A stretch of 64,000 bases of DNA, taken from an uncultured Candidatus Saccharibacteria bacterium. GTDB lineage: Bacteria > Patescibacteriota > Minisyncoccia > Phycocordibacterales > CAIZLB01. The notes below the pieces were generated by a model. The model was not told the origin of the DNA. It ran no database searches and worked only from the letters and a program-made list of their open reading frames with translations. Positions 1-64,000 of this stretch are shown piece by piece; positions within the stretch are counted from its first letter, which is position 1, and the number at the start of each line of letters is the position of its first letter. Made by a program: the position numbers and the translations under genes. The stretch is taken from assembly GCA_964417855.1 (NCBI GenBank), contig CAYQJB010000001.1, positions 166,709 to 230,708 on the forward strand. The letters run 5' to 3'.

Positions 1-1564
1 ACATCTTAATGCCGTCAATTTTTATGTCTTTAAATACAAACAAGGGCTTCGCATTACCTTCACCAAATGGCATCATTTTTTCTAATTCGCTCCACATTTT
101 CCAAGTAACCTGTTCTGGTAGCAGGATAGCATCAGCAGTATATTTTTGAACCTTTGACTCTTCTGAACTTATTCCGTAAAGCGCCTTAAAGCTTTCCTTA
201 ATTCTGTCTCTAAATTCATGTATACAATCATCATTTATTGAATAACCTCCAGCAAAGGAGTGCCCACCTGCATTTATAAACAATTTTGGGTGTTTTTCCT
301 GAATATCACGCATTATCGAGACAACATCACAGAAACCATCTGATCTACAAGACCCCTTAATCATACCTTCGCCTCTTCCCCACAGAAAAACTGGTACCCC
401 ATAGTCTTTTACAAGGGTTGTGGAAACTAAACCAAGCAGTGTAGGGCTCCAATCAGGGTTTCCTACAACCATAATGTCATCACCATCCAATTTCAGCTCT
501 TTTATCAATTTATGAATGTCCTTACTCATCTTTGCAACTACTACCTTTCTCTCGTCATTGATAGAATTCAAGTGTTTCACCATACTTTCAGCCTCAGAAG
601 CATCTGTTGTAGATAAAAGAAGAAAAGCATCCCTTGGATCAGCCATTCTTGATGCAGCATTGATTCTAGGTGTAATCAGAAAGGTTATATCCTCCTCTAC
701 CAGGTCCTTTTGAGACATCTTTAGAGCTCTAAATAGCTTAATAAGGCCAAGTCTTTGGGTTTTTCTCAGAACCATTAGACCAAATCTGGCAAAAACCCTG
801 TTTTCATTAATCAAAGGCACCATATCAGACAATGTTGCTATACCAACCATGTCCAATAGCCATTTTTCCCAACCTTCCTTGATATCAAACTTGCTTTCAT
901 GGGCTTTATCGTAAGAAATTAAGGCTTGAACGATTTTATAGGCAACCCCAGCTCCACATAGCATCTTGTCTGGGTATGCGCAATCCAGCCTTTTTGGGTC
1001 GACAACGGCACAGGCTGGGGGTAATTCCTTATCTGGCAAGTGGTGATCTGTAATTATAACGTCAATTCCAAGCTCATTAGCTCTTTTTACAGTCTCAACA
1101 TCTGTTATTCCACAGTCTACAGTTATAACAAGCATCCCTTTATGATTAACATCAGCCTTATTCTCTATCGCTAGAGCTTCAATTACATGCAAGTGAAACC
1201 CAAAACCCTCTTTGTGCCTGTGAGGGATGTAATTTACAAAATTAGTGTATGAAACCTTCTTAAAGAAATCATGCAACACAACAGAAGCGGGGATACCATC
1301 GGCATCAAAATCACCATAGATAACAATTTTTTCATTATTATTCATAGCTTTATTGATTCTTATAACAGCCTTCTCCATATCCATCATCAAAAATGGATCA
1401 TGTATGTGATTATCATAGTCTGGATTAAGAAATGCTTCCCTTTCGTCCGGTTTCACACCTCTGGCATTCAACAAATGATCAAGCATTGTATTGCCAGACC
1501 ATTCTCTGACCTCATAATTCTTAATTTTTTTAGTTTTTTTATCTTTAGATCTTTTCAATATCAT
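1..1564 (-). CDS. recJ: Single-stranded-DNA-specific exonuclease RecJ (N-terminal ~520 aa; C-terminus lies beyond the window start)
   Basis: Manual minus-strand translation from the ATG at 1564: MILKRSKDKK...GMLVITVDCGITDVETVKRANELGIDVIITDHHLPDKELP..., showing the DHH phosphoesterase motifs of RecJ. The ORF is absent from the supplied track because it runs off the window edge. Confidence 0.8.
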   Translation of the reverse strand, partial: MILKRSKDKKTKKIKNYEVREWSGNTMLDHLLNARGVKPDEREAFLNPDYDNHIHDPFLMMDMEKAVIRINKAMNNNEKIVIYGDFDADGIPASVVLHDFFKKVSYTNFVNYIPHRHKEGFGFHLHVIEALAIENKADVNHKGMLVITVDCGITDVETVKRANELGIDVIITDHHLPDKELPPACAVVDPKRLDCAYPDKMLCGAGVAYKIVQALISYDKAHESKFDIKEGWEKWLLDMVGIATLSDMVPLINENRVFARFGLMVLRKTQRLGLIKLFRALKMSQKDLVEEDITFLITPRINAASRMADPRDAFLLLSTTDASEAESMVKHLNSINDERKVVVAKMSKDIHKLIKELKLDGDDIMVVGNPDWSPTLLGLVSTTLVKDYGVPVFLWGRGEGMIKGSCRSDGFCDVVSIMRDIQEKHPKLFINAGGHSFAGGYSINDDCIHEFRDRIKESFKALYGISSEESKVQKYTADAILLPEQVTWKMWSELEKMMPFGEGNAKPLFVFKDIKIDGIKM

Positions 1565-1587
1565 GATTCTAGCATAAAATAGACAAC

Positions 1588-2046
1588 ATGACTGACTCAA
1601 ACAACGACAATACATTTCAGGACACAAATAATAACCATAATGAAGACTGCGTATTCTGCAAAATTATAGATGGAACAATACCTGCTTATAAGGTATATGA
1701 GGATAGTGAAACACTTGCGTTCCTAAACATACAACCCAATAACTATGGTCAAACATTGGTTATTCCAAAGGATCACACAGAAAATATATATACAATATCT
1801 GATGAATTACTTTGCAGAGTGATGTTAAGTGCCAAAAAGGTGGCTATTGCCATAAGAAATGGTACCGATGTAGATGGAGTAAATATAATAATAAATAATG
1901 AAGTTGCTGCAGGGCAAGCTATAAACCACCTTCATGTGCATGTTATACCAAGAATAAATGATGATGGATTCAAAAACTGGGAACCAAAGGAATACAAGGA
2001 GGGCGACATGAAGGTTTATCAGGACAAGATTGTAGCAGAACTTTAA
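1588..2046 (+). CDS. HIT-family (histidine triad) nucleotide hydrolase
   Basis: Histidine-triad motif NHLHVHVIPR is present, and the VFCKII...LAFLNIQP N-terminal pattern is typical of HinT/HIT proteins. Confidence 0.85.
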   Translation: MTDSNNDNTFQDTNNNHNEDCVFCKIIDGTIPAYKVYEDSETLAFLNIQPNNYGQTLVIPKDHTENIYTISDELLCRVMLSAKKVAIAIRNGTDVDGVNIIINNEVAAGQAINHLHVHVIPRINDDGFKNWEPKEYKEGDMKVYQDKIVAEL

Positions 2047-2056
2047 TCCCAGTATT

Positions 2057-2587
2057 CTATCTGACAACAAAACCTATTGGTTCTTTAGGTGTTTCTTTTT
2101 CTGTGATAATCAACCTTATAATTCTAAATATCTCTTTAAAATCAGCCTCGTTGTTTAATTCCATTTCTTCAACTTTTTGCTTGAGGTCCTTGTAATCGTC
2201 TACCATCTCACGAAGTCTCGTAAAAACTCTCATAATTTGAATATTTACTTGAATAGCAAGCTTGCTATTCAGTACGCCAGAAAGCATAGCTACCCCTTGT
2301 TCTGTAAATGCCAAAGGAGGTTTTCTTAGGCTTTTTTTAAGGCTGGGATTGGATATCACATTTTGTGATATCCAATTGTCTGTTTCTTCTCGCGTAAGCT
2401 CGAACATAAAATCATTTGGAAATCTATCTAAATTTCTTTTTACAGACTGATTCAAACGCATTGTTTGCACCTCATATAATATTGCCAAATCTCTATCCAA
2501 CATCACCTTCTGTCCTCTAATAATATAAATATTATCTTTTATGAGACTAATGTTTAATGAAACTTCTTCTATCTGTTTTTCTTTCAT
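2057..2587 (-). CDS. ORF6N (KilA-N-like) domain protein
   Basis: IRGQKVMLDRDLAILYEVQTMRLNQSVKRNLDRFPNDFMFELTREE matches the ORF6N domain consensus. Confidence 0.7.
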   Translation of the reverse strand: MKEKQIEEVSLNISLIKDNIYIIRGQKVMLDRDLAILYEVQTMRLNQSVKRNLDRFPNDFMFELTREETDNWISQNVISNPSLKKSLRKPPLAFTEQGVAMLSGVLNSKLAIQVNIQIMRVFTRLREMVDDYKDLKQKVEEMELNNEADFKEIFRIIRLIITEKETPKEPIGFVVR

Positions 2588-2656
2588 AAGGAAGAATATA
2601 ACAAATAGACATGAAGTTTCTATAAAGAAATTCTAAAGAAAAACAGTAGAGCTTAC

Positions 2657-3892
2657 TTATCTCAATGCCTCTATACCCGGCAGAGTCTCATTTACTAAGA
2701 AATCAATCATAGCCCCTCCCCCAGTTGATACAAAAATATTATTGTGACTCTTGGCCGCACCACTTACACCATTAGTATTTTCTGGCAACTCGTCCAACCC
2801 AAGTGATTTTACAGCAGCAACAGTGTCACCTCCTCCAATTGCGCCCTTAACACCACTTTCAATTAAAAGTTTTGCAAGAGCAATTGTTTGATCGGTGAAA
2901 CCATTTTCATAATTACCAAGAGGACCATTCCATAGAACAAATTTTGCTGAAGTGATTAGTGGCTTAATTACATCCATAAGGGACGCGCCTGCATCTACAA
3001 TAATATCGTTATCAGATACCTCTCCTATTTTTTTAGCAGAAACTTTTTTGATATCATCAAAATCATGCACAACAACATCATTTCCGATAATTAATTTTGG
3101 ATTAGAGACAACATCAGAGATATCTACTGAACCGTCTGAGACTAATGACCTACCAACATTAAATCCACGAGCTTTATAAACATCGTTAACTAATGCTCCA
3201 CCCAAAACAACAGAATCTGCCTTATCCAAATATTTTTTAATCAAAGGTAATTTTGTATCAAACTTAGCACCACCTAAAATAAAAACAAAAGGATGAGGAG
3301 GGTCAATTGCTTCACTCAATGAAGTTATTTCCTTCATTAATTGAATACCAGCAAAGTGTGACAAAAATCTTGGAACTCCAATAACTGATGCATGCTTTCT
3401 GTGAGAAACAGCAAAAGCATCATTTACATAATAATCAGCATAACTCGCAAGTTCTTTTGAAAAAACTTCATCATTACTTTTTTCACCTTCATTCACCCTA
3501 AGATTCTGAAGAAGAATAATTTCACCATCCACCATGGAATCAATAGTCTTTTTTACATTTTCTCCAACAACCTCACTAATATACCTAACGTTAAGATCAA
3601 GTGAGTCATTAAAGTGTTTAGCTACAATTTCCATTCCAGATCCATCCTTTGTTTCTATATGTGAAATCAAAACAACTTTTGCACCGCTGTTTTTCAAAAG
3701 ATTTACAGTAGGAAGAATAGCTCTCATTCTTAGATCTTCAACTATTATTCCATCGATAATTGGAACATTAAAATCAACTCTTACCAGGAAGGTTTTAGAT
3801 CTAATTTTATCGATAGTATCATCATTATTTTTTACAAATTCCTCAATTCCAATTATCCCTTTTGTGATTTCCGTTAAATTTTTATCTGACAT
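2657..3892 (-). CDS. pgk: Phosphoglycerate kinase
   Basis: 411 aa, with VRVDFNVP and KVVLISH...G PGK N-domain motifs. Its stop abuts the tpiA start, as in a pgk-tpiA operon. Confidence 0.93.
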   Translation of the reverse strand: MSDKNLTEITKGIIGIEEFVKNNDDTIDKIRSKTFLVRVDFNVPIIDGIIVEDLRMRAILPTVNLLKNSGAKVVLISHIETKDGSGMEIVAKHFNDSLDLNVRYISEVVGENVKKTIDSMVDGEIILLQNLRVNEGEKSNDEVFSKELASYADYYVNDAFAVSHRKHASVIGVPRFLSHFAGIQLMKEITSLSEAIDPPHPFVFILGGAKFDTKLPLIKKYLDKADSVVLGGALVNDVYKARGFNVGRSLVSDGSVDISDVVSNPKLIIGNDVVVHDFDDIKKVSAKKIGEVSDNDIIVDAGASLMDVIKPLITSAKFVLWNGPLGNYENGFTDQTIALAKLLIESGVKGAIGGGDTVAAVKSLGLDELPENTNGVSGAAKSHNNIFVSTGGGAMIDFLVNETLPGIEALR

Positions 3893-3893
3893 T

Positions 3894-4706
3894 TTATTTT
3901 TTCTTTTTTAATTTTATTTTAGGCTTCTTTTTTTCAATATTAAGTGATTGGCAAATACTTTTAAGACCCTCTGGTTGCCACCCTGCGCGCCCCACAAGAA
4001 GCCCATCAACATCTCCATTGTGAACCAGGTCTTGCGCATTATCAGGAGTCACAGAACCTCCATAGACAATTTTAACGATACTTGCAATACTTTCTCCCCA
4101 ATTGTCTTTTAAATATTTTCTGATTAAAATTACAATCTGGTGAATTTCATGTGCTGTTATTGCTATATTCTGTGAATTATTTACAGCCCATAGTGGTTCA
4201 TATGCAATAACTAAATTAGCAAACTGCTGACGTGATGTATAAATAAGAACTTCCTTAAGTTGATTTTTAATAACAGTTAAATATTCTGCGTCATTATCTC
4301 TTTCTGCCTCGCCTACACAAACAATGCCAATCATTCCAGCAGCAAGAACTTTTTGCAACTTTTGAGCTATAAGAGAAGTATCTTCACCTATCGCGCGTCT
4401 TTCAGAATGACCAACTATTATATGAGAAACACCTGCGCTTTTAAGCATTACCGCGGAAATCTCTCCAGTATGGGCACCTGATTCAAATTTGGATATGTCT
4501 TGTGCGCCAATTTTTATCTTACCTTTTGGTCCACCAGCCATTTGGGATAATGTCGCAATAAATGGAAAAGGTGGGCAAATAATAGTCTCCGTCATCTTCA
4601 ACTTGTCTACACCCCTTTTGATTACAGCCATCTTAGCCTTAGCTTCAACTAAGGTATTTGGCGTCATTTTCCAGTTTGCAATTACTAAGATCTTTTTTGG
4701 CTTCAT
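3894..4706 (-). CDS. tpiA: Triose-phosphate isomerase with a lysine-rich C-terminal tail
   Basis: ANWKM, GHSERR, AYEPLWA and YGGSV motifs are present. An unusual tail KKKPKIKLKKKK follows the catalytic domain. Confidence 0.9.
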   Translation of the reverse strand: MKPKKILVIANWKMTPNTLVEAKAKMAVIKRGVDKLKMTETIICPPFPFIATLSQMAGGPKGKIKIGAQDISKFESGAHTGEISAVMLKSAGVSHIIVGHSERRAIGEDTSLIAQKLQKVLAAGMIGIVCVGEAERDNDAEYLTVIKNQLKEVLIYTSRQQFANLVIAYEPLWAVNNSQNIAITAHEIHQIVILIRKYLKDNWGESIASIVKIVYGGSVTPDNAQDLVHNGDVDGLLVGRAGWQPEGLKSICQSLNIEKKKPKIKLKKKK

Positions 4707-4807
4707 ATATTTAAAATTATACCAAAAAAAATAAAGTTATACACAAAATAGTAGTGGAAAACATGTTGTAATATTGAATACGCAAGCAAAAAACTTTTGA
4801 GTCTTAT

Positions 4808-5968
4808 CTACTCTATCTCTTTTAGACTGTTTATACCCCAAATAGTAGAAGTACTTGAATTAAAGTTTATATTTACTAAATATGGATCATAGGTAATACT
4901 TGAAGAATTAGCCATACTTAAATGATTAGCGAAAACAGCCTTTGTGTTTGAAGTATTCGATAAGTAAATAGCGCCGTATGGAGCAACAAGAAAGGCACTG
5001 GCTAGAGCAGAGTTACTTATACTTATAGCCGGGTCACCACCAGTACAATCAATATTGGTGCAACCGTTTGTACTTTCAGATACTAATATAATATTACTTC
5101 CCAAAGTTCCGCTTCCGCCTAAATATGCGGAGTTTTTCATTATAATTGTTCCTCCAACTACTATAGTTTCTGATTTTGATCCATAACTAGGACTAAGTTG
5201 AACTGTGGAGGTGTTATCAAGCTCTACATTGCCTGTTACATAAAGTGGCCCCCCAAGTGTTAAAACACTACTTTGATCCAGTTTAAGATTACCAATAATT
5301 TTAGCCGCACCAATTGTTGATGTCGCCTTACCGTTTAAATCCAAACCTCCATTAATAATAATTCCTGAGCTAGCCTGATTCTTCCATCCATTTATGTCAC
5401 TGTCTGATATTGGCATATTTACGGAGTTGGTGGAGGTTGAAAGGGTTCCTGTTATCAGGGACGTATTTAGCAGCAAACTGCCATCTAATGAAAAAACATC
5501 ACCATGTATTACAGAACTATTATCCATTCTAAGACCACCAGACGAAAGCCATGCTCCATAATTAAATGAAATATCCTTGTTTGAACTTAAAATAGTTTTT
5601 GTCTTTCTGGCAAACAAACTGTATGCACTACTTGAAATGACTTCTTTTGTACTTGAATTAACATCAGCAATTGAAATACCTGTATTACTATTCAAAATTG
5701 ACAAACTAAGTACTGATGGAACAATCTTTCCTTTGTTTAATCGGTATAAAACTTCTTCATCTCCTGTTAATGAATTCAATAGGGACTGTTTTGATGTTAA
5801 GTAATCACTTGTATTTTTAACCTGGTCAGCAATAGGTAAAGATAACCCAAATAGAATAATTGTAGAAATTGCTAGTGTTAATATAACAGCAATTAAAACA
5901 GCTTGGCCAGACTCTCTATTTGGAGCTTTCTTTTTTTTATTCTTTGTTTTTAATATGCGATTACTCAT
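4808..5968 (-). CDS. Type IV pilus-associated PilX-like / minor pilin-like protein (S/T/N/G-rich)
   Basis: N-terminus RESGQAVLIAVILTLAISTIILFGL resembles the PilX N-terminal hydrophobic segment, and the gene is the last in the pilin operon. The long low-complexity body suggests a surface fibre or tip protein. Confidence 0.45.
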   Translation of the reverse strand: MSNRILKTKNKKKKAPNRESGQAVLIAVILTLAISTIILFGLSLPIADQVKNTSDYLTSKQSLLNSLTGDEEVLYRLNKGKIVPSVLSLSILNSNTGISIADVNSSTKEVISSSAYSLFARKTKTILSSNKDISFNYGAWLSSGGLRMDNSSVIHGDVFSLDGSLLLNTSLITGTLSTSTNSVNMPISDSDINGWKNQASSGIIINGGLDLNGKATSTIGAAKIIGNLKLDQSSVLTLGGPLYVTGNVELDNTSTVQLSPSYGSKSETIVVGGTIIMKNSAYLGGSGTLGSNIILVSESTNGCTNIDCTGGDPAISISNSALASAFLVAPYGAIYLSNTSNTKAVFANHLSMANSSSITYDPYLVNINFNSSTSTIWGINSLKEIE

Positions 5969-5997
5969 TTTAGCTTATTTAATAATACAACAATTGT

Positions 5998-6531
5998 CTA
6001 TCTTAATATATAGGAATTATAAAAATTCTCTGACAGATATTGATCGGAACTTGTTCCATTATCTATCGTCATCTCAACCTTGAAACCATTAAATGTTGAT
6101 GTAGACATGTTTCTAAAGGTAAGGTTTGTAACCCTTACATCAGACAGACTTAAAGGTCCTACATAAATATTATTTTGGTCAAGAAAAACCTGATTGTTTA
6201 ATAAATAAATTTTTGTTGTAGTGGAATGTCCAGCACCATCATAAGCTATCAAGGAAATTGATCCAGTGGCATTATCAAATTTTGTATTCACAATGTCTAT
6301 TGCAGAAGCACTATTCACCTGATTTTCAAAGGCAGCAACAACACCTACAGCACTCCTTTCTATATCCCTAGAGCTTTTTGAAATTAGATATGTTCTTGAG
6401 GCTGAGTCAATCAAGCTCAGTAAGGTAAAAAGCAAAACGGTCATTAGACTTATGTATATAACAGTCTCCATCAAGGAAAAACCTGATTGTTTATTATTCA
6501 TGTTTTTATTCATGTGATAGTTGGAATACAT
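5998..6531 (-). CDS. Prepilin-type (class III signal) pilin / pseudopilin
   Basis: QSGFSLMETVIYISLMTVLLF matches the G|FxLxE prepilin peptidase cleavage/methylation motif. Confidence 0.7.
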   Translation of the reverse strand: MYSNYHMNKNMNNKQSGFSLMETVIYISLMTVLLFTLLSLIDSASRTYLISKSSRDIERSAVGVVAAFENQVNSASAIDIVNTKFDNATGSISLIAYDGAGHSTTTKIYLLNNQVFLDQNNIYVGPLSLSDVRVTNLTFRNMSTSTFNGFKVEMTIDNGTSSDQYLSENFYNSYILR

Positions 6532-6532
6532 T

Positions 6533-7081
6533 TTATTTATTATATATATTGTGAATATATGAAGTTAACGACCTTGTGGATGTTGCTCCATTTTCCTGCC
6601 ACGAAACGCTTACAACATATCCTCTAGTGTCTGTATCCGGCACACCTCCCGAGTCTACAATATTAAAACTAGCAATATCTCTATTAATTGGTGTAAAAAC
6701 TACAGTTCTGGTAAATTTATTATCTACCAGCGATATGGTTGTGGTAGCTTGCCAATTTTTATTACTCTGATTCCAATATAATCCGTATAAAGTATTATTG
6801 CTTAACACTCCTATGTTTTGCCATGAGGCATTTCTCATACTATTAATTGCTGTAACGCCTTCTTCAGCAAGCATTCCAGCTTGAACTCTTTGTGTAGATC
6901 CAAAGCCCAACTTACTTATTCCTGTTTCTAGATTTATAATCAAAATTAAAGATAGACAAATTATACTTGAGCCAATTAGTATTTCAGCAAGACTAAAACC
7001 TCTATTAAGGTTTGTATGACTAGTACAACTAGTCATATCATGCTTCTTTGATCTAAATTTTAATTGTTTTTTTAAAAACAT
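6533..7081 (-). CDS. Prepilin-type minor pilin
   Basis: NRGFSLAEILIGSSIICLSLIL class III signal motif; overlapping and contiguous with the neighbouring pilin genes. Confidence 0.65.
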   Translation of the reverse strand: MFLKKQLKFRSKKHDMTSCTSHTNLNRGFSLAEILIGSSIICLSLILIINLETGISKLGFGSTQRVQAGMLAEEGVTAINSMRNASWQNIGVLSNNTLYGLYWNQSNKNWQATTTISLVDNKFTRTVVFTPINRDIASFNIVDSGGVPDTDTRGYVVSVSWQENGATSTRSLTSYIHNIYNK

Positions 7082-7093
7082 ACCTATTTTTTA

Positions 7094-7564
7094 TTACTTA
7101 GCTTCAATTATACCAGTTCCTGAAATTGTTATTGTTTTTGAATATGACGGTGTACCAACAACAATAGTGCCGGTTGCATTTGGTGCTCCAGTAATCTTTG
7201 CAAAGTCTACTTCATTTTTATGTGACGAAAGATTCACACTTGAAATCTTTATATCAGTTTCCAATTCGTATGTCAGTATGTTGTTTCCACCAGCTTTTGT
7301 AACGCCAGAAAACATAATTACAGTTGAGGATGAAAAAGATACCCCATAAGACGAATCATTTTTTCTATTAAGGGACATGTTTTTAGTCTTTTCTATTGTT
7401 GAAACGACTGAATCAACATCCTTTTCTATAGCCTTCTTTTCTCTAATATTAAAATAAACTTTTGCTGAAATACCGGAGATTATAGCGATCAAAGCAATAA
7501 CAATAATCATTTCCATTAATGTAAAACCAATATTTTTAGTTGTTTTTTTATTTACAGTATCCAT
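7094..7564 (-). CDS. Type IV pilin (PilA/GspG-like)
   Basis: KNIGFTLMEMIIVIALIAIISGI is a canonical GFTLxE N-terminus; 156 aa. Confidence 0.75.
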   Translation of the reverse strand: MDTVNKKTTKNIGFTLMEMIIVIALIAIISGISAKVYFNIREKKAIEKDVDSVVSTIEKTKNMSLNRKNDSSYGVSFSSSTVIMFSGVTKAGGNNILTYELETDIKISSVNLSSHKNEVDFAKITGAPNATGTIVVGTPSYSKTITISGTGIIEAK

Positions 7565-7567
7565 AGT

Positions 7568-8779
7568 TTATATATTATTCATCACAGAATACATTGGAGT
7601 AATCATTGAAATAGCAAAGAACCCAACAGCAGCACCAATAAATACCATAAGGACTGGCTCAATAATTGTGGACAAATCTTTTGTTTTTTGATCAACCTCA
7701 TTTTCATAAAACGTTGCAACCCCAATTAGCATTGTAGAGAGTTTACCAGTTTCTTCTCCTACACTAATCATTTCAGTGACAAAAGCGGGGAATATTTTAC
7801 CCTCCTCTTCAAACACAACAGACATGGGCTCCCCTTTTGTAACAACTATTTCTAGTTTCTTTAGAGCTCGTTTATAATTGCTGTTTTGTAAAACTTCTCC
7901 AGTAATTTTAACAGCGGTTATCATATCCACCCCAGCTGATAGTAAAGAAGACAATGTTCTCGCCGTTCTTGCGGAATTACTTTCAATTACAATTTGCGAA
8001 ATCACCGGGATCCTTAGAACAGCATCGTCCAACACCTTCTTTCCCAGTGAGGTTTTGAAAAAATAATAAGTTCCCATAAAAAAGACAACTAGCCCGACAA
8101 AAGAAAGTATAATATTTGTTGAAAGAAAATCACTTACAGCGATAATAAATTTTGTACTACCAGGTAGCTCTGTTTTTAAATCTTTAAATGTCTTAGTAAG
8201 TCTAGGGACAACATATATCATCATCATAAAACCAACTATTATCATAACCATGAATATTATAGCTGGATACATCATCGCTCCTTTAATTTTCTTTTGCAAA
8301 AGATAGGTCTTCTCCATTTGTATAGACACATCTTTTAGTGATTGAGATAAATTACCAGACTCCTCTCCTGATTTAACCATAGAAACAAATATGGAGGGGA
8401 ATATTTTTGGATATTCAGACAAGGCCTCATTAAAAGTCTTACCGCCAGAAATAGAAACATTTAGGTTTCTAAAAATTTCCTTTAGTTTTGTGTTTGGCGT
8501 TTGCTTCTCAGAAACACTGAGTGCACGGGAAAGAGGCAGACCAGCTTCAAGCATATTAGAGGTATTTCTCGCAAAATTTATTTTATCGATATTTTTAATG
8601 CTAGAAAATAAACTGAACCCCCTTTTGTTACCACCACCTTTAACTTTTTCTTCCTTTACAGAAACTAGCGTTTCAGATCTCTTTCTAAACTCCTCAAAAA
8701 AAGCAGACTTATTTTGAGCCTCTATATCACCACTATATTTTTTGTTCTGACTATTGATTGCTGTAAAATGATATTTCAT
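7568..8779 (-). CDS. pilC: Type IV pilus assembly platform protein PilC (GspF family)
   Basis: 403 aa with duplicated GspF-type domains, a polytopic TM pattern, and a position immediately downstream of pilB. Confidence 0.88.
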   Translation of the reverse strand: MKYHFTAINSQNKKYSGDIEAQNKSAFFEEFRKRSETLVSVKEEKVKGGGNKRGFSLFSSIKNIDKINFARNTSNMLEAGLPLSRALSVSEKQTPNTKLKEIFRNLNVSISGGKTFNEALSEYPKIFPSIFVSMVKSGEESGNLSQSLKDVSIQMEKTYLLQKKIKGAMMYPAIIFMVMIIVGFMMMIYVVPRLTKTFKDLKTELPGSTKFIIAVSDFLSTNIILSFVGLVVFFMGTYYFFKTSLGKKVLDDAVLRIPVISQIVIESNSARTARTLSSLLSAGVDMITAVKITGEVLQNSNYKRALKKLEIVVTKGEPMSVVFEEEGKIFPAFVTEMISVGEETGKLSTMLIGVATFYENEVDQKTKDLSTIIEPVLMVFIGAAVGFFAISMITPMYSVMNNI

Positions 8780-8823
8780 ATTTTATTGATGGAAACCCTA
8801 CCTACCCCTCAACTTCTATATAT

Positions 8824-10608
8824 TTACTCTGATGATGCAACCCTAAGTATTTCCTCTACAGAAGTCCTTCCTTGTACTGCTTTAAATATACCATCTTCAA
8901 ACATAGTAAGCATCCCTTCTTTTCTTGCTTGTTCTTGTATTTGATCAGATCCCGTTCCTTTCATTATCATTTCCTTTATTGTAGAAGTAACCTTAAGAAC
9001 CTCGTGAATACCAATTCTACCCTTGTATCCGTCTTCACTCTCTTGATCTGCGACGGGTTTATAAAAATATATATTTGACCAATCTGCAGTATCGGCAACA
9101 ATGTGTTCCTCCTTTAAACATGTCAAAACTTTATCTAGATCTGTATATCTTCTTAAAGAATCCAATTGTTCTTTGTTTAAAATATACTTTTCTTTAGATA
9201 CCCCCAACTCCCTAACAAGTCTCTGTGCAATTATTATCTTTAGAGTTGAAACAAGAAGAAACGGCTCGCATTTCATATCAATTAAACGAGGAATCGCGCC
9301 AGCAGCAGAGTTAGTGTGAAGTGTTGATAACACCAAGTGACCAGTTAGGGATGCGTTTATAGCCAATGAAGCTGTTTCATTATCTCTAATTTCTCCCACC
9401 ATTATAATATTTGGATCCTGTCTCAAAAGAGATCTGAGTCCAGAAGCAAAAGTTAGGCCAATTTCTGGTTTAACCTGAGTTTGATTAACTCTATTCATTT
9501 GATATTCAACGGGGTCTTCAATTGTAGAAATATTTACATCCGGTTGATTTAAAATATCCAATAATGTGTACAGTGTCGTCGTCTTACCAGATCCAGTTGG
9601 TCCTGTTGTTAAAATTAACCCCTCTGAATACTTACAAGCCTCATGAATCAATTCCAAATCTTTTCCATGGAATCCTAAGTGTTCAAGTGTGAAACCTGTC
9701 ATATTCTCTCTGAGTAACCTCATAACAGTCTTCTCTCCATAATATGTAGGTAAAACAGAAACACGAAATGAAACATTTTCTCCGCTTGATTCGATTTTAA
9801 ATCGCCCATCCTGTGGAAGTCTCTTCTCATCCAGTTTAAGACTGGCTAAAACCTTAATTCTAGCCGTTATGCTTGGGCCAATATTCTTAGGTAGTACCAT
9901 TGCATCATGAAGAATTCCATCAATTCTATACCTAATAACTACATCATTCTCCATTTGCTCTATATGAATGTCAGATGCACCCTGAAGAATAGCGTGTTTT
10001 AACAAGGTATCAACTATTCTAACAACAGGCAGGTCCTCTGCTAGTTTTTTTAACTCTTCACCACTGGTTTCATCGGCTTTTGGGGCTCCGGGTACAATAC
10101 CACCGATATTGATTCCTTTTAAACCCTTAAGTGAGGATACTTCTTGTTGAATAATATCCCCAAAATCAGCCTTTAGACTTTTTTGATACTGAATTAAGGC
10201 CGACTTCATTGACTCTGTTGTCGTCAACCTTGGTAAAATCTTTAAACCAGTCTTCTTTTTAACAAAATCTATAGCGGAAAAATCTGTAGTATCAAGCATT
10301 GCAACCTCTAGAGAATCATCTCTTTTTCTAAAAGCGATGATATTATGTTTTCTAGCAATAGGCTCAGGGATTAAAGAAAGAATGCTAAACTCCAGTTTTT
10401 CACTACTAATATCAATAAAAGGGATACCCAAGATGTATGACTGCATTCTTCTGTAATCATCAGCGGATATCTTACCCTCAGTAACCAATACCTCACCTAG
10501 GGGAATTCCCTCTTTCAAGGATTTTTGTTCAATTTCATTCAATTCAGAACTTGCAACAAGTCCTGAATCAATAACAAGCTTTTTAAGCTGATTAGGGTCA
10601 ATAATCAT
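8824..10608 (-). CDS. pilB: Type IV pilus assembly ATPase PilB (GspE family)
   Basis: N-terminal T2SSE_N-like domain; Walker A LTTGPTGSGKTTTLY; Asp and His boxes; 594 aa. Confidence 0.9.
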   Translation of the reverse strand: MIIDPNQLKKLVIDSGLVASSELNEIEQKSLKEGIPLGEVLVTEGKISADDYRRMQSYILGIPFIDISSEKLEFSILSLIPEPIARKHNIIAFRKRDDSLEVAMLDTTDFSAIDFVKKKTGLKILPRLTTTESMKSALIQYQKSLKADFGDIIQQEVSSLKGLKGINIGGIVPGAPKADETSGEELKKLAEDLPVVRIVDTLLKHAILQGASDIHIEQMENDVVIRYRIDGILHDAMVLPKNIGPSITARIKVLASLKLDEKRLPQDGRFKIESSGENVSFRVSVLPTYYGEKTVMRLLRENMTGFTLEHLGFHGKDLELIHEACKYSEGLILTTGPTGSGKTTTLYTLLDILNQPDVNISTIEDPVEYQMNRVNQTQVKPEIGLTFASGLRSLLRQDPNIIMVGEIRDNETASLAINASLTGHLVLSTLHTNSAAGAIPRLIDMKCEPFLLVSTLKIIIAQRLVRELGVSKEKYILNKEQLDSLRRYTDLDKVLTCLKEEHIVADTADWSNIYFYKPVADQESEDGYKGRIGIHEVLKVTSTIKEMIMKGTGSDQIQEQARKEGMLTMFEDGIFKAVQGRTSVEEILRVASSE

Positions 10609-10711
10609 TTGTGTAAATTATATCATGCAACCTATTTTAATTCTATAAATAATTAATACTTTTTTGTGTACAAAAAATAATTTTCTTAAATAAAATAATA
10701 ATAAATTAATA

Positions 10712-12562
10712 TTATATATTTGTTTCGAACGATTTCTTTTGTAACTCGAAAAGGTTCTTGTATATACCACCTTTAATTTTCATTAACTTTGCATGACTAT
10801 CAAACTCCTTCAATTCTCCATCCTCAATAACCATAATTCTGTCTGCGTTTTTAACAGTATTAAATCTATGGGAAATTAAGATAACAGTTTTATCAGCTGG
10901 CAAGTTCTCCAGCTCTTGGAATATTTCCATTTCTGCAATTGAATCAATCGAAGCTGTAGGTTCATCAAGAATCCAGATTTGTGGATTCTTATAGAACATC
11001 CTAGCGAGAGCAAGTTTTTGCCATTGACCAACGGAAGGTTCTACTCCATTATCAAACTCTTTTCCTAAATGAGTTTCGTACCCAAATTCCCAAGCAGAAA
11101 TAAATTCATGCGCTCCAGATCTTTTTGCTGAATCAATCACCCTATCTAAATCTAATGGAATGCTAGTATCACCCAAAGCTATAGCTTCTTTAACTGGTAA
11201 TTTATAATGCGCATAATTTTGCGATAAAAAACCTAGTTTTTTATAATAACTAGACAGATCAATCTCGTCTATATTTTTTCCATTAATCAAGATTAGCCCT
11301 TCTGTAACATCATAAAATCTCATTATCAATTTTGTTAATGTTGTTTTTCCAGCACCATTAACTCCAACAATTGCAATTTTTTCCCCTGCTCTAATTTTAA
11401 AATCAAAACCACTTAAAATGTTTGTTTTCGTATTTGGGTAGGTGAAAGAAACATTTGAAAATTCTATCTCCGGAGTTTCTTCATTAAGTTTTATGTGTCC
11501 ATTTTTAACAGCCTTCTCTGTACCTAGAAATTTAAAAGTATCATTTATAAAATTATTATTGCTAACCAGAATTGCAAAACCTCTAAAGATAGTAGAGAGT
11601 GAGTCTCTGATATCTGTCATTCTACCTATAAGGAAAATGAAGGTACCCACCTCTAGTGTCTTATCCACGACACCACCCATTAAATTGAATACAATTACAG
11701 CCATAGCAACCACCTGAATAAGAACCGTTACATTTGTGTACTTAGATCTCCTTGCTTCATTACCATTTATTTCATTATTAAATGTACTCAATAGTCCGCC
11801 AATTATATTCTTGAAATAATCTTTAGTCTTGAATATTTTTATCTCAGTTAATGTAGGGACATCAGAAAAGTACCACGCCAACATATGATACTTACGCTTA
11901 ATTTCAGCTTTTGCATCCCATATACCATAAGCTCTTTCCCCAAATTTAATTTGTAAAAGAAGATTTGGAATAATTGCAATAATCATCAGTGGGGCATACC
12001 ACCATTTGAAGTAAAATAACACAAAAACAACTGAAAAAAGAGTTATGAATTTACTGAACATAAAGAATCCCCAATCACAAAAACGAACTGTCTTATCAAT
12101 ATTCTCATCTACTCTAGACATTAGATTATTAAAATCTGGATTTTCAAAAGTTTGAACATCTATCTCATTTTTCTTTTCTATAAATACGAGATTAATGTAT
12201 TGGGCAAAAAAAACATTAAATTTGGCGTCTATATAGTCGTACCAAACATCTGCTAATTCAATAAATAAAGGTATGGACAGGTAGACACAAACAATCCCAA
12301 TTAGAGTTGGATCAAAAAGTGTTGTTAAATTACCAGAGGTTATTTTGTTTATAAACAAAGCAGCAAACCACGATAAAACAATAGGTAAAACTGCTGAAAT
12401 AGTTAGTAACCCAATTTCAATCGGTATAAATTTCTTATCAAATACCCACACAAGTTTTAATACTTTGTAAAAATTTACGATTACAGAGGTACTCTTTGGT
12501 TTCTTTTCTCTATCCTTACTGGATTTATTATTTTTTTCGACGGTATTAGTATTTGATGTCAT
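10712..12562 (-). CDS. ABC transporter, fused permease/ATP-binding exporter
   Basis: Six-TM N-terminal domain, Walker A GVNGAGKTTLTK, a signature-like PSVGQWQKLALAR and Walker B IWILDEPTASID. No C39 peptidase domain. Confidence 0.85.
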   Translation of the reverse strand: MTSNTNTVEKNNKSSKDREKKPKSTSVIVNFYKVLKLVWVFDKKFIPIEIGLLTISAVLPIVLSWFAALFINKITSGNLTTLFDPTLIGIVCVYLSIPLFIELADVWYDYIDAKFNVFFAQYINLVFIEKKNEIDVQTFENPDFNNLMSRVDENIDKTVRFCDWGFFMFSKFITLFSVVFVLFYFKWWYAPLMIIAIIPNLLLQIKFGERAYGIWDAKAEIKRKYHMLAWYFSDVPTLTEIKIFKTKDYFKNIIGGLLSTFNNEINGNEARRSKYTNVTVLIQVVAMAVIVFNLMGGVVDKTLEVGTFIFLIGRMTDIRDSLSTIFRGFAILVSNNNFINDTFKFLGTEKAVKNGHIKLNEETPEIEFSNVSFTYPNTKTNILSGFDFKIRAGEKIAIVGVNGAGKTTLTKLIMRFYDVTEGLILINGKNIDEIDLSSYYKKLGFLSQNYAHYKLPVKEAIALGDTSIPLDLDRVIDSAKRSGAHEFISAWEFGYETHLGKEFDNGVEPSVGQWQKLALARMFYKNPQIWILDEPTASIDSIAEMEIFQELENLPADKTVILISHRFNTVKNADRIMVIEDGELKEFDSHAKLMKIKGGIYKNLFELQKKSFETNI

Positions 12563-12751
12563 GAATATTATGTCGTTTATATAGGCCTTATATTACAATT
12601 ATTAGCCCTGAATTCTTATTTTATCCTTTGTTGGAATATCTTCGTGCCCAACCTCAATAATAGCTACGGGCTTTACTGGTTATTGCCACTTTCTTCAAGT
12701 TGCATGAGTTTTTCTGTTGAAGATACTTATGTTGAAAATATTAGCATTTTT

Positions 12752-12780
12752 TTGACCTATTTACCAAAAGATGATATATT
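12752..12780 (+). promoter_or_regulatory. Candidate sigma70-like promoter upstream of nusA
   Basis: TTGACC (12752-12757), a 17-nt spacer, then TATATT (12775-12780). Confidence 0.4.
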
Positions 12781-12920
12781 AATGAGGTCTCAAGTTATGT
12801 TCGCCCAAAAGGCGGGCTAATTTTTTTCCCAAGACTATCAAGAGCCCAAATATACGGCCATAAATATAGTTTATTATAAAGGAGACACTGCCACTAACAA
12901 TTAAATAACAACTAAATATT

Positions 12921-14186
12921 ATGTTTGATCTAAAAGTAATTCATTCCGTCCTTGACCAATTAGAAGAAGAGCGCGGAATTCCAAGAGAAAAAATCCTAGA
13001 AGCTATAGAATTAGCCCTAGCAACAGCCTATAAGAAGGAATATGGAAGAAAAGGCCAATATATAAGAGCAATTTTCGATTTAAATACAGGAAACGTAGAA
13101 TTCTGTCAGGTAAAAACAGCTGTTGACCCGGAAACAACCATTTTTCCAAATGAAGATGGGACCCTACCAGAGTCAGCTTATGAAACAAATGAAGATGGTG
13201 AGGAACGTACAATTTTCAATGACGAGCAACACATTCCATTGGATATTGCTAGAAAAATCAAAAAAGACATTCAAGTTGGTGAGGAACTAGTTTTTCCACT
13301 TGAAACTAAGGCAGATTATGGAAGAATCGCAGCTCAAACTGCAAAACAAGTGATTATTCAGAAGATTAGAGAGGCAGAAAAGATTTCTGTACTTAATGAA
13401 TTCGGAAAAAAGGAAGGTGAAATTGTATCAGGAACAGTAGAAAGAAGTGAAAGAGGTACAGTTTTCATAAATATGGGGCGTGCTATAGGTATTCTTCCAT
13501 ATGATGAGCAAATTCCAGGAGAACATTACAATCAAGGAGAAAGAATCAGAGCCTGTTTGATGCGTGTTGAGGAAACTCCAAGAGGTATCTTCCTTAGACT
13601 TTCTCGTGCTACACCTCAATTTTTAGCAGAATTATTCAAAATAGAAGTACCTGAGATAGGAGCCGGAACAGTTGAAGTAAAAGCTGTTGCCAGAGAAGCC
13701 GGAGCAAGATCTAAGATTGCAGTCACTGCGACAGATTCACATATTGACCCAATTGGATCAATGGTTGGACAACGTGGAGTTAGAGTAAATACAGTTATGA
13801 GCGAACTAGGAGGTGAGAAAATCGATATTATTGACTGGTCTGAGAATCCGGCTGAATTCATAGAATCAGCCCTATCTCCAGCAAAAGTAGTAAACATAAC
13901 ACTTAATGAAGTAGATAAGACAGCAACAGTTGAAGTAACGGAGGATCAACAATCACTAGCTATTGGGAAAAGTGGTCAAAATGCAAGACTTGCTGCCAGA
14001 TTAACAGGGTGGAGAATTAATATTCAAGCCGTTAAAGGTGATGAGGGGGCTGAAAATGAAGAAGCTGCTGATCTAAAGGCAGAAAAAGAGGAAGTAATTA
14101 ATGAAGCAGATGTTGCAAAATTAATTGCAGACGGCGTACTTACAGAAGAAAAGACTGAGGAAGAGTCAGTTCTGGGAACAGAATAA
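12921..14186 (+). CDS. nusA: Transcription termination/antitermination factor NusA
   Basis: NusA N-terminal domain, S1 domain and tandem KH domains (GSMVGQRGVRV...). Acidic C-terminal tail. Confidence 0.92.
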   Translation: MFDLKVIHSVLDQLEEERGIPREKILEAIELALATAYKKEYGRKGQYIRAIFDLNTGNVEFCQVKTAVDPETTIFPNEDGTLPESAYETNEDGEERTIFNDEQHIPLDIARKIKKDIQVGEELVFPLETKADYGRIAAQTAKQVIIQKIREAEKISVLNEFGKKEGEIVSGTVERSERGTVFINMGRAIGILPYDEQIPGEHYNQGERIRACLMRVEETPRGIFLRLSRATPQFLAELFKIEVPEIGAGTVEVKAVAREAGARSKIAVTATDSHIDPIGSMVGQRGVRVNTVMSELGGEKIDIIDWSENPAEFIESALSPAKVVNITLNEVDKTATVEVTEDQQSLAIGKSGQNARLAARLTGWRINIQAVKGDEGAENEEAADLKAEKEEVINEADVAKLIADGVLTEEKTEEESVLGTE

Positions 14187-14296
14187 TCTAAGACTCCGAC
14201 GGAAACATAATTTGACCAAAACAATACAGACCCTTGGGGTGGAGGCTGTTTGACGACATATATTAGACGAATAACAATTACAAAATTAAAATAAGT

Positions 14297-14845
14297 ATGA
14301 TGACAAGAATGAATTTATGGCACGACATAGAGCCTGGAACAGCTGATGAGATAGTTACAATTATCGAAATCAACAAAGGCTCAAAGAATAAATATGAAAT
14401 AGACAAAAAAACAGGTCTAATTTCTTTAGACAGGGTTGGTTATACAACTCAAGACTATCCATTTGACTATGGGTTTGTTCCACAGACCCTCTGGGATGAT
14501 GGTGACCCACTTGATACAGTAATATTAACGACACACGCGCTTATGCCAGGAATAATGACACGTATTCGTCCTGTTGCAATCATAAACATGATTGATGATG
14601 GTGATTCAGATGCAAAAATTGTTGCAGTTCCTGTTGGAGACCCGCGATGGAATAATGTAAATGATTTATCTGATATAAATCCACACACCATTGAGGAAAT
14701 TGAACACTTCTTTCTAACATACAAACTTATGCAAAATAAGGTTGTAACGATCGATAGTATTGAGGGCGCACAGAAAGCAAGGGATGCATTTGAGAGAGCG
14801 AAGAAACTTTATCAAGAAAAGTTTGGAAATAGCGAGTCAAAATAA
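14297..14845 (+). CDS. ppa: Inorganic pyrophosphatase (family I)
   Basis: EINKGSKNKYE, DYGFVPQT and DGDPLDTV motifs. Confidence 0.92.
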   Translation: MMTRMNLWHDIEPGTADEIVTIIEINKGSKNKYEIDKKTGLISLDRVGYTTQDYPFDYGFVPQTLWDDGDPLDTVILTTHALMPGIMTRIRPVAIINMIDDGDSDAKIVAVPVGDPRWNNVNDLSDINPHTIEEIEHFFLTYKLMQNKVVTIDSIEGAQKARDAFERAKKLYQEKFGNSESK

Positions 14846-14872
14846 ATTAATCAGCCAAAATAAAAAAACAAC

Positions 14873-15922
14873 ATGCCTTTTACAATCACAAATAAACAAA
14901 AACTTCCAAATTCAGAATTTGAAATTACTGGGGAACTTAAAGCCGAAACGGTTTCTGGCTTTCGCGAACAAGCTTTAAAGAGCTTTAATGGAGAGACAAA
15001 GGTTTCTGGATTCAGACCAGGTCATATTCCAGAGAAATTATTAATTGATAAGTTTGGAGAATTAGCAATAACAGAAGAGGCTGGAAGACTAGCTCTTGAG
15101 CATCATTACGGAGAGATAATTCAATCTCTTGATATCAAGGCTGTTGGATCTCCTGCTGTAACAATAACTAAGGTTGCGCCAAATGAAGCTTTTGGATTTA
15201 AAATAAAAACAGCCTTAATGCCTGAGGTTAAGATTGGAGATTATAAAAAAGCAGCAAGTAAAATAATGGCGGAGAAAGTAGAAGTTAAGGTGACGGACAA
15301 AGAAGTCGATGATTCAGTAGAGGAATTAAGAAAGCAAGTTGCACATGAAGAACATCATGCACAAAACCCAGAGGATCATGGGCACGATCATGGCGACCTA
15401 GCGCTTCCTGAAGTAAATGAGGATTTTATAAAGAAATTTGGAGACTTAAAGAGTGTAGAGGAATTTAAGGAGAAAGTTAAAGAAGGAATAACTGCTGAAA
15501 AAACTCGCAAAGAGAAGGACAAGAAAAGATTAATGATAATGGAGGAGCTGATTAAGAATTCTACTATTGATATGCCTCAAATGCTTATCGATTCAGAATT
15601 AGACAAAATGGTTGCAGAAATGTCATCAAACATTTCTCAAATGGGTCTATCTATTGAGGATTATCTTAAGCATGTTGGAAAGACAATTGAGGATATGAAG
15701 AAGGAATGGACACCAGATGCAGAAAAAAGAGCAAAGACACAATTGTTACTTAATAAAATTGCTATCGATGAAAAAATAGAAGTTTCAGAAGATGCAATTA
15801 AAAAGGAAGTTGATGCATTACTTAATTACTACAAGGATGCAGACCGTGTCAGAGCAACAATTTACATTGAAACAGTGATGCTAAATGAAGCTGTTTGGAA
15901 ATTCTTGGAGGAGGTTAAATAA
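14873..15922 (+). CDS. tig: Trigger factor (short form, 349 aa)
   Basis: N-terminal ribosome-binding signature VSGFRPGHIPEKLL (the GFRxGxxP motif). The size suggests a reduced or absent PPIase domain. A His-rich segment HEEHHAQNPEDHGHDHGD is present. Confidence 0.75.
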   Translation: MPFTITNKQKLPNSEFEITGELKAETVSGFREQALKSFNGETKVSGFRPGHIPEKLLIDKFGELAITEEAGRLALEHHYGEIIQSLDIKAVGSPAVTITKVAPNEAFGFKIKTALMPEVKIGDYKKAASKIMAEKVEVKVTDKEVDDSVEELRKQVAHEEHHAQNPEDHGHDHGDLALPEVNEDFIKKFGDLKSVEEFKEKVKEGITAEKTRKEKDKKRLMIMEELIKNSTIDMPQMLIDSELDKMVAEMSSNISQMGLSIEDYLKHVGKTIEDMKKEWTPDAEKRAKTQLLLNKIAIDEKIEVSEDAIKKEVDALLNYYKDADRVRATIYIETVMLNEAVWKFLEEVK

Positions 15923-15942
15923 AATACTTTTAAAAACACGCG

Positions 15943-15981
15943 CGACCAGAGACTGGCCGCGCGTGTTTTTGTATACAAATA
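15943..15981. terminator. Bidirectional rho-independent terminator between convergent tig and rsmE
   Basis: GC-rich stem ACACGCGCG...CGCGCGTGT, flanked by an A-run on one side and a T-run on the other. Confidence 0.7.
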
Positions 15982-16012
15982 AAGAATTACAATATACAAA
16001 CTTCCTTTAAAA

Positions 16013-16864
16013 CTAGTTATTAACCAACGCAAGCAAAGCAATAGCCGCTGTCTCTGCCCTTAAAACATTCTGACTAAATTTAATAGATTTAATTTTTGAA
16101 TCCTCAAACAACTTAATTTCTTTTGGAGACCACCCCCCTTCTGGACCAATCAAAAATACTAGGTCTGTATATGAACTCTTCTTCTTAAGGACTTCGTTTA
16201 GATTTGAACCATTTTGATTACAAACAAAAGCTCCAACCTTCTTATTATCTATTAGACCCAGCTCTTTGATTGCCTCAGTAAGCTTTTTTATAGGGTGCAT
16301 TACAGGCACATCACTTCTTCCACATTGTTCAGATGCCTCAACCAATATTCTTTGAGACCTAGTCATATTTAAATCCTTCTTGATTGTTCTGTCTGTAACA
16401 ATAGGAACGATTTGAGAAACACCAAGTTCTGTTGCTTTTTGAAGAACCAAATCAAAATTATCATTCTTAATTAATGACATCAACAGTGTTATCGAAGTCT
16501 TTGACAGCTGATTATTAGACGTAGAAGTATTTTCATCTTTTTCCACGACTTTGCCAACTGAATTACCAGTCTTTGATATTTTTTTTCTAATATCTGCTTT
16601 TATATCCTTATTTGGAGCAACATCCTCAGTATTCTCTACTTTAGTTATCTCCAAAACCCTAAGAACAGCCTCACTATTATCTAATTTTTCAATAATGCAT
16701 AGATAATCATATCCTGAACCATCAAAAAGTATTACCCTACTACCTGTAATATATCTAAAAACCTTCTTCCATTGGCTTAAAACAGGCTCATATTCAAAAG
16801 CTCTTAAAACTACCCTTTCCTTTGCGTCAATCTTATCTTTTATAAAAAATCTATGAAATCTCAT
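16013..16864 (-). CDS. rsmE: 16S rRNA (uracil1498-N3)-methyltransferase RsmE
   Basis: LVLQKATELGV...RSQRILVEASEQCGR...GPEGGWS..E...LRAETAA motifs, with a middle low-complexity insertion. Confidence 0.75.
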   Translation of the reverse strand: MRFHRFFIKDKIDAKERVVLRAFEYEPVLSQWKKVFRYITGSRVILFDGSGYDYLCIIEKLDNSEAVLRVLEITKVENTEDVAPNKDIKADIRKKISKTGNSVGKVVEKDENTSTSNNQLSKTSITLLMSLIKNDNFDLVLQKATELGVSQIVPIVTDRTIKKDLNMTRSQRILVEASEQCGRSDVPVMHPIKKLTEAIKELGLIDNKKVGAFVCNQNGSNLNEVLKKKSSYTDLVFLIGPEGGWSPKEIKLFEDSKIKSIKFSQNVLRAETAAIALLALVNN

Positions 16865-17086
16865 ATTAAATTATGTTAATTGTACTTAAAATTTTAGTTT
16901 ATTTTCAAATTATACGCTGTTTGATTTTTCTTAAAATTAAGCGTATTCTTTGAACCATACAGACATCCAGACAAAGCCCTAGATCAATAATTTTGAACCT
17001 ACTGTGGATAACTCCACAAAAGTACCAAAACCATGACAAATCCAAAACTCAGATAAACCCACTATTATATATAATACACTTTGAAC

Positions 17087-17662
17087 ATGTTAATTCCAAC
17101 AGTTATAGAAAAATCACAATTTGGCGAGAGGGCATATGATATATATTCAAGACTTCTAAGAGAAAATATCATTTTTCTTGGGGGACCAATCGATGATAAT
17201 GTAGCAAATATTGTTATCGCACAATTACTATTTTTACAAGCAGAAGATCCAAAGAAGGATATCTCTTTGTACATTAATTCACCAGGGGGTTCAGTTACAG
17301 CAACCTTGGCGATGATTGATACAATGAATTACATCAAGAATGATGTTTCAACAATCTGTGTCGGACTGGCAGCATCAGGTGGTGCATGGCTACTTTCAGC
17401 TGGAAAAAAAGGAAAGAGATATGCATTACAAAATTCAGAAATGATGATTCACCAACCACTACAAGGCGGAATAGAAGGACAAGCATCAGACATAGAAATC
17501 ACAGCAAAACAAATCATTAAGACAAAAGAGAGATTGGCAAAAATGATGGCAGAAAACACTGGACAACCATTAAAGAAGGTTGAAGCTGATGTTGATAGAG
17601 ATTTCTATTTATCAGCAGATGAAGCAAAGAAATACGGACTTATCGACAAAGTTCTATCATAA
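17087..17662 (+). CDS. clpP: ATP-dependent Clp protease proteolytic subunit
   Basis: IPTVIE...[11 protein letters not shown]...INSPGGSV...MIHQP is the ClpP catalytic-triad context. The track ORF starts at a TTG at 17081, but the ATG at 17087 gives the canonical M-IPTVIE start. Confidence 0.9.
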
Positions 17663-17671
17663 TTTAAAAAC

Positions 17672-19225
17672 ATGATTACAAACCAAATAGCCCTTTCATT
17701 AGCAGTAATGACAGGTGGCGTAGGTTTTGTTATTGGATACTTAATCAGAATATTGGTTGCGCTAAGTACAAAAAACTCTCTTGAACTTAATGCAAAGAAA
17801 ATTAAAACAATAGCAAAAGAGGAGGCCGTTGAAATAATATCTAGAGCTCAAAATGATGCAACGGAAATCATGTCGGACGCAAAAAAAGAAATAAAAGAAA
17901 AGGAAGAAAATATACAGAAGAATGAAGATCGATTAATAAAGAAGGAACAAATGGTTGATAGCAGACAGATTGAAGTTGAAAAGGACATCAAAAAAATTGA
18001 TGAAGAAATAGAAAAGATACGTTCTAGAAAAAATAAACTCTCCGAAGATGAGGAGCAGCTTAAAATATTAAAGGATCAAGAGAGCCTTGTTATAGAGCGT
18101 ATTTCTGGATTAACAAATGAAGAAGCGAAGAAGATTGTGTTTGATAAAATTGAAAAAGACTCAGCTGATGACCTTGTTAATAGAATGAATAAGTTTGATT
18201 TGTTTGCAGAGGATTCACTTGAGGATAAAGCGAGGGAGATACTAACAACGGTAGTTCAAAGACTTGCTTCTTCTGTTAATGCAGAAATATTTTCTTCTGC
18301 TGTTCAAATTCCATCTGAGGATATTAAAGGAAAAGTTATTGGAAAAGAAGGAAGAAATATTAAAACTTTTGAAAAAGAAACGGGTGTTGAAGTTTTGGTT
18401 GATGAAGGACAGGGATACATTACATTGTCATGTTTTGATCCAATAAGAAGACAGGTTGCAAAAATTGCATTAGAAGCACTTATTGCCGATGGAAGAATAC
18501 AACCAGCAAGAATTGAAAAGGAAGTTGAAATGGCGAGAGACTCAATAATAAAAGAAACAAAGAAATTAGGCAGCATGGCATGTTATGAAACAGGTGTCGT
18601 TGGACTTGATCCACGTATTTCAACAATCCTAGGAAGACTGCAATATAGAACTAGTTACGGACAAAATGTATTGCAACATTCAATAGAATGTTGTCATCTT
18701 GCAGGAATGTTAGCAGAAGAACTTGGTGCTGATGTTGCAGTTGCAAAAGCAGGTGCGCTACTGCATGACATTGGAAAAGCACTAGATCATGAAGTTACAG
18801 GAAGTCATGTTGATATAGGGAAAAAACTGCTGGAGAAGATGGGTGTTGATAAAAAAATAATTCAAGCAATGCAATCGCATCATGATGAATACCCATATGA
18901 AACACTAGAGGCTAGAATTGTTCAAACAGCAGATGCTCTTTCTGGAGGACGTCCCGGCGCAAGAAGCGACACTATGGAAAACTATATTAAGAGACTTAAT
19001 GATCTTGAAGATATAGCAAACTCTTTCTCTGGAGTAGAGAAATCTTATGCACTTCAAGCTGGACGAGAAATCAGAATTTTTGTTTCACCAGAAAAAATAT
19101 CAGATTATGATGCAAAAAATATAGCTAGGAATATAGCTATTAAAATTGAGAGGACATTGAAGTACCCAGGAGAAATAAAAGTTACAGTGATAAGAGAAAA
19201 TAAGATTGTTGAAATAGCTAGGTAA
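17672..19225 (+). CDS. rny: Ribonuclease Y
   Basis: N-terminal TM, coiled-coil region, KH domain (KGKVIGKEGRNIKTFEKETGV) and HD domain (LLHDIGKA...H..D). Confidence 0.9.
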   Translation: MITNQIALSLAVMTGGVGFVIGYLIRILVALSTKNSLELNAKKIKTIAKEEAVEIISRAQNDATEIMSDAKKEIKEKEENIQKNEDRLIKKEQMVDSRQIEVEKDIKKIDEEIEKIRSRKNKLSEDEEQLKILKDQESLVIERISGLTNEEAKKIVFDKIEKDSADDLVNRMNKFDLFAEDSLEDKAREILTTVVQRLASSVNAEIFSSAVQIPSEDIKGKVIGKEGRNIKTFEKETGVEVLVDEGQGYITLSCFDPIRRQVAKIALEALIADGRIQPARIEKEVEMARDSIIKETKKLGSMACYETGVVGLDPRISTILGRLQYRTSYGQNVLQHSIECCHLAGMLAEELGADVAVAKAGALLHDIGKALDHEVTGSHVDIGKKLLEKMGVDKKIIQAMQSHHDEYPYETLEARIVQTADALSGGRPGARSDTMENYIKRLNDLEDIANSFSGVEKSYALQAGREIRIFVSPEKISDYDAKNIARNIAIKIERTLKYPGEIKVTVIRENKIVEIAR

Positions 19226-19310
19226 AATAAGGGTATTTCTGGATATTTAAAAAAATCTGGCTAATTAGTAAATGAAATGTTTTAACAAAATCGGCTCAAT
19301 TTATTAAAAA

Positions 19311-19340
19311 TTGACGAATATGTCAAAATGTGTCAAAACT
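19311..19340 (+). promoter_or_regulatory. Three helically phased 10-bp direct repeats (TTGACGAATA/TGTCAAAATG/TGTCAAAACT) upstream of the hup promoter
   Basis: The exact TGTCAAAA core is repeated at 19321 and 19331 with a 10-bp period, and a degenerate copy lies at 19311. Confidence 0.35.
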
Positions 19341-19360
19341 TTTTTAATCTATTAAAGCTA

Positions 19361-19389
19361 TTGATTCAAAATATGGCTTAATATATAAT
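19361..19389 (+). promoter_or_regulatory. Candidate sigma70-like promoter for hup
   Basis: TTGATT (19361-19366), a 17-nt spacer, then TATAAT (19384-19389). Confidence 0.45.
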
Positions 19390-19443
19390 CAATAGCGAGG
19401 TTATAGCGGTCGACAATTATAAAACACAATTACTTGTACAAAT

Positions 19444-19716
19444 ATGAATAAAGCAGCATTGGTTGACAAAGTAAATGAAGTACTAGGAACAACAAAAGTT
19501 CAATCTGAGGAAGTTGTAAATACTATCTTTGATAGTATTACAGCTACACTTAAGAAAGGCGAAGAAGTTTCAGTAGCTGGTTTCGGTATCTTTTCTGCAA
19601 AGAAGAGAGCCGCACGTTCTGCTCGTAACCCAAGAACAGGAGAAATCGTAAAGGTTGCAGCTATGAATGTTCCAAAGTTTAGAGCAGCAAAGGCTCTTAA
19701 GGAAGCAGTTAAATAA
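19444..19716 (+). CDS. hup: DNA-binding protein HU
   Basis: 90 aa. The ...GFGIF...RNPRTGE...VPKFRAAKALK pattern is the bacterial HU/IHF-fold signature. Confidence 0.92.
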   Translation: MNKAALVDKVNEVLGTTKVQSEEVVNTIFDSITATLKKGEEVSVAGFGIFSAKKRAARSARNPRTGEIVKVAAMNVPKFRAAKALKEAVK

Positions 19717-19750
19717 TTTCAGTAAGTCGGTTAGATAGTTTCCACTTAAC

Positions 19751-19784
19751 AAAATACCCCAGCGCAAGCTGGGGTATTTTGTTA
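19751..19784 (+). terminator. Rho-independent terminator after hup
   Basis: AAAATACCCCAGC-GCAA-GCTGGGGTATTTT hairpin followed by a T-run. Confidence 0.75.
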
Positions 19785-19847
19785 GTTTGCTATATTTAAT
19801 CAATAACTTATACCCCCTATTTTCTATACCCACCAACACAGATATAG

Positions 19848-20918
19848 TTATCTCACAATCACGGCCTGGTTAGTAACCCCTGGAACTGCATAGAAATTGT
19901 CCATTAATTTTTCTGTTGTCCAATACTCAAAACTTCTTCCATTAATAGGATCGTTTAAATAAAATCCTGATGGATTGTCCTTTGGACCGGCAACACCAAC
20001 AAGAACTCTGGCGTGTTCCCCTTTAATTGCTGTGACCTCTCCCCCGCCTGGAACTTTCCATGAATAAGCGGGTGTAGCCATTGATGTATAACCCCAAAAA
20101 ACAATAGGATGACCCGCCCTTATTTCACGAGCCAGTGTTGTGGCAGTTATGATTGTTTCATACGACGCGTCTCTCCCGTATGAAATTGCCGCTTTCATAA
20201 CTGGCGCACCATAAACCCCATACCCCCCAAAATCATCACCTACCCCAATACTACCGACAAACATCTCCCTCGGATCATCCCATTCGTTTAATTCAACATT
20301 TTTTGGCCTAGGTTTATAACCAAATTTCTGAACAATCTCCATGTCATCAGCAATATTTATTCCATAATACGCAAGTGCCATTCTAAGTGAAGCAGCTTCA
20401 CAGCTATTCCTATACTGCTGTGCGAAATATGGAACTTTCAGTTTGAATACATCGGTTGGTTCAATTACAACTGGAACCCTAGTCTGTATCAATGCTGGCG
20501 TTGATACTGCTACGGGCGCCATTATTGGTGCTTGTTCTGTTTTTGTTTCTATTGGTATTGTAATTGCAACAACCTTAAGTTCTACTTTCTCCTCAGAAGG
20601 CTCGTTTTCAGAAATAGATGCTTCTTTTGTCACTAAATGCACAGTATTTAGTGTACTGTCTTTTTCATCACTAACTGTGGCGACTACCGTCATGTCATCA
20701 GAAGCTCTCATCAAACCACTGTTTGTATTAGCGGTGACAATGAAGCCACCATAGACATTGTCAGCCTTAGTAGGTGTTCCATTTTGTGATACAGATGATT
20801 GTGACTCAGAATAAACAGTATTAACCCTCGTATTTACAGGGGTTACCAAATTTATTCGTATATACAACGAAGCCATTATTATCAAAAGAGCGAGAAAGAT
20901 ATAAATCTTTATTCTCAT
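19848..20918 (-). CDS. Membrane-anchored C39-like (Peptidase_C39_2-type) cysteine peptidase domain protein
   Basis: N-terminal TM (IYIFLALLIIMASLYI), then YFAQQYRNSCEAASLRMALAYYG matching the C39-like catalytic Cys context. The track start (MTAFQAV...) runs into the tRNA-Gly; the real start is most likely MMRIKIY at 20918-20921. Confidence 0.55.
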   Translation of the reverse strand: MRIKIYIFLALLIIMASLYIRINLVTPVNTRVNTVYSESQSSVSQNGTPTKADNVYGGFIVTANTNSGLMRASDDMTVVATVSDEKDSTLNTVHLVTKEASISENEPSEEKVELKVVAITIPIETKTEQAPIMAPVAVSTPALIQTRVPVVIEPTDVFKLKVPYFAQQYRNSCEAASLRMALAYYGINIADDMEIVQKFGYKPRPKNVELNEWDDPREMFVGSIGVGDDFGGYGVYGAPVMKAAISYGRDASYETIITATTLAREIRAGHPIVFWGYTSMATPAYSWKVPGGGEVTAIKGEHARVLVGVAGPKDNPSGFYLNDPINGRSFEYWTTEKLMDNFYAVPGVTNQAVIVR

Positions 20919-20920
20919 CA

Positions 20921-20994
20921 TGGTGCGGGATAAGGGAATCGAACCCTTGTCTACTGCTTGGAAGGCAGTCATTCTACCACTAAACCAATCCCGC
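20921..20994 (-). tRNA. tRNA-Gly (anticodon UCC), CCA encoded
   Basis: Manual fold of GCGGGAT...anticodon loop CUUCCAA...TTCGATTCCCTT...ATCCCGCACCA, with 7-bp acceptor stem and T-loop. The 3' CCA directly abuts the start of the downstream CDS. Confidence 0.85.
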
Positions 20995-21120
20995 TTACTT
21001 TTAAACTATACCAAAATTAGGATAAAAGTAAATACTTTTTATTTAATCGTGCTAAAATAGTATTAATAAGATATATTTTGATAGGAACAAATAATACTCA
21101 GGTAATCATTAAAACTCAAA

Positions 21121-22296
21121 ATGAACAACATTGAATTTATAATAAGCACCATTATGTCCCTTATAAAACAGGTTTTTATAATTATAGTTGCAGTTTTTAG
21201 TCTATTCACGTCAACACTTTCTATCAGCCCAACCATCCCCTCAGCGAGCAATTTAACAGGTACAACATCTGATTACACAAAAGAAAGGGCAAACAAAAAT
21301 ACGAATGATATAATCGCTGTTTTTAACCCACTTACACCAAAGGACGACATAATAAATACGTTAGATGGAGCGACAAAGAATATTAAACTCAATCTTTTGA
21401 ACCTTACAGCTCCAACCTATCAGGTGATTGATGTTCAAAACAACAAAACAACATCAAATATTCCCGAATCACCCAAAACCTCAACAACAATAGATGCTTT
21501 AACAAAACCTCAACAAACAGAGTCTGTTATATCGATAAAATCAAAAGGATCCGAAGAAAGCGTTATAAATATCAGATGTGAGAACAAGACCAAGAATACT
21601 CTAAAGGTAATAACTGGAAGTGGAATAATAATAAGCTCTTCTGGTTTAATTTTAACAGCAGCCCATGTTGCAGCACCAGTTTATGCACAACAACTTAATA
21701 ACTCATATAACTGTTATGCTCGAATAAACAATCCTGCCTCGGGGAAATACCCCCTTAAGGTAGTTTACATCGATCAAGCTTGGATAAATAAGTACTACTC
21801 TGTATTTGATAAGACTTACACAGAGACAGGTGAACATGATGTAGCAATTCTGAAAATAGATAATTCAAATTCTAAATTGACCCCAAGTGAAATAATTAAC
21901 CTTAATAATACTGCCTTTGCGGCCTTATCTACTGAAGTTCCAAGCGTTGGTCAATCTATTGTAATAAAATCTTACCCAGCTGATGTTTATGGCAAGTTAG
22001 GTGTCTTTACGGTGCTTCCAAGAAAGTCAGAAATAAATTCTATCGACAAGATTACAGACTTTAATGGAGGCCTAAGTAGTTTGGACCTAATAGAGACCTC
22101 ACCAAGCAACCTGGGGCAATCTGGGGCTTCAGGAGGGGGTATTTTTAACAACCAAGGACAACTGATTGGAATTATATCTAATATGATTTCATCCAATATT
22201 TTGTTTAAAAATAAAGTAAGAGCTACGTCTATTAGATATATGAACGATGAAATAACCAAAAATGGAGGGAGATCTATCTTCGAAGATAACCTATAG
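21121..22296 (+). CDS. Secreted or membrane-anchored trypsin-like (S1) serine protease
   Basis: N-terminal TM/signal; GSGIIISSSGLILTAAHVA (His context); GQSGASGGGIF (GDSGGP-like Ser motif). Confidence 0.6.
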   Translation: MNNIEFIISTIMSLIKQVFIIIVAVFSLFTSTLSISPTIPSASNLTGTTSDYTKERANKNTNDIIAVFNPLTPKDDIINTLDGATKNIKLNLLNLTAPTYQVIDVQNNKTTSNIPESPKTSTTIDALTKPQQTESVISIKSKGSEESVINIRCENKTKNTLKVITGSGIIISSSGLILTAAHVAAPVYAQQLNNSYNCYARINNPASGKYPLKVVYIDQAWINKYYSVFDKTYTETGEHDVAILKIDNSNSKLTPSEIINLNNTAFAALSTEVPSVGQSIVIKSYPADVYGKLGVFTVLPRKSEINSIDKITDFNGGLSSLDLIETSPSNLGQSGASGGGIFNNQGQLIGIISNMISSNILFKNKVRATSIRYMNDEITKNGGRSIFEDNL

Positions 22297-22651
22297 GTGC
22301 ATCGTTCTTTTTTTCATCAGCTTTTAGTCCGCCGCTATTAAATGCATCTAGAACAAATTTTTGCTGAATTTTAATCACAGTATCCCAATTGTCATCAGGA
22401 GATAGATTATTAGTCTTTTCATGACCACAAGTCTCACATCTATTTGTGACTCTATATTTATCTTTCTTTAGCTCTATCTTTATAGGTTTCATAAGACCTT
22501 GGCATTCTGAAAGTCTGTCACCGGGATTAATGTCAACGTGTTTACTCCATAAACAGTTTGAACAGTGATCTGTGTAACCATCCCCTTTTACCTCAACTCC
22601 ACATACTTCACATGTAAAGTTCTCTTTTTTCTTTGTGAATTTTTTACTCAT
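22274..22651 (-). CDS. RNHCP domain-containing zinc-ribbon protein
   Basis: FTCEVCG...GYTDHCSNCLWSKHVDINPGDR...RCETCGH matches the RNHCP family layout. Confidence 0.55.
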   Translation of the reverse strand: MSKKFTKKKENFTCEVCGVEVKGDGYTDHCSNCLWSKHVDINPGDRLSECQGLMKPIKIELKKDKYRVTNRCETCGHEKTNNLSPDDNWDTVIKIQQKFVLDAFNSGGLKADEKKNDAPIGYLRR

Positions 22652-22686
22652 ACGAATTTCTTTTCTTACTTATACTAAACTATTTG

Positions 22687-22759
22687 TCGGGGCGCCGGGA
22701 TTCGAACCCGGAGTCACTTGCTCCCAAAGCAAGCATGTTAGCCGTTACACCACGCCCCG
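22687..22759 (-). tRNA. tRNA-Pro (anticodon UGG), no encoded CCA
   Basis: CGGGGCG acceptor stem, anticodon loop UUUGGGA, GGTTCGAATCC T-arm. The track ORF 22635..22853 is an artefact across it. Confidence 0.85.
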
Positions 22760-22864
22760 ATTTGTAGAAATAGCATATCACACATATTTTATTTTTGCCA
22801 ATATTAGATGTTACATAAACATTAGCTTAGTCTGGTTTAAAAAAATAATGTAAAACACAGTCAA

Positions 22865-23476
22865 TTAGTTGAAAAGCGGCAAAACCTTAACCTTACAGCT
22901 CACAAGGTTTGTTTTTGTTACACGTGAACCAGAATGATGAAGACTTATACAAATACCGAGGAATTTAAGGCTTTCTTCCTTAATATCAAAGTCCATACAA
23001 TATTTTAAGGCCATCAATCTGACTTTTCTTAACTTCTCCTTCGTTAGGTTGATCTCTGGCTTCAGCCACTCCACACCCTTTCCGTCTCTAATAACACTTA
23101 TACTAGGGCCAAAAAGGTCGTCTCCCCCACTGTCTTGATTAGAAGGGATTCTAAGGGTTTTAACCTCGACTATGTAATAATAACCGTCTTTTTGCGCAAT
23201 TATATCAATCTCACCTATTTTATTCCTATAATTTCTATCAACTATCTGAAAACCGCGTTTTTCTAAAAAAACTACAGCTATACTCTCACCAAGATCACCA
23301 ACCTTCTTATTTGAATTGCTTTTATCCCCTTTGTCTATCACATCTTCTTTATTATGACTTTTAGATCTTATTCCGAGTTTTATTCTTGATTTGTCCTTTT
23401 TAGAACCCACCTTACTTACTTCCACACCCCTTCCTGTGTCAACTTTGTCCTTTTTTGATTGTTCTATTATGATCAT
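22865..23476 (-). CDS. YraN (UPF0102) family endonuclease-like protein with a K-rich N-terminal extension
   Basis: GDLGESIAVVFLEKRGFQIVDRNYRNKIGEIDIIAQKDGYYYIVEVKT is the YraN core, preceded by ~60 aa of Lys/Ser-rich low-complexity sequence. Confidence 0.65.
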   Translation of the reverse strand: MIIIEQSKKDKVDTGRGVEVSKVGSKKDKSRIKLGIRSKSHNKEDVIDKGDKSNSNKKVGDLGESIAVVFLEKRGFQIVDRNYRNKIGEIDIIAQKDGYYYIVEVKTLRIPSNQDSGGDDLFGPSISVIRDGKGVEWLKPEINLTKEKLRKVRLMALKYCMDFDIKEESLKFLGICISLHHSGSRVTKTNLVSCKVKVLPLFN

Positions 23477-23754
23477 TGTTTATTATTTATTACTATTAAC
23501 AAACGGATGATATACAAACCAGATGAAGAACCTATAAAGATTTATTAAAGAAAAGCAAAAGAAAAGATGTACTTTTTAAGAAAAGAGACAAAATATATAG
23601 ATCACCTTCAACCTAGTGTTTCTCATGAAACGTTGAAAATGAGGTTACAAACGGGTTAAACATACAAAAAAACACCATTTAGTAGCAAAATAAGGGTTTC
23701 ATAGGAAACACCCCGTATTATTGTCAAGAAAATAGCAATATTTTACTAAAAGAC

Positions 23755-23886
23755 AGTGGATAGCCACTTATCCACACAATTAAACCTTATTTATAGCCAT
23801 ATATTGCGTTTTTCCTTATAAAATAGCATTTCTGTATAAGCCTGATTTCTATGTCTTTTATACACATATCCACGGAGTTATCCACA
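23755..23886. promoter_or_regulatory. Cluster of four DnaA-box-like 9-mers (two perfect TTATCCACA)
   Basis: Perfect boxes at 23768-23776 and 23878-23886. A 7/9 box at 23866-23874 and an inverted 7/9 box at 23755-23763. All lie in a 500-bp ORF-free region between yraN-like and the tRNA pair. Confidence 0.5.
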
Positions 23887-23991
23887 GTCTAGGACATTTT
23901 ATAAGTCACTTAGGGACAAAAATGCCGTCTCATACCAATCTTAACTACACCGCAATAACCAACCATTCTTTATGATCTAACTATCAAATTG

Positions 23992-24062
23992 TGCGGGTAG
24001 GGAGAATCGAACTCCCGTCTCGTCCTTGGCAAGGACGCATTCTACCACTAAACCATACCCGC
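23992..24062 (-). tRNA. tRNA-Gly (anticodon GCC), no encoded CCA
   Basis: GCGGGTA acceptor stem, anticodon loop UUGCCAA, GGTTCGATTC T-arm. Confidence 0.85.
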
Positions 24063-24103
24063 ATATTATTTTGCTTTATTATTATAACACTAAATTATAA
24101 TTG

Positions 24104-24175
24104 TGCACCCGCCAGGACTCGAACCTGGAATAACGGTTCCGAAGACCGTTGTGATATCCATTTCACCACGGGTGC
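24104..24175 (-). tRNA. tRNA-Arg (anticodon UCG), no encoded CCA
   Basis: GCACCCG acceptor stem, anticodon loop CUUCGGA, GGTTCGAGTCC T-arm. The track ORF 23991..24191 is an artefact across both tRNAs. Confidence 0.8.
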
Positions 24176-24256
24176 ATATTCCATATCCTGATCACCACTG
24201 AGACAGTCTACATCATAGATAGCAAAAAATCAAAAGGTGTACTAATATTCTATATA

Positions 24257-25783
24257 ATGACTACTAAAGACATAAACAATAATCCAATAAAAGAACTGAG
24301 TAACAAACTACTAAAAAAAATAGACCAGGGTAGTGTTCCTGCCTATATACAGAATATCGTCATCAAACTGCAGGAAGCGGGCTTTTCAGCTTATTTAGTA
24401 GGGGGTTGTGTAAGAGACCTGATATTAAAGAAACAGCCAAAAGACTGGGATATTACAACAAGCGCAAAACCTGAAGATATAATCAAAACTTTTGAAGAGA
24501 CATTTTATGAAAATGACTTTGGAACTGTTGGTATAAAAATAAGAAAAGGGACAGGGGAGACAGAAATAGTAGAAGTTACACCCTATAGAACAGAAGGTGA
24601 TTACTCAGATAGCAGACATCCTGATGAGGTAACTTTCAGCAGTAATATAAAGGACGACCTTCTGAGAAGAGACTTTACAATTAACGCAATGGCATATGAT
24701 TCAGTAAAAGACACTATAGTTGATGAGTTTGAGGGTTTAAAGGACATAAAAGACAAGGTCATAAGGGCAGTAGGAGACCCAGTTAAACGATTTCACGAAG
24801 ATGGACTCAGATTGATTAGGGCGGTTCGTTTTGCTGCCGAATTAGGTTTCATGATTAACATAGACACACAAGAAGCTATCATATCGGAATCCGGGGTTCT
24901 TAAGAAAATTGCAACAGAAAGGATTAGGGAAGAATTCGATAAATTACTTATGTCTAAACAGCCTGCCTTAGGTATAGCGATGGCTCAAAAGCTTGGTTTG
25001 TTGAGTATTTTCTGCCCAGAACTTGAGGGAGCGGTTCATGTGAAACAAAACCAAGCCCATTCTTATGATGTTTTTGAGCATCTCTTGAGGAGTTGTCAGT
25101 GTGCTGCGGACAAAAATTGGAGGCTGGAGATAAGATTAGCTGCTTTATTCCACGATATTGGAAAGCCACCAACAAAAAGGGGTAGTGAAACAAGTGATAT
25201 AACCTTTTATGGACATGAGGTTGTTGGCGCTAAAATGTCTAAAGTTATATTAGAAAGGATGAAGTATCCAACAAAAGTTATTACAGTTGTTACAAAACTG
25301 ATCCGTTGGCACATGTTTTTCTCGGATACTGAACAAATAACACCCTCAGCTGTCCGAAGAATGATAGCAAATGTTGGCAAGGAATACATTTGGGACTTAG
25401 TAGACCTAAGAATTTGCGACCGTGTAGGAACGGGAAGACCCAAGGAAAACCCTTACAGACTTAGAAAATACAGGGCTCTTATTGAGGAGGTGATGATGGA
25501 CCCAATTGATGTGGGGATGCTTAAAATTGATGGAAATACGCTGATTAAGGAATTAAACATACCAGCAGGGCCAATTATAGGACTAATTTTAAATGCTTTA
25601 CTTGAGGAGGTTCTAGAGAAACCAGAACTTAACACACAAGAGTACCTTACAAAAAGGGCTATAGAAATTTCTATGTTTCCCATGAAACAACTCAAGGAAC
25701 TATCTGAAAAGGGGGTATTAAGAAAAAAAGACCTAGAAAATGAGCAAATAGAGGAAATCAGAAAAAAGCACGATATTAGATAG
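24257..25783 (+). CDS. cca: CCA-adding tRNA nucleotidyltransferase with HD domain
   Basis: PolyA-polymerase head domain (AYLVGGCVRDLIL...DWD), followed by an HD domain (LFHDIGKP...GHE...). Confidence 0.85.
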   Translation: MTTKDINNNPIKELSNKLLKKIDQGSVPAYIQNIVIKLQEAGFSAYLVGGCVRDLILKKQPKDWDITTSAKPEDIIKTFEETFYENDFGTVGIKIRKGTGETEIVEVTPYRTEGDYSDSRHPDEVTFSSNIKDDLLRRDFTINAMAYDSVKDTIVDEFEGLKDIKDKVIRAVGDPVKRFHEDGLRLIRAVRFAAELGFMINIDTQEAIISESGVLKKIATERIREEFDKLLMSKQPALGIAMAQKLGLLSIFCPELEGAVHVKQNQAHSYDVFEHLLRSCQCAADKNWRLEIRLAALFHDIGKPPTKRGSETSDITFYGHEVVGAKMSKVILERMKYPTKVITVVTKLIRWHMFFSDTEQITPSAVRRMIANVGKEYIWDLVDLRICDRVGTGRPKENPYRLRKYRALIEEVMMDPIDVGMLKIDGNTLIKELNIPAGPIIGLILNALLEEVLEKPELNTQEYLTKRAIEISMFPMKQLKELSEKGVLRKKDLENEQIEEIRKKHDIR

Positions 25784-25855
25784 AGTTTAACCATTACCCA
25801 AATTCAAAACAAGTAACTAGACAATAAGGTGCATACTCAATAAATACAAACTAAC

Positions 25856-25886
25856 AAAAATACCGCTCTATAGGCGGTATTTTTGT
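25856..25886 (+). terminator. Rho-independent terminator after cca
   Basis: ATACCGC-TCTATAG-GCGGTAT stem-loop flanked by AAAA/TTTTT. Confidence 0.7.
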
Positions 25887-26382
25887 TAGTTTTTTAAAAT
25901 GTAAAACTCTTTATAGAAAGAGCCTCAGTACTGGACGCAACAAGGTTATAGTTATTATGATGCGGCCGTACTAAGGCCCTCGAAACAAGTGTGGGAAACG
26001 AAACAAGTAGAAACGATTGAGAAAATTGAGATATTTATTTAATTGTTGTGGGTTGTCTCTATGATTATGGGGTAGGCCAGTGTAAGTCCTGTATTCTCCA
26101 TTTAAATGTGATGCCCAGATTAGAGCTCACTAAGCTAATTTTGGGAGAATTTAAAATGTCCTTTATTACCAACCAATCCGTATCATTAAGACTTCCTCAA
26201 AGAACTATTTGACCCGATGTTGGGCCGCTCATCTGTCCTTTATTCTAATTCATATTAAAGACATGTAAAGGACATTATCGTAAATTCTTGTGGATAACTT
26301 TTTATTTATTTATTATTTCATTCTGACCGCTATGATAAAGGACATTCTAGTGTTAAATATTTTGTGAAATTATTTAATTATT

Positions 26383-27210
26383 CTACTGAAATAAGTTATC
26401 CACAACTAATTTTACTGGGCAGTGATCTGAACCTGTAAAATCATCTTCTATTGTGCATGATTTTATTTGATTCATAATTTTCTTCGATACAAAAAAATAA
26501 TCTATTCTCCATCCAACGTTTCTTTCTCGAGCAAACGTTTTCATGTCCCACCAAGTATAAGCGTCTATTTTATGTGGGTGTAACTCCCTAAAAACATCTA
26601 CATACCCAGCTTCAATGAATTTATCAATCCAAATTCTCTCTTCAGGTAAAAATCCTATACTTTTTTTGTTTTGTTTCGGTCTAGCTAAGTCTATTTCCTC
26701 ATGAGCCACATTAACATCACCACAAAAAACAACACTTAAGCCTTTGTTTGTAAGCTTTTTACAGTATTTCAAAAATTCTTTGTAAAAATCAAGTTTATAC
26801 TGAAATCTCTCTGGGGCGCCCCCTCCATTTGGAAAATAGCAGTTAATTAGTGCCCACTTATCAAAAATCAAACATATCATTCTACCTTCCTGATCCATCT
26901 TTGGTATTCCAAACCCATACTCAATTTTATTTGGAGTTGTTAATATGTCCTTCATATATATTGCTATTCCACTGTATCCTTTTTTGAGTTTAGAATGATC
27001 AAAATAACTAACGTAACCTTTAGGGTTTAGTATTTTTTCATCTAACTGATCTACGTGTACCTTGGTCTCTTGCATACACATAAAATCTGTGTTCTGTTGC
27101 ATAATTAACTCAAAAGACCCCTTTCTGTGTATAGCTCTTAAACCATTTACGTTCCATGAAATTATACTTAATTGTTTTTTCATTTTATTAAAGACATTAT
27201 TTTTAATCAT
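26383..27210 (-). CDS. xth: Exodeoxyribonuclease III
   Basis: LSIISWNVNGLRA start; ExoIII catalytic motifs; 275 aa. Confidence 0.9.
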   Translation of the reverse strand: MIKNNVFNKMKKQLSIISWNVNGLRAIHRKGSFELIMQQNTDFMCMQETKVHVDQLDEKILNPKGYVSYFDHSKLKKGYSGIAIYMKDILTTPNKIEYGFGIPKMDQEGRMICLIFDKWALINCYFPNGGGAPERFQYKLDFYKEFLKYCKKLTNKGLSVVFCGDVNVAHEEIDLARPKQNKKSIGFLPEERIWIDKFIEAGYVDVFRELHPHKIDAYTWWDMKTFARERNVGWRIDYFFVSKKIMNQIKSCTIEDDFTGSDHCPVKLVVDNLFQ

Positions 27211-28147
27211 TCTTCTCCTTACGTCCGTGAAAGTTTTTGTGTATGTCTTTTAGGTGTTTGTCTGTTACGTGTGTATATATTTGTGTCGTGACAATACTTG
27301 CATGCCCCAGAAGAGCTTGCACAGAGCGTAAATCGGCTCCATTTTGCAATAAATCTGTTGCAAAGCTGTGTCTTATAACGTGAGGTGTTACTTTTTTGGA
27401 AACCCCAGCACTTATTGAATGGTGTTTAACAAGTCTTTCAACAGACCTTGGTGTTATATCAAACATCAATCCACTTGTAATATCAACTCGCTTCTTTAAA
27501 TACTCCCTCAACGCCTGTTTTGCTGTCTCAGACATAAAAACCACTCTGACCTTGTCTCCCTTACCTCTAATTGAGAATTCGTCTTTATTCAAATCAAGAT
27601 CCCTGGGCACGGAACATAATTCTGAGACACGAAGCCCTGTTGAAAACAGAAGCTCCATTATAGCCTTATCTCTTAGCCTCTTTTTTTCATCTTTCTCATT
27701 ATCTGGAGATTTCAGTATTCTTTCGAGCTCTTCTATTGAAATATGGTCAATTTGCCTCTCCGGGACCTTAGCAAGCTCTATATTATCAGGAGATAATATC
27801 TGTAGACCTCTTTTAGCCATATACTTTAAATAAGCCCTTAAGGCAATAAGGTAGTAGTTTTGAGTCCTTTTTTTAATAAAACTAGTGCCTGTTTTTGTTG
27901 CAAATGAACGCCTGTTTAGGAAAAGCCTGTATTCTCTTAGTTTTTCCTCAGTTATGTCTGATGGGCAATCTGATTTAAGAAATTCTAGAAAAAGATCGAG
28001 ATATCGATTATAGTTATCGACTGTTTTTAAACTCCTACCTTTTTCAATCTCTGTATATTCTAAAAAGTGGCGTTTTAAAGTCCCCAAACTCGATTTTACA
28101 TCGGTCTGGCCACCAAACTTATCATCAACAGAGTTATTGTGCGACAT
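27203..28147 (-). CDS. XerC/XerD-family tyrosine site-specific recombinase
   Basis: C-terminal catalytic region HVIRHSFATDLLQNGADLRSVQALLGHASIVTTQIYTHV contains the R...HxxR...Y motif. It overlaps the start of xth by 8 nt. Confidence 0.85.
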   Translation of the reverse strand: MSHNNSVDDKFGGQTDVKSSLGTLKRHFLEYTEIEKGRSLKTVDNYNRYLDLFLEFLKSDCPSDITEEKLREYRLFLNRRSFATKTGTSFIKKRTQNYYLIALRAYLKYMAKRGLQILSPDNIELAKVPERQIDHISIEELERILKSPDNEKDEKKRLRDKAIMELLFSTGLRVSELCSVPRDLDLNKDEFSIRGKGDKVRVVFMSETAKQALREYLKKRVDITSGLMFDITPRSVERLVKHHSISAGVSKKVTPHVIRHSFATDLLQNGADLRSVQALLGHASIVTTQIYTHVTDKHLKDIHKNFHGRKEKND

Positions 28148-28271
28148 GCTTAAATTATATCACCTATATTAGACTGTACAAACCTATTGTACCAACAAGA
28201 CTACTGAGAATAGCCCTGAACACACAAAAACACTTGCCTGCAATGTTCTTTTGTGATATTATCTCAAAACC

Positions 28272-28550
28272 ATGTTAACCAAGACAAAGAAACAAAAAAT
28301 TATAAAAGAAGTGCAGATTCACGCAACTGATACAGGAAGCGCTGAGGCACAGATTGGAATTTTAAGTAAAAGAATTGAAGAATTAACAAAACACCTTAAG
28401 ATTCATGCTAAAGATAACCACTCAAGAAGAGGGCTTCTTCAAATGGTTGCAGACAGACAAACACTTCTAAAGTATTTGCAAAAAAAGAACTCTGCTAGAT
28501 ACGATGTTGTAATCAAGAAACTTGATTTAAAGAAAAAGTCAGCCAACTAA
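28272..28550 (+). CDS. rpsO: 30S ribosomal protein S15
   Basis: 92 aa; ...DTGSAEAQIGILSKRIEELTKHLKIHAKDNHSRRGLLQMVADRQTLLKYL. Confidence 0.95.
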   Translation: MLTKTKKQKIIKEVQIHATDTGSAEAQIGILSKRIEELTKHLKIHAKDNHSRRGLLQMVADRQTLLKYLQKKNSARYDVVIKKLDLKKKSAN

Positions 28551-28759
28551 GCATCTAGTCTAGACAATATATAAAAACGCTTTCGTCTTTATATATTTTA
28601 CAAACTCCGTCAGATTCTATATTTTTTAAATAAGCTACCCAGTCAACATTAGGACAATTTTTAAATAATTTTTATAAATAGTTTCATTTGGGCTCATGGT
28701 ATTTTAATAAAACACACTTAGACCATATTAAATGGTTCATTTTAAGCATAATTTAAGAC

Positions 28760-29467
28760 ATGACAGTAATTAAACACAAACAACAACGTGTTGGAGTTTT
28801 TATTGATACACAAAATCTTTATCACAGCGCAAAGAATCTTTATCATGCGCGAGTAAACTTTGGGGCAATAATGAAGGAAGCTGTAGCGGGTAGATCATTA
28901 ATAAGAGCGATAGCCTACGTTATAACAACAGAAAGTGGTGATGAAACCAATTTTTTTGATGCACTTGGTAAGCTAGGGATAGAAACGAAAACTAAAAATC
29001 TTCAAATTTTTAGTGGGGGAGCAAAAAAGGGGGATTGGGATGTAGGTTTGGCGGTGGATGCAATTAAACTAGCACCAAAATTAGATACAGTTATTATTGC
29101 TTCTGGCGATGGAGATTTTTGTCCCTTAGTTGAATATCTACAAACAAACGAGGGTTGCCAAGTAGAAGTTATTTCTTTTGGAAAATCTTCTTCTCAAAAA
29201 CTAAAGGAAGTAGCTGATGACTTTATCGACATGTGTGACAGTCCTTCAAAATACGTTATGATGCAGAACTCACAACAAAACACCGGAGAGAGGGGTAATA
29301 GGCAAGAGAGACCTAATAAAGAGATTCAAACGAGACCAAAGAATAATCCTGCACCAAAAAAACAATCAAAAAACTCTAACGAAAACAAACCTATTACCAC
29401 AAACACAAGAAAGGATTTTGATTTTTTTGACCCTGAAGAAAGACCAGATTCAAAATTTGATATATAA
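28760..29467 (+). CDS. NYN-domain (LabA-like) protein with disordered C-terminal tail
   Basis: VGVFIDTQNLYHSAK...DWDVGLAVDAIKLA...IIASGDGDFCPLVEYLQ is the NYN/LabA PIN-like signature. Confidence 0.7.
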   Translation: MTVIKHKQQRVGVFIDTQNLYHSAKNLYHARVNFGAIMKEAVAGRSLIRAIAYVITTESGDETNFFDALGKLGIETKTKNLQIFSGGAKKGDWDVGLAVDAIKLAPKLDTVIIASGDGDFCPLVEYLQTNEGCQVEVISFGKSSSQKLKEVADDFIDMCDSPSKYVMMQNSQQNTGERGNRQERPNKEIQTRPKNNPAPKKQSKNSNENKPITTNTRKDFDFFDPEERPDSKFDI

Positions 29468-29475
29468 TAATATTA

Positions 29476-30600
29476 ATGGATCCAATAGAACAAAAACCAG
29501 CACGATTATATCCAAATGCAGATAGGGGATCTGCAGGGATTAACGTCATGCCAACTAGACTTAGTACCAACGCTGACGATCCTTCAAAAAAAGAAGGCGA
29601 CACAAAACCGCTAGTCCACATACAAGATGTATTATCTCAGAAAAAAAACGATACACCTTATAAAACTAGTTCCGTTCACACATTCAAAGATGATATGGCG
29701 GCAGAATCATCGAAGGGAAATTTTTCTATTGGTAAAATTGTTATGGCCAACAGCAAAAAGGCGCATGAAGAGGAAAACAATAATAGAAACGCACAAGATA
29801 CAAACAACCATATCGGGATTAAGTTAGGTGTAATATTTTTATGCATAATAATAATTGGAGCGCTTGCATACCTGGGTTTAAACTTAGCAAAAACTCCACA
29901 AGAGGTAAGCAACCAGGCAAACCCCACAGAACAGGTTGTGAATGGTATTCTGTACTCCGAACAAAACGTAACCTTACCGGTTAACAATAAGACAAAAGCC
30001 AACATATACAAAGATATTTCCAAAGAAATATCTTCAGTGAAAATCCCAACAGGCAAGATGAAGTCTCTTATCTTTACATATCAAGAGGGGGCAAGTACCA
30101 CACAAATATCTGCCTCTGATTTTTTAAACCTGATTGCACCTAGCGCACCCGACATACTTGTTAGAAATATTAGGAAAGAATATGTCTTCGGATATTATTC
30201 TTACGACACAAGTGAGCCTTTTATTATCCTAAAATCATCAAATTACGACTCTGTATTTGCTGGAATGTTAGATTGGGAAAAAAGCATGTATGCAGACTTG
30301 GGAGAACTACTAGTAAATAAAGATTCTATATCTGTAGCACCAACAAACATCACATCAGCATCAACTACCTCAACAACACCAACACCATCAACAACAGATA
30401 CCGTTATAAAAACAGAATATGATACAGGTTTTGTTGATAAAATAATTTCTAATAATGACACAAGGGTTTTGTATAGACAAAATGGTAATATTGCGTTCTT
30501 TTATACCTTTTTCAATAAAGATACTGTCATTATCGCAACAAGCGAACAATCACTTCGTGAGATTATTTACAGACTTACATCAGGTAAAATAACAAGGTAA
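29476..30600 (+). CDS. Hypothetical single-pass membrane protein (disordered N-terminus, ~240-aa extracytoplasmic domain)
   Basis: ORF plus TM segment IKLGVIFLCIIIIGALAYLGL; no recognisable family. Confidence 0.4.
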   Translation: MDPIEQKPARLYPNADRGSAGINVMPTRLSTNADDPSKKEGDTKPLVHIQDVLSQKKNDTPYKTSSVHTFKDDMAAESSKGNFSIGKIVMANSKKAHEEENNNRNAQDTNNHIGIKLGVIFLCIIIIGALAYLGLNLAKTPQEVSNQANPTEQVVNGILYSEQNVTLPVNNKTKANIYKDISKEISSVKIPTGKMKSLIFTYQEGASTTQISASDFLNLIAPSAPDILVRNIRKEYVFGYYSYDTSEPFIILKSSNYDSVFAGMLDWEKSMYADLGELLVNKDSISVAPTNITSASTTSTTPTPSTTDTVIKTEYDTGFVDKIISNNDTRVLYRQNGNIAFFYTFFNKDTVIIATSEQSLREIIYRLTSGKITR

Positions 30601-30712
30601 TCGTCTTTGGTCATTTGGGTGGCAACGACAGTATTATTTCTTTATAAAAACTTCTGTTTTATTTTATAATTACTTTATAGAAACTTTATACCTTATTTGA
30701 TACAATATACAA

Positions 30713-31066
30713 ATGAACTTAGATATACAAAAATACAAAAACAAATTAGAAAATGAATTAACTAGACTGGAAAAAGAAATACAAGAAATATCCCAAAAAG
30801 AAAATGGAACAACATGGGAAGCTATTCAAACAGAAACAGGTGAGGATACTGCAGACAGGGAAGACGTTGCAGAATCTATTGAGAATTACGCATCAAATGT
30901 CTCCATCACTTCTGATTTAGAAAAGAATATTATTGATATAAAAGAAGCATTGTTTAAGATACAATCAAACACATATGGTCTGTGTGAAGTGTGCCAGACT
31001 GAAATAGAAGAAGATAGATTAGATGTTCTTCCTGAGGCTAGGACTTGCAAGGAACACATGAAATAG
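30713..31066 (+). CDS. DksA/TraR-family C4-type zinc-finger protein
   Basis: Coiled-coil N-terminus, then CEVC-x17-CKEH zinc finger in the DksA/TraR arrangement. Confidence 0.6.
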   Translation: MNLDIQKYKNKLENELTRLEKEIQEISQKENGTTWEAIQTETGEDTADREDVAESIENYASNVSITSDLEKNIIDIKEALFKIQSNTYGLCEVCQTEIEEDRLDVLPEARTCKEHMK

Positions 31067-31152
31067 TTTTGTTTTCTTGATATTTTTATAACAGTATTTG
31101 TCTTTTTATATCCTTGGATTTCTGGTATTTTTTAACCTGTCTCATATAAAAA

Positions 31153-32736
31153 TTGTATATATCTTGCAAAGGAATAACCCAAGAGGGAATCTTGTGCCAA
31201 CTTGTTGATGTTGAATTAGACATCTCAAGAGGTCTTTTTTCTTTTTTAATTGTAGGTTTAGCTGATAAGTGTATTGGAGAATCCAGGGAAAGAATAATTT
31301 CTGCTATTAAAAACAGCGGTTTTTCCTCTCCAAAAACAAAAAATCATAAAATAACAGTCTCACTTGTTCCTGCCGGTATTAAAAAAGAAGGTGTATTATT
31401 AGACCTTCCTATTTCCCTTGCTTATCTTGCTGCCTCTGGAGCTGTAAACAAAAAAGCTTTAGAAAACTCAATTTTTATTGGAGAACTTGGCTTAGATGGA
31501 TCTATCAAGCAAAATAATTCTCTAGCCTCCATCATTAGTTCACTTCACAAGGAACAAACCGGTAGAGTAAATCCAGTTATTTTATATAGCAATTTTGAAG
31601 ATAAACAGACCAACCTAATTAAACAATTAAGCATTGAGGGAATAATAATTCATAAATTTACCTATTTAATGGACTTAATAGTATTTCTAAATACTGGGGT
31701 ACAGAACAAAGAAAATGATAGTAAGGGGGTGTTGATGGAAAAAAACCTCATTACAAATATAAGCAACGGTGCTAGTAATGCAAATGCAAGCAACAGCACT
31801 TGTACTGACATAATTTATGAGATTGATTCTGTTGTTGGACAGGAAAAGGCAAAAAGGGCTATTTTAATATCAATGTGTGCCGGATATAACATAATAATGG
31901 CGGGGCCGCCTGGTGTTGGTAAAACAATGCTAGCAAGAAGTATGCACCAACTTCTTCCCACCCTAAAACCGGATGAATATATAGAAGTACTTTCCACACA
32001 CAACAAACTAGAGAGACCCTTTAGATCCCCTCATCATACAAGTAGTTATTCCTCAATCATCGGAGGAGGGAGTCCTATAAACGCAGGTGAAATTACAAAG
32101 GCTCACAAAGGAATTTTATTTCTTGATGAACTACCTGAATTCAACAAAAATATTATTGAATCCCTGAGACAACCCCTTGAACAGGGGATAATACAAATCA
32201 ACAGAACAGGTAATACTGTCACATTACCTTGTAAAATTATGTGTGTTTGCGCAATGAACCTGTGTCCCTGTGGTAACAGAGGTATACCAAAAAAAGACTG
32301 CATTTGCAATGGAAACAAAATTAGTATCTATCAACAAAAAGTATCACAACCTTTTTTGGAGCGCTTTCATGTATCTATAAATTTACCTCACGAGGTTAAT
32401 CACCATAAAAAAACACTAAAGGCGCCAAATGGCCTTATGGGTTATCAAATGACAAAAACCATAAATCATTTTAACAAAATGAGCGTCGCTTTTTTATGGA
32501 ACGATACTGAATCAGAACTACTTGATGAGAATTCAGAGCGAAGAAGTTTTTCCATGAGAGCTATAAAACAAATCAAGGATATAACAGAAACCATTTGTCT
32601 AATAGACTATATTGAGTCAAACTTGCTTAGTATGCAGTTGCAAACCAGGAATACAGAACTTGATTCAAAACAAAAACTTATTATCCAAAAGAAACATCTA
32701 ATTGAAGCCTTCTCCTACAAAAACAACCTCTGGTAA
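31153..32736 (+). CDS. comM: YifB/ComM family Mg-chelatase-like AAA+ ATPase
   Basis: VDVELDISRGLFSFLIVGLADKCIGESRERI N-domain; Walker A MAGPPGVGKTMLAR; ILFLDELPEF Walker B. Starts at TTG. Confidence 0.85.
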   Translation: MYISCKGITQEGILCQLVDVELDISRGLFSFLIVGLADKCIGESRERIISAIKNSGFSSPKTKNHKITVSLVPAGIKKEGVLLDLPISLAYLAASGAVNKKALENSIFIGELGLDGSIKQNNSLASIISSLHKEQTGRVNPVILYSNFEDKQTNLIKQLSIEGIIIHKFTYLMDLIVFLNTGVQNKENDSKGVLMEKNLITNISNGASNANASNSTCTDIIYEIDSVVGQEKAKRAILISMCAGYNIIMAGPPGVGKTMLARSMHQLLPTLKPDEYIEVLSTHNKLERPFRSPHHTSSYSSIIGGGSPINAGEITKAHKGILFLDELPEFNKNIIESLRQPLEQGIIQINRTGNTVTLPCKIMCVCAMNLCPCGNRGIPKKDCICNGNKISIYQQKVSQPFLERFHVSINLPHEVNHHKKTLKAPNGLMGYQMTKTINHFNKMSVAFLWNDTESELLDENSERRSFSMRAIKQIKDITETICLIDYIESNLLSMQLQTRNTELDSKQKLIIQKKHLIEAFSYKNNLW

Positions 32737-32801
32737 GCCAGAGGTTGTAAAACAAGAACTTCATCACTCTAAATTATAAAGAAGGGTTAGCTTGGTGAAT
32801 A

Positions 32802-33827
32802 TTAGAATGGATTTCTCCCTCCACGAACCTCAAAGTGCAAGTGAACTCCTGTTGATTGACCTGTGTTTCCCATTCTTCCTATTTGCTGACCTTTGTTAAC
32901 ATGTGATCCTGCGCTTACTGATGTTGAACTTAAGTGACCATACAAAGTTTGTGTTCCATTGGCGTGCTTGATAACCACATAATCCCCATAACCTCCATTC
33001 CAACCACTATTTTTACTAATGATGACAGTTCCTTCAGCAGCCGCTAATATTGGAACGAAAGCCCCACCAAATGAGGCTAGGTCTACACCATTGTGTCCAT
33101 GAAGACCTTGGGTTCTAACACCACCGTTGACTGGTCTTTTAAAATACCCAGCTAAATTTGAAGATGGTTTTGGTGAGGGTTTAACTTTGGTTGGAACCAC
33201 TTCAATTTCAGCGTTTGGAATTATAATCTCTTGGCCAACAATAAGACCTGCAGACTGGTCTATGTTGTTGTAACTTATGATTTCAGCAACATCTGACTTA
33301 AATTTCTTAGCAAGATCTTCTACATGATCACCTTTCTTTACTGTATATTTAATACCGGTGATTGGTAAAATAACAATTACCTGATCTGGTTTAAGTTCAG
33401 TTCCTGATTTTAGATCATTTGCCCAATAGATAGTATTTGATGTAACGCCAAACATTTTGGCAACCAGCGCGATAGTATCTCCTTTTCTAACTGTGTAAAG
33501 ACTAATTTGATCAGAGTTGTTTCCTTCATCAACAAGAGACCCATCTAGGGCGCTGTTTTCATTTGTGACAGCATAGCCATCAACAATAGACTTATCTTGA
33601 GCCGCATTAGCACCAGCCACCTCAGCACTGTTCGCCGCCTCCAACAGATTTATGTTGTTTATATTTAATTCAGGGTATGCCAAAGCCTCTTCTGTGACAG
33701 CCACAGCGTTTGAAGAAAGAACCTTGTTTTGTGAATTACCTAAAATACCAGACTTTACCCAATCCAAAACACCAAAAACATCCGCTTTAGCATAAAACGG
33801 ATATATCATTACGGTCAAAACAAGCAA
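32802..33827 (-). CDS. Secreted LysM-domain M23 (lysostaphin-like) metallopeptidase
   Basis: Two LysM repeats (YTVRKGDTIALVAKMFGV... and YTVKKGDHVEDLAKKF...); the C-terminal M23 H..D...HLHFE motif region. Confidence 0.85.
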   Translation of the reverse strand: MLVLTVMIYPFYAKADVFGVLDWVKSGILGNSQNKVLSSNAVAVTEEALAYPELNINNINLLEAANSAEVAGANAAQDKSIVDGYAVTNENSALDGSLVDEGNNSDQISLYTVRKGDTIALVAKMFGVTSNTIYWANDLKSGTELKPDQVIVILPITGIKYTVKKGDHVEDLAKKFKSDVAEIISYNNIDQSAGLIVGQEIIIPNAEIEVVPTKVKPSPKPSSNLAGYFKRPVNGGVRTQGLHGHNGVDLASFGGAFVPILAAAEGTVIISKNSGWNGGYGDYVVIKHANGTQTLYGHLSSTSVSAGSHVNKGQQIGRMGNTGQSTGVHLHFEVRGGRNPF

Positions 33828-34181
33828 AATTATTGATGTTTTTGTGACCTTTTCTATCGCTCGTCCTTTTTTATGACGCAGAATTTCTGTAGGTCTGTTT
33901 TTAGGATCGAGGTCTTGAGGGGTTATTAAAATAACTTTAGATTAATTGATAGAATTTCTCTGGGTATAATAGGGCTTAAAATAAAGCATTATTAGTTAGA
34001 ACAAACTGTGTACCTATATATGTTAGAGATATTTTGAATCAAAGTCAACGGTTTTATTAAGACCAACACAATAGTAAAAATAGGTCAAACGAGATAAAAA
34101 AAGGGTACTAGCCAGCTTTGTGATATAGTATTTATACTAAAAATAAAAGTAAATAATCGTAAAAATAAATTCAAATTAAAA

Positions 34182-36158
34182 ATGCATCCACAAACACAAT
34201 CACAAGCATTAACCGGTCTAAATGAAATGCAAAAAGAGGCAGTCACAACACTACATGGACCTCTACTTATATTGGCTGGGGCTGGGGCTGGCAAAACAAA
34301 AACCGTTACACACAGAATTCTAAACTTAATAGAAAACGGTGTTTCCCCTGAATCAATTCTCGCTATTACCTTTACAAATAAAGCCGCTAAGGAAATGCGT
34401 GAGCGTGTGGAACATTTAATTGGAAGCAGCAGAGAGATGAATCTACCTATTCATAACTTCTCAAAGCCTTTCGTATCAACATTTCACTCCCTTTGTCTAA
34501 ATATATTAAAAGAGTCAGGTGACGCAATTGGCATTCCTCGTAATTTTACAATTTACGACAAAAGTGATTCCAAACAAGCCATAAGAGAGGCCGTAAACTC
34601 ACTTGGTTATGACATTAAAATGGTTGAACCTAATAAAATAATGTCTATAATTTCAAGAGAAAAGAGCAATTTTTCATCTATTGGGGCGTATGAAGCGGTA
34701 AATGGAGAAGATCATTTTGGGGCGATAGTAACAGCGGTCTGGAAAAAATATGCTGAGGCACTTTTTAAAGAAAAAGCTCTTGATTTTGACGATTTATTAT
34801 ATAAAGCGGCTGTTCTCCTTAAAACAAAGCCTGAAATTAGGGCTATGTATCAGAATCGATTCAAATTTATTCATATTGACGAATATCAGGATACAAATGG
34901 TATTCAATATGAGCTTGCTCGTCTTTTGGTAGGACCTGAACATAATATTGCCGTAGTCGGGGATATTGATCAGGCTATTTATAGCTGGAGAGGGGCCAAT
35001 ATAAAGAACATTATGAAATTTGAGACTGATTATCCAGAAGCTAAGGTTATTTTACTTGAAGAAAACTATAGATCCACAAAAACGATACTCTCTGCAGCAA
35101 ATGAAATAATTAAGAAAAACATATTTAGAAAAGACAAGAATCTGTTCACAAACAATGAGGATGGGGAATTAATAACCCTATATAACGCTTATGATGAGAA
35201 CGATGAAGCAAATCATGTAGCCAATACATCTAGAGATTTAATAGCTGAAGGCAAAAAAGCGGAAAAAATAGCCGTTTTATACAGAACAAACTCACAGTCG
35301 CGTGCTCTTGAAGAGGCTTTTCTTAGAAAAGGCATAGATTACCAACTCCTAGGAACAAGATTCTTTGAAAGAAGGGAGGTTAAAGATGTTATTTCCTACG
35401 CACGAGCAGCACTTAATCCAGAAAGTCTTGCTGATATAAAGAGAATAATAAACACCCCAGTAAGAGGAATCGGAAAGGTGACGCTCATTAAGATAATGGC
35501 TGATCAAACAGCGGGACTTCCTTCTGCAACAAAACTTAAGGTTGATAACTTTTACGCATTACTATCCAGTATTAAGAACCAAATTGAAACACAAAGACCA
35601 TCGGTTGCAATAAAATTTATTATTGAAAAAACAGGAATAGAGGCAGCACTCAAAGCAGAGAATGATAAAGAAGAAGACCGAGTTGGAAACATTAGAGAAT
35701 TAGTAACACTTGCTACAAGATACGATGACATGCCAGGAAAAGAGGGAATTGAAAAACTTATCGAAGATGCCGTGCTCGCTAGTGATCAAGATTCTTTAAA
35801 TGAAAAGACTGCAAAAAATAACGGAACAGGTGTGAAACTTATGACCGTTCACGCTTCCAAAGGTCTAGAGTTTGATTATGTTTTTATAACCGGACTGGAG
35901 CAAGATTTATTTCCAAGTGGTAGATCATCAGAAGGAAAATCCGGAGAAGATCAAGAGGAAGAAAGGAGATTATTTTATGTTGCCTTAACCCGTGCTCGCA
36001 CAAAACTTTATTTATCTTACGCTAACATGAGAACAATCTTTGGAAGCAAACAAATCAATTTACCATCTGAGTTTATAAAGGACATTAGTGATACACTTAT
36101 CGAGAGACATGATCAGGAAATATCTGGGGGAATAAAATCTATTTTTATAGATTTCTAG
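34182..36158 (+). CDS. UvrD/PcrA-family ATP-dependent DNA helicase
   Basis: GPLLILAGAGAGKTKTVTHRI Walker A; UvrD helicase motifs through VHASKGLEFDYVFI...LFYVALTRAR. Confidence 0.9.
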   Translation: MHPQTQSQALTGLNEMQKEAVTTLHGPLLILAGAGAGKTKTVTHRILNLIENGVSPESILAITFTNKAAKEMRERVEHLIGSSREMNLPIHNFSKPFVSTFHSLCLNILKESGDAIGIPRNFTIYDKSDSKQAIREAVNSLGYDIKMVEPNKIMSIISREKSNFSSIGAYEAVNGEDHFGAIVTAVWKKYAEALFKEKALDFDDLLYKAAVLLKTKPEIRAMYQNRFKFIHIDEYQDTNGIQYELARLLVGPEHNIAVVGDIDQAIYSWRGANIKNIMKFETDYPEAKVILLEENYRSTKTILSAANEIIKKNIFRKDKNLFTNNEDGELITLYNAYDENDEANHVANTSRDLIAEGKKAEKIAVLYRTNSQSRALEEAFLRKGIDYQLLGTRFFERREVKDVISYARAALNPESLADIKRIINTPVRGIGKVTLIKIMADQTAGLPSATKLKVDNFYALLSSIKNQIETQRPSVAIKFIIEKTGIEAALKAENDKEEDRVGNIRELVTLATRYDDMPGKEGIEKLIEDAVLASDQDSLNEKTAKNNGTGVKLMTVHASKGLEFDYVFITGLEQDLFPSGRSSEGKSGEDQEEERRLFYVALTRARTKLYLSYANMRTIFGSKQINLPSEFIKDISDTLIERHDQEISGGIKSIFIDF

Positions 36159-36211
36159 ATCTTAAATATTGTAAATCAATTAAGAGTTTCAAGCAGAAAA
36201 ATATATTTCAA

Positions 36212-37120
36212 ATGAAAAATCCAAATTTAAAAAACAACAGAAGAAGACTCACAAAACAAACAGAACAAGAAGGTTTCATTTCTTCAGGTGAGCCAGTGGG
36301 GGAAACAATGAAGGATTCTGTGTTTGCAAAAAAATCTCTTGGTCAAAATTTTTTAAAGTCCCAAAAGGCACTCAATCAAATTATTGAGGGTGCTGGTGAC
36401 CTAAGGGATAAGACAGTCCTTGAAATTGGCCCTGGAATGGGTTCATTAACCGAAAGACTAATCAAAACCCCCGCAAGCAAAATAATTCTAATTGAGATGG
36501 ATGATAGGCTAATTCCAATACTTACTGAGAAATTTGCTGATGAAATTAAAAACAAAAGAATGGAAATTGTTCATGATGATATTTTAAAAGTAAATTTAAA
36601 TTCAATTGGTCTTACAAAAGGTAATTACAGTTTGATTGCAAATATTCCATATTACATAACAGGTGCAATTATAAGAAATATTATTGGTGGTGATATTTAT
36701 CCAGAAAGAGCTGTGGTTTTAGTACAAAAAGAAGTTGCAGAAAGAATAATTTCTCGTGATAAAAAAGGAAGCCTATTGTCTATCGCCGTGAAAGCAATTG
36801 GCGATCCAAAAATAATTGGCAAGGTTCCAAAAGGTGCCTTTGTTCCATCGCCAAAAGTTGATTCCGCAATACTATTAATTGATAATATTTCAAAAAAAAC
36901 ATTTGACGAAAGTTCTAAAAAAGAAAAAAGGTTTTTTGATATCCTACACGCTGGTTTTGCACACAAAAGAAAATTATTGAAGAGCAATTTAAAAGAACAT
37001 AATATTTTTATTGATGCTGAAAAAGCATTAGAGGTGTGTAATATAAAAAGTGACGCAAGATCTGAAACATTAACATTAGAACAGTGGAAAAAATTATCAT
37101 CTCTTGATATACTTTACTAG
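36212..37120 (+). CDS. rsmA: 16S rRNA (adenine1518/1519-N6)-dimethyltransferase RsmA/KsgA
   Basis: SLGQNFL...LEIGPGMGSLT SAM-binding motif, and NIPYYIT. The true start is probably at the internal MKDSVF. Confidence 0.9.
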   Translation: MKNPNLKNNRRRLTKQTEQEGFISSGEPVGETMKDSVFAKKSLGQNFLKSQKALNQIIEGAGDLRDKTVLEIGPGMGSLTERLIKTPASKIILIEMDDRLIPILTEKFADEIKNKRMEIVHDDILKVNLNSIGLTKGNYSLIANIPYYITGAIIRNIIGGDIYPERAVVLVQKEVAERIISRDKKGSLLSIAVKAIGDPKIIGKVPKGAFVPSPKVDSAILLIDNISKKTFDESSKKEKRFFDILHAGFAHKRKLLKSNLKEHNIFIDAEKALEVCNIKSDARSETLTLEQWKKLSSLDILY

Positions 37121-37959
37121 TGAAAAATTCTAATTCTCATAATAAAGTTTTAATACTTGGTGCGATATGTATTTCAATTCTAGCTGGAGTTCTATCTTAC
37201 AGAATTGCAGATATTAAAAATCAGCAAGACTTAAATAAGCGACCAAAAATTTCTGATGTTTTTGACATAACGGGGGAAAAAGAGGACCCTACAACCAACA
37301 GAATTTTAACAGCCATAGATAATTCAAACAATTCACTTGAAGCATTGTTACCCCAAGTTGATCCATTCACAATAACAGATAGTGATTCAGCAACAGCGAG
37401 AATGGCAAAACAAGTTTATTCTGACTATGTTAATCAAGAGGCAGGAAACTCTGATCTAACCGTAGCAGACATAGCCCAGAATGCCTTAGGTCAAATGTCA
37501 GGTTCAGACATGCCAAGGCTTAAGTATAATTTTAATAATATTACACTAACCGAGAGGTCTGATAGTGAGGATTTGAGACTTTATGGAAATAATTTTGCGG
37601 AAATATATACCAGAAATTTAAACTTAGTCGCACAGAATCAACAAAAATACTCAAATAGCTTAGCAGCATTGGCGGATGTTTATGAGAATATAAGCAAGGA
37701 ATTACTCAAAATTAAATGTCCAATCGGTCTTTCTTCGTATCATCTAACAGTTGTAAATAATTTTCAAGTTCTAGCTGACTCATTTAGATTAATAGACATG
37801 CAAAGTCAAGATCCTGTTAAATCTCTTCTTGGTGTTAAATCAGCCAAGGAAGCAGGAGCCGAAAACGATCAAATGTTTATAAATATTAGTAAGTATTTTA
37901 AAAAGAATGGTATAATTTTTAGCAATAATGAAATAGGGGTGATATGGAACTCCAACTAA
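37120..37959 (+). CDS. Hypothetical membrane-anchored protein, first gene of the T4SS-like cluster (possible VirB8/PrgL-like)
   Basis: GTG start overlapping the ksgA stop; single N-terminal TM (VLILGAICISILAGVLSY). The functional assignment is positional only. Confidence 0.35.
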   Translation: MKNSNSHNKVLILGAICISILAGVLSYRIADIKNQQDLNKRPKISDVFDITGEKEDPTTNRILTAIDNSNNSLEALLPQVDPFTITDSDSATARMAKQVYSDYVNQEAGNSDLTVADIAQNALGQMSGSDMPRLKYNFNNITLTERSDSEDLRLYGNNFAEIYTRNLNLVAQNQQKYSNSLAALADVYENISKELLKIKCPIGLSSYHLTVVNNFQVLADSFRLIDMQSQDPVKSLLGVKSAKEAGAENDQMFINISKYFKKNGIIFSNNEIGVIWNSN

Positions 37960-37969
37960 ACAATTAAAA

Positions 37970-39799
37970 ATGAACAAAACAAAAGACAGCAATATTTGCA
38001 AAAAAGATGGTGGAAAAAAAATTGGCATAGTAATATTTTTTTCTTTAGCTTTTTTAATTTTTAGTTTGGGTGTCGCCAGTGCTCAAACAAATCTTACGGA
38101 CAACCCACTTTTAAATCTAGCTCCTGAACCACCAGCTGCATCAACTCAAACCAAAGTAGACACAGCAGGAGCTCCAAAAGCAACAGTAGTTACAGAGGGT
38201 GCACCAAAAGCAACAATTGTTGATGAAAGTGGGGCCAGTAACGCTTCAGCAAATAAAAGTAATACTGGAACAACGGCGGCCGCACCAGGTGGAGCAGCAT
38301 CCTCTGTAACATCAACTGGAGCTTGCGTTGGTGGTCAAATGCTTGCAAAACTAATGACAAGCGCCATTTCAGCTGGAATAGGCGCCTTAAAAGGAGGAAC
38401 AATGGGTGTTGCAGAACGTTTGTTAAATGTACCATCAACAAACGCACTAACGGAGTCAGCAAGAAACCAGGAAGCTAAATTAAATGCTGAAAATGGTATA
38501 TTTATTTTTGGTGTTCAAACTGGAATAAGTTGGGATGGAATTGCATACTGTATTGTAAACACAGTAATAGATTATATTGTTAATTCAACAATTCAATGGG
38601 CAAACTCAGGATTCAAAGGAAACCCTGCCTTTATCAGAAACCCTCAGCAATTTTTTAAGGGATTAGCAGACCAAACAGCAGCACAATTTATTAGAGAGGT
38701 TGCGTATAATGAAACAGGTATAGATGTCTGTAAGCCATTTAGAGTTGTAATTGCAACAGGTTTAGCTGGTAGTTATTCTAATTTAACAAACGGAAAGTCT
38801 ATACAGTCTTGTTCACTATCACAAATGCAGCAAACAGCAATGCAGTCAGGAAAATATTCAATAACAACCCCTACGGATTGGATTGCTTTAACAAAACCTC
38901 AGAACAATAAGTATTATTCATATATAAACGCAGGGGAAGAGATGAGCAAAAGAGTTGCTGTCAAAAATAACACAGCAAGACTTGACCTTTCAATAAACAG
39001 AGGGTTTCTTAGTTACAAAAAATGTAAAGATGAAAGCAAGCCAGAAAGCAAAACAAACCCTTGTGACACACTAACACCGGGATCAATGATTGCTGATTCG
39101 CTGTCTACAACACTAAATATACCAAAAAACAGACTTGTATCAGCTCAAAAATTTGATCAAATGGTTGATGCGATTGTGAACAACCTGATAAAGATAGCGT
39201 TGAGCAAGACGCTTGAAAGCGTAACTGGACAGGCCCCAACAGCCGCTGTTCAATCAGACTATTATAATATAGTAGCAAACAACGCAACAGCTTATAATGC
39301 TGCAAATATACCTACAGGCCCAGTTGGGCAAGGTGGAACTATAGGTACTTCCGGAGGGCCTCTTCTTCAGCAAATATTGAGTGGTGCCACTTTTTCTAAT
39401 AACGATTGGAATACCTATGCCGTACAACAATTGGTTGCATCGGGTATAGCCAACCTACCAGTTAGTGATGCTTCAACATATTTTTCAGGCGGGGTACCAT
39501 CAGTTCAAGGATACTTAAGTATAATGGCAGCAATAGCACAAAAAGAATCTGGTGGTCAAGCAAAACCAGCAAGATACCAGGAGACAAAGATTGGTAATGG
39601 TACCACATATTCAGTGGGATTAATGAGTCTAACACCCGGAGATTTGGGCACAGGAAATATGACATACGATGACCTAGAAGATCCATATAACAACATTAGA
39701 ATTGCCGTAGGAATTATGGCCAACTTAGTAAGAAAATATGGTGTTCTTCATGGGCCAAACAACACAGGATTATCAGCATATTGGTCAACGTTTAGATAG
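37970..39799 (+). CDS. Secreted protein with C-terminal SLT-type lytic transglycosylase domain (VirB1/PrgK/TcpG-like)
   Basis: Signal peptide; C-terminus AIAQKESGGQ...YSVGLMSLTPGDLG...DPYNNIRIAVGIMANL carries the SLT E-S / GLMQ / AYN-like motifs. Confidence 0.6.
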   Translation: MNKTKDSNICKKDGGKKIGIVIFFSLAFLIFSLGVASAQTNLTDNPLLNLAPEPPAASTQTKVDTAGAPKATVVTEGAPKATIVDESGASNASANKSNTGTTAAAPGGAASSVTSTGACVGGQMLAKLMTSAISAGIGALKGGTMGVAERLLNVPSTNALTESARNQEAKLNAENGIFIFGVQTGISWDGIAYCIVNTVIDYIVNSTIQWANSGFKGNPAFIRNPQQFFKGLADQTAAQFIREVAYNETGIDVCKPFRVVIATGLAGSYSNLTNGKSIQSCSLSQMQQTAMQSGKYSITTPTDWIALTKPQNNKYYSYINAGEEMSKRVAVKNNTARLDLSINRGFLSYKKCKDESKPESKTNPCDTLTPGSMIADSLSTTLNIPKNRLVSAQKFDQMVDAIVNNLIKIALSKTLESVTGQAPTAAVQSDYYNIVANNATAYNAANIPTGPVGQGGTIGTSGGPLLQQILSGATFSNNDWNTYAVQQLVASGIANLPVSDASTYFSGGVPSVQGYLSIMAAIAQKESGGQAKPARYQETKIGNGTTYSVGLMSLTPGDLGTGNMTYDDLEDPYNNIRIAVGIMANLVRKYGVLHGPNNTGLSAYWSTFR

Positions 39800-39881
39800 G
39801 GATAATGTGTAAGTTAAAAATAACCAAAATGGTTAATAAACAACTTATTATTTTTTTAAAGATGGTATATAATATTAACGA

Positions 39882-42362
39882 ATGAATCTGTTTAAAAACA
39901 CAACAATAAAAACAAAAGTTTCTTTAGTGGTGGTGTTTTTATTCTTATTTTTAACACACAATAAAGTGGTATCGGCTAGTCCGTTCGATGACCAAGTTAA
40001 AGCTGCAACACAGCAGGAGTCTGGGATTGTTAAAGACTCTAATGGCCAAATAAGTACAGCACCAGTAGGGTGGTTCTCAACTAACTATGGCGAACTATAC
40101 AATGCGGCGACCCCTGAAAAAAAAGCATTGATGACTCCAGAGATGTCAAAGTTATATGACACTATATTACCTTTAGAACAACAACTTATTGGTCTAAATA
40201 ATGATGCGAATGCAGGCAATCAAAGCCAAAGAACACAACTTGCTTTATCAATTGCACAAGCAAAAGTAGCCTTTAAGACAAACCTTGGTCTTGGTGCTAC
40301 AACCGAAGAAGCTACTGCTGCACAACTTCAAGGTCAGGTTATTTTTTGTCTAGGTGGATCCGGCGTCATTCCAACATTGAATATCCCTGGATGTATTGCA
40401 ATCGTATCATATGAAATACTATATTTAACATCTTGGGTTCTTTGGGTTGCAGCACTGATGTTTGATTGGACAATTGCATGGAGCCTTTCCATGCGAGATA
40501 TTGTTAACAGCTTTGCCGCAATACAATATGGATGGGAGACCTTTAGAAATGTTATTAACTTGTTCTTCATACTTATTCTTGTTTACATATCTATAGCTAC
40601 AATACTTCAAATAAGTGGATATGGTTACAAGCAATTACTTGGAAAATTGGTTATTGCAGCTTTTTTAATTAACTTTAGTATGTTCTTTACTGAAATTATA
40701 ATAGATCTAAGTAATATGACAGCCCTTGTTTTCTATAAGCAAATAATGGTCGATGCAGATAAGTTTGCGTCCTTAGGATCAGCTGGAGCACCAGGCGGAG
40801 CTTCTACTACAACAAATCAAAACCTTTCTCTTGGAATAATGAATGCACTTGGTTTGCAGACAATTTGGGGTGTAGGCCAAGCCAATAAAGGACTTGGTAC
40901 GGCTTCTTCATCACAAACACAAGGAAACAATCCGGCTGTAACTGGGGGAGGAAGTGTTGCTGCAGCTGGAACTGGTCAGGCTGCTATTATTGACCCTTGG
41001 AAGATGACTCTTGTTGGTCTTGGTGGATCTGTCTTCATACTAATCCTGTCTTTTATTTTCTTTGCTGCTTCCTTAATGTTTATGGTAAGGGTACTTATAT
41101 TAATTATTCTTATAATTACCTCACCAATCGCATTTTCAGCAAACGTGCTACCTGGTACAAAATTCTTGTCCGATAAATGGTGGAAACAACTCAATAGTAA
41201 TGTTTTGTTTGCACCCGTCTACATGGCTTTAATGTTTATTACATTAAAAATGATTTGGGGAGGAAGTAATCATGTTACAAACTTGCTGTCCTTGCTTGCT
41301 AACGAGAGCGCAAGTGGTATGCAATCTATAGTATTCTTCTTGTTACTATCTGCCATGTTGGTTGCCTGCCTTACTGTAGCGTCATCCTTAGGTGCAACAG
41401 GGTCTAAGACAATGCAAAGCTGGGGAAAGAGTGCTAGTTCAGGTGCAAAGAAGTTTGCAATAAACAGAGCGGCAGCTCCAGTTAGTTACATAGCAGACAA
41501 GGCATCTAAAAATGCTTTTATAGCAAGAAATGCACCTATACTTCTTCAGGGCGCAGACAAACTTGCTCAAGCAAAACTTGGTGGAACTTCAACATATAGA
41601 TCTAGAGTTGCTGATGACAAAAAGATGTATCAAGCAAGAGGGGATTTAGTTAAAAATGCAGTTACAGGAGAGCTTATCAGAGGTAGAAACGAAAGCTTAA
41701 AAGCTTTTGATGATAGAAAGAAAAACCAAACAGAAGCCGGGGAGATGGCACAAAGGAAACAATTAGGAGTGGGTGAAGGTAACGAAAACGCCTCAATGAG
41801 ATTTAATAAGGGGGCTCAACAAGCTAGACAGGATTTTATGAATAAATCTGAATCTAAAAGTAAAGACAAAGAGGTCAGTGCCGCAACGGTAGAAAAAAAT
41901 CAAAAAGAAATATCTACTGGAGCGATAGCTTTAATCTCTTCAATGAAGGCGTCTGGGGCCCTTAAAAATTTACACCCCGATGAAGCCAAAAAAACAGAGG
42001 ATATAATGAAAGAAATAACTGATGCAAGTGATGCAAAAAAAGAGGTAACACCAGAAATGATTGGAAAGCTTGTTCAAGAATCAAAGGCTCCAATTGATAC
42101 CTTATCAAAAACAATAGCAACAATGGAAAAGAACATGGAGAGATATGCAGGGGTGATTAAGAACACAAGAGATCCATCAATGCTACTTGCTGCAACTCAA
42201 AAACTTGGGGCTATGCAAGCGTCCCACACAATAGCTTCTCAAAAGAGGACTGATATTAAAAATCTTGTTGAACAACAAAAAGCTTTGGCAAAAAGGTCTG
42301 AAGATATAGCAATGCAACAAAAACTTAGAACAGTCACTGAAGAAAACAAACCTAAAGTATAA
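39882..42362 (+). CDS. Polytopic membrane protein, VirB6/TrbL/TcpH-like
   Basis: Signal peptide, then 6 or more TM helices rich in Trp/aromatic residues (YLTSWVLWVAALMFDWTIAWSL...), and a ~350-aa hydrophilic K/A/Q-rich C-terminal tail. The 826-aa size matches Gram-positive VirB6 analogues. Confidence 0.5.
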   Translation: MNLFKNTTIKTKVSLVVVFLFLFLTHNKVVSASPFDDQVKAATQQESGIVKDSNGQISTAPVGWFSTNYGELYNAATPEKKALMTPEMSKLYDTILPLEQQLIGLNNDANAGNQSQRTQLALSIAQAKVAFKTNLGLGATTEEATAAQLQGQVIFCLGGSGVIPTLNIPGCIAIVSYEILYLTSWVLWVAALMFDWTIAWSLSMRDIVNSFAAIQYGWETFRNVINLFFILILVYISIATILQISGYGYKQLLGKLVIAAFLINFSMFFTEIIIDLSNMTALVFYKQIMVDADKFASLGSAGAPGGASTTTNQNLSLGIMNALGLQTIWGVGQANKGLGTASSSQTQGNNPAVTGGGSVAAAGTGQAAIIDPWKMTLVGLGGSVFILILSFIFFAASLMFMVRVLILIILIITSPIAFSANVLPGTKFLSDKWWKQLNSNVLFAPVYMALMFITLKMIWGGSNHVTNLLSLLANESASGMQSIVFFLLLSAMLVACLTVASSLGATGSKTMQSWGKSASSGAKKFAINRAAAPVSYIADKASKNAFIARNAPILLQGADKLAQAKLGGTSTYRSRVADDKKMYQARGDLVKNAVTGELIRGRNESLKAFDDRKKNQTEAGEMAQRKQLGVGEGNENASMRFNKGAQQARQDFMNKSESKSKDKEVSAATVEKNQKEISTGAIALISSMKASGALKNLHPDEAKKTEDIMKEITDASDAKKEVTPEMIGKLVQESKAPIDTLSKTIATMEKNMERYAGVIKNTRDPSMLLAATQKLGAMQASHTIASQKRTDIKNLVEQQKALAKRSEDIAMQQKLRTVTEENKPKV

Positions 42363-42364
42363 TT

Positions 42365-43063
42365 ATGACAACATTTACAGAACAAGAATTTATAGACAAG
42401 ATGAATTTACTGCCTGCAGAGTTACAAAAAAAACTTCTTTTACTTGATTATGATGATGATTTCATTAGTATCATCAATTATAATAGTATTAAGCCAGCAG
42501 AAACTATCAACGCAATTGGTTTGGCCGTTAGGTTGGTAGCTCTTGGTTTTTCCTCAAAGCAAGAATTATTTGAATCTGTTTCTAATGAAGTCTTAGTTGA
42601 AGATGAAGCCAGACACATATTCAGTGAAATAGACAGAACAATACTAGTACCAAACAACCTTAAGGGTATTATCGAAACAGGAATAGAATTACACACTGAA
42701 GGACAAGAGGATGCAACAAACACTGAAGACAAGTATTCAACTCACAACATCACAGAAACAGCAGAAGACATTCTGAAAGAAATTGAAAATCCAACACCAG
42801 CTACGTCCTCAATGGTTTCTAGTTTTAACAAACAAACTACCACAACACTGACGGCTGTAGGGCCTCATGATCAGCTTTCAGTCGATGGTTTAACTAATGA
42901 GTCCTCAAATATTATAAAGAATCCTCAAAACACAGCAACACCAACCGATACAACACCTGCACCAAACAAAGAAGGACAACTTGAAGCAAAATTAACAGAA
43001 ACTGTGATTCAACCAGTAAAATCAACATATTATAAGGTAGATCCATATAGGGAGGAGATGTAG
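42365..43063 (+). CDS. Hypothetical cytoplasmic protein (paralogue of the next gene)
   Basis: The N-terminus TEQEFIDKMNLLPAELQKKLLLLDYDD resembles TEQFNKLPESFKTAIKASDYDK of 43095..43442. Confidence 0.35.
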   Translation: MTTFTEQEFIDKMNLLPAELQKKLLLLDYDDDFISIINYNSIKPAETINAIGLAVRLVALGFSSKQELFESVSNEVLVEDEARHIFSEIDRTILVPNNLKGIIETGIELHTEGQEDATNTEDKYSTHNITETAEDILKEIENPTPATSSMVSSFNKQTTTTLTAVGPHDQLSVDGLTNESSNIIKNPQNTATPTDTTPAPNKEGQLEAKLTETVIQPVKSTYYKVDPYREEM

Positions 43064-43094
43064 GTACCTATAAATCAATTGAATAATTAAAAAC

Positions 43095-43442
43095 ATGACA
43101 GCAACATCCATAGAAAGAAACACAGAACAATTTAACAAGCTTCCTGAAAGCTTCAAAACAGCAATTAAAGCTAGCGATTATGATAAATCACTAGCTTTAA
43201 TTTCAAAGGAACATAAACTACACATTGATCAGTCTTCTATGTTAGAGGAATTATTAGCAAAACTTATTTTTGGAGATATTGAATCTGAAGATATCATTTC
43301 TGAGATGAAATCAAAGTTAAATCTTTCAAAAGAAGAGGCAACAAAGATTGCCGCAGAACTTGATCAGATGATAATTAAAGAAATTAAACGTAATTTAATG
43401 AATATTCAGAAGGAGACAACTGTAAAAGAAGACGTAGAATAA
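43095..43442 (+). CDS. Hypothetical small protein (paralogue of 42365..43063 N-domain)
   Basis: Shared N-terminal motif as in the previous entry; 115 aa; no TM. Confidence 0.35.
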   Translation: MTATSIERNTEQFNKLPESFKTAIKASDYDKSLALISKEHKLHIDQSSMLEELLAKLIFGDIESEDIISEMKSKLNLSKEEATKIAAELDQMIIKEIKRNLMNIQKETTVKEDVE

Positions 43443-43468
43443 TTGTCATGATATAATTGTTTTGATAA

Positions 43469-43924
43469 ATGAGATATCAAACACCACAATTTATTGAGGA
43501 GGAAACAAAACTATTTGGCCCACTTACTTTTAAGCAGTTCGTATATCTAATTGGAGGAGCTGGTATCTCTTTTGCTGTATACAAAATGCTTCCGTTTCTT
43601 TTGGCAATACTAATAATCGCACCTGTTGCTGGAGCCTCGCTTGCTTTGGCTTTCTATAAGATAAATGAAAGACCTTTTATAGACGCCGTGGAAGCAGCCT
43701 TCTATTTTATTATATCAAACCGTCTTTACACGTATCAAAAAATAGATAAACCTACTCAGCAATTAAGAACTTCACAAAAGACAATGATTGCCCCCGTACC
43801 TAAGATTGGGGCATCCACAAGCAGACTTAAGGATTTGGCATGGAGCTTAGATATCAATGAGAATATAAAAGATAAAAGTAAGGACAACTTTGATATGGGG
43901 GTTAATGATAAAATAAAAATATAA
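43469..43924 (+). CDS. PrgI/TcpE-family (VirB3-like) small membrane protein
   Basis: RYQTPQFIEEETKLFGPLTFKQFVYLIGGAGISFAVYKM and a two-TM layout match the PrgI family pattern. It lies directly upstream of VirB4. Confidence 0.6.
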   Translation: MRYQTPQFIEEETKLFGPLTFKQFVYLIGGAGISFAVYKMLPFLLAILIIAPVAGASLALAFYKINERPFIDAVEAAFYFIISNRLYTYQKIDKPTQQLRTSQKTMIAPVPKIGASTSRLKDLAWSLDINENIKDKSKDNFDMGVNDKIKI

Positions 43925-43932
43925 TTAATAAA

Positions 43933-44589
43933 ATGGCATCAAATCAAGAAAATTTTTCAAAACCTACACAAGATTTTGTCCCTATAAAAGAAGTTAGAGA
44001 TGGAATTGTTATATTAAAAGATGGTTCTATGAGGGCTATTCTTCTTGCTTCTTCTATTAACTTTGCATTGAAGTCTCCTGAAGAACAACAGTCTGTTCTT
44101 TATCAGTTTCAAAACTTTTTAAATTCAATAAACTTTTCTATACAAATCTTTGTTCAATCAAGAAGACTAGATATTACGCCTTATATTAACCTTCTTGAAG
44201 ATAGAATAAAATTCCAATCAAGTGAACTTATGAAGGTTCAAACAAGGGAGTACATGGACTTCGTTAGAAATCTAACTGAGTCAGTAAACATTATGACAAA
44301 AAGTTTCTTTGTTGTTGTTCCATATTCTCCAACTGTACTTAATAAAAAAGGGGGTGTGTTTGGAGGTATGTTTGGAGGTAAAAAAACATCTAAAGAATCT
44401 GAGAATGACGAGTATCTTCAGTTTGAAGAATTTAAAAGCCAACTTCAACAAAGAGTAGAGGTTGTAGAACAAGGTCTTGTTAGATGTGGAGTTAGAATCG
44501 CTCAACTTGGAACTGAAGAAATCATTGAGTTCTTCTACAAACTCTTCAATCCAGGTACTGTTGAAAAACCAATAGATATGTCTAAGTAA
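43933..44589 (+). CDS. VirB4/PrgJ/TcpF-like ATPase, N-terminal domain (separate ORF)
   Basis: FVPIKEVRDGIVILKDGSMRAILLASSINFALKSPEEQQSVLYQFQNFLNSI resembles the N-terminal CagE/TrbE/VirB4 region of Gram-positive VirB4 homologues. It ends with a TAA 60 nt before the next ATG. Confidence 0.55.
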   Translation: MASNQENFSKPTQDFVPIKEVRDGIVILKDGSMRAILLASSINFALKSPEEQQSVLYQFQNFLNSINFSIQIFVQSRRLDITPYINLLEDRIKFQSSELMKVQTREYMDFVRNLTESVNIMTKSFFVVVPYSPTVLNKKGGVFGGMFGGKKTSKESENDEYLQFEEFKSQLQQRVEVVEQGLVRCGVRIAQLGTEEIIEFFYKLFNPGTVEKPIDMSK

Positions 44590-44649
44590 GTTTTGGTTTG
44601 TTGATATCTGGAATTTTTTTATATTTTAGAGTACAATTAAAATAATAAT

Positions 44650-46497
44650 ATGAGCCTATTAGATTTTTTAAAGAAGCCTCAAGAGGAATCTTCACCAATT
44701 AGTTCCATTCTACCTAAGGAAATTTACCAATCTGGTGTTTTAGAACTACAAGACATAATCGCACCTTCTGGTTTAAAAATAAGTCCAAAGACAATCAACT
44801 TAGGAGAGAAGATTGTTAGAACATTCTTTGTTATTTCTTATCCAAGATTTTTATCATCGAACTGGTTTTCTCCAATAATTAACCTCGACAAGGTTTTTGA
44901 TATTTCGATTTTTATACACCCAGTAGACACAGCTACTGTACTTAGACAATTTACAAAAAAAGTTGCTGATATTGAAGTTGATATAAGTACGAGAGAGACT
45001 AAGGGATTAGTTAGAGATCCGAAGTTAGATACTGCCTATCAAGACCTAGAAGAGCTGCGTGACAAGCTACAGCAGGCACAGGAGAGACTTTTTGACATAG
45101 GTCTATACATTGCTATATATGGTGAAGACGAGCAAGAATTAGACAAAATTGAATCAGAAATAAAATCTATTCTTGAATCAAACTTGGTTTTCATTAAGCC
45201 CGCCCTTTTCCAACAAGAACAAGGCTTTCAAAGTGTTTTACCAATTGGTGAAGACAAGCTTGGGGTTCACTCTAAATTAAACTCTGAACCACTATCAAGT
45301 ATTTTCCCATTTATTTCTTTTGACCTTACATCAGATAAAGGAATTCTTTACGGTATAAACAGACACAACTCAAGTCTTATTCTTTTTGATAGATTTTCAC
45401 TGGAAAACTACAACTCTGTAACATTTGCTAAAGCTGGTTCCGGAAAATCTTATCAAACAAAACTAGAGATTATTAGATCTATGATGTTTGATACAGATGT
45501 TATAGTACTCGACCCAGAACGTGAGTATGAATACCTTGCTGAAGCAACTGGTGGTAGATATTTTAATATTTCCCTAACATCAGATCACCACATCAATCCA
45601 TTTGACCTACCGGTTCCAAGAGAAGGGGAATCATCATCAGACGTTCTAAGATCAAACATTATTAACCTTGTTGGATTATTTAGAATAATGCTTGGAGGAT
45701 TAACAGCAGAGGAGGATGCTGTTGTTGATAGAGCCATCACAGAAACTTACGCCCTTAAAGATATTACTCCTGAATCAAACTTTGCAGCCGCAGAACCTCC
45801 ACTTATGTCAGACTTTGAGCTTGTTCTTAGTGGAATGGAAGGGGGAGAGTCATTAGCACAAAGACTTACAAAGTACACAAAAGGAACATGGGCTGGTTTT
45901 ATCAACAGACCATCAAACGTAGACATCAACAAGAAGTTTGTTGTTTTTTCACTTAGAGATATGGAAGAAGAACTGAAGCCTGTTGCTATGTATATTGTTA
46001 TGCACTATATATGGAACGCTATTAGAAAGGAGCTTAAGAAAAGACTTTTGGTCATTGATGAGGCATGGTACTTAATGAAATCAGAAGATACAGCTTCATT
46101 CTTGCTTGGTCTAGCAAAAAGAGGAAGAAAGTATTATTTGGGACTTGCTACAATTACACAGGACGTTGAGGATTTTTTGAAGTCTCCATACGGTCTTCCT
46201 ATTATTTCAAACTCTTCTATTCAAATCTTATTAAAGCAATCTCCATCTTCTATTGATATTGTTCAAAAAACATTTAACTTAACGGATGAAGAAAAATATT
46301 TACTTCTTGAATCTGATGTGGGGGAGGGGATGTTTTTTGCTGGTCTAAAACACGTAGCAATCAAGGTTATTGCATCCTATACGGAGAATCAAATAATTAC
46401 ATCTAAGCCATCAGAGGTTCTACAGATTAAAAAGGAAAAGGCAGAACTTGCTGCACAAAAAGAAGAGGAGATGGATAAATTAAAAAAGGTTCTATAG
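44650..46497 (+). CDS. VirB4-like T4SS ATPase, C-terminal ATPase module
   Basis: Walker A FAKAGSGKSYQT, Walker B LVIDEAWYLM, and conservation along the VirB4 C-terminal domain; 615 aa. Confidence 0.8.
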   Translation: MSLLDFLKKPQEESSPISSILPKEIYQSGVLELQDIIAPSGLKISPKTINLGEKIVRTFFVISYPRFLSSNWFSPIINLDKVFDISIFIHPVDTATVLRQFTKKVADIEVDISTRETKGLVRDPKLDTAYQDLEELRDKLQQAQERLFDIGLYIAIYGEDEQELDKIESEIKSILESNLVFIKPALFQQEQGFQSVLPIGEDKLGVHSKLNSEPLSSIFPFISFDLTSDKGILYGINRHNSSLILFDRFSLENYNSVTFAKAGSGKSYQTKLEIIRSMMFDTDVIVLDPEREYEYLAEATGGRYFNISLTSDHHINPFDLPVPREGESSSDVLRSNIINLVGLFRIMLGGLTAEEDAVVDRAITETYALKDITPESNFAAAEPPLMSDFELVLSGMEGGESLAQRLTKYTKGTWAGFINRPSNVDINKKFVVFSLRDMEEELKPVAMYIVMHYIWNAIRKELKKRLLVIDEAWYLMKSEDTASFLLGLAKRGRKYYLGLATITQDVEDFLKSPYGLPIISNSSIQILLKQSPSSIDIVQKTFNLTDEEKYLLLESDVGEGMFFAGLKHVAIKVIASYTENQIITSKPSEVLQIKKEKAELAAQKEEEMDKLKKVL

Positions 46498-46505
46498 AAA
46501 AACAA

Positions 46506-46546
46506 ACACCCCACCGCTCATTTTATGAATAGTGGGGTGTTTTTAT
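46506..46546 (+). terminator. Rho-independent terminator after VirB4
   Basis: ACACCCCAC...GTGGGGTGT stem followed by TTTTT. Confidence 0.65.
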
Positions 46547-46581
46547 ATATTATTATCTTGAAATCTGTTAATATATAACTA

Positions 46582-47043
46582 ATGAATGAAAGGCAGGCCA
46601 AAAATCAACAGCGTCTACAGAGTGGTAAACAACTTGGTCAGGATTCTTCTGTTGATTCAAAAAACAATGACACGTCTGAAGGCGGTGCTGACAACAGCTC
46701 TGGTGAAAAAAAAATTACCCAATCTGTTTTTTTTAAACTGTTAACTGTTTTACTAATTCTTGATATAATCGGATTAATTCCATTTATTGGATGGGCAATA
46801 AGCACTGTTGCATCGCTTTTAATATTTAGAAAATTTGGGGTTAAATTTCACTACAAAAACATCATGAAAGTTGGTACTTGTGACTTAGTTAAGGTAATTC
46901 CAGGAGTTAGTCTTATTCCTACTTTTGTAATGAGTGGAATTTTAACAATTGGACCTATGGTTAGCGGTCTTGGAGAAGGAATTCCTGGAGGGCAACATGT
47001 TGCAAACAAAGTACAGAAAGCTATTTCTATGACTAAAAAATAA
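46582..47043 (+). CDS. Small two-TM membrane protein (T4SS-cluster associated)
   Basis: Polar N-terminus; hydrophobic helices LLTVLLILDIIGLIPFIGWAISTVASLLIF and VSLIPTFVMSGILTIGPMV. Confidence 0.35.
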   Translation: MNERQAKNQQRLQSGKQLGQDSSVDSKNNDTSEGGADNSSGEKKITQSVFFKLLTVLLILDIIGLIPFIGWAISTVASLLIFRKFGVKFHYKNIMKVGTCDLVKVIPGVSLIPTFVMSGILTIGPMVSGLGEGIPGGQHVANKVQKAISMTKK

Positions 47044-47107
47044 AGTATTTATAAAGTTATAAACAAAAAATTACTTTCGTTGTACAATTAGTGATATAAT
47101 TAATAAG

Positions 47108-48160
47108 ATGATTAAAAAAAACAAACACTTACTTATTTCAACACTTTCTTTGATTGTTTTATTTTTAGTTTTTATTCTAATAAACAAAACAGAGGCACAG
47201 GTAGGGGATCCGTCTAGTATTCCAATTCCACAACAAATAAAGGAAATAAAGCAGCAGTTAGATATAAACATTTCCCCTGAGGTACCGGAACCAAATCAAG
47301 ACGTGACAATAACAGTGGAGGCCTATGGTTTGGATTTAAATTCCACAGATATGCAGTGGTTGATAAATGGTAAAGAAAAAGTTAGGGGTCTTGGTGAGAA
47401 AAAATTCACTTTAAATGTTGGGAACTCTGGGCAAAGTACGGTTACGTTAAACATTACACCCAAAGACCAACCTTTGATTTCCAGAGTTTTTGTTTTTAAT
47501 CCTTCCAATGTTGATCTTTTGTGGCAAGCCGAAACTTATACGCCCCCATTTTATAAAGGAAAAGCTTTATTTTCCCCAGAATCGTCAGTGACAATGGTTG
47601 CTATTCCAAATTTTATTAATGGTACCACAAGGACAAATGATTCAAATGTTGTATACAAGTGGAGTATAGACAGAGAGGTTCAGGGGGACTACTCGGGTTA
47701 TGGAAAAAATTCTTTTCAATACACATCAGATATATTGTCTCTGGATACAGAGATAGAGATCGAGGCTTATCCTTCTAGTCAACAAACAAGAAAGGGTGTT
47801 GGTAGCGCCTTGTTGTCTACAAAAAATGCTTTTCTTCTGTTTTATGAAGACAACCCAACAAACGGTGTAATGTTTAACTACTCTCTTAAGAATCAGGTTA
47901 ATTTAGGAACAAGAAACGAATCAAAGATAAGCGCCTTTCCTTTTAACTCTAGTTCAAATAGTAAAAGTTCTGGTTTAGAATACACATGGTATGTAAACTC
48001 TGAAAAGATTGATATACCGTTGAGTACAAACACAATAACAATCAAAAAGAACTCTGCTCAAAAAATTGATGTTGCAAGTATACTTGTTTCCTTATCAAAC
48101 CCTACACACATAATGCAAGAGACCCAAAATAGCATCGATTTTTTGTTTAACAATAATTAG
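47108..48160 (+). CDS. Secreted hypothetical protein (signal peptide, beta-rich repeats)
   Basis: Signal peptide MIKKNKHLLISTLSLIVLFLVFILINKTEA. No family recognised. Confidence 0.4.
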   Translation: MIKKNKHLLISTLSLIVLFLVFILINKTEAQVGDPSSIPIPQQIKEIKQQLDINISPEVPEPNQDVTITVEAYGLDLNSTDMQWLINGKEKVRGLGEKKFTLNVGNSGQSTVTLNITPKDQPLISRVFVFNPSNVDLLWQAETYTPPFYKGKALFSPESSVTMVAIPNFINGTTRTNDSNVVYKWSIDREVQGDYSGYGKNSFQYTSDILSLDTEIEIEAYPSSQQTRKGVGSALLSTKNAFLLFYEDNPTNGVMFNYSLKNQVNLGTRNESKISAFPFNSSSNSKSSGLEYTWYVNSEKIDIPLSTNTITIKKNSAQKIDVASILVSLSNPTHIMQETQNSIDFLFNNN

Positions 48161-48226
48161 TACTTTTGCACATTATTTTTCCTTCATAAATATACACAAA
48201 TCTTTATTTGTTGTATTATATTAGTA

Positions 48227-48988
48227 ATGAATATCCTTAGTAATAATAAAAACAAAATTGGTGGCAAGTTTTTAGCAGCAACAAGTATTCTGTCAATATC
48301 ATTATATTTATTTTTTGGGATTGTTAGTGTTGTGGAGGCGGTTGATTTTCCCGCTTCTTTAGGGGGAGGTTCTATGAGTCCAACAACGAACAGTGTCACA
48401 AAAACAGCCGCTCCCACACTAACTGATTGGAGTACTTTTAATTCAGGTTCAAACTATAATCCAAACTCTACCCCCAACTCTGCACAGCCAACATCTCCAG
48501 TAATAACTCCAGGCTCTCAAGCTATGCTACAACAGATGGGGCCTCCGAGCAGTGCCGCTTGTGGAATATCTGTTTCTGGTAGTGGTGGTAAAGGAAAATG
48601 GAATTATTGTATGCTTGCTCCTATAGGAGGCCTTATAGGGACACCGTCGGGAACTGGTAAGGACGCAACGGAGATTGTTGATTTGGAGAAAGGCCTACAA
48701 CCATTCTTTGCTGGGGTTTACAAAGTTGGTGTAACAGCAGCTGTTGCTCTTTCAATTCTTGTTATTTCAATAGGTGGAATTAGAATGGCAACAATAGACT
48801 CCATAACAGCCAAGGAGGAGGGCAAGAACATGATCAACGCAGCTCTTTCAGGGTTGTTTTTGGCTCTGTTTTCTTATGTTTTACTTTACACAATCAACCC
48901 AGCTTTGATTGGTAATGGGGAGGGGTCAATTTTTCCAACCTCAACAATTCAAATAAATGTAAACCCGTCAACACCAGCAAAAAAATAA
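48227..48988 (+). CDS. Candidate VirB2/TrbC-like pilin-type protein
   Basis: Signal/anchor, a polar T/S/P-rich linker, then a C-terminal ~90 aa of two hydrophobic helices (VGVTAAVALSILVISIGG ... ALSGLFLALFSYVLLYTINPAL), as in T4SS pilins. Confidence 0.3.
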   Translation: MNILSNNKNKIGGKFLAATSILSISLYLFFGIVSVVEAVDFPASLGGGSMSPTTNSVTKTAAPTLTDWSTFNSGSNYNPNSTPNSAQPTSPVITPGSQAMLQQMGPPSSAACGISVSGSGGKGKWNYCMLAPIGGLIGTPSGTGKDATEIVDLEKGLQPFFAGVYKVGVTAAVALSILVISIGGIRMATIDSITAKEEGKNMINAALSGLFLALFSYVLLYTINPALIGNGEGSIFPTSTIQINVNPSTPAKK

Positions 48989-48990
48989 AA

Positions 48991-50454
48991 ATGTCTAGAT
49001 CAAAATTAATCATCTCTATTGCACTAATATTAAGTATAGCCCTCGGTATTCTTGTTGGTATATATTTTTATACAAAAAAAACCACCCAAGGCAACCTTCC
49101 AACACAAACTGATAAAACAATCTTTGGTGGTGTTGGTGGGGTCAGAACTGATCTGCCAACAGACAACACAAACAACCCCCAAGGACAAACTACCTCTGGT
49201 ACAGAAAAACCAACAGGAACGTCAACACCAAAAGCAACCCTACTTAGAAGAATAGCTATTGGACCAATATCTGGAGATGATTTTGTCATGAGGGATGTTT
49301 TTGCAACAACAAGTAATTCTTCAACAACACAAACTGTTGGAACTTCTACAAAGAAACAAACAATTAAAGTGACTGTACCAGCTAAACCAAAACTATTAGG
49401 TCAAGAAGAAAAAATCAGATATATGGAAAGGGGAACGGGAAGAGTTTTTGAGGCTGAAGCAACAACGTCCACAATTCAAAGAATAACCAACTCAACCTAT
49501 ACAAGAACAGTTGAATCATTTTTTGACAAGAAAGGTGATAATGTTCTTTTTAGAAATCTTTTGGAAAACACAGATACCATACAAACAAGACTTGGAACAG
49601 TCTCGCTTGACACACCAACATCCACAGAATACTCTTTAAAAACAAAGGACTTTCCATATAATCTTCTTTCTGTTGTCACATCACCAGAAAAAGATTCTTT
49701 TGCATCTTATTTTGAGTCAAAAGGAGTGGGTTCTTCAATTAATATTAGTAGATTTGATGGAACAGGAGTTTTTACAGTTTATAAGTCACCATTTAGAGAA
49801 TGGTTGTTGTCCTGGCCAAACACAAATACTTTAGTTTTGAACACAAAACCTTCAACCTATTCTCCCGGCTATGCATATTCTATCAATATAAAAACCAAAG
49901 CTTTTAGCAGAATAACAGGGGGTCAAAATGGTTTAACAACGCTTGTTTCACCAGATGGTTTAAATGTTTTAGTGGGGGAGAGCATTGATGGATCTATGAA
50001 ATTAAGTATTTTAAATCTTAAAACACAGTCTTTTAGAGAGATATATACAAGAACCTTACCAGAAAAATGTGTTTGGTCTAAGTTAGAAAAAAGTGTTCTG
50101 TTTTGTGCAGCAAGTGAGTCTATTGTATACGCTCCTTACCCAGATGCTTGGTATCAAGGTTTGGTATTTTTTGATGACAATGTTTGGAAAATAAACATCG
50201 ACACACAAGAAAACAAGCTGATTGCTGTTGTTAAAGACACGGTTAAGGATGGTTTAGATATCACAAACATGATTTTAAACAAGAATGAGGACTATATGCT
50301 GCTTACAAACAAAAAAGACTTAAGTTTGTGGGGTCTTCAAATAGAGAAACCTGTTGCTGTGGTGGCCACCACAACACCTTCAAGGGTTAAAAACACAACA
50401 ACTAGCACAACAACAAAAGCCACATCGAGTAAAGCAACGAATACAAAGAAGTAA
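48991..50454 (+). CDS. Membrane-anchored T-rich hypothetical protein (last gene of cluster)
   Basis: N-terminal TM LIISIALILSIALGILVGIYFY, a Thr/Pro-rich linker and a ~350-aa extracytoplasmic domain. ATG overlaps the previous stop region. Confidence 0.4.
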   Translation: MSRSKLIISIALILSIALGILVGIYFYTKKTTQGNLPTQTDKTIFGGVGGVRTDLPTDNTNNPQGQTTSGTEKPTGTSTPKATLLRRIAIGPISGDDFVMRDVFATTSNSSTTQTVGTSTKKQTIKVTVPAKPKLLGQEEKIRYMERGTGRVFEAEATTSTIQRITNSTYTRTVESFFDKKGDNVLFRNLLENTDTIQTRLGTVSLDTPTSTEYSLKTKDFPYNLLSVVTSPEKDSFASYFESKGVGSSINISRFDGTGVFTVYKSPFREWLLSWPNTNTLVLNTKPSTYSPGYAYSINIKTKAFSRITGGQNGLTTLVSPDGLNVLVGESIDGSMKLSILNLKTQSFREIYTRTLPEKCVWSKLEKSVLFCAASESIVYAPYPDAWYQGLVFFDDNVWKINIDTQENKLIAVVKDTVKDGLDITNMILNKNEDYMLLTNKKDLSLWGLQIEKPVAVVATTTPSRVKNTTTSTTTKATSSKATNTKK

Positions 50455-50503
50455 TTAAACGAAATAAGGATTATTAACAACTTAATTAATATTTTTATAA
50501 CAA

Positions 50504-50534
50504 ACAAAAACCGCTTATTTAAGCGGTTTTTGTT
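50504..50534. terminator. Bidirectional rho-independent terminator between the T4SS-like cluster and yidC
   Basis: AAAAA-CCGCTT-ATTT-AAGCGG-TTTTT. Confidence 0.7.
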
Positions 50535-50548
50535 TGTTATTTTGTGAC

Positions 50549-51274
50549 TTATTTTATATCCTTTTTGATGGTTTTTCTAAAATATAATTCTTGGGCAATA
50601 GCAAAAATATTTGAAGTTATCCAATATAGTGAAATAGCTGAGGTTAAGCTAAATGAGATCAAAAAAACGATAGCTGGCATTGTATATCTCATTTGTACAT
50701 TCATACTTCTTGCAAAATCTTCTTGCTTTCCACCCTTACCTGTTGGAACAAAAGCTGGAACAGAGTATCTTATTTGGATGAATTGTGTAATTCCTACCAC
50801 AATACTAAGCCAAATATTCTTCTTTGTTATATCCAGTAATCCTAAAAACAAAACATTAACTATTTGTGGATTTGGAATAAAGCTATACAGTATTTGTGGA
50901 TCTATGTGAGGCAAACCTGATGTGTAAAAAATTTTTGCTAAAGAAAGGATGATGGGTAGCTGAATAAGCATTAAAAGAATACCTGAAAATGGATTTAGGT
51001 TGTTTTTCTTATAAAAATCTAACGTGAGTTTTGCTTGTTCCTCTTTATTATTAGCAGTTTTCTCTTTAATTTTATTCAACTCAGGCTCCAAAGCCTTCAT
51101 TTTCAGCTGTGTTTTAACAGAACTTTTTGATAAGGGGATTAATATAAACTTAACAACACAAGTAAAAAGGATAACAGCAACACCAAGATCAGCTCCTGGT
51201 GTGTGATTTATTATAAATACAAGTCCGTTATATAGTGGATTATAAAAAGTGAAACTAAAAAAATTTGATATCAT
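50549..51274 (-). CDS. yidC: Membrane protein insertase YidC (short form)
   Basis: YidC/Oxa1 core with conserved TM arrangement; rpmH-rnpA-yidC synteny. Confidence 0.85.
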   Translation of the reverse strand: MISNFFSFTFYNPLYNGLVFIINHTPGADLGVAVILFTCVVKFILIPLSKSSVKTQLKMKALEPELNKIKEKTANNKEEQAKLTLDFYKKNNLNPFSGILLMLIQLPIILSLAKIFYTSGLPHIDPQILYSFIPNPQIVNVLFLGLLDITKKNIWLSIVVGITQFIQIRYSVPAFVPTGKGGKQEDFARSMNVQMRYTMPAIVFLISFSLTSAISLYWITSNIFAIAQELYFRKTIKKDIK

Positions 51275-51654
51275 TGTTTTATTATATCTTCTTTTACTAA
51301 AATTTGCTTAATATCTGAAACGATTTCTCCAAAACCTGCGTTTTTTGACGTTTCTTTTGAAAGGAACACAAAAGAGGGGATTGTAGTGTTTTTATCTTCA
51401 AGCCCCAACTCTTTTATGGCTGTAACAAAAGCCTCTCTAAGCCTTCTTTTAGACTTGTTTCTATCAATAGCTTTTATACAAACCTTTTTAGAACAAACGA
51501 ACGATCCTTCCAACTGATTAACCTTATCTTTAGGCACAACAGGCCCTGTTTCTTTTTTTTCAAAAACTTTCAAAAGAAAAAAGCCTGAATTATAGGCTCT
51601 TCCTTTTTTCATTATTAAAGCAATTTGGGTTGAAGAAAGGCTTTTTATTGTCAT
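51271..51654 (-). CDS. rnpA: Ribonuclease P protein component
   Basis: KAIDRNKSKRRLREAF is the RnpA RNR motif; 127 aa; position between rpmH and yidC. Confidence 0.8.
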   Translation of the reverse strand: MTIKSLSSTQIALIMKKGRAYNSGFFLLKVFEKKETGPVVPKDKVNQLEGSFVCSKKVCIKAIDRNKSKRRLREAFVTAIKELGLEDKNTTIPSFVFLSKETSKNAGFGEIVSDIKQILVKEDIIKQ

Positions 51655-51702
51655 AGATGGCTTTATTTAAGGGTATTTTACAAACAACCCAAGCATGCAA
51701 GA

Positions 51703-51837
51703 CTATACAGCCAACTTCTTTCTACCTTTTGCGCGACGAGCGGCCAAAACACGACGTCCTCCATGTGTTTCTGATCTCACAAGGAAACCATGTGTAGTAG
51801 CTCTCTTTCTTTTATTTGGTTGGTATGTTTGCGACAT
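51703..51837 (-). CDS. rpmH: 50S ribosomal protein L34
   Basis: Manual translation [44 protein letters not shown] (44 aa). It was missed by the 60-aa ORF cutoff; the plus-strand track ORF 51695..51886 is antisense to it. Confidence 0.9.
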
Positions 51838-51992
51838 AAGGAGGATATTACATCATTTTTGTTTTTTTGTAAACACCAAAAATTAGAAGTGTTGTGTTTT
51901 AAAGTCTACTAAAGTTATCCACAGGTATGAACATACTTTTATGTATAGTTCAAGTTTCTTTTAAAAAACCAGAGGGTATAATATTTAACACT
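51838..51992. promoter_or_regulatory. rpmH-dnaA intergenic origin/promoter region with a perfect DnaA box
   Basis: TTATCCACA at 51915-51923, in the divergent rpmH/dnaA intergenic region. Confidence 0.5.
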
Positions 51993-53324
51993 ATGGAAAT
52001 AAAAAAACTATGGGATGATCTATTGGCGCAAATGGAAATTGAAGTTTCTAGAGCCAACTTCTCTACATGGTTTAAAGATACATACATAAACAAAGTAGAT
52101 AGTGGTGTTGTTTATATAGCTGTTCCAAATACTTTTGCAAAGGAATGGCTTTCTCAAAGATATCACAAAAAAATACTTGAAATACTTAGGGTGGGGGATG
52201 AGTCTATTAGGTCTATTGAATATACTATTTCTGCATTAAAGAAAAAGAAAGATGGTGCTGATGAGGAAAATTCCCAAAACAAAGAACTCCCATTAAGCGG
52301 CTTATTTATTAGCCCGGACGACAATTTGAACCCAAGATATACATTTGATAATTTTGTTGTTGGTCAATTTAATGAATTAGCGCACGCTGCTGCACAAGCT
52401 ATAATTAAAAAACCTGTTGCTTATAACCCTCTTTTTTATTATGGAAACACAGGTTTGGGTAAAACACACTTAATGCAGGCTGTTGGAAACCATATAAAGA
52501 ACCATAATAAAGACCGCCGTGTTTATTATGTTACTTCTGAGAAATTTACAATGGATTATGTAACATCACTCCAGTCTGGAAAGATAAATAATTTTAAGGA
52601 AAAGTATAGAAAGTATGATGTTTTGATAATGGATGATATTCAGTTTCTTTCAAACAAAGAGAAGACTCAGGAAGAGCTTTTTCACTTATTCAATTATCTC
52701 TATGATAACAATAAACAAATTATCTTTTCATCAGATGTTCATGTAAACTACCTTCCAAACCTGGAGGATCGTTTAAAATCAAGGTTTATGGCTGGTATGA
52801 TTATTGATATCTCCCCAGCTGACACGGAGTCTAGAATTGCAATTCTTAAAACTAAGGCTAGGATAAACAACTTTTATATCTCTGATGAACAAGTAACCTT
52901 CCTAGCAACAGCTGTTAGTGGTAGCATTAGAGAGCTAGAGGGTGTATTAAACACCGTAATATGTCAGTCTCAATTAAAAGGAAGAGAATTAACACTCGCT
53001 GAAATTAAACAGCACACAAAGAACACGGGTGGTCCTCATAAGAACGTTTCTGTAAAAGATGTTGTTAAAGCTGTTGCAGCCTTCTACAATCTAGAAGAAG
53101 AAACTATCTACAACAAAACAAGAAGACAAGAAGTTGTAAAACCAAGACAGTTAACAATGTACATATTAAGAGAATATTATAATATCTCATTACCTTCAAT
53201 TGGTCAGAAACTGGGAGGTAGAGACCACACAACAGTAATCCACTCATGTGAGAAAATTAAAAATGAATTAAAGGTAAATCTTGAACTACAGGGGGAAATC
53301 AATCAGATACGGGCCATGTTATAG
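51993..53324 (+). CDS. dnaA: Chromosomal replication initiator DnaA
   Basis: Start at MEIKKLWDDLL; the upstream track extension is unlikely. Walker A GNTGLGKTHL; DnaA domain IV helix-turn-helix at the C-terminus. Confidence 0.92.
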   Translation: MEIKKLWDDLLAQMEIEVSRANFSTWFKDTYINKVDSGVVYIAVPNTFAKEWLSQRYHKKILEILRVGDESIRSIEYTISALKKKKDGADEENSQNKELPLSGLFISPDDNLNPRYTFDNFVVGQFNELAHAAAQAIIKKPVAYNPLFYYGNTGLGKTHLMQAVGNHIKNHNKDRRVYYVTSEKFTMDYVTSLQSGKINNFKEKYRKYDVLIMDDIQFLSNKEKTQEELFHLFNYLYDNNKQIIFSSDVHVNYLPNLEDRLKSRFMAGMIIDISPADTESRIAILKTKARINNFYISDEQVTFLATAVSGSIRELEGVLNTVICQSQLKGRELTLAEIKQHTKNTGGPHKNVSVKDVVKAVAAFYNLEEETIYNKTRRQEVVKPRQLTMYILREYYNISLPSIGQKLGGRDHTTVIHSCEKIKNELKVNLELQGEINQIRAML

Positions 53325-53707
53325 TTTATAGCTGTTAAAATTAGAGATATCAAAAGAAGGAGGTGTATTGAAAAATACCCTCTTTTTTATTATTCAAGAA
53401 TATATAAAACATACATATCCTTAATTACTTATGTGCATAAGTCTGTGTATAAAGTGTTTATAGATAGTTAGTATACTGTTAAGAACCTGTATTCAACATG
53501 TTATTTAAAAAGTATAAGCTGTGTACTAAAAGGTAGTTATAAACAGGTCTATAAAAGACATGTTCTGAATCACCATATAAAACACTGTCTTTTAGTCTGT
53601 CCTTTATTTAAATACGTTTAAATCATAGGATATATCAAAAAGTCCACATATCCACAGGTATAGTAGTAATAGATGTTTTTTATTAATAAAGATATAATCA
53701 ATACATT
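53325..53707. promoter_or_regulatory. dnaA-dnaN intergenic region, candidate oriC/DUE
   Basis: 383 bp, strongly AT-rich. DnaA-box-like ATATCCACA at 53648-53656 with an adjacent TCCACA. One copy of the TGTCCTTTATT motif at 53598-53608. Confidence 0.5.
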
Positions 53708-54808
53708 ATGAAAATTGAATGCATCAGAGAAAGATTAGCAGAAGCTGTTTCAAAAGCTGAAAAGATTACAAGTAAGAACGCGTCATTACCTGTTCTTAAG
53801 TGTATTCTTTTAAAAGCAACTAAAGACGGTTTGTTTATAAGTGCAACAAATCTTGATATTGGAATAGAAATAAAAATACCAGCAAAAGTTGAAGTTGAAG
53901 GGTCTATAGCAATCCCTGGTTCTATACTAAATTCTTTCTTAAATAGTATATCTTCAGAGAAAACGGTTAAACTTGATTCAGAAGATGGTAACTTGATTGT
54001 TTCTACTCAAAAGACAAATACTGTCATAAAAATATTTCCAGATGATGATTATCCTTTGATTCCTAAGGTAGACACCGGTAAAGGGTTTGAAATGCCTACA
54101 GAGAGCCTTGTGACAGGCATTAAGTCTGTTTGCTATAGTTCTGCTACTTCTAGTATTAAACCAGAGCTCTCAAGTGTTTGTGTGACTCCAGAAGAAGATT
54201 CCATTCTCTTTGTTGCCACCGATGGATTAAGACTTGCTGAAAAAACAATTAAATTAAAAAATAATTTTGATTTTACACAAATATTAATACCTGTTAAGAA
54301 TGCGATTGAAATAATTAGGATTTTTGAAGGAGGGGAGGATATGTTAAGTATCGTTATTGAACAAAACCAAATCGCTATAACAGCAGGAGATACCTATTTG
54401 GTTTCAAGGATTGTTGAAGGTAATTTTCCTAATTACAAAGCTATTATTCCAAAAGATTTTGTTTCTGAGGTAACTGTTTTAAAACAAGACTTAATGAATT
54501 GCTTCAAAACAAGTTCTATTTTTACAGATGCTTTTAATCATACTAAATTTGTTGTACACGCGGAGGAAAAAAGTGTTGAGATTATAACAAAAAATAATAA
54601 TGTCGGTGAAAATTCGACATCTATATCAGGAAATGTTGTAGGGGAGTCATTAGATATTAATTTTAACTATAAATACATAATGGAGGCGTTAGCTTCTATT
54701 AACTCTGATAGCTTAATACTTTCCTTTAGTGGGGTTAATAAACCTATGATAATGAAACCTGTGGGCGATTATAGCTTTCTTTACCTATTAATGCCTATGA
54801 ATAGATAA
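53708..54808 (+). CDS. dnaN: DNA polymerase III beta sliding clamp
   Basis: 366 aa; three-domain clamp pattern; follows dnaA. Confidence 0.9.
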   Translation: MKIECIRERLAEAVSKAEKITSKNASLPVLKCILLKATKDGLFISATNLDIGIEIKIPAKVEVEGSIAIPGSILNSFLNSISSEKTVKLDSEDGNLIVSTQKTNTVIKIFPDDDYPLIPKVDTGKGFEMPTESLVTGIKSVCYSSATSSIKPELSSVCVTPEEDSILFVATDGLRLAEKTIKLKNNFDFTQILIPVKNAIEIIRIFEGGEDMLSIVIEQNQIAITAGDTYLVSRIVEGNFPNYKAIIPKDFVSEVTVLKQDLMNCFKTSSIFTDAFNHTKFVVHAEEKSVEIITKNNNVGENSTSISGNVVGESLDINFNYKYIMEALASINSDSLILSFSGVNKPMIMKPVGDYSFLYLLMPMNR

Positions 54809-54838
54809 TATTGTAAATAATTTATTAATATATATAAA

Positions 54839-55096
54839 ATGGTAAATATAGGTGATTTATTGAAAGATTATTTAAAAATTAAAAACCCTTTAGTTGATAA
54901 AGTGTCCTTGTCTGATGAACTAAATAAAGAATTTAATTTAAATATCAAAGAAGAGCAAGTTTTTTTTAGAAAAAATGTACTTATATTAAAAGTTAATGCT
55001 GTTCAAAAAAGTTTTGTTTTTATGAGAAAAAACGCTGTTTTAGAAACTGTTAACAGAATATGCCCTGATAGATTCATAGATACAATACAGTTCTAA
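54839..55096 (+). CDS. DUF721/DciA-like small protein
   Basis: 85 aa. The C-terminus VFFRKNVLILKVNAVQKSFVFMRKNAVLETVNRICPDRFIDTIQF follows the DUF721 hydrophobic pattern. Sits at the conserved post-dnaN position. Confidence 0.45.
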   Translation: MVNIGDLLKDYLKIKNPLVDKVSLSDELNKEFNLNIKEEQVFFRKNVLILKVNAVQKSFVFMRKNAVLETVNRICPDRFIDTIQF

Positions 55097-55116
55097 GACA
55101 AGTAATAAAAAAACAC

Positions 55117-55148
55117 ACTACTTACAAATAGTGTGTTTTTTAGGTGGT
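55117..55148. terminator. Bidirectional terminator between the DUF721 gene and PBP1A
   Basis: AAAAAACACACT-ACTTACAAAT-AGTGTGTTTTTT. Confidence 0.65.
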
Positions 55149-55161
55149 TGTTGTTGAACTT

Positions 55162-57678
55162 TTATTTAATTGAAAATACTACAGTTGCCTCTCTTTTGTT
55201 TCCATCAGAGTCTGTCTCTATAGCTTTTAGTTCATCTTCAAAATCACTAGAAGGTGTATCTTTGGGTGTGTAAGAGAAAGTAAAAGGGGATTCCGTTGAT
55301 TTACCTATTGAAACTCCGTTTATAAGATATTCAATTGATACAGTGTTTTCTTTTGCACCAGAAACTAAAATTGTTTGTCTCGATGTTTTATCTATTGTTG
55401 CAAACTTAACTGGGGATATTATCCTAAAGGTGTTTGTGATTATGTCTTGATTGTTGACTGCAGCTTGAGAAATTAAATTTTCTGCAACTGTACTTTTTGA
55501 CCAATTTAATACCCCGAATTCCCAGTTGTTGAATTGTTCGTCTCTTGATGACAACCCTGGTGCTGAACCCTTTGGGTTTGTTCTGTCTATCCAATAAAGC
55601 TCTGAATGTACCTCATTACCTGGGCCAGCCCAAGATCCTGTTAGAAATGGTTTAAGACCTGTTTCATAAGATTCAGGGGAATCAAAATTCTCAACAGGGA
55701 TTCTTGATAGTTCAAAATCCATTATACTTTTAAATAAAGGCCCAACTATTTTTGCTGATGCTTGTTGGGACATAGGGGTGTTGTCATTGTTTCCCATCCA
55801 TGCTCCAATTGAAATACTTGGTGTGTAACCAATCTCCCAAGCATCTCTTGAGTTGTTTGTTGTTCCGGTTTTTATTGCAACATCTCTATCTCCAAAAGTA
55901 CTTTGTGAAAATATAGAAGATCTAGCTTTTTTGTCTGATAAAACATCATTAATTAACTTAGCTGACTGTTCTGTTATAACCTGTCTTGTTGAAACCTTGT
56001 CGGGAGCCTGTTCCAAGATATCCCCTTTTTCAGTTTCTATTTTTAAAACAGATATTAGTGGAGCTTTTTGACCATTATTTGCAAAAACTCCATAAGCCGA
56101 AGTCATATCAAGTGGTGAAACTTCCCCACCTCCAAGAACAAGTGTTAATCCATATTGAGAAGCAGGACCAAGTTCATTAATTCCTAGTGCTGTTGCTGTC
56201 TTAATTGTGTCTGCTAAACCAGCTAAATATAAAACCTTAACAGATGGAATGTTTCTTGACTGAGCTAATGCTGATCTAAAGTTCATTAAACCTTTATATC
56301 CACCTTCATAGTTTTGTGGATTATAACAAGGTGAACCGTCTGAACTTTTTGTTTCAGTACCTGTTGGAGAACACTTAACATTAAACTCTGTTAGAACGTC
56401 AAAAACAGGTGTTTCAGGGGTGTATCCTTTTTCAAAGGCTGTTACATAAGCAAACGGCTTAAAGGCTGAACCAGGTTGTCTGTGTGCAGTTGTGACATTG
56501 AAGTTTCCATCATTTTTAGCATCAAAGTAATCTTTTGAACCAACCATTGTTAGAATTTGACCTGTCTTTGGGTCAGTTGCAACAACAGCCGCATTATTTG
56601 CTTTGAAAGATGGGCCTTCCTTATTTACATAATTATAGACCAACTCCTCGGCTTTTTGTTGAAGGGTGTAGTCTAGTGTTGTTGTTATTTTTAAACCCCC
56701 TTTTAATAATAATTCATCACCATATTTTGCTTCAAGATATTCTTTTATGTACATAACAAAATGGGGAGCCTTAATTCCAGCTATTGATTTTGGTTGAAAA
56801 ACAACTTTTTCCTTTATAGCTTGATCGTATTCTGCCTGAGTAATCATTTTTGAATCAAGTGTTTTTTGAAGAACTAGATTTTTTCTATCTTCTAATTTGT
56901 TTTTGTATTTTCCATAAGGTGAAAGAGTTGTAGGGGACTGTGGAAGAGCAGCAAGATATGCAGACTCCGCAAGTGTTATGTCTTTTGATTTTTTATTAAA
57001 ATACAAAGAACTCGCTTCCTCAATACCATAAATATTTCCTCCATAAGGAGCTTCATTTAAATACATATTTAAAATTGTATCCTTGCTAGCGTTCCTTTCC
57101 AGTTTAATGGATAGAATCCATTCCTTAACTTTTCTTGCTATTGTCTTATCTTGAGAAAGTAGTGAGTTTTTAACAACCTGCTGTGTTATTGTTGAACCTC
57201 CTTGGCTGAATTTAAGGCTGAAGATATTGGCAATAATCGCTCTTATAATAGATGTTACTTTAATGCCCCCATGATTGTAAAAATCAACATCCTCAATCGC
57301 AATTGTTGTTTTTTTGATATTTGAAGAGATCTGATCAAAGGGTGTTACTGTTCTTCTTACTTTTTCACTCAAGTCATATAATAAAATATTTCCAGTTCTG
57401 TCATAAATCTTAGCTGATTGACCAAGGAGTCTGTCGTCAAAAGAAGATAGGTCTGGGGTTTTAATCGTTGCTGCCCAAATTAAAAACAATCCAGACAAAA
57501 TAATAAAACAAATTATTAATGCTAAAAAAATATCTCTAATAAGAAACCTTTTTTCTTTTTTTGTTTTAAATTTATTTTTAAAACGACGGGGGAGCCCCAA
57601 CATGGATCTAAGACTCCATTTACTGTGTTTTTTATAATGTGATTCTACTGAAGATTCATTTTTATAGTCATTAAACAT
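55162..57678 (-). CDS. Class A penicillin-binding protein (PBP1A; transglycosylase + transpeptidase)
   Basis: N-terminal TM; GT51 motifs (EDVDFYNHGG, QGGSTITQQ); transpeptidase SAFKP and KTGT; a C-terminal extension of ~150 aa. Confidence 0.9.
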   Translation of the reverse strand: MFNDYKNESSVESHYKKHSKWSLRSMLGLPRRFKNKFKTKKEKRFLIRDIFLALIICFIILSGLFLIWAATIKTPDLSSFDDRLLGQSAKIYDRTGNILLYDLSEKVRRTVTPFDQISSNIKKTTIAIEDVDFYNHGGIKVTSIIRAIIANIFSLKFSQGGSTITQQVVKNSLLSQDKTIARKVKEWILSIKLERNASKDTILNMYLNEAPYGGNIYGIEEASSLYFNKKSKDITLAESAYLAALPQSPTTLSPYGKYKNKLEDRKNLVLQKTLDSKMITQAEYDQAIKEKVVFQPKSIAGIKAPHFVMYIKEYLEAKYGDELLLKGGLKITTTLDYTLQQKAEELVYNYVNKEGPSFKANNAAVVATDPKTGQILTMVGSKDYFDAKNDGNFNVTTAHRQPGSAFKPFAYVTAFEKGYTPETPVFDVLTEFNVKCSPTGTETKSSDGSPCYNPQNYEGGYKGLMNFRSALAQSRNIPSVKVLYLAGLADTIKTATALGINELGPASQYGLTLVLGGGEVSPLDMTSAYGVFANNGQKAPLISVLKIETEKGDILEQAPDKVSTRQVITEQSAKLINDVLSDKKARSSIFSQSTFGDRDVAIKTGTTNNSRDAWEIGYTPSISIGAWMGNNDNTPMSQQASAKIVGPLFKSIMDFELSRIPVENFDSPESYETGLKPFLTGSWAGPGNEVHSELYWIDRTNPKGSAPGLSSRDEQFNNWEFGVLNWSKSTVAENLISQAAVNNQDIITNTFRIISPVKFATIDKTSRQTILVSGAKENTVSIEYLINGVSIGKSTESPFTFSYTPKDTPSSDFEDELKAIETDSDGNKREATVVFSIK

Positions 57679-57782
57679 TTTGTTTTTTTAATTGTTTGTA
57701 CATCATACATTGTATAACAAAACACACACTATTTACAGTGTGTGTTAGCTACCGAAATTGAGATAAATAAAATATATATCGA

Positions 57783-58055
57783 TTAGAACAAGTCCTCGCT
57801 AATCTCATCCTCCACCTCATCTTCGTCGTCTGTTGTTGGGGCTACGTATTCACCATCTTCATTAAGCTCACCAAAAGCACCGAAGCCAAAAGGGTCTTCC
57901 TCAGGACTAACAGCAGCTTCCTCCTCTACTGGGTCTTCTGCATCATCACCAGAAAGCTCTGCTGGGTTTATGTCAGTAATTTCCTTATCATCATCTGTAT
58001 CTGCTTCTGTGTCATCCCCTCCAGCTTTTATTGTGTCATCTAATTCGTCAGACAT
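57783..58055 (-). CDS. Small highly acidic disordered protein
   Basis: 90 aa, about 45% Asp/Glu (DTEADTDDDKE...TTDDEDEVEDEISEDLF). Followed on its strand by an ACACACACT/AGTGTGTGT hairpin. Confidence 0.35.
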   Translation of the reverse strand: MSDELDDTIKAGGDDTEADTDDDKEITDINPAELSGDDAEDPVEEEAAVSPEEDPFGFGAFGELNEDGEYVAPTTDDEDEVEDEISEDLF

Positions 58056-58189
58056 ATTATATATTTGAATTATTATTAAAACTTATTTGATATATTTATC
58101 ATATCATTAGAAATATGCAAGTGGAACTGTGGATATCAACTTATTTAGATAAAAACCTGAACGAGGTCTATTGTAAAAATACCTAAAGA

Positions 58190-58663
58190 TCAGTTTCTTA
58201 TAATAGCTGAACATGCCAAACCGCAAGCTATTGCATCATATTCATCATCGGTTGCTTTCTTGTCCATCTTCAAAATCATCTGAACCATTTTGATCATTTG
58301 ATGTTTATCGCTCTTTCCGTCACCTGTAACTGCAACCTTAATTTCCATTGGGTTAATTTCTTTTATTTTAAGATTATTGTTTGACGCAATATAAATTATT
58401 GCCCCTCGTGTTTCAGCAACCCTCATTGCTGTCTTTGTGTTTTTACTGAAAAATAAAGTTTCTATGGCTAAAACAAAAGGTTTGTGTGTAGATATTAAGT
58501 TTTCAATTTTGTTTCCCACCAGAAGTAGTCTCTCTTCAAATGGAAGTTTGGCGTCTGTTTTAAAACATTCAGAATGAAGAAGTTCTTCTTTTTTACCCTG
58601 CTCCCTGTTAATAATAGCAATACCTAATCTTTCATATCCGGGGTCTATAGATAGTATTTTCAT
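58190..58663 (-). CDS. ruvC: Holliday junction resolvase RuvC
   Basis: ILSIDPGYERLGIAI...AIETLFF...DAIACGLA with catalytic acidic residues. Confidence 0.9.
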   Translation of the reverse strand: MKILSIDPGYERLGIAIINREQGKKEELLHSECFKTDAKLPFEERLLLVGNKIENLISTHKPFVLAIETLFFSKNTKTAMRVAETRGAIIYIASNNNLKIKEINPMEIKVAVTGDGKSDKHQMIKMVQMILKMDKKATDDEYDAIACGLACSAIIRN

Positions 58664-58669
58664 TTTAAA

Positions 58670-59719
58670 CTAAGTAAATTTAATTTGCCTTTCAGTAGGA
58701 TAATCTTTTCCTAAGTGAGCATAACCCTGTTGTGTAACCACACGGCCTCTTGGGGTTCTTTCTATAAAACCAAGTTGTATTAAGTATGGTTCACTAAATT
58801 CTTCAATTGTAGCCTCGTCCTCTGAAAGGGAAGCAGAAATTGTACCTAACCCAACCGGTCCGCCTTCATATTTGTCAACAATTGTTGAAAGAATAGACCT
58901 GTCCATAGCCGTTAGACCTCTATTGTCTATAGAAAGCAAGGTAAGTGCTTCCTCAACAACCTCTTTTGTTAATTGTTTTTTGAGAACCTGAGCATAATCC
59001 CTACATCTTTTTAATAAGTAATTAGCTGTACGAGGTGTAGAGCGGCTTCTTTTTGAAATTTCTGCAATTGCCCCAGAATCTATACTCATATTAAGTATTT
59101 TTGCAGATCTTGAGATAATTTTACCTATTTCATCCTCAGTATAGAACTCAAGTCGGAAAACACCACCTGAAAACCTAGACCTAAGAGGGGAGGATATCAT
59201 TGCGACTCTTGTTGTAGCAGAAATTAATGTAAAAGGAGGCAGGTCTAATTGTATTGTCCTTGCGGAGGGGCCTTTTCCAATAATAATGTCAATTTGGCCT
59301 GATTCCATAGCTGGGTACAATACTTCTTCCACGGTTTTGTTTAATCTGTGGATCTCATCAATAAAAAGAATGTCTCCAGGGGACAGGTTTGTTAGTACAG
59401 AAGCGAGGTCTCCCACACGCTCTATTACAGGCCCAGAAGTAACCTTTATTTGAGACCCTGTCTCTTTAGCTATAAGATGGGCCATTGTGGTCTTACCAAG
59501 TCCTGGAGGGCCGTAAAACAACAAGTGTTCTGGTGGGTGATTCCTTTCTTTTGCTGCTGTGAGTAGTATTTTAAGGTTGTTCTTTATTTGTTCTTGTCCA
59601 ATATACTCATCGAAATTGTTAGGTCTTAGTTCTTGGTCAAGCACTTTATCACCCGTTTTTTCAAGGGTTTCATCTGTTACAGGTTCATCTATATGGGTTA
59701 TATTAAAATCTTGAGACAT
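58670..59719 (-). CDS. ruvB: Holliday junction branch-migration helicase RuvB
   Basis: Walker A LLFYGPPGLGKTT; Walker B ILFIDEIHRL; winged-helix C-terminus. Confidence 0.92.
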   Translation of the reverse strand: MSQDFNITHIDEPVTDETLEKTGDKVLDQELRPNNFDEYIGQEQIKNNLKILLTAAKERNHPPEHLLFYGPPGLGKTTMAHLIAKETGSQIKVTSGPVIERVGDLASVLTNLSPGDILFIDEIHRLNKTVEEVLYPAMESGQIDIIIGKGPSARTIQLDLPPFTLISATTRVAMISSPLRSRFSGGVFRLEFYTEDEIGKIISRSAKILNMSIDSGAIAEISKRSRSTPRTANYLLKRCRDYAQVLKKQLTKEVVEEALTLLSIDNRGLTAMDRSILSTIVDKYEGGPVGLGTISASLSEDEATIEEFSEPYLIQLGFIERTPRGRVVTQQGYAHLGKDYPTERQIKFT

Positions 59720-59770
59720 TGTGTTTTTTTCTTACCCATTTTAACCCCTAATTGGGATAATAACCGCTTG

Positions 59771-59805
59771 ACAGAAAAAAATAAGTATGCTACGATACTT
59801 AGGTA
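59771..59805 (+). promoter_or_regulatory. Candidate sigma70-like promoter driving a plus-strand non-coding transcript
   Basis: Consensus -35 TTGACA (59771-59776), a 17-nt spacer, then TACGAT. No plus-strand ORF lies downstream. Confidence 0.35.
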
Positions 59806-59916
59806 AACGAAATGCACTTGCCACACGGTTGTGGAAGATGTAAAATAGATTTTTGTAATCAGTTGATTCAAATAAGAAGAGATTTATTCCCGTGTTCACA
59901 TGAACTAAACGGCTCC

Positions 59917-60085
59917 TTAAATCTCTAAGCGATACAACCTTCGCGGGTCTATCGGTTTTTCTTAAAGGACGTTCTGGTGCGGGCTTTATGCCACGTTCCT
60001 GGTGCTATCCTTAAAGAACTATCGGGCTTTAGGTCTTAGGACTTAAAGCATCGCTTAGAGATTTAAAGTGCTGTTTTTTTATACC
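59917..60085 (+). ncRNA. Candidate structured non-coding element (unclassified): 17-bp perfect inverted repeat enclosing 116 nt, followed by a T-run
   Basis: TTAAATCTCTAAGCGAT (59917-59933) pairs perfectly with ATCGCTTAGAGATTTAA (60050-60066). The interior has internal CTATCGG / CTTAAAGG / CTGGTGC motifs in mirror order; downstream is GTGCTGTTTTTTT. Relatively GC-rich within an AT-rich spacer. Confidence 0.3.
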
Positions 60086-60246
60086 TCAATTTTGATGTGC
60101 TTATATTTTTGAATAAGCTACCTCTGTATTACAACTGTGTTTCAAAATCGATAAGGTAACAATACCTGCGAGGCCACATGAAGTCAACGGACATGTACAC
60201 AGTTTTGATTTTCATAAGTTATTTCTCAGGCTGTCAAATGAAACCA

Positions 60247-60280
60247 ACAAAAAAGACTTGCATTGCAAGTCTTTTTTGTT
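60247..60280. terminator. Bidirectional rho-independent terminator
   Basis: AAAAAAGACTTGCA-T-TGCAAGTCTTTTTT is a perfect 10-bp stem with A- and T-runs. Confidence 0.75.
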
Positions 60281-60322
60281 GGTTGAAATCAGGAGGGTGG
60301 TTTATATAATCAAATATTCTTT

Positions 60323-62032
60323 CTATTTTTCCTCCTCAATATAATCATCTTTTGTTAAGTCTATAACTCTCTCTAATTCTTCAAAAGAAGTTTGCCCTTG
60401 TAAAACTTTTACTACACCATCTTGTCTCATGTCCATAAAGCCTTGTTTTTTTGCAACAGCCCTAATCTCTCTTTCACTTGGGTTCTCTCTAACAATCTTT
60501 TCAATAGAAGCGTCTGTTAATATTAATTCATGAATACCAACTCTATCTGCATACCCAGTGTTGTTGCAGGCAACGCACCCAACAGGAACATATATTTCAG
60601 TTGGTTTTTCAGGGAACTCTTTTGCTTCTTCCATGTCTTTGATTGAATCAAGAACATCGTCAACCAAAGCTATTCTTTCAGGTGGTATTGGCATCTTCTT
60701 TTTGCATTTTTCACAAAGCACTCTAACAAGACGTTGAGCAATAGCGGCATGAATAGCCGATGTTAATGTTTTTGGATCAGCACCAAGATCTATTAGTCTA
60801 GTAAATGTTCCTGCGGCATTGTTTGTGTGGAGTGTTGAGAACACAAGGTGTCCTGTTAGTGCGGCGTTAATGGCAGTAACGGCTGTTTCGGCGTCTCTGA
60901 TTTCTCCAACCATTATAATGTCTGGGTCTTGTCTCATTGCAGATTTTAAACCAGCCTGAAACGTATAACCTTTGGCATCTTCAACTTGTGTTTGAACAAT
61001 TCCAGGAAGGTGATATTCAACAGGGTCTTCAATTGTAATAATCTTATATTCAGGACTTGATACCTCTCTTAAAAAGGCATAAAGAGTTGTTGTTTTTCCA
61101 GAACCAGTTGGTCCTGTTGTTAAAATTAAACCATTTGGTCTAGCAATTTCTTTTCTAATTGCTGCTAAAAAACGCTTTGTCATTCCTAATTTATCCATAG
61201 TAACCATAATAGATTCTGGATTTAGAATACGCATAACCACAGACTCACCATATGAACCAGGGATTGTTGATGTTCTAATTTCTATGTCACTTCCCTTAAG
61301 TTTAACTGTAAATCTTCCGTCTTGAGCATTTTCTTTAACGTTTAATTTTAATCCAGACAAAAGTTTTAAGCGTGAGAGCATAAGGTTGTATGTGTCCTTG
61401 TCGAATTCTGCAACAGTGGTCAAAACACCATCAATTCTATAACGCAGTCTGGAATTAAATTCTCCAGCCTCCATGTGAACATCGGATGATTTTGTAGAAA
61501 GAGCTCCAGCCATCATAATAGAAAGCATTTTTGAAACACGGTGAGTTTTCTTCATTTCAAGAGCTTCTTTTATCCAAGTTGCAATATCCTCTAGTTTTTT
61601 TGTTCTCTCAACCAAAGATTCAATTTCCTCACTTGAAATATCTAATGATCCAGCCTCAGTTTGAGCCGCAAAAGAAAGGTCTTTATATCTTTCCCATGCC
61701 TTTTCTAAACTATGTGTTGATGCGATAAAAAGTGTTACTTGATAACCCTTTCTACCCAGATTATCTAGTACATCCTTTGTTTCAATACTATCTGGGGAGT
61801 GAACAGCTAAAGATATTTTAGTACCAATTATATCAAACACTGCGGTTTGGCTTGATTTTGCAACCTCCTCCTCTATCATTTTTAAACCATCTGAGTTAAT
61901 TGGAACAGTTGTTAGGTCAATGTAGGTAAGATTGTATTTATCCGCCAACATTTGCATAGAAGCTTCTTCTTCATCAATAAGAAGTTGTTTCATTCTTGTG
62001 TCTTGTTTTTCTTCATCAAATTGAATTGTCAT
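60323..62032 (-). CDS. Second GspE/PilB-family secretion/pilus ATPase (paralogue)
   Basis: T2SSE_N-like N-domain; Walker A LILTTGPTGSGKTTTLY; CVACNNTGY zinc-binding-type CxxC. 569 aa, clearly distinct from the PilB at 8824..10608. Confidence 0.8.
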   Translation of the reverse strand: MTIQFDEEKQDTRMKQLLIDEEEASMQMLADKYNLTYIDLTTVPINSDGLKMIEEEVAKSSQTAVFDIIGTKISLAVHSPDSIETKDVLDNLGRKGYQVTLFIASTHSLEKAWERYKDLSFAAQTEAGSLDISSEEIESLVERTKKLEDIATWIKEALEMKKTHRVSKMLSIMMAGALSTKSSDVHMEAGEFNSRLRYRIDGVLTTVAEFDKDTYNLMLSRLKLLSGLKLNVKENAQDGRFTVKLKGSDIEIRTSTIPGSYGESVVMRILNPESIMVTMDKLGMTKRFLAAIRKEIARPNGLILTTGPTGSGKTTTLYAFLREVSSPEYKIITIEDPVEYHLPGIVQTQVEDAKGYTFQAGLKSAMRQDPDIIMVGEIRDAETAVTAINAALTGHLVFSTLHTNNAAGTFTRLIDLGADPKTLTSAIHAAIAQRLVRVLCEKCKKKMPIPPERIALVDDVLDSIKDMEEAKEFPEKPTEIYVPVGCVACNNTGYADRVGIHELILTDASIEKIVRENPSEREIRAVAKKQGFMDMRQDGVVKVLQGQTSFEELERVIDLTKDDYIEEEK

Positions 62033-62205
62033 AGCATTATTTTATACTGTTTTTAGGTATTGTGCCACAAATAATTTGCATAATCCATTTTGTAAACAAG
62101 ATTACATCCTAAAATCAACATTGTTTGACGAAAGATGTTGACGAGGATACAATTATTGTATTCCTATCGTTATTTAATACGGTATTTAAAAATAATAAAA
62201 CAATT

Positions 62206-63552
62206 ATGACTGAAAGACCGTTACCACCTGAGGGTTTACCGACAATACCAAACCGGGCAAGTGAAGCTGTGATTGACGTTGATACTGAGGTGGAAGTCTT
62301 AGAGTCGGAAACAGAAGAGCCTACGACACCAGAGATAAACGAACCCGCAGCTGAACCATTGGACAGCCCAGAAGGTATTCCTGTACAAACAGAAGTGACG
62401 GAGAGAGAAAGTGGTTGGTTCAAAAGTCAAATTAATAAACTGGGTAAAAGAATGGGTTGGGCTGAAGATATTATTACTTATGTAAAACTAAATATTGCAG
62501 ACAAACTTTCAATGGAGAAAGAAAGTTCATCTGAGGACAAGTTGATATCTAAAAAAAGGGATGAAATTTCAAGAATCGAAGAAAAAATAAAAAAGATAAT
62601 CGTTGAAGATAAAAGAAAACAGGAAAATATTGAAAAAATAGATAGATTGATTGAAGAAGCTCAAAGAACCTTAAATAGTGAGCTGGAAGCCGCACATCTA
62701 AGAGAAAAAGAAAGGTTGCCTAAAGTTGGGGAAAAGAGGGGTCAGCTTGAGGAAGAAAAAAAATTCTTAACTGGTCAACTAGAAAGATTTGGAGAGAGAA
62801 AGGTTGGAGTACTTGATAAGTTTGTAGACAGAATAGAGCTTAAAACAGAGGGAATTAGACAAAGAGAGGGTTATCAAGAAAATATAAATAAACGTCTTGA
62901 GGCGAACAAGGAGATTGAGAAAATGATGGGTGTGGTAAGCGAAACGGAGAGTCAAATAACTGATATTAGAAAAAAATTAGAAGAAACCAAAGACAAGAAA
63001 GAAAGGGATATATTAAAGAAATCACTGGGAGATAGTGAGAAAGCACTAAGTAAGGCTAAAACAGCTTATAAAAAAGCTGAAACATCGAGACAAAAACTAA
63101 CAAAATCTATAGAACGTACTGATAGTAGGACAGACAGGTTTGACGCACTCAGAGACAGGTATGCAAAAAGAAGCAATATAGAAAAAAGAGCTTGGCAGCG
63201 CCTTTTTGCGAAAGGTGAGGGTTCTGGCACAGAGAATCTTAGTGAAGAGGAAAAGGAATTCAAAAAAATCAATGATGATGTAAAAGAACTTGGTGTGTTA
63301 ACAGAAAAATTGGGTAAGAAAAACCATCCTAAAATTCAAAAAATTCTAGAAAACATAAATGCCTCTTTGATAAAGGTTTTGAACATGGATTTCTTGGAAG
63401 AGAAACAGAAAGATATTTTTGAAAACTCAGTATCGCAAATTGAAGGTTTTTTGAATCATATTAAAGGAGAAAAAGGGGCAATTACAAACGATATGTTCTA
63501 TATAATTAAAAAATTCCAAAAAAATATTAGAAAAAGAATAATTACTAAATAA
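62206..63552 (+). CDS. Long K/E-rich coiled-coil protein with acidic Pro-rich N-terminus
   Basis: Probable start at MTERPLPPEG; the track ORF starts at a TTG at 62125. Approximately 350 aa of heptad-like charged repeats; divergent from the PilB paralogue. Confidence 0.4.
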   Translation: MTERPLPPEGLPTIPNRASEAVIDVDTEVEVLESETEEPTTPEINEPAAEPLDSPEGIPVQTEVTERESGWFKSQINKLGKRMGWAEDIITYVKLNIADKLSMEKESSSEDKLISKKRDEISRIEEKIKKIIVEDKRKQENIEKIDRLIEEAQRTLNSELEAAHLREKERLPKVGEKRGQLEEEKKFLTGQLERFGERKVGVLDKFVDRIELKTEGIRQREGYQENINKRLEANKEIEKMMGVVSETESQITDIRKKLEETKDKKERDILKKSLGDSEKALSKAKTAYKKAETSRQKLTKSIERTDSRTDRFDALRDRYAKRSNIEKRAWQRLFAKGEGSGTENLSEEEKEFKKINDDVKELGVLTEKLGKKNHPKIQKILENINASLIKVLNMDFLEEKQKDIFENSVSQIEGFLNHIKGEKGAITNDMFYIIKKFQKNIRKRIITK

Positions 63553-63553
63553 A

Positions 63554-63862
63554 ATGAATGCAACACCAAACGACAACATAATCCCTGATGATGTAGGAGG
63601 AATCAGTAATCTTCATGGAGAAGAACTCGAAAATTATCTCAAACAAAAATTAGATGAATTCAATGAAAAGATAGACGCAAGCGAGGCTGCTTTAGAAAAA
63701 ATGAATGATTATGTCGAAAGTGGTACCTTGATCGATGAACAAAAAACATACGATGAGGATACGGATGATATTTTGGAAATAGAGGATCAGCTTGATACAG
63801 ATCTAAATAATGCTGTGTTGGATTTAGCTACAGAGGATAGGGTTTTGAAGGATATAGAATAA
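63554..63862 (+). CDS. Small acidic protein
   Basis: 102 aa, D/E-rich; start is immediately adjacent to the upstream stop. Confidence 0.3.
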   Translation: MNATPNDNIIPDDVGGISNLHGEELENYLKQKLDEFNEKIDASEAALEKMNDYVESGTLIDEQKTYDEDTDDILEIEDQLDTDLNNAVLDLATEDRVLKDIE

Positions 63863-64000
63863 AAGTAGTGGTATAATGTAAGTATCTTATAAAATAATTA
63901 AATGAAATATGTTTGAATTTTTTAAACACAGTAATGTTGGCAAACCAGAATCAGAAACAGTTAGCTTTTCAGAAGTTATCAAAGAAACCCCCACAGAGGC

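Follow-up and report, generated by a model that had tools for sequence, protein, structure and literature searches.

DnaA-box clusters outside oriC were reportedly described in Bacillus subtilis by Ishikawa in 2007 and by Okumura in 2012. Such B. subtilis clusters are bound by DnaA but not unwound, restrain initiation and in many cases also serve as promoter elements. In Escherichia coli, datA is located just downstream of a tRNA-Gly(GCC) operon, and transcriptional read-through enters its boxes (PMC10950094). DARS needs a head-to-head pair formed by boxes I and II (PMC10380432). DnaA boxes are also present in the B. subtilis sda promoter (PMC6399470), and in Caulobacter crescentus DnaA binds boxes in the parS region (Mera et al. 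2014, reviewed in PMC6399470). Here we describe a conserved DnaA-box array that lies away from oriC in a group of uncultivated Patescibacteria.

The window (the whole 64-kb stretch of DNA analysed) had been predicted to carry a cluster of DnaA boxes 28 kb from dnaA, and this distance proved correct. The cluster is located in the spacer between yraN and a tRNA operon (514 bp; 23477-23990), which contains no long ORF, in agreement with the original description of an ORF-free tract; the next gene is cca, on the plus strand. An HU-family gene is found at 19444-19716. The features of the cluster and its immediate surroundings are as follows.

22865-23476, minus strand: yraN (UPF0102 nuclease-like; Pfam PF02021)
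23747-23776, plus strand: subsite A1, comprising a copy of the M2 motif, TAAAAGACA (23747-23755), the inverted AGTGGATAG, CCAC and a perfect box
23755-23763, minus orientation: DnaA box AGTGGATAG, 7/9
23768-23776, plus strand: DnaA box TTATCCACA, 9/9
23852-23886, plus strand: core module A2 (35 bp), comprising M2 and boxes 1 to 3; the conserved alignment block
23858-23866, plus strand: DnaA box 1 of A2, TTATACACA, 8/9
23866-23874, plus strand: DnaA box 2 of A2, ATATCCACG, 7/9
23878-23886, plus strand: DnaA box 3 of A2, TTATCCACA, 9/9
23991-24175, minus strand: tRNA-Arg(tcg) and tRNA-Gly(gcc) operon, transcribed toward A2
17003-17011, minus strand: perfect box between an rsmE-like gene and clpP, not conserved in close relatives

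Perfect TTATCCACA 9-mers occur six times in the window, at 17003(-), 23768(+), 23878(+), 26289(-), 26396(+) and 51915(+), which confirms all of the positions named previously. In dinucleotide-preserving shuffles of the window (n = 100) the mean was 0.71 and the maximum 3, close to the earlier estimate of about 0.8, and six was reached in 0/100. The 8/9 boxes reported at 53648 and 58128 are both present. The cluster had been described as two perfect and two 7/9 boxes within 130 bp; all four were found, but that count had missed an additional 8/9 box at 23858. In A2, M2 (TGTCTTTTA, 23852-23860) overlaps box 1 and is followed by box 2, the dinucleotide AG and box 3, and the three boxes, including the tandem pair, share one orientation. 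The A1 arrangement, M2-N12-box(+), is kept in close relatives. The inverted 7/9 box at 23755-23763 is found in this genome only and is absent from close relatives; on the minus strand, the inverted pair that it forms (23755-23776) was also predicted to be a terminator-like hairpin, which is not conserved.

The DnaA encoded in this genome contains the domain IV motif PRQ...SLPxIG...GGRDHTTVIH, which agrees with the segment through which E. coli and B. subtilis DnaA contact the box. With this canonical box-reading segment, TTATCCACA-type boxes are expected to be bound, by analogy with the structures from those two species.

The nearest relatives of the CCA enzyme and of DnaA are Paceibacterota/Parcubacteria MAGs. 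Distant loci were collected via the CCA enzyme (41-58% identity) and six close relatives via YraN (56-73% identity); the cca-locus and dnaA-locus relatives are different collections, without genome-by-genome pairing. The gene order in the CCA-fetched loci is clpP, rny, yraN, spacer, tRNAs, cca, xth, xerC-like and rpsO. A2 was the sole block that could be aligned in the spacer across 13 of these loci, with the consensus TGTCTTTTATACACAnTATnCACAnAGTTATCCACA and invariant columns confined to the module. It also was found in two further loci (L013 and L021), giving 15 distant loci in all, and is nearly unchanged in the six close relatives. When the bodies of regions A and B were compared with the distant loci by blastn and nhmmer, no similarity was found, and only the YraN-fetched close relatives aligned. 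In 21/21 loci A2 lies on the 5' side of yraN with its boxes pointing away, including L006 and L013, which are rearranged. Among relatives the adjacent tRNA genes occur freely in either orientation, and the array stays fixed relative to yraN.

The remote cluster is thus nonrandom and deeply conserved in this group. That it arose by chance, or that TTATCCACA is a dispersed repeat unrelated to DnaA, would account for one of the six perfect boxes, that at 17003, which is not conserved and may be a lineage-specific or chance match. We give this explanation practically no weight, because the shuffles never reached six boxes, the module is kept base by base over a family-level clade in which its flanks are not, and the same 9-mer builds the unwinding system at dnaA-dnaN. 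No repeat family extends beyond the boxes, and the conservation in itself refutes this explanation.

The original prediction had the densest cluster lying away from dnaA-dnaN. The remote cluster is real, but boxes are not scarce in the dnaA-dnaN spacer, which contains three 8/9 boxes and one 6/9 box, with no perfect 9/9 box in this genome. dnaA occupies 51927-53324 and dnaN 53708-54808, and rnpA and yidC are divergent from dnaA. The features of this region are as follows.

51915-51923, plus strand: perfect box upstream of dnaA; relatives carry one or two plus boxes 50-180 bp upstream of dnaA
53432-53452, minus strand: 8/9 boxes TTATGCACA and TTATACACA, at the end of the oriC spacer nearest dnaA; relatives have one or two boxes of minus orientation in this position
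53640-53706, plus strand: predicted oriC unwinding system in the dnaA-dnaN spacer, with a layout kept in relatives

Inspection of the spacer revealed two tandem boxes, AAGTCCACA (53640-53648) overlapping ATATCCACA (53648-53656), followed on the 3' side by GGT, then ATA GTA GTA ATA (53660-53671) and an AT-rich tract that extends to dnaN. The DnaA-trios on the lower strand read 3'-TAT CAT CAT TAT-5'. The dnaA loci of relatives have better boxes, in the order TTATCCACATATCCACA, 2-3 nt, (NTN)n and AT-rich DNA. The spacer fits the published BUS search rules, with at least three DnaA-trios within 16 bp of the box pair (PMC8287927), and the polarity of box pair, spacer, trios and AT-rich DNA is as in Firmicutes. 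Of all 40-bp windows of the stretch, 53659-53699 ranks within the seven least stable. The perfect box at 51915 is probably an autoregulatory or oriC-left site.

Raw G-C skew in the window mostly tracks the coding strand and is flat from 12 to 35 kb. Since raw skew is dominated by the coding strand, third codon positions split by gene strand were used. In relatives, G-C third-position skew at dnaA-dnaN was +0.079 for minus-strand and -0.056 for plus-strand genes on the left, and -0.078 and +0.058, respectively, on the right. T-A third-position skew also switched sign there, independently of gene strand. Genes on either side of dnaA/oriC point toward it in this clade, and the switch holds regardless. 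At the remote cluster, T-A third-position skew in relatives was +0.12 and +0.11 for minus-strand genes and -0.05 and -0.06 for plus-strand genes. Cumulative T-A and keto skews, computed over the window and 18 kb of flanks, drop steadily through 23-27 kb, form a trough at 38-52 kb and increase from dnaA on, also through minus-strand genes; the lowest point of the trough, at about 43 kb, is inside a block of type IV secretion-like genes. A cumulative skew plot of the full contig had been proposed with the original prediction; over the window plus 18 kb of flanks, the cumulative third-position minimum is at 38-52 kb and not at the cluster. Because of the position of this lowest point, and because the sharp switch of more distant relatives is absent from the window and from L081, its closest relative, the predicted position of the origin in this genome depends chiefly on the unwinding system and its conservation.

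Raw G-C skew and gene orientation at first suggested an origin near 12-35 kb, which was considered and dropped: the skew follows the coding strand, and orientation is no guide to the origin here because the genes around dnaA point toward oriC on both sides.

The skews exclude the remote cluster as the origin. A second origin at the cluster, or the distal half of a bipartite one as had been suggested, would be in keeping with the divergence of gene orientation there (yraN minus, cca plus), the flat raw G-C skew of the window from 12 to 35 kb, the long minus/plus runs with a raw G-C change in some relatives (e.g., L012, -0.17 versus +0.09) and a G-C third-position skew that changes at the cluster from negative to near zero. 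The idea is nevertheless very improbable, and a bipartite origin is rejected. No DnaA-trios were found at regions A and B, and there is no NTN register after box 3 in the window or in relatives. No window within 23.4-24.0 kb or 25.8-26.4 kb is among the 15 least stable 40- or 80-bp windows, so that an unstable AT-rich element is absent as well. T-A third-position skew is equal on both sides of the cluster, the cumulative skews still are falling through it, and the conserved unwinding system with its matching skew switch is at dnaA-dnaN. A separation of 28 kb also far exceeds that of known bipartite origins. The remote cluster is not oriC and is almost certainly a functional DnaA-binding site outside it.

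In relatives, G-C third-position skew to the right of the cluster does not stay negative but moves to about zero, an ambiguous signal that the explanation favoured below does not fully account for.

Scanning of the 21 loci with the 16-bp palindromic parS query TGTTNCACGTGNAACA, with a site counted at ≤2 mismatches, revealed 66 sites within 2.5 kb of A2 (100 kb in total), against 0.45 expected by shuffling. The other 271 kb of these loci contain 2, which makes the enrichment approximately 90-fold. The dnaA loci contain 8 sites in 913 kb. In most loci a site lies on the yraN side of A2, about 110-200 bp away and modally at about 155 bp: at ≤2 mismatches, the distance is 153-154 bp in 4/6 close relatives and 110-197 bp in ten distant loci. 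Close relatives have near-perfect parS, e.g., TGTGGCACGTGAAACA, in the same spacer and also next to cca. L017 has eight perfect parS sites in 5 kb, with its own box variant in the middle. The window itself contains two sites at ≤2 mismatches (0.18 expected) and three weaker ones that match at the core level, all between 22.9 and 25.7 kb (within 2.8 kb).

22916-22931: parS-like TGTTACACGTGAACCA, 1 mismatch, in the 3' part of yraN; conserved in 6/6 close relatives
23617-23632: parS-like TGTTTCTCATGAAACG, 13/16; relatives carry GTTACnnATGAAAC at the same place
23695-23710: degenerate parS-like GGTTTCATAGGAAACA, the positional counterpart of the near-perfect parS of relatives (TGTGGCACGTGAAACA)
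25033: weaker parS-like site, a core-level match
25674-25689: parS-like TGTTTCCCATGAAACA, 2 mismatches, at the 3' end of cca; with a counterpart in close relatives

The parS-like sites of this genome are thus degenerate, with 1-3 mismatches. Neither the window nor its extensions (18 kb) nor the fetched loci yielded a parB gene, and a regular expression for ParB Box II had no match over all fetched loci; we infer ParB binding at the locus from the canonical parS motif only. The array colocalizes with this predicted parS cluster about 30 kb to the left of oriC. Because all of the loci come from one clade, the array and parS may have come together only once in evolution.

The motif that overlaps box 1 of A2 and precedes the A1 box, M2, has the consensus TGTCYTTTA (reverse complement, TAAARGACA). 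The original description had neither the parS cluster nor this motif, which accompanies the array in every case. It holds a fixed position in the 13-locus alignment, is about sixfold enriched within 2.5 kb of A2 and also is present in the oriC spacer of this genome and of L081. M2 often occurs as palindromes or 11- to 12-bp direct repeats, which suggests that it is the site of a dedicated DNA-binding protein. It is not known to match the IHF, CtsR, Spo0A or WalR consensus sequences. A paper on the SOS response of Patescibacteria reportedly describes an unusual direct-repeat motif, and this prompted the idea of LexA as the M2-binding protein. M2 recurs with single DnaA boxes downstream of xth (region B), also in distant and rearranged loci.

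25905-26236, minus strand: candidate structured ncRNA, from folding z-score and RNAalifold; 316-385 nt in relatives
26234-26404: region B tract, with M2 copies and two perfect boxes

The M2 copies of region B are at 26234-26242(-), 26266-26274(+) and 26336-26344(+), and its perfect boxes are at 26289-26297(-) and 26396-26404(+), the latter in the last codons of xth. The tract is kept downstream of xth in distant relatives despite rearrangement, and its layout is nearly identical in the six close relatives. The fold of the candidate ncRNA had a z of -2.5 on the minus strand versus -0.4 on the plus strand, and RNAalifold gave 73 pairs, 13 of them with compensatory changes; an Rfam search with the candidate returned no family. 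M2 overlaps the putative promoter of the candidate (26269-26242), and about 20 bp upstream of the -35 hexamer is the DnaA box at 26289.

A promoter for the tRNA transcript had been one of the functions suggested for the cluster. The array is 3' of the minus-strand tRNA operon, with A2 105 bp downstream of it, and the tRNA genes flip among relatives with the array fixed relative to yraN; this suggestion is rejected. A sigma-70 promoter scan of the yraN-tRNA spacer found nothing convincing at the array, and Rfam searches of regions A and B (gathering-threshold and E-value runs) returned only the tRNAs and terminator-like leader hits. A TATA-like element, TTCTATAAA, with a plausible -35 is conserved near yraN; in this genome it is about 320 bp from the array, and two of the parS-like sites lie between them.

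The invariant linkage of the array to yraN leaves room for a transcriptional role. A2 is on the 5' side of yraN even in rearranged loci, and other conserved boxes are promoter-like in position (upstream of both dnaA and the ncRNA candidate, and near ruvC), as might be expected if DnaA controlled the transcription of yraN or of another transcript in the spacer in the manner of the B. subtilis sda, dnaA and ywlC promoters. We regard such control as unlikely. The array and the yraN start are 83 to about 400 bp apart, depending on the locus, and a role in yraN transcription is weakened because this distance is long and variable and because the promoter-like element proximal to yraN is conserved, with two parS-like sites separating it from the array. 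Moreover, three abutting boxes that copy the oriC pair exceed a typical operator, and one locus (L019) has yraN without the array.

A second possibility is that the array is a protein roadblock, with DnaA stopping tRNA read-through or ParB sliding and so keeping the tRNA genes and the partition complex insulated from one another. In 16/21 loci, transcription of a tRNA gene at a distance of 50-390 bp proceeds toward the array, no intrinsic terminator was called between tRNA-Gly and A2, and parS is about 110-200 bp from the array in most loci; at datA, DnaA bound to box 2 attenuates tRNA read-through (PMC10950094). The array is kept, however, in the five loci (5/21) in which the adjacent tRNA gene points away. 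A roadblock also would be compatible with the explanation that we prefer rather than exclusive of it, and as the explanation of the array it seems to us quite improbable.

The explanation we prefer, which we hold to be somewhat probable, is that the cluster is a nonorigin DnaA-binding array that mimics the origin within a centromere-like parS locus and serves in titration or in the coupling of initiation to segregation. DnaA and ParB binding, and every functional consequence, are here presumed from sequence. Boxes 1 and 2 of A2 copy the overlapping pair at oriC (TTATnCACA overlapping TATCCACA), and in the window the two share the 11-mer CACATATCCAC. A third high-affinity box stands where oriC has DnaA-trios and an AT-rich element; with these replaced, DnaA could load but would have nothing to open. 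Domain IV of DnaA would engage the four same-orientation boxes of A1 and A2, forming a short head-to-tail oligomer, and the locus would keep the initiator near the origin and beside a ParB-parS complex. The locus would be duplicated very soon after initiation, doubling its capacity, a scheme shared with datA and the DnaA-box clusters of B. subtilis. Its centromere-like position may couple the status of the initiator to segregation (compare the Caulobacter parS-region boxes); alternatively, the array may bound ParB spreading. Candidate modulators of occupancy are the TGTCYTTTA-binding factor and read-through from the tRNA operon.

A bolder proposal, which we put forward tentatively and would not expect to hold in full, is that DnaA is a structural component of the centromere in Paceibacterota. 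A hub of parS, the origin-mimicking array and the TGTCYTTTA site would keep DnaA beside the ParB complex and control segregation (or SMC loading) together with replication licensing from a single locus, would be modulated by tRNA read-through and would be linked to the adjacent structured RNA under DnaA-box control. If true, this would be a logic of initiation control not described in any phylum.

To our knowledge, there has been almost no study of replication control in the Candidate Phyla Radiation, and Paceibacterota are not known to possess most of the DnaA regulators described elsewhere. Full-text literature searches found no oriC architecture, parS or DnaA regulatory loci described for Patescibacteria. 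For origins or parS in CPR, the searches yielded nothing beyond a general note on Peregrinibacteria. Our analysis, which compares sequences from a single clade, assigns oriC, with its canonical unwinding system, to dnaA-dnaN, identifies a parS cluster and defines a compact, strongly conserved DNA module that is suited to direct test with recombinant DnaA. If A2 titrates or reprogrammes DnaA at the centromere, datA-like control would have arisen independently in very small genomes and been wired to partition. In practical terms, these origin-proximal landmarks can be used to orient and check CPR MAG assemblies and in coverage-slope estimates of growth rate.

Comparison with described systems begins with E. 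coli DARS1 and DARS2, which also have a core of three DnaA boxes in a noncoding spacer. The conserved boxes here are all head to tail, and the sole inverted pair (23755-23776) is genome specific; DARS identity, one of the functions originally proposed, is ruled out by box orientation. With respect to the BUS (B. subtilis boxes 6/7 plus DnaA-trios; PMC8287927), boxes 1 and 2 of A2 reproduce the clade's own overlapping pair, but in place of a GC spacer, trios and AT-rich DNA there come AG and a third perfect box, and no skew switch accompanies the pair. The B. subtilis clusters outside oriC resemble the array in consisting of intergenic consensus boxes that are mostly origin proximal. They are looser, however, contain no copy of the oriC box 6/7 pair and have neither a fixed relation to parS nor a conserved partner motif.

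The array resembles datA, which stimulates DnaA-ATP hydrolysis, in several respects: a nonorigin DnaA-box cluster near oriC that would be duplicated soon after initiation, a spacer directly downstream of a tRNA-Gly(GCC) operon, and a putative site for a second DNA-binding factor among the boxes (here, M2). The geometry of the window and of 16/21 loci would allow tRNA read-through into the array. The proposal of a datA-like titrating or inactivating site is still viable for this nonrandom, nonorigin array and gains a parallel in the position next to tRNA-Gly. datA has a single IHF-binding site at a fixed spacing from its essential boxes; inspection of 23700-23990 by eye gave no match to the IHF consensus WATCAANNNNTTR, and a TGTCYTTTA comotif is found here in place of the IHF site of datA. 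The boxes of the array abut, with a pitch of 8-12 bp and one orientation, whereas those of datA are arranged around a bend site, and the array sits in a parS cluster. The organism is phylogenetically unrelated to E. coli, so that any similarity would be convergent. Caulobacter belongs to another phylum and has another arrangement of boxes, in contrast to the tight triple box near parS described here. What the two have in common is the presence of initiator sites within the partition locus, a few to tens of kilobases from the origin, and this likeness suggests, by analogy, crosstalk between initiation and segregation via DnaA domain IV.

We also noted that canonical parS palindromes (TGTTNCACGTGNAACA), the predicted binding sites of ParB, are densely clustered at the yraN-tRNA-cca-xth locus in this clade (window 22916-25689; loci L001-L026 and L161-L166, collected from relatives via the CCA enzyme and YraN, respectively). 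At up to two mismatches, 66 sites lay no more than 2.5 kb from the DnaA array in the yraN-tRNA spacer, versus 2 elsewhere in the 21 yraN/cca loci counted. The dnaA loci of relatives carried only 8 sites in a total of 913 kb, which is approximately background density. Therefore, judging from the distribution of this motif, the partition locus seems to be positioned about 30 kb away from the predicted oriC, the dnaA-dnaN spacer.

A 9-bp motif, TGTCYTTTA/TAAARGACA, recurrently accompanied DnaA boxes in the window and in many relatives, where it is arranged as palindromes or as direct repeats of 11 to 12 bp. It was approximately six-fold enriched near the array and also was present in the oriC spacer, both in this genome and in L081, its closest relative among the dnaA loci. 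We know of no binding consensus that matches it. Its occurrences in the window are as follows.

23747-23755, TGTCYTTTA/TAAARGACA motif
23852-23860, TGTCYTTTA/TAAARGACA motif
26157-26344, TGTCYTTTA/TAAARGACA motif
53545-53610, TGTCYTTTA/TAAARGACA motif

The interval between cca and xth encodes a candidate new structured RNA of 316 to 385 nt, located in the window and in the six closer relatives at the following positions.

Window 25905-26236, minus strand, candidate structured RNA between cca and xth
L161 2173-2506, candidate structured RNA
L162 2472-2787, candidate structured RNA
L163 2425-2751, candidate structured RNA
L164 1779-2155, candidate structured RNA
L165 2079-2463, candidate structured RNA
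L166 2225-2600, candidate structured RNA

The consensus fold comprises 73 pairs, 13 of which show compensatory changes, and combines a variable insert with an invariant 63-nt 3' hairpin that is followed by a U-run. The candidate RNA had no Rfam match. The putative promoter of this RNA overlaps the TGTCYTTTA motif, and a perfect (9/9) DnaA box is located approximately 20 bp upstream of its -35 hexamer.

Within the array itself, the inverted box pair at 23755-23776, followed by TGTCTTTTAG, scored as an intrinsic-terminator-like hairpin on the minus strand, downstream of the tRNA operon; this hairpin is peculiar to this genome. The perfect box at 17003-17011, in the spacer between an rsmE-like gene and clpP, was not found in the same spacer of the close relatives L163 and L164. 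On sequence comparison, perfect boxes in the window are not all conserved sites. A minus-orientation box between ruvC and a 90-aa ORF (window 58128-58136) is conserved; it matches at 8/9 positions in the window and perfectly in relatives, and in at least 11 of these it lies approximately 5.5 to 7.7 kb (mostly 7.1 to 7.7 kb) past the dnaA start. Counting this site and the boxes near yraN and xth, DnaA boxes adjoin several recombination and repair genes.

The longest dnaA ORF probably begins too early (window 51927-52000): alignment with relatives begins only at residues 20 to 26, and residue 27 is the first of the DnaA_N domain. Instead of 3 bp, the distance from the perfect box at 51915 to the true dnaA start downstream is therefore likely approximately 70 to 80 bp, similar to the spacing in relatives. 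The dnaA-dnaN spacer of the clade contains a textbook basal unwinding system, in which two overlapping boxes are accompanied by DnaA-trios and an AT-rich tract (window 53325-53707; L081-L159), with further boxes upstream in a conserved minus-then-plus order of orientation.

Genes flanking dnaA-dnaN face the predicted origin from both sides (L081-L160; window 28-62 kb), with 200 plus-strand versus 57 minus-strand genes on the left and 100 minus-strand versus 67 plus-strand genes on the right. Therefore, genes in this conserved block would be head-on to replication. A type IV secretion-like block at 37000-50500 (an SLT-domain protein, PrgI, a TraG/VirB4-like ATPase, and many unknown ORFs) coincides with a local reversal within the trough of the third-position skews; this segment adjoining the origin may have arisen by insertion or inversion. 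Despite the origin-facing genes, the origin switch still was visible in the third-position skews of the dnaA loci, and the combination of a predicted head-on gene block with such a switch is unusual.

Follow-up and report, generated by a model that had tools for sequence, protein, structure and literature searches.

The region between the cca and xth genes of an uncultured Candidatus Saccharibacteria bacterium, which is free of sizeable open reading frames (ORFs), probably comprises a promoter-operator and the gene for a non-coding RNA (ncRNA) that is conserved, structured, and transcribed from the minus strand, and the repeated 9-bp boxes within it would be sites for a DNA-binding protein that acts alongside DnaA. 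The region was analysed within a 64,000-nucleotide stretch of DNA, here called the window, and in related loci from Patescibacteria. Patescibacteria, or CPR, account for a large share of bacterial diversity, most of it uncultured, and to our knowledge almost nothing is known about transcription or cell-cycle regulation in this group. The databases and papers searched yielded neither the RNA nor a protein reading the boxes, and the RNA family is absent from Rfam 15; the literature searched on the motif, CPR origins, CPR ncRNAs, and CPR transcription-factor motifs contained nothing relevant.

Distribution of the box motif in the window

The region is bordered by a CCA-adding-enzyme-like gene (cca; PolyA_pol and HD domains) at 24257-25783 on the plus strand and by an exonuclease III gene (xth) at 26383-27210 on the minus strand, which confirms the flanking genes named in the original prediction, as well as its statement that the gap is gene-free, the only ORFs inside being of 54 and 35 aa, the former without a Pfam match. 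The prediction had listed five copies of the motif TGTCCTTTAY, and all of them are exact matches, at coordinates that shift by at most one base: 26157-26166 (+), 26234-26243 (+), 26265-26274 (-; TGTCCTTTAC), 26335-26344 (-; TGTCCTTTAT), and 53598-53607 (+), the last in the dnaA-dnaN spacer. A sixth exact copy, at 36075-36084 (-) inside a UvrD-like gene, had been overlooked. The resulting count of six compares with 0.44 expected and is reached in none of 100 shuffles, placing the motif far above chance, as had been proposed. The degenerate form TGTC[CT]TTTA occurs at 16 sites in the window on either strand, of which nine are intergenic (binomial P = 3e-5), and all nine sit in the only three intergenic regions with DnaA boxes. 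Moreover, seven of 11 copies of the 8-mer core of the box fall within 23380-26350, i.e., 4.6% of the window (P = 1e-7). The TGTCYTTTA box is a DNA-level signal; its copies are helically phased or inverted and are embedded in cca in two reading frames.

A predicted promoter overlapped by boxes

The best promoter-like site in 25700-26500 is a predicted sigma-70-type promoter on the minus strand (26242-26274), consisting of TTTACA (26269-26264) and TAGAAT (26247-26242) at a distance of 16 nt and agreeing with the consensus at 10 of 12 positions. The -35 hexamer falls within box TGTCCTTTAC (26274-26265), a degenerate tandem box TGTCTTTAA (26263-26255) occupies the promoter spacer, and the plus-strand copy at 26234-26243, which reads ATAAAGGACA in the RNA sense, overlaps the -10 hexamer and the start site. 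Besides the hexamer spacing, the position itself is conserved among relatives, with a -10-like hexamer exactly at +27/+28 from the box start in 42 of 68 related loci. Upstream of the promoter, a perfect DnaA box (TTATCCACA; 26289-26297, -) lies at about -55/-63, separated from the -35 box by 14 bp, followed by the box copy TGTCCTTTAT (26335-26344, -) at about -101/-110, which is conserved in related loci L001 and L002, and by a second perfect DnaA box in inverted orientation (26396-26404, +) within the final codons of xth. Both DnaA boxes had been noted before as flanking the motif region; they bracket approximately 98 bp of AT-rich-looking sequence, and the second is kept in L001, L002, and L120, whereas most other lineages have a single DnaA box.

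The 26234/26265 pair does form an inverted repeat with a 21-bp gap and covers the predicted promoter from -35 to -10/+1. Its assignment as the operator of a dimeric transcription factor stood in part: the pair spans the promoter as described, and relatives contain perfect 18-bp palindromes of the box, but inverted copies are spaced differently from lineage to lineage (0, 7, 8, 10, 21, or 24 bp), so that across lineages the fixed half-site spacing of a palindromic dimeric repressor operator was not found. Forward copies are phased at -12/-11 (12 loci), 0, and +11/+12 (21 loci) relative to the anchor box, and inverted copies cluster at -40 to -50 and at +10 to +39, the latter range being occupied in 15 of 76 loci. 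With inverted spacing so variable and direct repeats of 11-12 bp no less frequent, an array of 9-mers each recognised by a monomer fits better than a fixed dimer site.

The same arrangement bears on the proposal that the repeats reflect chance, a decayed gene, or hairpin arms acting at the RNA level, to which we assign a negligible probability. The genome is AT-rich, and inverted copies could pair in a transcript reading through from xth. However, shuffling never yields the observed count, the arrangement is kept in more than 100 contigs, and the same 9-mer is maintained in two cca reading frames; with respect to hairpin arms, the inverted spacing ranges from 0 to 24 bp, zero-loop palindromes cannot form RNA hairpins, and of the four copies only one is located past the predicted start site.

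A predicted structured non-coding RNA

The predicted promoter precedes a predicted ncRNA gene of approximately 330 nt on the minus strand (25905-26234), which is followed by a terminator; the RNA start near 26234 was placed from the promoter geometry, and the length would be approximately 385 nt if transcription continues to the second terminator at 25848. The minus strand folded better than shuffled sequences (z = -2.07), and the plus strand did not (z = -0.46). The 5' leader (26199-26226, -) contains a hairpin (GGCCCAACAUCGGGUC; 26226-26211) and subsequently a BoxA-like element (AGUUCUUU; 26206-26199). The box copy within the transcribed region (26157-26166, +; RNA +69 to +78, AUAAAGGACA) is limited to the clade of the window. 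By eye, other clades display a second BoxA-like sequence, GCUCUUUUU, at the apparently corresponding place. Next follows a rod-like structured domain of seven stacked helices, found by RNAalifold and pair counts on alignment A2, from which its approximate coordinates (26051-26196, -) were mapped. A long invariant hairpin (25981-25920) and the adjoining UUUCU (together 25915-25981, -) are probably the 3' end of the predicted RNA; all 21 pairs of this hairpin are identical in five distinct sequences, and it is therefore uninformative on covariation. Beyond it, a bidirectional intrinsic terminator common to the convergent cca gene occupies 25848-25892 on both strands and was called on the minus strand at 25892-25848, and hairpin-plus-T-run ends were seen in 17 related loci that were read.

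Compensatory changes, as expected for structured ncRNAs, were detected in two independent clades, with pairs counted on the same alignments from which the structures were predicted: in A2, 99% of cells are paired, with seven double-change pairs versus 2.9 in shuffles, and in A3, 89% of cells are paired (38-47% in slid controls), with 12 double-change pairs versus 6.4 ± 1.4, a number reached in none of 500 shuffles. The RNA sequence is largely near-invariant in L001, L002, L055, L062, and L120, and the alignment of the window with L001 and L002 contains large blocks of invariant columns, although the Xth proteins of the compared genomes are just 74-76% identical. These comparisons do not favour the decayed remnant of a lost gene that had been offered as one possibility, as they reveal indels of one and two bases, no conserved ORF, and near-invariance over much of the region; comparison with syntenic regions of relatives thus bore out the conservation of the region and uncovered no pseudogenised ORF. 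The companion suggestion of a small RNA or regulatory hub gained support from the promoter conserved in position, the BoxA-like leader, the terminator, the covariation, and the recurrence in more than 100 contigs.

The covariance-model scan of the region matched no known RNA family. The models of Rfam 15 included 6S, RNase P, tmRNA, SRP, riboswitches, and large ncRNAs; at the gathering threshold only tRNAs were returned for the window and 10 loci, and at relaxed E-values for 20 further loci only tRNAs reached threshold, the other matches being terminator look-alikes. For the region itself, E-values up to 10 yielded only terminator-type leader matches that recognise just the terminator at 25848-25892. 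ARAGORN detected no tmRNA.

The BoxA-like element in the leader

Among 82 loci and 62 background stretches, AGTTCTTT is present in 29 loci versus no background stretch, TGTTCTTT in 18 loci versus one, and AGCTCTTT in 20 loci versus none. The BoxA-like pattern [AT]G[TC]TCTT[TC] peaks at +60 to +110 from the anchor box, and the core sequence of the rrn and nut BoxA is found in the predicted leader. BoxA of Escherichia coli reads UGCUCUUUAACA, and rrn BoxA is not usually drawn as a helix. For the core, we refer to the published element, of which the Aquifex 12-mer is GGCUCCUUGGCA (PMC3177189). In the window, NusA is encoded at 12921-14186.

In likeness to rrn and lambda nut leaders, the (A/U)G(U/C)UCUU(U/C) box stands 20-70 nt past the start, usually after a hairpin, matches BoxA core positions 2-8, and lies within an untranslated predicted transcript. 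Unlike rrn and nut, the unit ends after 200-450 nt with no rRNA or other long gene downstream, so the long untranslated or Rho-sensitive transcript of those systems was not found in the loci, and both predicted clade structures have some of the box paired. That the region descends from or mimics the promoter and leader of an rRNA operon, has lost the rRNA, and was kept as a Nus-factor or growth-rate-responsive unit is, in our estimate, improbable. The strong predicted promoter, the 5' hairpin, the BoxA-like element (TGTTCTTTAAACAATC in L011), a second CUCUCUUUUGAAGG-like block, the neighbouring tRNA genes, and the origin-proximal position would all agree with such a descent, but rRNA probes detected an rRNA gene in none of 131 loci, and similarity to E. 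coli 16S is no better than that of reversed controls.

A mini-16S or truncated 16S relic was considered separately and rejected, because blastn against E. coli 16S behaves like a reversed-sequence control: with blastn-short, the best E-value was approximately 0.05, and both it and the distribution of matches were the same as for reversed controls. Short matches to 16S that were picked out by eye are AGTACGGCCGCA, which equals 16S positions 889-900, CUGCGGCUG at the terminator, and a block resembling CUGGUUCAGG.

Conservation across Patescibacteria

The composite TTATCCACA-N13-16-TGTCCTTTAC turns up in more than 100 Patescibacteria metagenome contigs, usually with xth on one side and cca on the other. 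Of the 128 matches of the metagenome scan, 98 fall in a sharp peak at 13-16 bp for the distance from the DnaA box to the box; loci derived from the pattern have xth upstream in 46 of 83 cases and cca downstream in 47 of 67, and neither neighbour was found among off-peak gaps. The recurrent contigs and metagenome-assembled genomes are labelled Paceibacterota, Patescibacteria, or Saccharibacteria. The RNA bodies fall into many unrelated clusters, and the metagenome matches are not one clonal sequence. Neither blastn nor iterated nhmmer extended any RNA clade beyond itself; as the RNA body diverges too fast for profile searches, CPR-wide homology rests on the common architecture and a few short blocks. 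Box density is restricted to -0.5 to +4.5 kb around the promoter and drops to approximately 0.01 per kb further upstream. The same composite of DnaA box and box is also carried by one phage.

The leads offered by the locus include a 9-bp DNA word conserved as well as the adjoining DnaA box, and an RNA family that carries an rRNA-type antitermination signal without any rRNA and occupies the same place in many contigs.

Boxes in cca, the yraN-upstream cluster, and parS-like sites

Three box copies (TAAAAGACA, TAAAGGACA, and TAAAAGACA) lie within the coding sequence of cca at 24705-24755 (+), and 34 of 53 cca homologues contain at least one copy. The embedded boxes use two reading frames (42 and 21 sites), and 46 of 54 [ILV]KD peptides are encoded exactly as the box, versus approximately 18% expected from codon usage; in L028, an insertion in cca carries an array of five copies. 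Inside cca the box is selected at the DNA level, with a strength that outweighs preferences for codons and even for amino acids. Upstream of yraN (UPF0102), a DnaA-box cluster at 23740-23890 (TGTGGATAA, GTGGATAT, TGTGTATAA, TGTGGATAA, and TATCCAC) includes two boxes, at 23747 (-) and 23852 (+), and the module TGTGGATAA-N-GGGGATAT-TGTATAAARGACA recurs upstream of yraN in relatives, often with parS-like sequences after it. With TGTTNCACGTGNAACA as the parS consensus, parS-like sites reach a density of 0.8-1.4 per kb in two intervals downstream of the promoter, 0-1.5 kb and 2.5-3 kb, versus approximately 0.03 per kb upstream, and are present in 47 of 68 loci overall; across relatives, the 3-4 kb domain as a whole is rich in them. 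Those of the window are degenerate, at 22916 (one mismatch), 25674 (two), and 23617 and 25032 (three each). The boxes in the cca and yraN coding sequences are approximately 1.5 and 2.8 kb from the promoter, and simple promoter control does not explain them.

Another possibility, which we rate as rather unlikely, is that the boxes are mainly architectural and that xth-cca-yraN is an origin-proximal chromosome-organising or DnaA-control locus with an accessory protein on TGTCCTTTA beside DnaA boxes and parS sites, likened to datA/DARS or to the Bacillus DnaA-box clusters on a parS centromere; promoter and RNA would then be secondary, e.g., keeping the locus open or insulated. In line with this, boxes stand beside or overlap DnaA boxes in two conserved clusters, the cca boxes (including the L028 array) are maintained at the expense of codon usage and of the encoded protein, parS-like sites are concentrated downstream of the promoter as given above, and the locus is 27 kb from oriC. 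On the other hand, the best-conserved geometry is that of a promoter, i.e., the -10 at +27/+28, then BoxA, then the terminator, most lineages have a single DnaA box at the RNA promoter, and the parS-like sites of the window deviate at one to three positions. This architectural role is compatible with a promoter-operator and ncRNA gene and does not exclude it.

The dnaA-dnaN spacer as oriC

The true oriC is the dnaA-dnaN spacer. It contains a Firmicutes-type unwinding module with DnaA boxes at 53641-53656 and TAGTAGTAATAG DnaA-trios at 53661-53672, and the same module (tandem DnaA-box pair, trios, and AT-rich run) was found in all five relatives examined. In the same spacer, three boxes (TAAAAGACA at 53552, TGTCTTTTA at 53586, and TGTCCTTTA at 53598; 53552-53631, +) are accompanied by a -10-like TAGGAT at +28, the geometry seen at the xth-cca promoter, and this promoter-like site points into the DnaA-box pair, the DnaA-trio, and dnaN. 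The link between the motif and the dnaA-dnaN spacer is accordingly real in the window, with three boxes and the same promoter geometry, but it does not extend to five relatives (L132-L136, DnaA 64-76% identical), whose spacers lack the boxes; as far as these sequences tell, the copy in the dnaA-dnaN spacer is lineage-specific.

A second or alternative replication origin at xth-cca, comparable to plasmid or Vibrio chromosome-2 origins, is very improbable. It is suggested by the two inverted perfect DnaA boxes around the AT-rich-looking stretch, by the iteron-like phased 9-mers, by genes of the window changing orientation between 12.5 and 28 kb, and by the raw cumulative GC skew, which is flat and minimal at approximately 27-34 kb. 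However, the full unwinding module resides in the dnaA-dnaN spacer, no DnaA-trios were found at xth-cca, where most lineages have one DnaA box and lack room for an unwinding element, the switch in orientation-corrected GC3 skew is near 54-56 kb and not at 26 kb, and xth and cca converge on the element.

Proposed mechanism and significance

Under the reading of the region as promoter-operator and ncRNA gene, the 9-bp boxes would be sites for one putative sequence-specific DNA-binding protein that recognises an asymmetric 9-mer and occupies it either in arrays in helical phase (11-12 bp) or as inverted pairs. Acting with DnaA, the protein would set the firing frequency of the RNA promoter and so tie RNA output to the replication and segregation cycle. 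It may activate, in a PhoB-like manner by replacing the -35 contact, or repress by occluding -35 to +1; the dense array of boxes between about -110 and +1 speaks for repression or gating. The BoxA-like element would recruit NusB/NusE, enabling the untranslated transcript to escape Rho, as in rRNA operons. The same protein would also occupy the boxes within cca, those at the DnaA-box cluster that precedes yraN, and, for the present lineage, the promoter-like site inside oriC, by which the RNA unit would become one part of a 3-4 kb origin-proximal domain rich in parS-like sites.

More speculatively, and with a likelihood that we consider low, TGTCCTTTA may be the site of a Patescibacteria-wide cell-cycle protein that co-assembles with DnaA, and possibly with ParB, on a conserved origin-proximal domain with the proposed order xth - ncRNA - parS - cca - tRNA - DnaA-box cluster - parS - yraN, and the BoxA-bearing RNA transcribed from the middle of this domain may be part of replication or segregation control. 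If so, the control locus would be of a type not yet reported from other bacteria; an essential gene of tRNA maturation would carry its binding sites, and the RNA would not be an ordinary regulatory sRNA. Each of the leads, among them the physical link of the 9-bp word to DnaA boxes and parS-like sites close to the origin, would offer a first look at how regulation is coupled to the cell cycle in Patescibacteria/CPR.

Comparison with known systems

A Pfam scan of the approximately 49 proteins of the window identified HU, NusA, and DksA-like proteins, and neither a candidate specific transcription factor nor a winged-helix response regulator. Judged by their consensus sequences, dif/Xer sites, Tn7-like end arrays, IHF, SpoIIID, and WhiA sites, and relaxed DnaA boxes presumably do not fit well.

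The Vibrio cholerae chromosome-2 origin (RctB 11/12-mers, rctA) shares phased repeats, a single DnaA box, and an adjacent ncRNA with the present locus; it differs in that a canonical oriC is located elsewhere here, no initiator gene stands beside the repeats, and most lineages have no unwinding element. Auxiliary operators such as lac O2 in lacZ are likewise sites in an ORF near the promoter that constrain codon choice, whereas here up to three to five copies in two frames are found in a neighbouring convergent gene approximately 1.5 kb away and are conserved over the whole superphylum. DnaA-regulated promoters, the DnaA-box clusters of Bacillus subtilis, and datA/DARS of E. coli resemble the locus in having perfect DnaA boxes outside oriC, here near the origin and at a fixed promoter distance, with a second cluster of three to five boxes upstream of yraN. 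In contrast to datA/DARS, the partner 9-mer is not an E. coli IHF or Fis site, and just one or two DnaA boxes are present at the predicted RNA promoter.

The closest analogue would appear to be the PhoB/MtrA-type operators. The Pho box of E. coli is CTGTCAT-N4-CTGTCAT, MtrA recognises GTCACA repeats, and PhoP recognises TGTTTA-N5-TGTTTA; repeats of the Pho/MtrA type have an 11-bp period and overlap or replace the -35 hexamer, and MtrA binds beside DnaA boxes in oriC and the dnaA promoter of Mycobacterium tuberculosis. Measured against these consensus sequences, the boxes described here differ in sequence, commonly form inverted pairs and perfect 18-bp palindromes, and are kept inside coding sequence. 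They share the TGTC-type core and the direct repeats, with TGTCYTTTA copies at -12, 0, and +11/12, the 10-11 bp periodicity overlapping -35 that characterises OmpR/PhoB-type operators, and the placement of the -35 hexamer inside a box with a DnaA box adjacent.

Distribution of the box in the window

The 10-mer TGTCCTTTAY was found six times in the 64-kb window (G+C content 32-39%), against 0.44 occurrences expected, and six or more copies were reached in 0/100 dinucleotide shuffles; chance is disfavoured as a reading of this repetition. Exact copies are located between cca (24257-25783, +; CCA-adding-enzyme-like) and the exonuclease III gene xth (26383-27210, -), at 26157-26166 (+), 26234-26243 (+), 26265-26274 (-), and 26335-26344 (-), and another is found at 53598 (+) in the dnaA-dnaN spacer. 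These copies, the flanking genes, and two perfect DnaA boxes at 26289 (-) and 26396 (+) are as originally predicted, and to them is added a sixth copy (36075-36084, -) absent from that prediction, which stands alone within a UvrD-like helicase gene, away from any DnaA box, and is probably a coding coincidence. The shorter form TGTC[CT]TTTA (hereafter the box) occurs at 16 sites on either strand, 9 of which are intergenic (P = 3e-5), and all 9 fall within the three DnaA-box-bearing intergenic regions (23477-23990, 25784-26382, and 53325-53707). A perfect DnaA box at 17003-17011, approximately 70 bp upstream of clpP (17081-17662), has no box nearby.

Elsewhere, the window encodes pilin-like proteins carrying an N-terminal methylation motif, as well as PrgI/TraC-like type IV secretion proteins and a T2SSE-family ATPase (5998-7564, 43469-44589, and 60323-62032); surface machinery of the pilin or type IV secretion type has been reported for CPR bacteria.

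Conservation of the xth-cca region

The relatives of the Xth protein all belong to uncultured Patescibacteria/CPR, with record titles naming Paceibacterota, 'Saccharibacteria', or 'Patescibacteria group', and the box is found immediately 3' of xth in 8 of 11 related genomic loci. Much of the xth-cca intergenic region is near-invariant when aligned with its counterparts in L001 and L002, the genomes nearest to this one (Xth identity, 74-76%); the alignment also shows indels of 1 and 2 bases and, in the middle, a variable T-rich part. The near-invariant alignment and these indels argue against the suggestion that the region is the decayed remnant of a gene, and the pseudogene reading is disfavoured; between cca and xth only ORFs of 35 and 54 aa are present.

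Scanning of metagenome contigs with the pattern TTATCCACA-N(8-24)-TGTCCTTTAC, a composite of DnaA box and box, yielded at least 120 stretches. Although all gaps from 8 to 24 bp were permitted, 98 of the 128 matches listed display a gap of 13-16 bp, which represents a sharp peak. As these loci were picked without reference to xth, they are unbiased for synteny: among the matches listed with a gap of 11-17 bp, xth lies directly upstream in 46 of the 83 having enough upstream sequence, and a convergent cca is found downstream in 47 of 67, while neither gene accompanies any of the off-peak-gap matches listed. The same composite is encountered between the large terminase gene (terL) and the next gene in a phage contig that also encodes a major head protein (L012, 8600-8690; DnaA box, TGTCCTTTACA, TGTCTTTTAT, and TACAAT at +27), as well as in L137, L144, and L149, and the phage may have borrowed a regulatory module of its host.

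A predicted promoter within the box

Measured from where the anchor box (the copy overlying the -35 element) begins, a hexamer resembling the -10 (5 or more of 6 matches to TATAAT) starts at +27 or +28 in 42 of 68 loci. The -35 hexamer TTTACA is therefore part of the box, and a spacer of 16-17 bp separates it from the -10. Judged from sequence, the xth-cca region contains such a promoter on the minus strand (TTTACA 26269-26264, 16 nt, TAGAAT 26247-26242), matched at 10/12 positions and more promoter-like than any other site of the region. From the hexamer coordinates, the predicted start is assigned near A26234; its CAG context is repeated in relatives. Relative to this start, the perfect DnaA box (26289-26297, -) lies at -55 to -63, and box copies lie at -101 to -110 (26335-26344), over the -35 (26265-26274), inverted over -10/+1 (26234-26243), and at +69 to +78 within the predicted transcript (26157-26166); a degenerate tandem copy, TGTCTTTAA, occupies the promoter spacer.

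Leader, ends, and fold of the predicted transcript

The sole widely common sequence downstream of the start across loci is (A/T)G(T/C)TCTT(T/C). Among 82 loci, AGTTCTTT occurs in 29 (vs 0 of 62 control stretches), AGCTCTTT in 20 (vs 0 controls), and TGTTCTTT in 18 (vs 1 control). In locus L011 the element is TGTTCTTTAAACAATC, to be set beside the E. coli BoxA, UGCUCUUUAACA. It peaks 60-110 nt past the anchor box, i.e., approximately 20-70 nt past the start, and is usually preceded by a hairpin. The leader element agrees with the core of rrn BoxA (PMC3177189). This likeness suggested that the leader could be a relic of an rRNA leader, but that reading failed a 16S similarity test, performed with a manually entered 16S sequence, and rRNA was found in none of the loci examined.

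All units read over their whole length terminate in a hairpin plus T run 200-450 nt from the start; in the window, the predicted 3' end (-) consists of hairpin 25981-25920 and UUUCU, 3' of which lies a bidirectional terminator (25892-25848) common to the RNA unit and cca. The minus strand folds better than its shuffles (z = -2.07) and the plus strand does not (z = -0.46). Among six sequences of the window's clade, 99% of 67 predicted pairs are kept, with double changes in 7 pairs vs 2.9 in shuffles; among 11 sequences of an unrelated clade, 89% of 22 pairs are kept (slid controls, 38-47% paired), with double changes in 12 vs 6.4. The suggestion that the region could encode a small RNA or be a regulatory hub is supported, for a predicted transcript, by promoter geometry, BoxA-like leader, terminator, and covariation.

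No Rfam family matched at gathering or relaxed thresholds, ARAGORN detected no tmRNA, and blastn and iterated nhmmer revealed no link between the RNA clades, the bodies of which diverge fast; a multi-clade alignment has in common only the start context, the hairpin, BoxA, and a second CUCUCUUUUGAAGG-like block. The 3' hairpin (25915-25981) and its loop hardly vary among five distinct sequences that differ elsewhere, an extreme conservation, and the hairpin holds AGTACGGCCGCA, whose identity with E. coli 16S rRNA 889-900 is at chance level (E ~0.05; manually entered 16S sequence).

The box as a DNA-level signal

Across 76 loci, extra forward copies are found at -12/-11 and +11/+12 from the anchor, one helical turn away, and inverted copies at -40 to -50, immediately before the DnaA box, and at +10 to +39. 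Taken together, 172 non-anchor copies give the consensus TGTC(C>T)TTTA, after which the bases are T/A-rich. A reading of the boxes as RNA hairpins is disfavoured. The inverted pair at 26234/26266 had been called typical of a dimeric operator, and the recurrence of inverted copies, with a perfect 18-bp palindrome (TGTCCTTTATAAAGGACA) upstream in several lineages, agrees with this; their spacing, however, varies from 0 to 24 bp across lineages.

Per kb, the exact 9-mer is found ~0.01 times upstream of -500, 1.9-3 times around the promoter, ~0.9 times within cca, and 0.1-0.35 times as far as +4.5 kb; the box is confined to one domain. The cca coding sequence contains boxes, read as TAAA(A/G)GACA, at 24705-24755 in the window and at least one box in 34 of 53 distinct homologues, at homologous positions in two frames: xTA AAR GAC Axx (I/L-K-D-I/K, e.g., IKDI, LKDI, or IKDK; 42 sites) and xxT AAA GGA CAx (Y/S/D-K-G-Q/H, e.g., YKGQ, SKGQ, or DKGH; 21 sites). 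The box is under DNA-level selection here: 46 of 54 [ILV]KD peptides are spelled exactly as the box vs ~18% predicted from codon usage. In L028, a related locus, cca carries a five-copy array within an insertion. The box is a DNA-level signal and not just part of a promoter.

The yraN-upstream cluster and parS-like sites

Upstream of yraN/UPF0102 (23740-23890), three tandem DnaA-box-like 9-mers (TGTGGATAA, GGGGATAT, and TGTGTATAA) form a module terminating in TGTATAAA(A/G)GACA, so that the TAAA(A/G)GACA box overlaps the last DnaA box. The module recurs in L001 (9681-9811), L002 (9501-9631), L120 (4696-4827), and other loci, often with parS-like sequences after and tRNA genes before it. The 5' coding part of yraN (23392-23453) contains AAAGGACA twice within 60 bp, read as K-G-Q and K-D-K, the same two-frame pattern as in cca.

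Over 68 loci (0 to +4.5 kb), parS-like sites (TGTTNCACGTGNAACA, at most 2 mismatches) are strongly enriched in two intervals downstream of the promoter (0-1.5 kb and 2.5-3 kb), where they reach 0.8-1.4 per kb as compared to ~0.03 per kb upstream, and are present in 47 loci. The enriched sites lie past the RNA gene, in the 3' portion of cca, and ahead of yraN, so that the main parS cluster of these chromosomes may be located here. The sites of the window are degenerate (22916, 1 mismatch; 25674, 2; also 23617 and 25032; 1-3 mismatches overall). An architectural role, as a DnaA-control or centromere-associated locus, accounts better for the coding-embedded boxes and the parS enrichment than a gated RNA promoter does, and is compatible with it.

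The dnaA-dnaN spacer

The spacer (53325-53707) contains a tandem DnaA-box pair (GTCCACATATCCACA, 53642-53656), a DnaA-trio-like TAGTAGTAATAG (53661-53672), an AT-rich run, and degenerate DnaA boxes at 53432 and 53444. Pair, trio-like element, and AT-rich run constitute a Firmicutes-type unwinding module, which is also found at the spacer end in five relatives (L132-L136; DnaA 64-76% identical), and from its sequence the spacer looks like a canonical oriC. The xth-cca region is origin-proximal, but a second origin in it, DnaA boxes notwithstanding, is disfavoured; the region is without DnaA-trios and has a single DnaA box in most lineages. GC3 skew, once corrected for gene orientation, switches sign around 54-56 kb and gives no signal at 26 kb; raw skew and gene orientation are ambiguous.

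The fifth copy is present here among three boxes, with a -10-like TAGGAT at +28, and displays the same promoter geometry, aimed at the DnaA-box pair and dnaN. As TGTCYTTTA is absent from the spacers of the five relatives, this copy is lineage-specific. Directly after dnaN, an 85-aa ORF (54839-55096) without Pfam match, with a counterpart of 84-86 aa at the same position in relatives, may encode a small replication-associated protein.

Discussion

On the preferred reading, a gated RNA promoter, the region would operate as follows. One sequence-specific protein would read the 9-mer as a monomer-sized asymmetric site, assemble in phased arrays or inverted pairs, and, together with DnaA at approximately -59, gate the promoter, after which the leader would recruit NusB/NusE and thereby allow the untranslated RNA to escape Rho. 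The same protein would mark cca, the yraN DnaA-box cluster, and, in this genome, oriC. Among the ~49 window proteins scanned, no regulator was found.

The component kinds, i.e., promoter, operator array, DnaA box, BoxA, and ncRNA, are already known, and nothing relevant to the element was found in the literature searched or in Rfam 15. Unusual are the combination of parts, the conservation of the 9-mer throughout the superphylum, and its retention within an essential gene in two reading frames. The closest analogues are the Pho boxes and MtrA boxes of OmpR/PhoB-family regulators, a comparison of consensus sequences that indicates likeness, not membership. These share with the box the TGTC core, the 11-bp phase, and the overlap with the -35; MtrA is, moreover, found next to DnaA boxes at oriC.

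Follow-up and report, generated by a model that had tools for sequence, protein, structure and literature searches.

A class of type IV secretion systems (T4SSs) of MPF-FATA ancestry has been described from Patescibacteria (Wang 2023, PMC10633639; Quinonero-Coronel 2025, PMC12102498) and is also covered by a review (PMC12857230). A TrsD and VirB4 pair, pilins, the absence of a relaxase and proximity to dnaA, ksgA, rnpA and rpmH have all been reported for it (PMC10633639, PMC12102498). The class, its lack of conjugation genes and its closeness to dnaA were already described in 2023-2025, and the view in the initial annotation of the present locus that such loci are poorly characterised in small-genome CPR-like bacteria no longer holds at the genomic level (PMC10633639, PMC12102498). 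The T4SS of the Saccharibacterium Southlakia epibionticum ML1 (SEML1_0006-0019; Wang 2023, Cell 186:4803; PMC10633639), the only one shown to be essential (Tn-seq), is origin-proximal, judged by locus tags directly after dnaA, and has the order VirB6-like, PrgI, TrsD-like, VirB4, followed by envelope proteins. Its pilins are of the PF18895 family, and the cluster lacks a recognisable coupling protein and relaxase. The MPF-FATA prototype, Prg/Pcf of Enterococcus faecalis pCF10, is encoded on a plasmid and comprises a PrgI family protein, a cell-wall hydrolase, a one-piece VirB4, PrgL (VirB8-like), PcfC (VirD4), the PcfG relaxase and oriT, with LPXTG adhesins and no pilin.

We analysed a 64 kb stretch of DNA, here called the window, from a Paceibacteria (Parcubacteria) MAG; the sequence of the locus is identical to GCA_037127815.1. 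Twelve ORFs (A to L), all on the plus strand, lie between 37120 and 50454 at exactly the coordinates given in the initial annotation, and the protein topologies described there agree with TM prediction. Their products are an SLT hydrolase, a VirB6-fold protein, a PrgI/VirB3 protein, a VirB4 in two ORFs, a VirB2-like pilin and seven accessory proteins. The cluster is a genuine type IV secretion locus, chromosomally fixed beside dnaA in an ultra-small (Paceibacteria/CPR) bacterium, and we regard it with near certainty as an ordinary member of the Patescibacteria class. No Pfam match of their own was obtained for 8 of the 12 proteins, bearing out the estimate that over half have no recognisable family. 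For comparison, we used 80 species-level Paceibacteria loci with flanks of varying length.

Gene H (44650..46497, + strand; 615 aa) encodes the P-loop domain and the remaining N-terminal domain of a VirB4 ATPase. It matched the NCBIfam VirB4 CD1110 model at 1.8e-109 (367 bits, cutoff 325; model positions 179-733 of 752) and Pfam P-loop_TraG at 3e-25, and aligned with PrgJ at 25% identity (E 5e-40), while its best solved relative was a Firmicute VirB4 (PDB 4AG5, 5.5e-38). By these sequence matches H falls in the VirB4 family of C. difficile CD1110 and pCF10 PrgJ, which together with 4AG5 argues for the MPF-FATA affinity that had been proposed. Homologues of VirB4 number more than 8000 and are mostly 600-700 aa long. 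The Walker A (GSGKS, residues 263-267) and Walker B (LLVIDE, 466-471) motifs are both kept in all 79 orthologues of H.

The preceding gene G (43933..44589, +; 218 aa) is TrsD-like and corresponds to the detached N-terminal ~175 residues of VirB4. It matched NCBIfam VirB4_plasma (2e-11, model positions 97-233), CD1110 (positions 2-107) and VirB4_CagE (positions 7-170) as well as Pfam TraC_F_IV (positions 16-175) and the TraC-like PF26593. The two-ORF VirB4 noted earlier is real, since G matches the VirB4 and TrsD models over their N-terminal ~175 positions only, and the two-gene arrangement is conserved: G is a separate ORF in 77 of the 80 loci, with a variable spacer to H, for which reasons a frameshift was rejected as the cause of the split. 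Among classical MPF-FATA systems a separate TrsD occurs only in the Trs subclass of Staphylococcus aureus pGO1/pSK41 (TrsD and TrsE), where this small homologue of the VirB4 N-terminus is likewise encoded beside the ATPase, and the match of G to NCBIfam TrsD (4e-7, 30 bits) lies far under the family cutoff of 200. The conjugative plasmid pGO1 itself encodes a relaxase and a coupling protein (T4CP) and lacks a VirB6 homologue.

Most other core parts identified initially were also supported. B (37970..39799, +; 609 aa) is a secreted or anchored VirB1-like protein with a signal/anchor at residues 18-36 and a C-terminal lytic transglycosylase domain that exceeds the gathering score of Pfam SLT (1.1e-7, 31.8 bits, GA 21.3; residues 517-591; KESGG motif at 525). 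The polytopic C (39882..42362, +; 826 aa) escapes sequence profiles, and its VirB6-like fold, to which a long hydrophilic tail is added at the C-terminus ('extended VirB6'), was found by fold search. F (43469..43924, +; 151 aa), present in 76 of the 80 loci, is a two-TM protein with a hairpin at residues 27-61 that scores above the gathering threshold of Pfam PrgI (5e-8, 33.8 bits, GA 27). The candidate VirB2-like pilin K (48227..48988, +; 253 aa) consists of a signal peptide, a variable region and a C-terminal two-helix pilin domain (LAPI...TINP; TM segments 167-185 and 202-220). Its assignment stands through its orthologues, 27 of 37 of which match PF18895 T4SS_pilin (best 4.7e-10) and four TrbC/VirB2; K aligns with them through the conserved pilin motifs, but itself has no Pfam match and stays below the pilin threshold. 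In many of these orthologues peptidoglycan-hydrolase domains follow the pilin domain. No VirB8-like component was found, and there was no sequence similarity between C and PrgH, between A and PrgL or between A and VirB8. The order of the VirB6-like, VirB3-like and VirB4 genes does mirror prgH-I-J. The tcp genes of pCW3 are not known to follow one another literally as tcpH-E-F, the further parallel that had been drawn.

Among the accessory proteins, A (37120..37959, +; 279 aa) has one predicted N-terminal TM segment and an extracytoplasmic domain of ~250 aa, matched nothing in Pfam, NCBIfam or PDB profiles, and has positional orthologues at 21-33% identity in 35 of the 80 loci. D (42365..43063, +; 232 aa; no TM) and E (43095..43442, +; 115 aa) are the cytoplasmic paralogues described before, their families sharing an N-terminal domain of ~90 aa (hhalign 86%, E 5e-6, 88 columns); orthologues of E, found in 34 of the 80 loci, are frequently 230-320 aa long. 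I (46582..47043, +; 153 aa) is a small membrane protein with 2 TM segments, and in almost all loci a fast-diverging ORF with 2-4 TM segments takes its place, none with a Pfam family. J (47108..48160, +; 350 aa), the most widely detectable accessory protein (73 of 80 loci), carries an N-terminal signal/anchor and, after it, three beta-sandwich domains of the Ig/FnIII-like type. In L (48991..50454, +; 487 aa; 60 of 80 loci) an N-terminal anchor and a Thr/Ser-rich linker precede what is probably a beta-propeller domain: all 12 PDB matches in a profile search were TolB beta-propellers, with weak E-values of 0.025-0.5, and single orthologues match DUF5050, Kelch_4 or PD40.

The two transcription units end where they had been placed, near 46.5 and 50.5 kb. 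Folding recognised an intrinsic terminator 3' of virB4 (46504..46542, +; hairpin of -19.6 kcal/mol, z -4.9, then a T-run) and a bidirectional one between L (+) and yidC (-) (50497..50540, both strands; 21-nt perfect arms, dG about -26 kcal/mol and z -9.9 on either strand), both of which were missed by a simple terminator scanner. The stop codon of ksgA/rsmA, the 16S rRNA dimethyltransferase gene (36212..37120, +; Pfam RrnaAD 2e-46), overlaps the GTG start of A by 1 nt (TAGTG), so the first unit probably takes in ksgA too. Downstream lie yidC (50549-51274, -), rnpA (51271-51654, -), rpmH (51703-51837, -) and dnaA (51927-53324, +), as annotated, each confirmed by Pfam and called in the identical public contig; dnaN was confirmed as well. 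The cluster was said to lie directly beside oriC: oriC is placed from dnaA only. One perfect DnaA box occurs at 51915, and the densest DnaA-box cluster of the window is at 23.74-23.89 kb.

This position had been called unusual, but it is a conserved rule in the lineage and was reported in 2025 together with ksgA, rnpA and rpmH (PMC12102498). The order uvrD-ksgA-A..L-yidC-rnpA-rpmH|dnaA-dnaN recurs in nearly all of the 80 loci with enough flank: ksgA is upstream in 40 of them, that is, in all with sufficient flank, and downstream synteny was seen in 51-55, with yidC-dnaA after the cluster in every locus that extends far enough. Median identity to relatives was 78% for VirB4, 58% for DnaA and 47% for DnaN, and VirB4 was conserved above DnaA in 47 of 47 genomes; judged from these values, VirB4 is under strong purifying selection. 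The recurrent gene order and the conservation of VirB4 beyond DnaA, together with the overlap of ksgA and A, point to a native, vertically inherited core locus and not a mobile element. An integrated conjugative element with coupling protein, relaxase and oriT outside the window is accordingly a very improbable reading, even though this VirB4 family occurs in conjugative elements of Firmicutes and VirD4-like genes are reported from most Patescibacteria genomes, usually distant from virB4 (PMC12102498). The gene for a coupling protein might lie in another part of this genome. Core genes in constant order flank the cluster on both sides in about 80 species, VirB4 diverges less than DnaA as expected of a vertical core gene under purifying selection, and there is no compositional signature (GC 0.358 in the cluster, 0.346 in the remaining window). 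Nor was there an integrase in the 64 kb or an att-like repeat near the cluster, the sole recombinase being a Xer-like gene 9 kb upstream, and relaxases number only 109 among 3,035 Patescibacteria genomes (PMC12102498).

A scan of all major non-overlapping window ORFs of at least 90 aa gave no match to VirD4/FtsK, relaxase or Rep families, leaving 37 kb upstream and 13.5 kb downstream of the cluster free of a recognisable coupling protein or relaxase, and no inverted repeat resembling an oriT was seen between the genes of the window, as had been noted. This supports the non-conjugative role suggested at the outset, which the literature already favours (PMC10633639, PMC12102498) and which we consider very likely. 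The lack of these genes would also suit a T4SS of the competence type, such as H. pylori ComB or archaeal Ced, that takes in DNA of the host or the environment either for its nucleotides or as genetic material. These organisms are unable to make nucleotides; comM, two PilB-like ATPases, PilC and pseudopilins are encoded in the same window, T4SS loci of class ABY1 adjoin comF, recG and radA (PMC12102498), and H partially matches the CedB model (E 1.5e-10). That match is weak, however (it scores 40 bits where the cutoff is 700, and covers the P-loop only), and CedA or ComB-specific parts were not recognised. In Southlakia, moreover, competence needs comEC and type IV pili. There comEC is dispensable whereas the T4SS is not, so transformation is not what makes the latter essential (PMC12857230, PMC10633639). 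We therefore judge DNA uptake to be improbable.

The explanation we favour, and hold as a whole to be highly probable, is a non-conjugative T4SS that derives from Gram-positive (MPF-FATA) conjugation machinery by loss of the DNA-processing module. Such a system would support life as an episymbiont by passing proteins or other macromolecules, on contact, to the host cell or receiving them from it. Going by established T4SS biology, F would anchor the VirB4 hexamer to the membrane next to the VirB6 channel, B would open the cell wall locally, and VirB4 would drive pilin extraction and polymerisation, giving a short filament or conduit whose extracellular part would be formed or decorated by the exposed A, Ig-like J and propeller-like L. 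Whether the substrate is a protein or effector, rather than DNA or nothing, we see as evenly balanced. VirB4, VirB3 and VirB6 might instead only build a VirB2-type filament, its Ig-like and propeller proteins attaching to or penetrating the host envelope with no dedicated substrate translocated. The conserved pilin gene, a second transcription unit of envelope and surface proteins alone (I, J, K, L), the hydrolase domains behind the pilin domain and the missing means of substrate recruitment by a coupling protein are in line with this. Yet type IV pili already provide adhesion in these bacteria, as described in PMC10633639 and, for Xie 2022, as summarised in PMC12857230, T4SSs known to lack a T4CP (Ptl, Brucella VirB) do secrete proteins (PMC12102498), and the present data fit filament and conduit alike. 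We hold assembly alone to be an unlikely function. By analogy with Southlakia, the one Saccharibacterium from which host interaction and essentiality are extrapolated (Tn-seq, Wang 2023), the secretion system is probably essential here too.

Compared with pCF10, the locus sits in the chromosome and keeps its synteny from species to species, its VirB4 is split, a VirB2-like pilin is present, and T4CP, relaxase and VirB8 were not found. In Southlakia, virB4 is followed by an array of six pilin genes and by lysozyme/glucosaminidase hydrolases, whereas the present locus has a single pilin gene and its SLT protein is encoded upstream. The Paceibacteria arrangement of Quinonero-Coronel 2025 (Microb Genom 11:001409; PMC12102498) differs in nothing substantial: it shares the MPF-FATA VirB4 with an adjacent TrsD-like ORF, PrgI/VirB3, VirB6, the VirB2-like pilin, the Paceibacteria-specific association of VirB1 with virB4, the absence of a nearby relaxase or T4CP, and the neighbours dnaA, dnaN, rnpA, rpmH and ksgA, with VirB6 recognised here by fold only. 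Our additions to the published class are small, namely the fold support for VirB6, tentative folds for accessory proteins left unassigned there (the triple Ig-like J and the probable beta-propeller of L), and the fusions of pilin and peptidoglycan-hydrolase domains among orthologues of K.

The twelve ORFs of the cluster (A to L) are all located on the + strand within 37120-50454, as described in the initial annotation. They comprise A (37120-37959, 279 aa), the SLT protein B (37970-39799, 609 aa), the VirB6-like protein C (39882-42362, 826 aa), D (42365-43063, 232 aa), E (43095-43442, 115 aa), the PrgI/VirB3-like protein F (43469-43924, 151 aa), the TrsD-like protein G (43933-44589, 218 aa), the VirB4 ATPase H (44650-46497, 615 aa), I (46582-47043, 153 aa), J (47108-48160, 350 aa), the candidate VirB2-like pilin K (48227-48988, 253 aa) and L (48991-50454, 487 aa). 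Neither of the terminators previously proposed at 46.5 and 50.5 kb was detected by a consensus terminator scan. Reading and folding of the intergenic DNA revealed a hairpin followed by a T-run at both places, each far more stable than shuffled sequence: -19.6 kcal/mol (z -4.9) at 46504-46542 and, whichever strand is folded, -26 kcal/mol (z -9.9) at 50497-50540. A division of the cluster into two transcription units is plausible, and since the stop codon of ksgA overlaps the GTG start codon of gene A by 1 base, the first unit probably begins further upstream. A Kyte-Doolittle sketch reproduced the topologies assigned earlier: one N-terminal hydrophobic segment each in A, B, J and L, a polytopic C, a hairpin in F, two TM segments in I, a signal peptide plus two TM segments in K, and none in D, E, G and H.

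The MPF-FATA affinity of the system was borne out by H, which scored 367 bits against a curated cutoff of 325 for the NCBIfam 'VirB4-like conjugal transfer ATPase, CD1110 family', with 179-733 of the 752 model positions covered, and had the C-terminal domain of the Thermoanaerobacter VirB4 as its best solved relative (4AG5, 5.5e-38), with TrwK of R388 far behind at 8e-7. H also matched the Pfam family P-loop_TraG (3e-25). PrgJ of pCF10 carries the same CD1110 family annotation, and residues 37-565 of H aligned to residues 228-772 of PrgJ with 25% identity (E 5e-40). The Walker A (GSGKS, 263-267) and Walker B (LLVIDE, 466-471) motifs are intact and both are present in 79 of 79 orthologues. Homologues of H number more than 8000 and are mostly 600-700 aa long.

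Relatives of H were identified in 522 species-level genomes, and the best 80 loci, from Paceibacterota, Taylorbacteria, Zambryskibacteria, Nomurabacteria and other Parcubacteria MAGs, were used for synteny; the identity of H to the VirB4 of 80 Paceibacteria species was 74-96%. G aligned only to the N-terminal part of four VirB4 models (among them CD1110 2-107, VirB4_plasma 97-233 and VirB4_CagE 7-170) and matched positions 15-142 of the TrsD model. Since G covers the N-terminal part of the models and H the remainder, the two together correspond to one full VirB4. The split into two ORFs, first seen in the sequence of the window, is a conserved arrangement: in 77 of the 80 loci G has its own ORF, about 206-240 aa long, with spacers of 1 to >100 nt. 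A recent frameshift or pseudogene in VirB4 was rejected on the grounds that the split is conserved with variable spacers. The TrsD and VirB4 pair is known from pGO1 and is the commonest T4SS feature of Patescibacteria, TrsD being the most abundant partner of VirB4 (PMC12102498).

Pfam and profile comparisons also upheld the assignments of several other proteins. B, annotated as an SLT lytic transglycosylase, matched the SLT family in its C-terminal part with a score that passes the gathering threshold (E 1.1e-7) and has a KESGG motif, and F, adjacent to the virB4 region, belongs to the PrgI family PF12666 (33.8 bits, GA 27). Likewise, D and E, two paralogous small cytoplasmic proteins without TM segments, have an N-terminal domain of some 90 residues in common (hhalign 86%, E 5e-6). 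C had no Pfam match of its own, and TrbL/VirB6 was matched by one of its 37 orthologues and by one 64%-identical homologue. An AlphaFold2 model of C residues 1-573, inferred from 45 sequences, had a mean pLDDT of 78, and a Foldseek search placed TrwI/VirB6 among the top four, with probabilities of 0.66-0.72 and non-significant E-values. With moderate confidence, the fold search supports the view of this polytopic protein as an 'extended VirB6'.

K also had no Pfam match of its own. The block Y-x-LAPLP ... GG ... GK-EGK ... TINP is conserved between K and the orthologues at its position and aligns them, and 27 of these 37 proteins match the T4SS pilin family PF18895 while 4 match TrbC/VirB2, so the candidate pilin is supported via its orthologues. 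J has an Ig-like fold, not the NTF2 fold of VirB8-like proteins such as PrgL or TcpC, and L, for which twelve weak PDB profile matches were all to TolB beta-propellers (E 0.025-0.5), is probably a beta-propeller. Almost all loci have a small ORF with 2-4 TM segments at the position of I; in about 40 of them its place between virB4 and the gene for the Ig-like protein is constant. These proteins diverge fast in sequence (tblastn detects I in only 7 of 80 loci), have no Pfam family and are not pilin-like by Pfam. Neither A nor I was assigned to a family. PDB profile searches gave nothing usable for the A, G and K families and, for the C family, coiled-coil noise from the tail alone. Among the pCF10 proteins, no similarity was seen with hhalign for the A family against PrgL, the C family against PrgH or the G family against PrgJ, comparisons in which the single-sequence target limits sensitivity.

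To examine gene order, 18 window proteins were compared by tblastn with the 80 loci, covered with 10-kb flanks. Wherever the contig was long enough the order was the same: uvrD, ksgA, A, B, C, (D), E, F, G, H, (I), J, K, L, yidC(-), rnpA(-), dnaA, dnaN. H was detected in all 80 loci, G in 77, F in 76, J in 73, C and L in 60 each, yidC in 55, dnaA in 51, K in 50 and B in 49. Median identities over the 76 more distant loci were 78% for VirB4 (H), 59% for the TrsD-like G, 58% for DnaA, 55% for UvrD, 47% for DnaN, 46% for YidC, 45% for PrgI (F) and 27-36% for the envelope proteins; the cytoplasmic motor thus evolves slowly and the surface parts fast. No other protein of the neighbourhood is as conserved as VirB4, which exceeded DnaA in 47 of 47 genomes, a contrast somewhat inflated by the selection of loci on VirB4 similarity. 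The picture from these alignments is of a core locus with vertical inheritance and strong selection.

The rest of the window was scanned against Pfam using all major non-overlapping ORFs of at least 90 aa. Housekeeping genes identified in this way include pgk, tpi, nusA, tig, clpP, rny, hup, cca, xth, rpsO, uvrD/pcrA, ksgA, yidC, rnpA, dnaA, dnaN, a class A PBP and ruvB/ruvC; rpmH lies at 51703-51837 (-). An ORF6N-domain protein (2057-2587, -) is located among the housekeeping genes, and three sizeable ORFs of 386, 374 and 475 aa are without a Pfam family (4808-5968, -; 29476-30600, +; 62125-63552, +). The ORF6N domain is found mainly in phage antirepressor-type proteins. A Peptidase_C39-like ORF of 374 aa (19848-20972, -) overlaps tRNA-Gly(TCC) (20921-20994) by about 50 nt, and its true start is probably further downstream. 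Type IV pilus genes are located at both ends of the window, with a PilB-like ATPase (8824-10608), PilC (7568-8779) and three pseudopilin-like ORFs (5998-7564) at one end and a second PilB-like ATPase (60323-62032) at the other; comM is at 31153-32736. Together, the pilus genes and comM are consistent with pilus-dependent competence as described for Saccharibacteria.

The scan also bears on whether the cluster is an integrated conjugative element (ICE). A Xer-like recombinase is present in the window, and no integrase adjoins the cluster. No VirD4/FtsK, relaxase or replication-relaxase family was recognised among the window ORFs scanned, and there was no T4SS-DNA_transf, TraG-D_C or FtsK_SpoIIIE match within the 64 kb. 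The only strong inverted repeats in the window were the two terminators and one non-conserved palindrome inside a gene. The latter, a 17-bp near-perfect inverted repeat in gene E (43163-43202), was considered as a regulatory or oriT-like element and rejected, being absent in the closest relatives and taken as chance. The ORF scan and the repeat search thus agree with the initial annotation that the window contains no coupling protein, relaxase or oriT-like element. Mobility genes were not found at the locus, its GC content (0.358, compared with 0.346 in the rest of the window) has no foreign signature and the core genes on either side of it are syntenic in about 80 species. The locus is native to the chromosome, and an ICE is essentially excluded. 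An identical locus is present in JBAXXP010000001.1 (365 kb) of MAG GCA_037127815.1 and in JGI metagenome contigs; the MAG is not listed in the supplements of PMC12102498.

The cluster had been placed directly beside oriC. The densest group of DnaA boxes in the window is located at 23740-23890, in an AT-rich intergenic spacer of 515 bp (23477-23990) beside tRNA genes. It contains two perfect TTATCCACA boxes (23768 and 23878), TTATACACA (23858), an inverted GTGGATA and an ATCCAC core, all within 140 bp. Around dnaA there is a single perfect box (51915), with three further boxes of one mismatch each in the dnaA-dnaN spacer. The true oriC may be about 28 kb from dnaA, which leaves immediate adjacency unproven, while the cluster is origin-proximal either way. 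GC skew over the 64 kb tracks gene orientation and does not locate the origin. The context of dnaA, dnaN, rnpA, rpmH and ksgA is kept across related loci. Nor is this position unusual for a secretion locus, as had been suggested: the virB4 neighbourhood in Paceibacteria and Microgenomatia is enriched in DnaA, DnaN, RnpA, KsgA and RpmH, for which a replication-associated gene-dosage effect was proposed (PMC12102498).

In 8-12 of the 37 orthologues at the K position, a peptidoglycan-hydrolase domain is located directly C-terminal of the two-helix pilin domain: NlpC/P60 in 4, CHAP in 3, SLT in 2, and VanY, YkuD and Amidase_5 in one each. Such fusions occur in loci L009 (13774-15240), L012 (13757-14836), L014, L019, L049, L056 and others. 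Most other K orthologues have C-terminal extensions without a family, one group being GGTE...HWHV, and a PDB search with one orthologue bearing the 'HWHV' extension gave no meaningful match. The window K has neither an extension nor a hydrolase domain. Because hydrolase domains follow the pilin domain in these orthologues, the Paceibacteria VirB2-like subunit might, besides being a pilin, be a membrane or filament carrier of cell-wall-degrading enzymes, and the machine would build a hydrolase-decorated filament to drill the host or own wall; we consider this improbable. Such drilling would create a conduit serving the exchange that the auxotrophic cells need, and in the clade of the window the enzyme would have moved to the separate SLT protein B. 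The main text of PMC12102498 does not mention the fusions, and the carrier idea is not described in the literature examined.

From established T4SS biology, F would tether the two-piece VirB4 to the membrane beside the VirB6-like channel C, B would open space in the wall, VirB4 would power extraction and polymerisation of the pilin K, and A, I, J and L would build or decorate the extracellular part. By analogy with Southlakia epibionticum, a Saccharibacterium, we infer that the system is used for exchange with a host cell on contact, as a requirement of episymbiotic growth, rather than for conjugation; a non-conjugative role, suggested for the cluster at the outset, is already favoured in the literature. 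DNA uptake is a weaker rival. Competence in Southlakia proceeds via type IV pili together with comEC, a gene that can be lost whereas the T4SS cannot (PMC12857230).

Wang et al. 2023 (PMC10633639) described an 'apparent T4SS' in Southlakia, SEML1_0006-0019 by locus tags directly after dnaA, that is essential in Tn-seq, including its pilins. It resembles Gram-positive conjugative systems most, lacks recognisable coupling or relaxase proteins, and has the order VirB6-like (0011), PrgI (0010), 0009, VirB4 (0008), then hydrolases, plus PF18895 pilins; the requirement for host-dependent (epibiotic) growth is established for this species only, and the conservation of VirB4 above DnaA in all 47 genomes gives it indirect support here. 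Quinonero-Coronel et al. 2025 (PMC12102498) surveyed 3,035 genomes and placed 2,425 VirB4s in a Patescibacteria clade within MPF-FATA. PrgI/VirB3, VirB6 and VirB2-like pilins are encoded near virB4, the VirB1-virB4 association is specific to Paceibacteria, VirB8 is almost undetectable, only 109 relaxases were found and T4CP homologues are usually distant from virB4. In a 2025 FEMS review the Patescibacteria systems constitute a new superfamily branch (PMC12857230). Every element of the interpretation in the initial annotation, including the dnaA-proximal position singled out as unusual, was thus published in 2023-2025, and the practical value of the present check is that it keeps the finding from being counted as a discovery. 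The class matters since this kind of T4SS is near-universal in the candidate phyla radiation and essential for growth on the host in the sole species tested; here, the conservation of VirB4 exceeds that of the replication initiator. Three small leads are the support at fold level for a VirB6 in Paceibacteria, the tentative folds of two accessory proteins that are conserved, and the pilin-hydrolase fusions in orthologues.

Compared with conjugative MPF-FATA T4SSs and ICEs, the locus differs in having no VirD4/TcpA-type coupling protein, relaxase or oriT among the window ORFs and repeats scanned, and no adjacent integrase, att sites, patchy distribution or foreign composition. Against the archaeal Ced and H. 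pylori ComB uptake systems, H scored 40 bits with the CedB model (cutoff 700), through the P-loop alone, and the partners CedA/A1/A2 or ComB2-3 and 6-10 were not recognised among the proteins scanned. With the Patescibacteria-clade T4SS, in contrast, the locus agrees in its VirB4, TrsD-like ORF, PrgI/VirB3, VirB6-like protein, VirB2-like pilin and genomic context, and likewise, within the window scanned, in having no relaxase or coupling protein. It is a typical member of this known class of chromosomal T4SS and adds no new kind.
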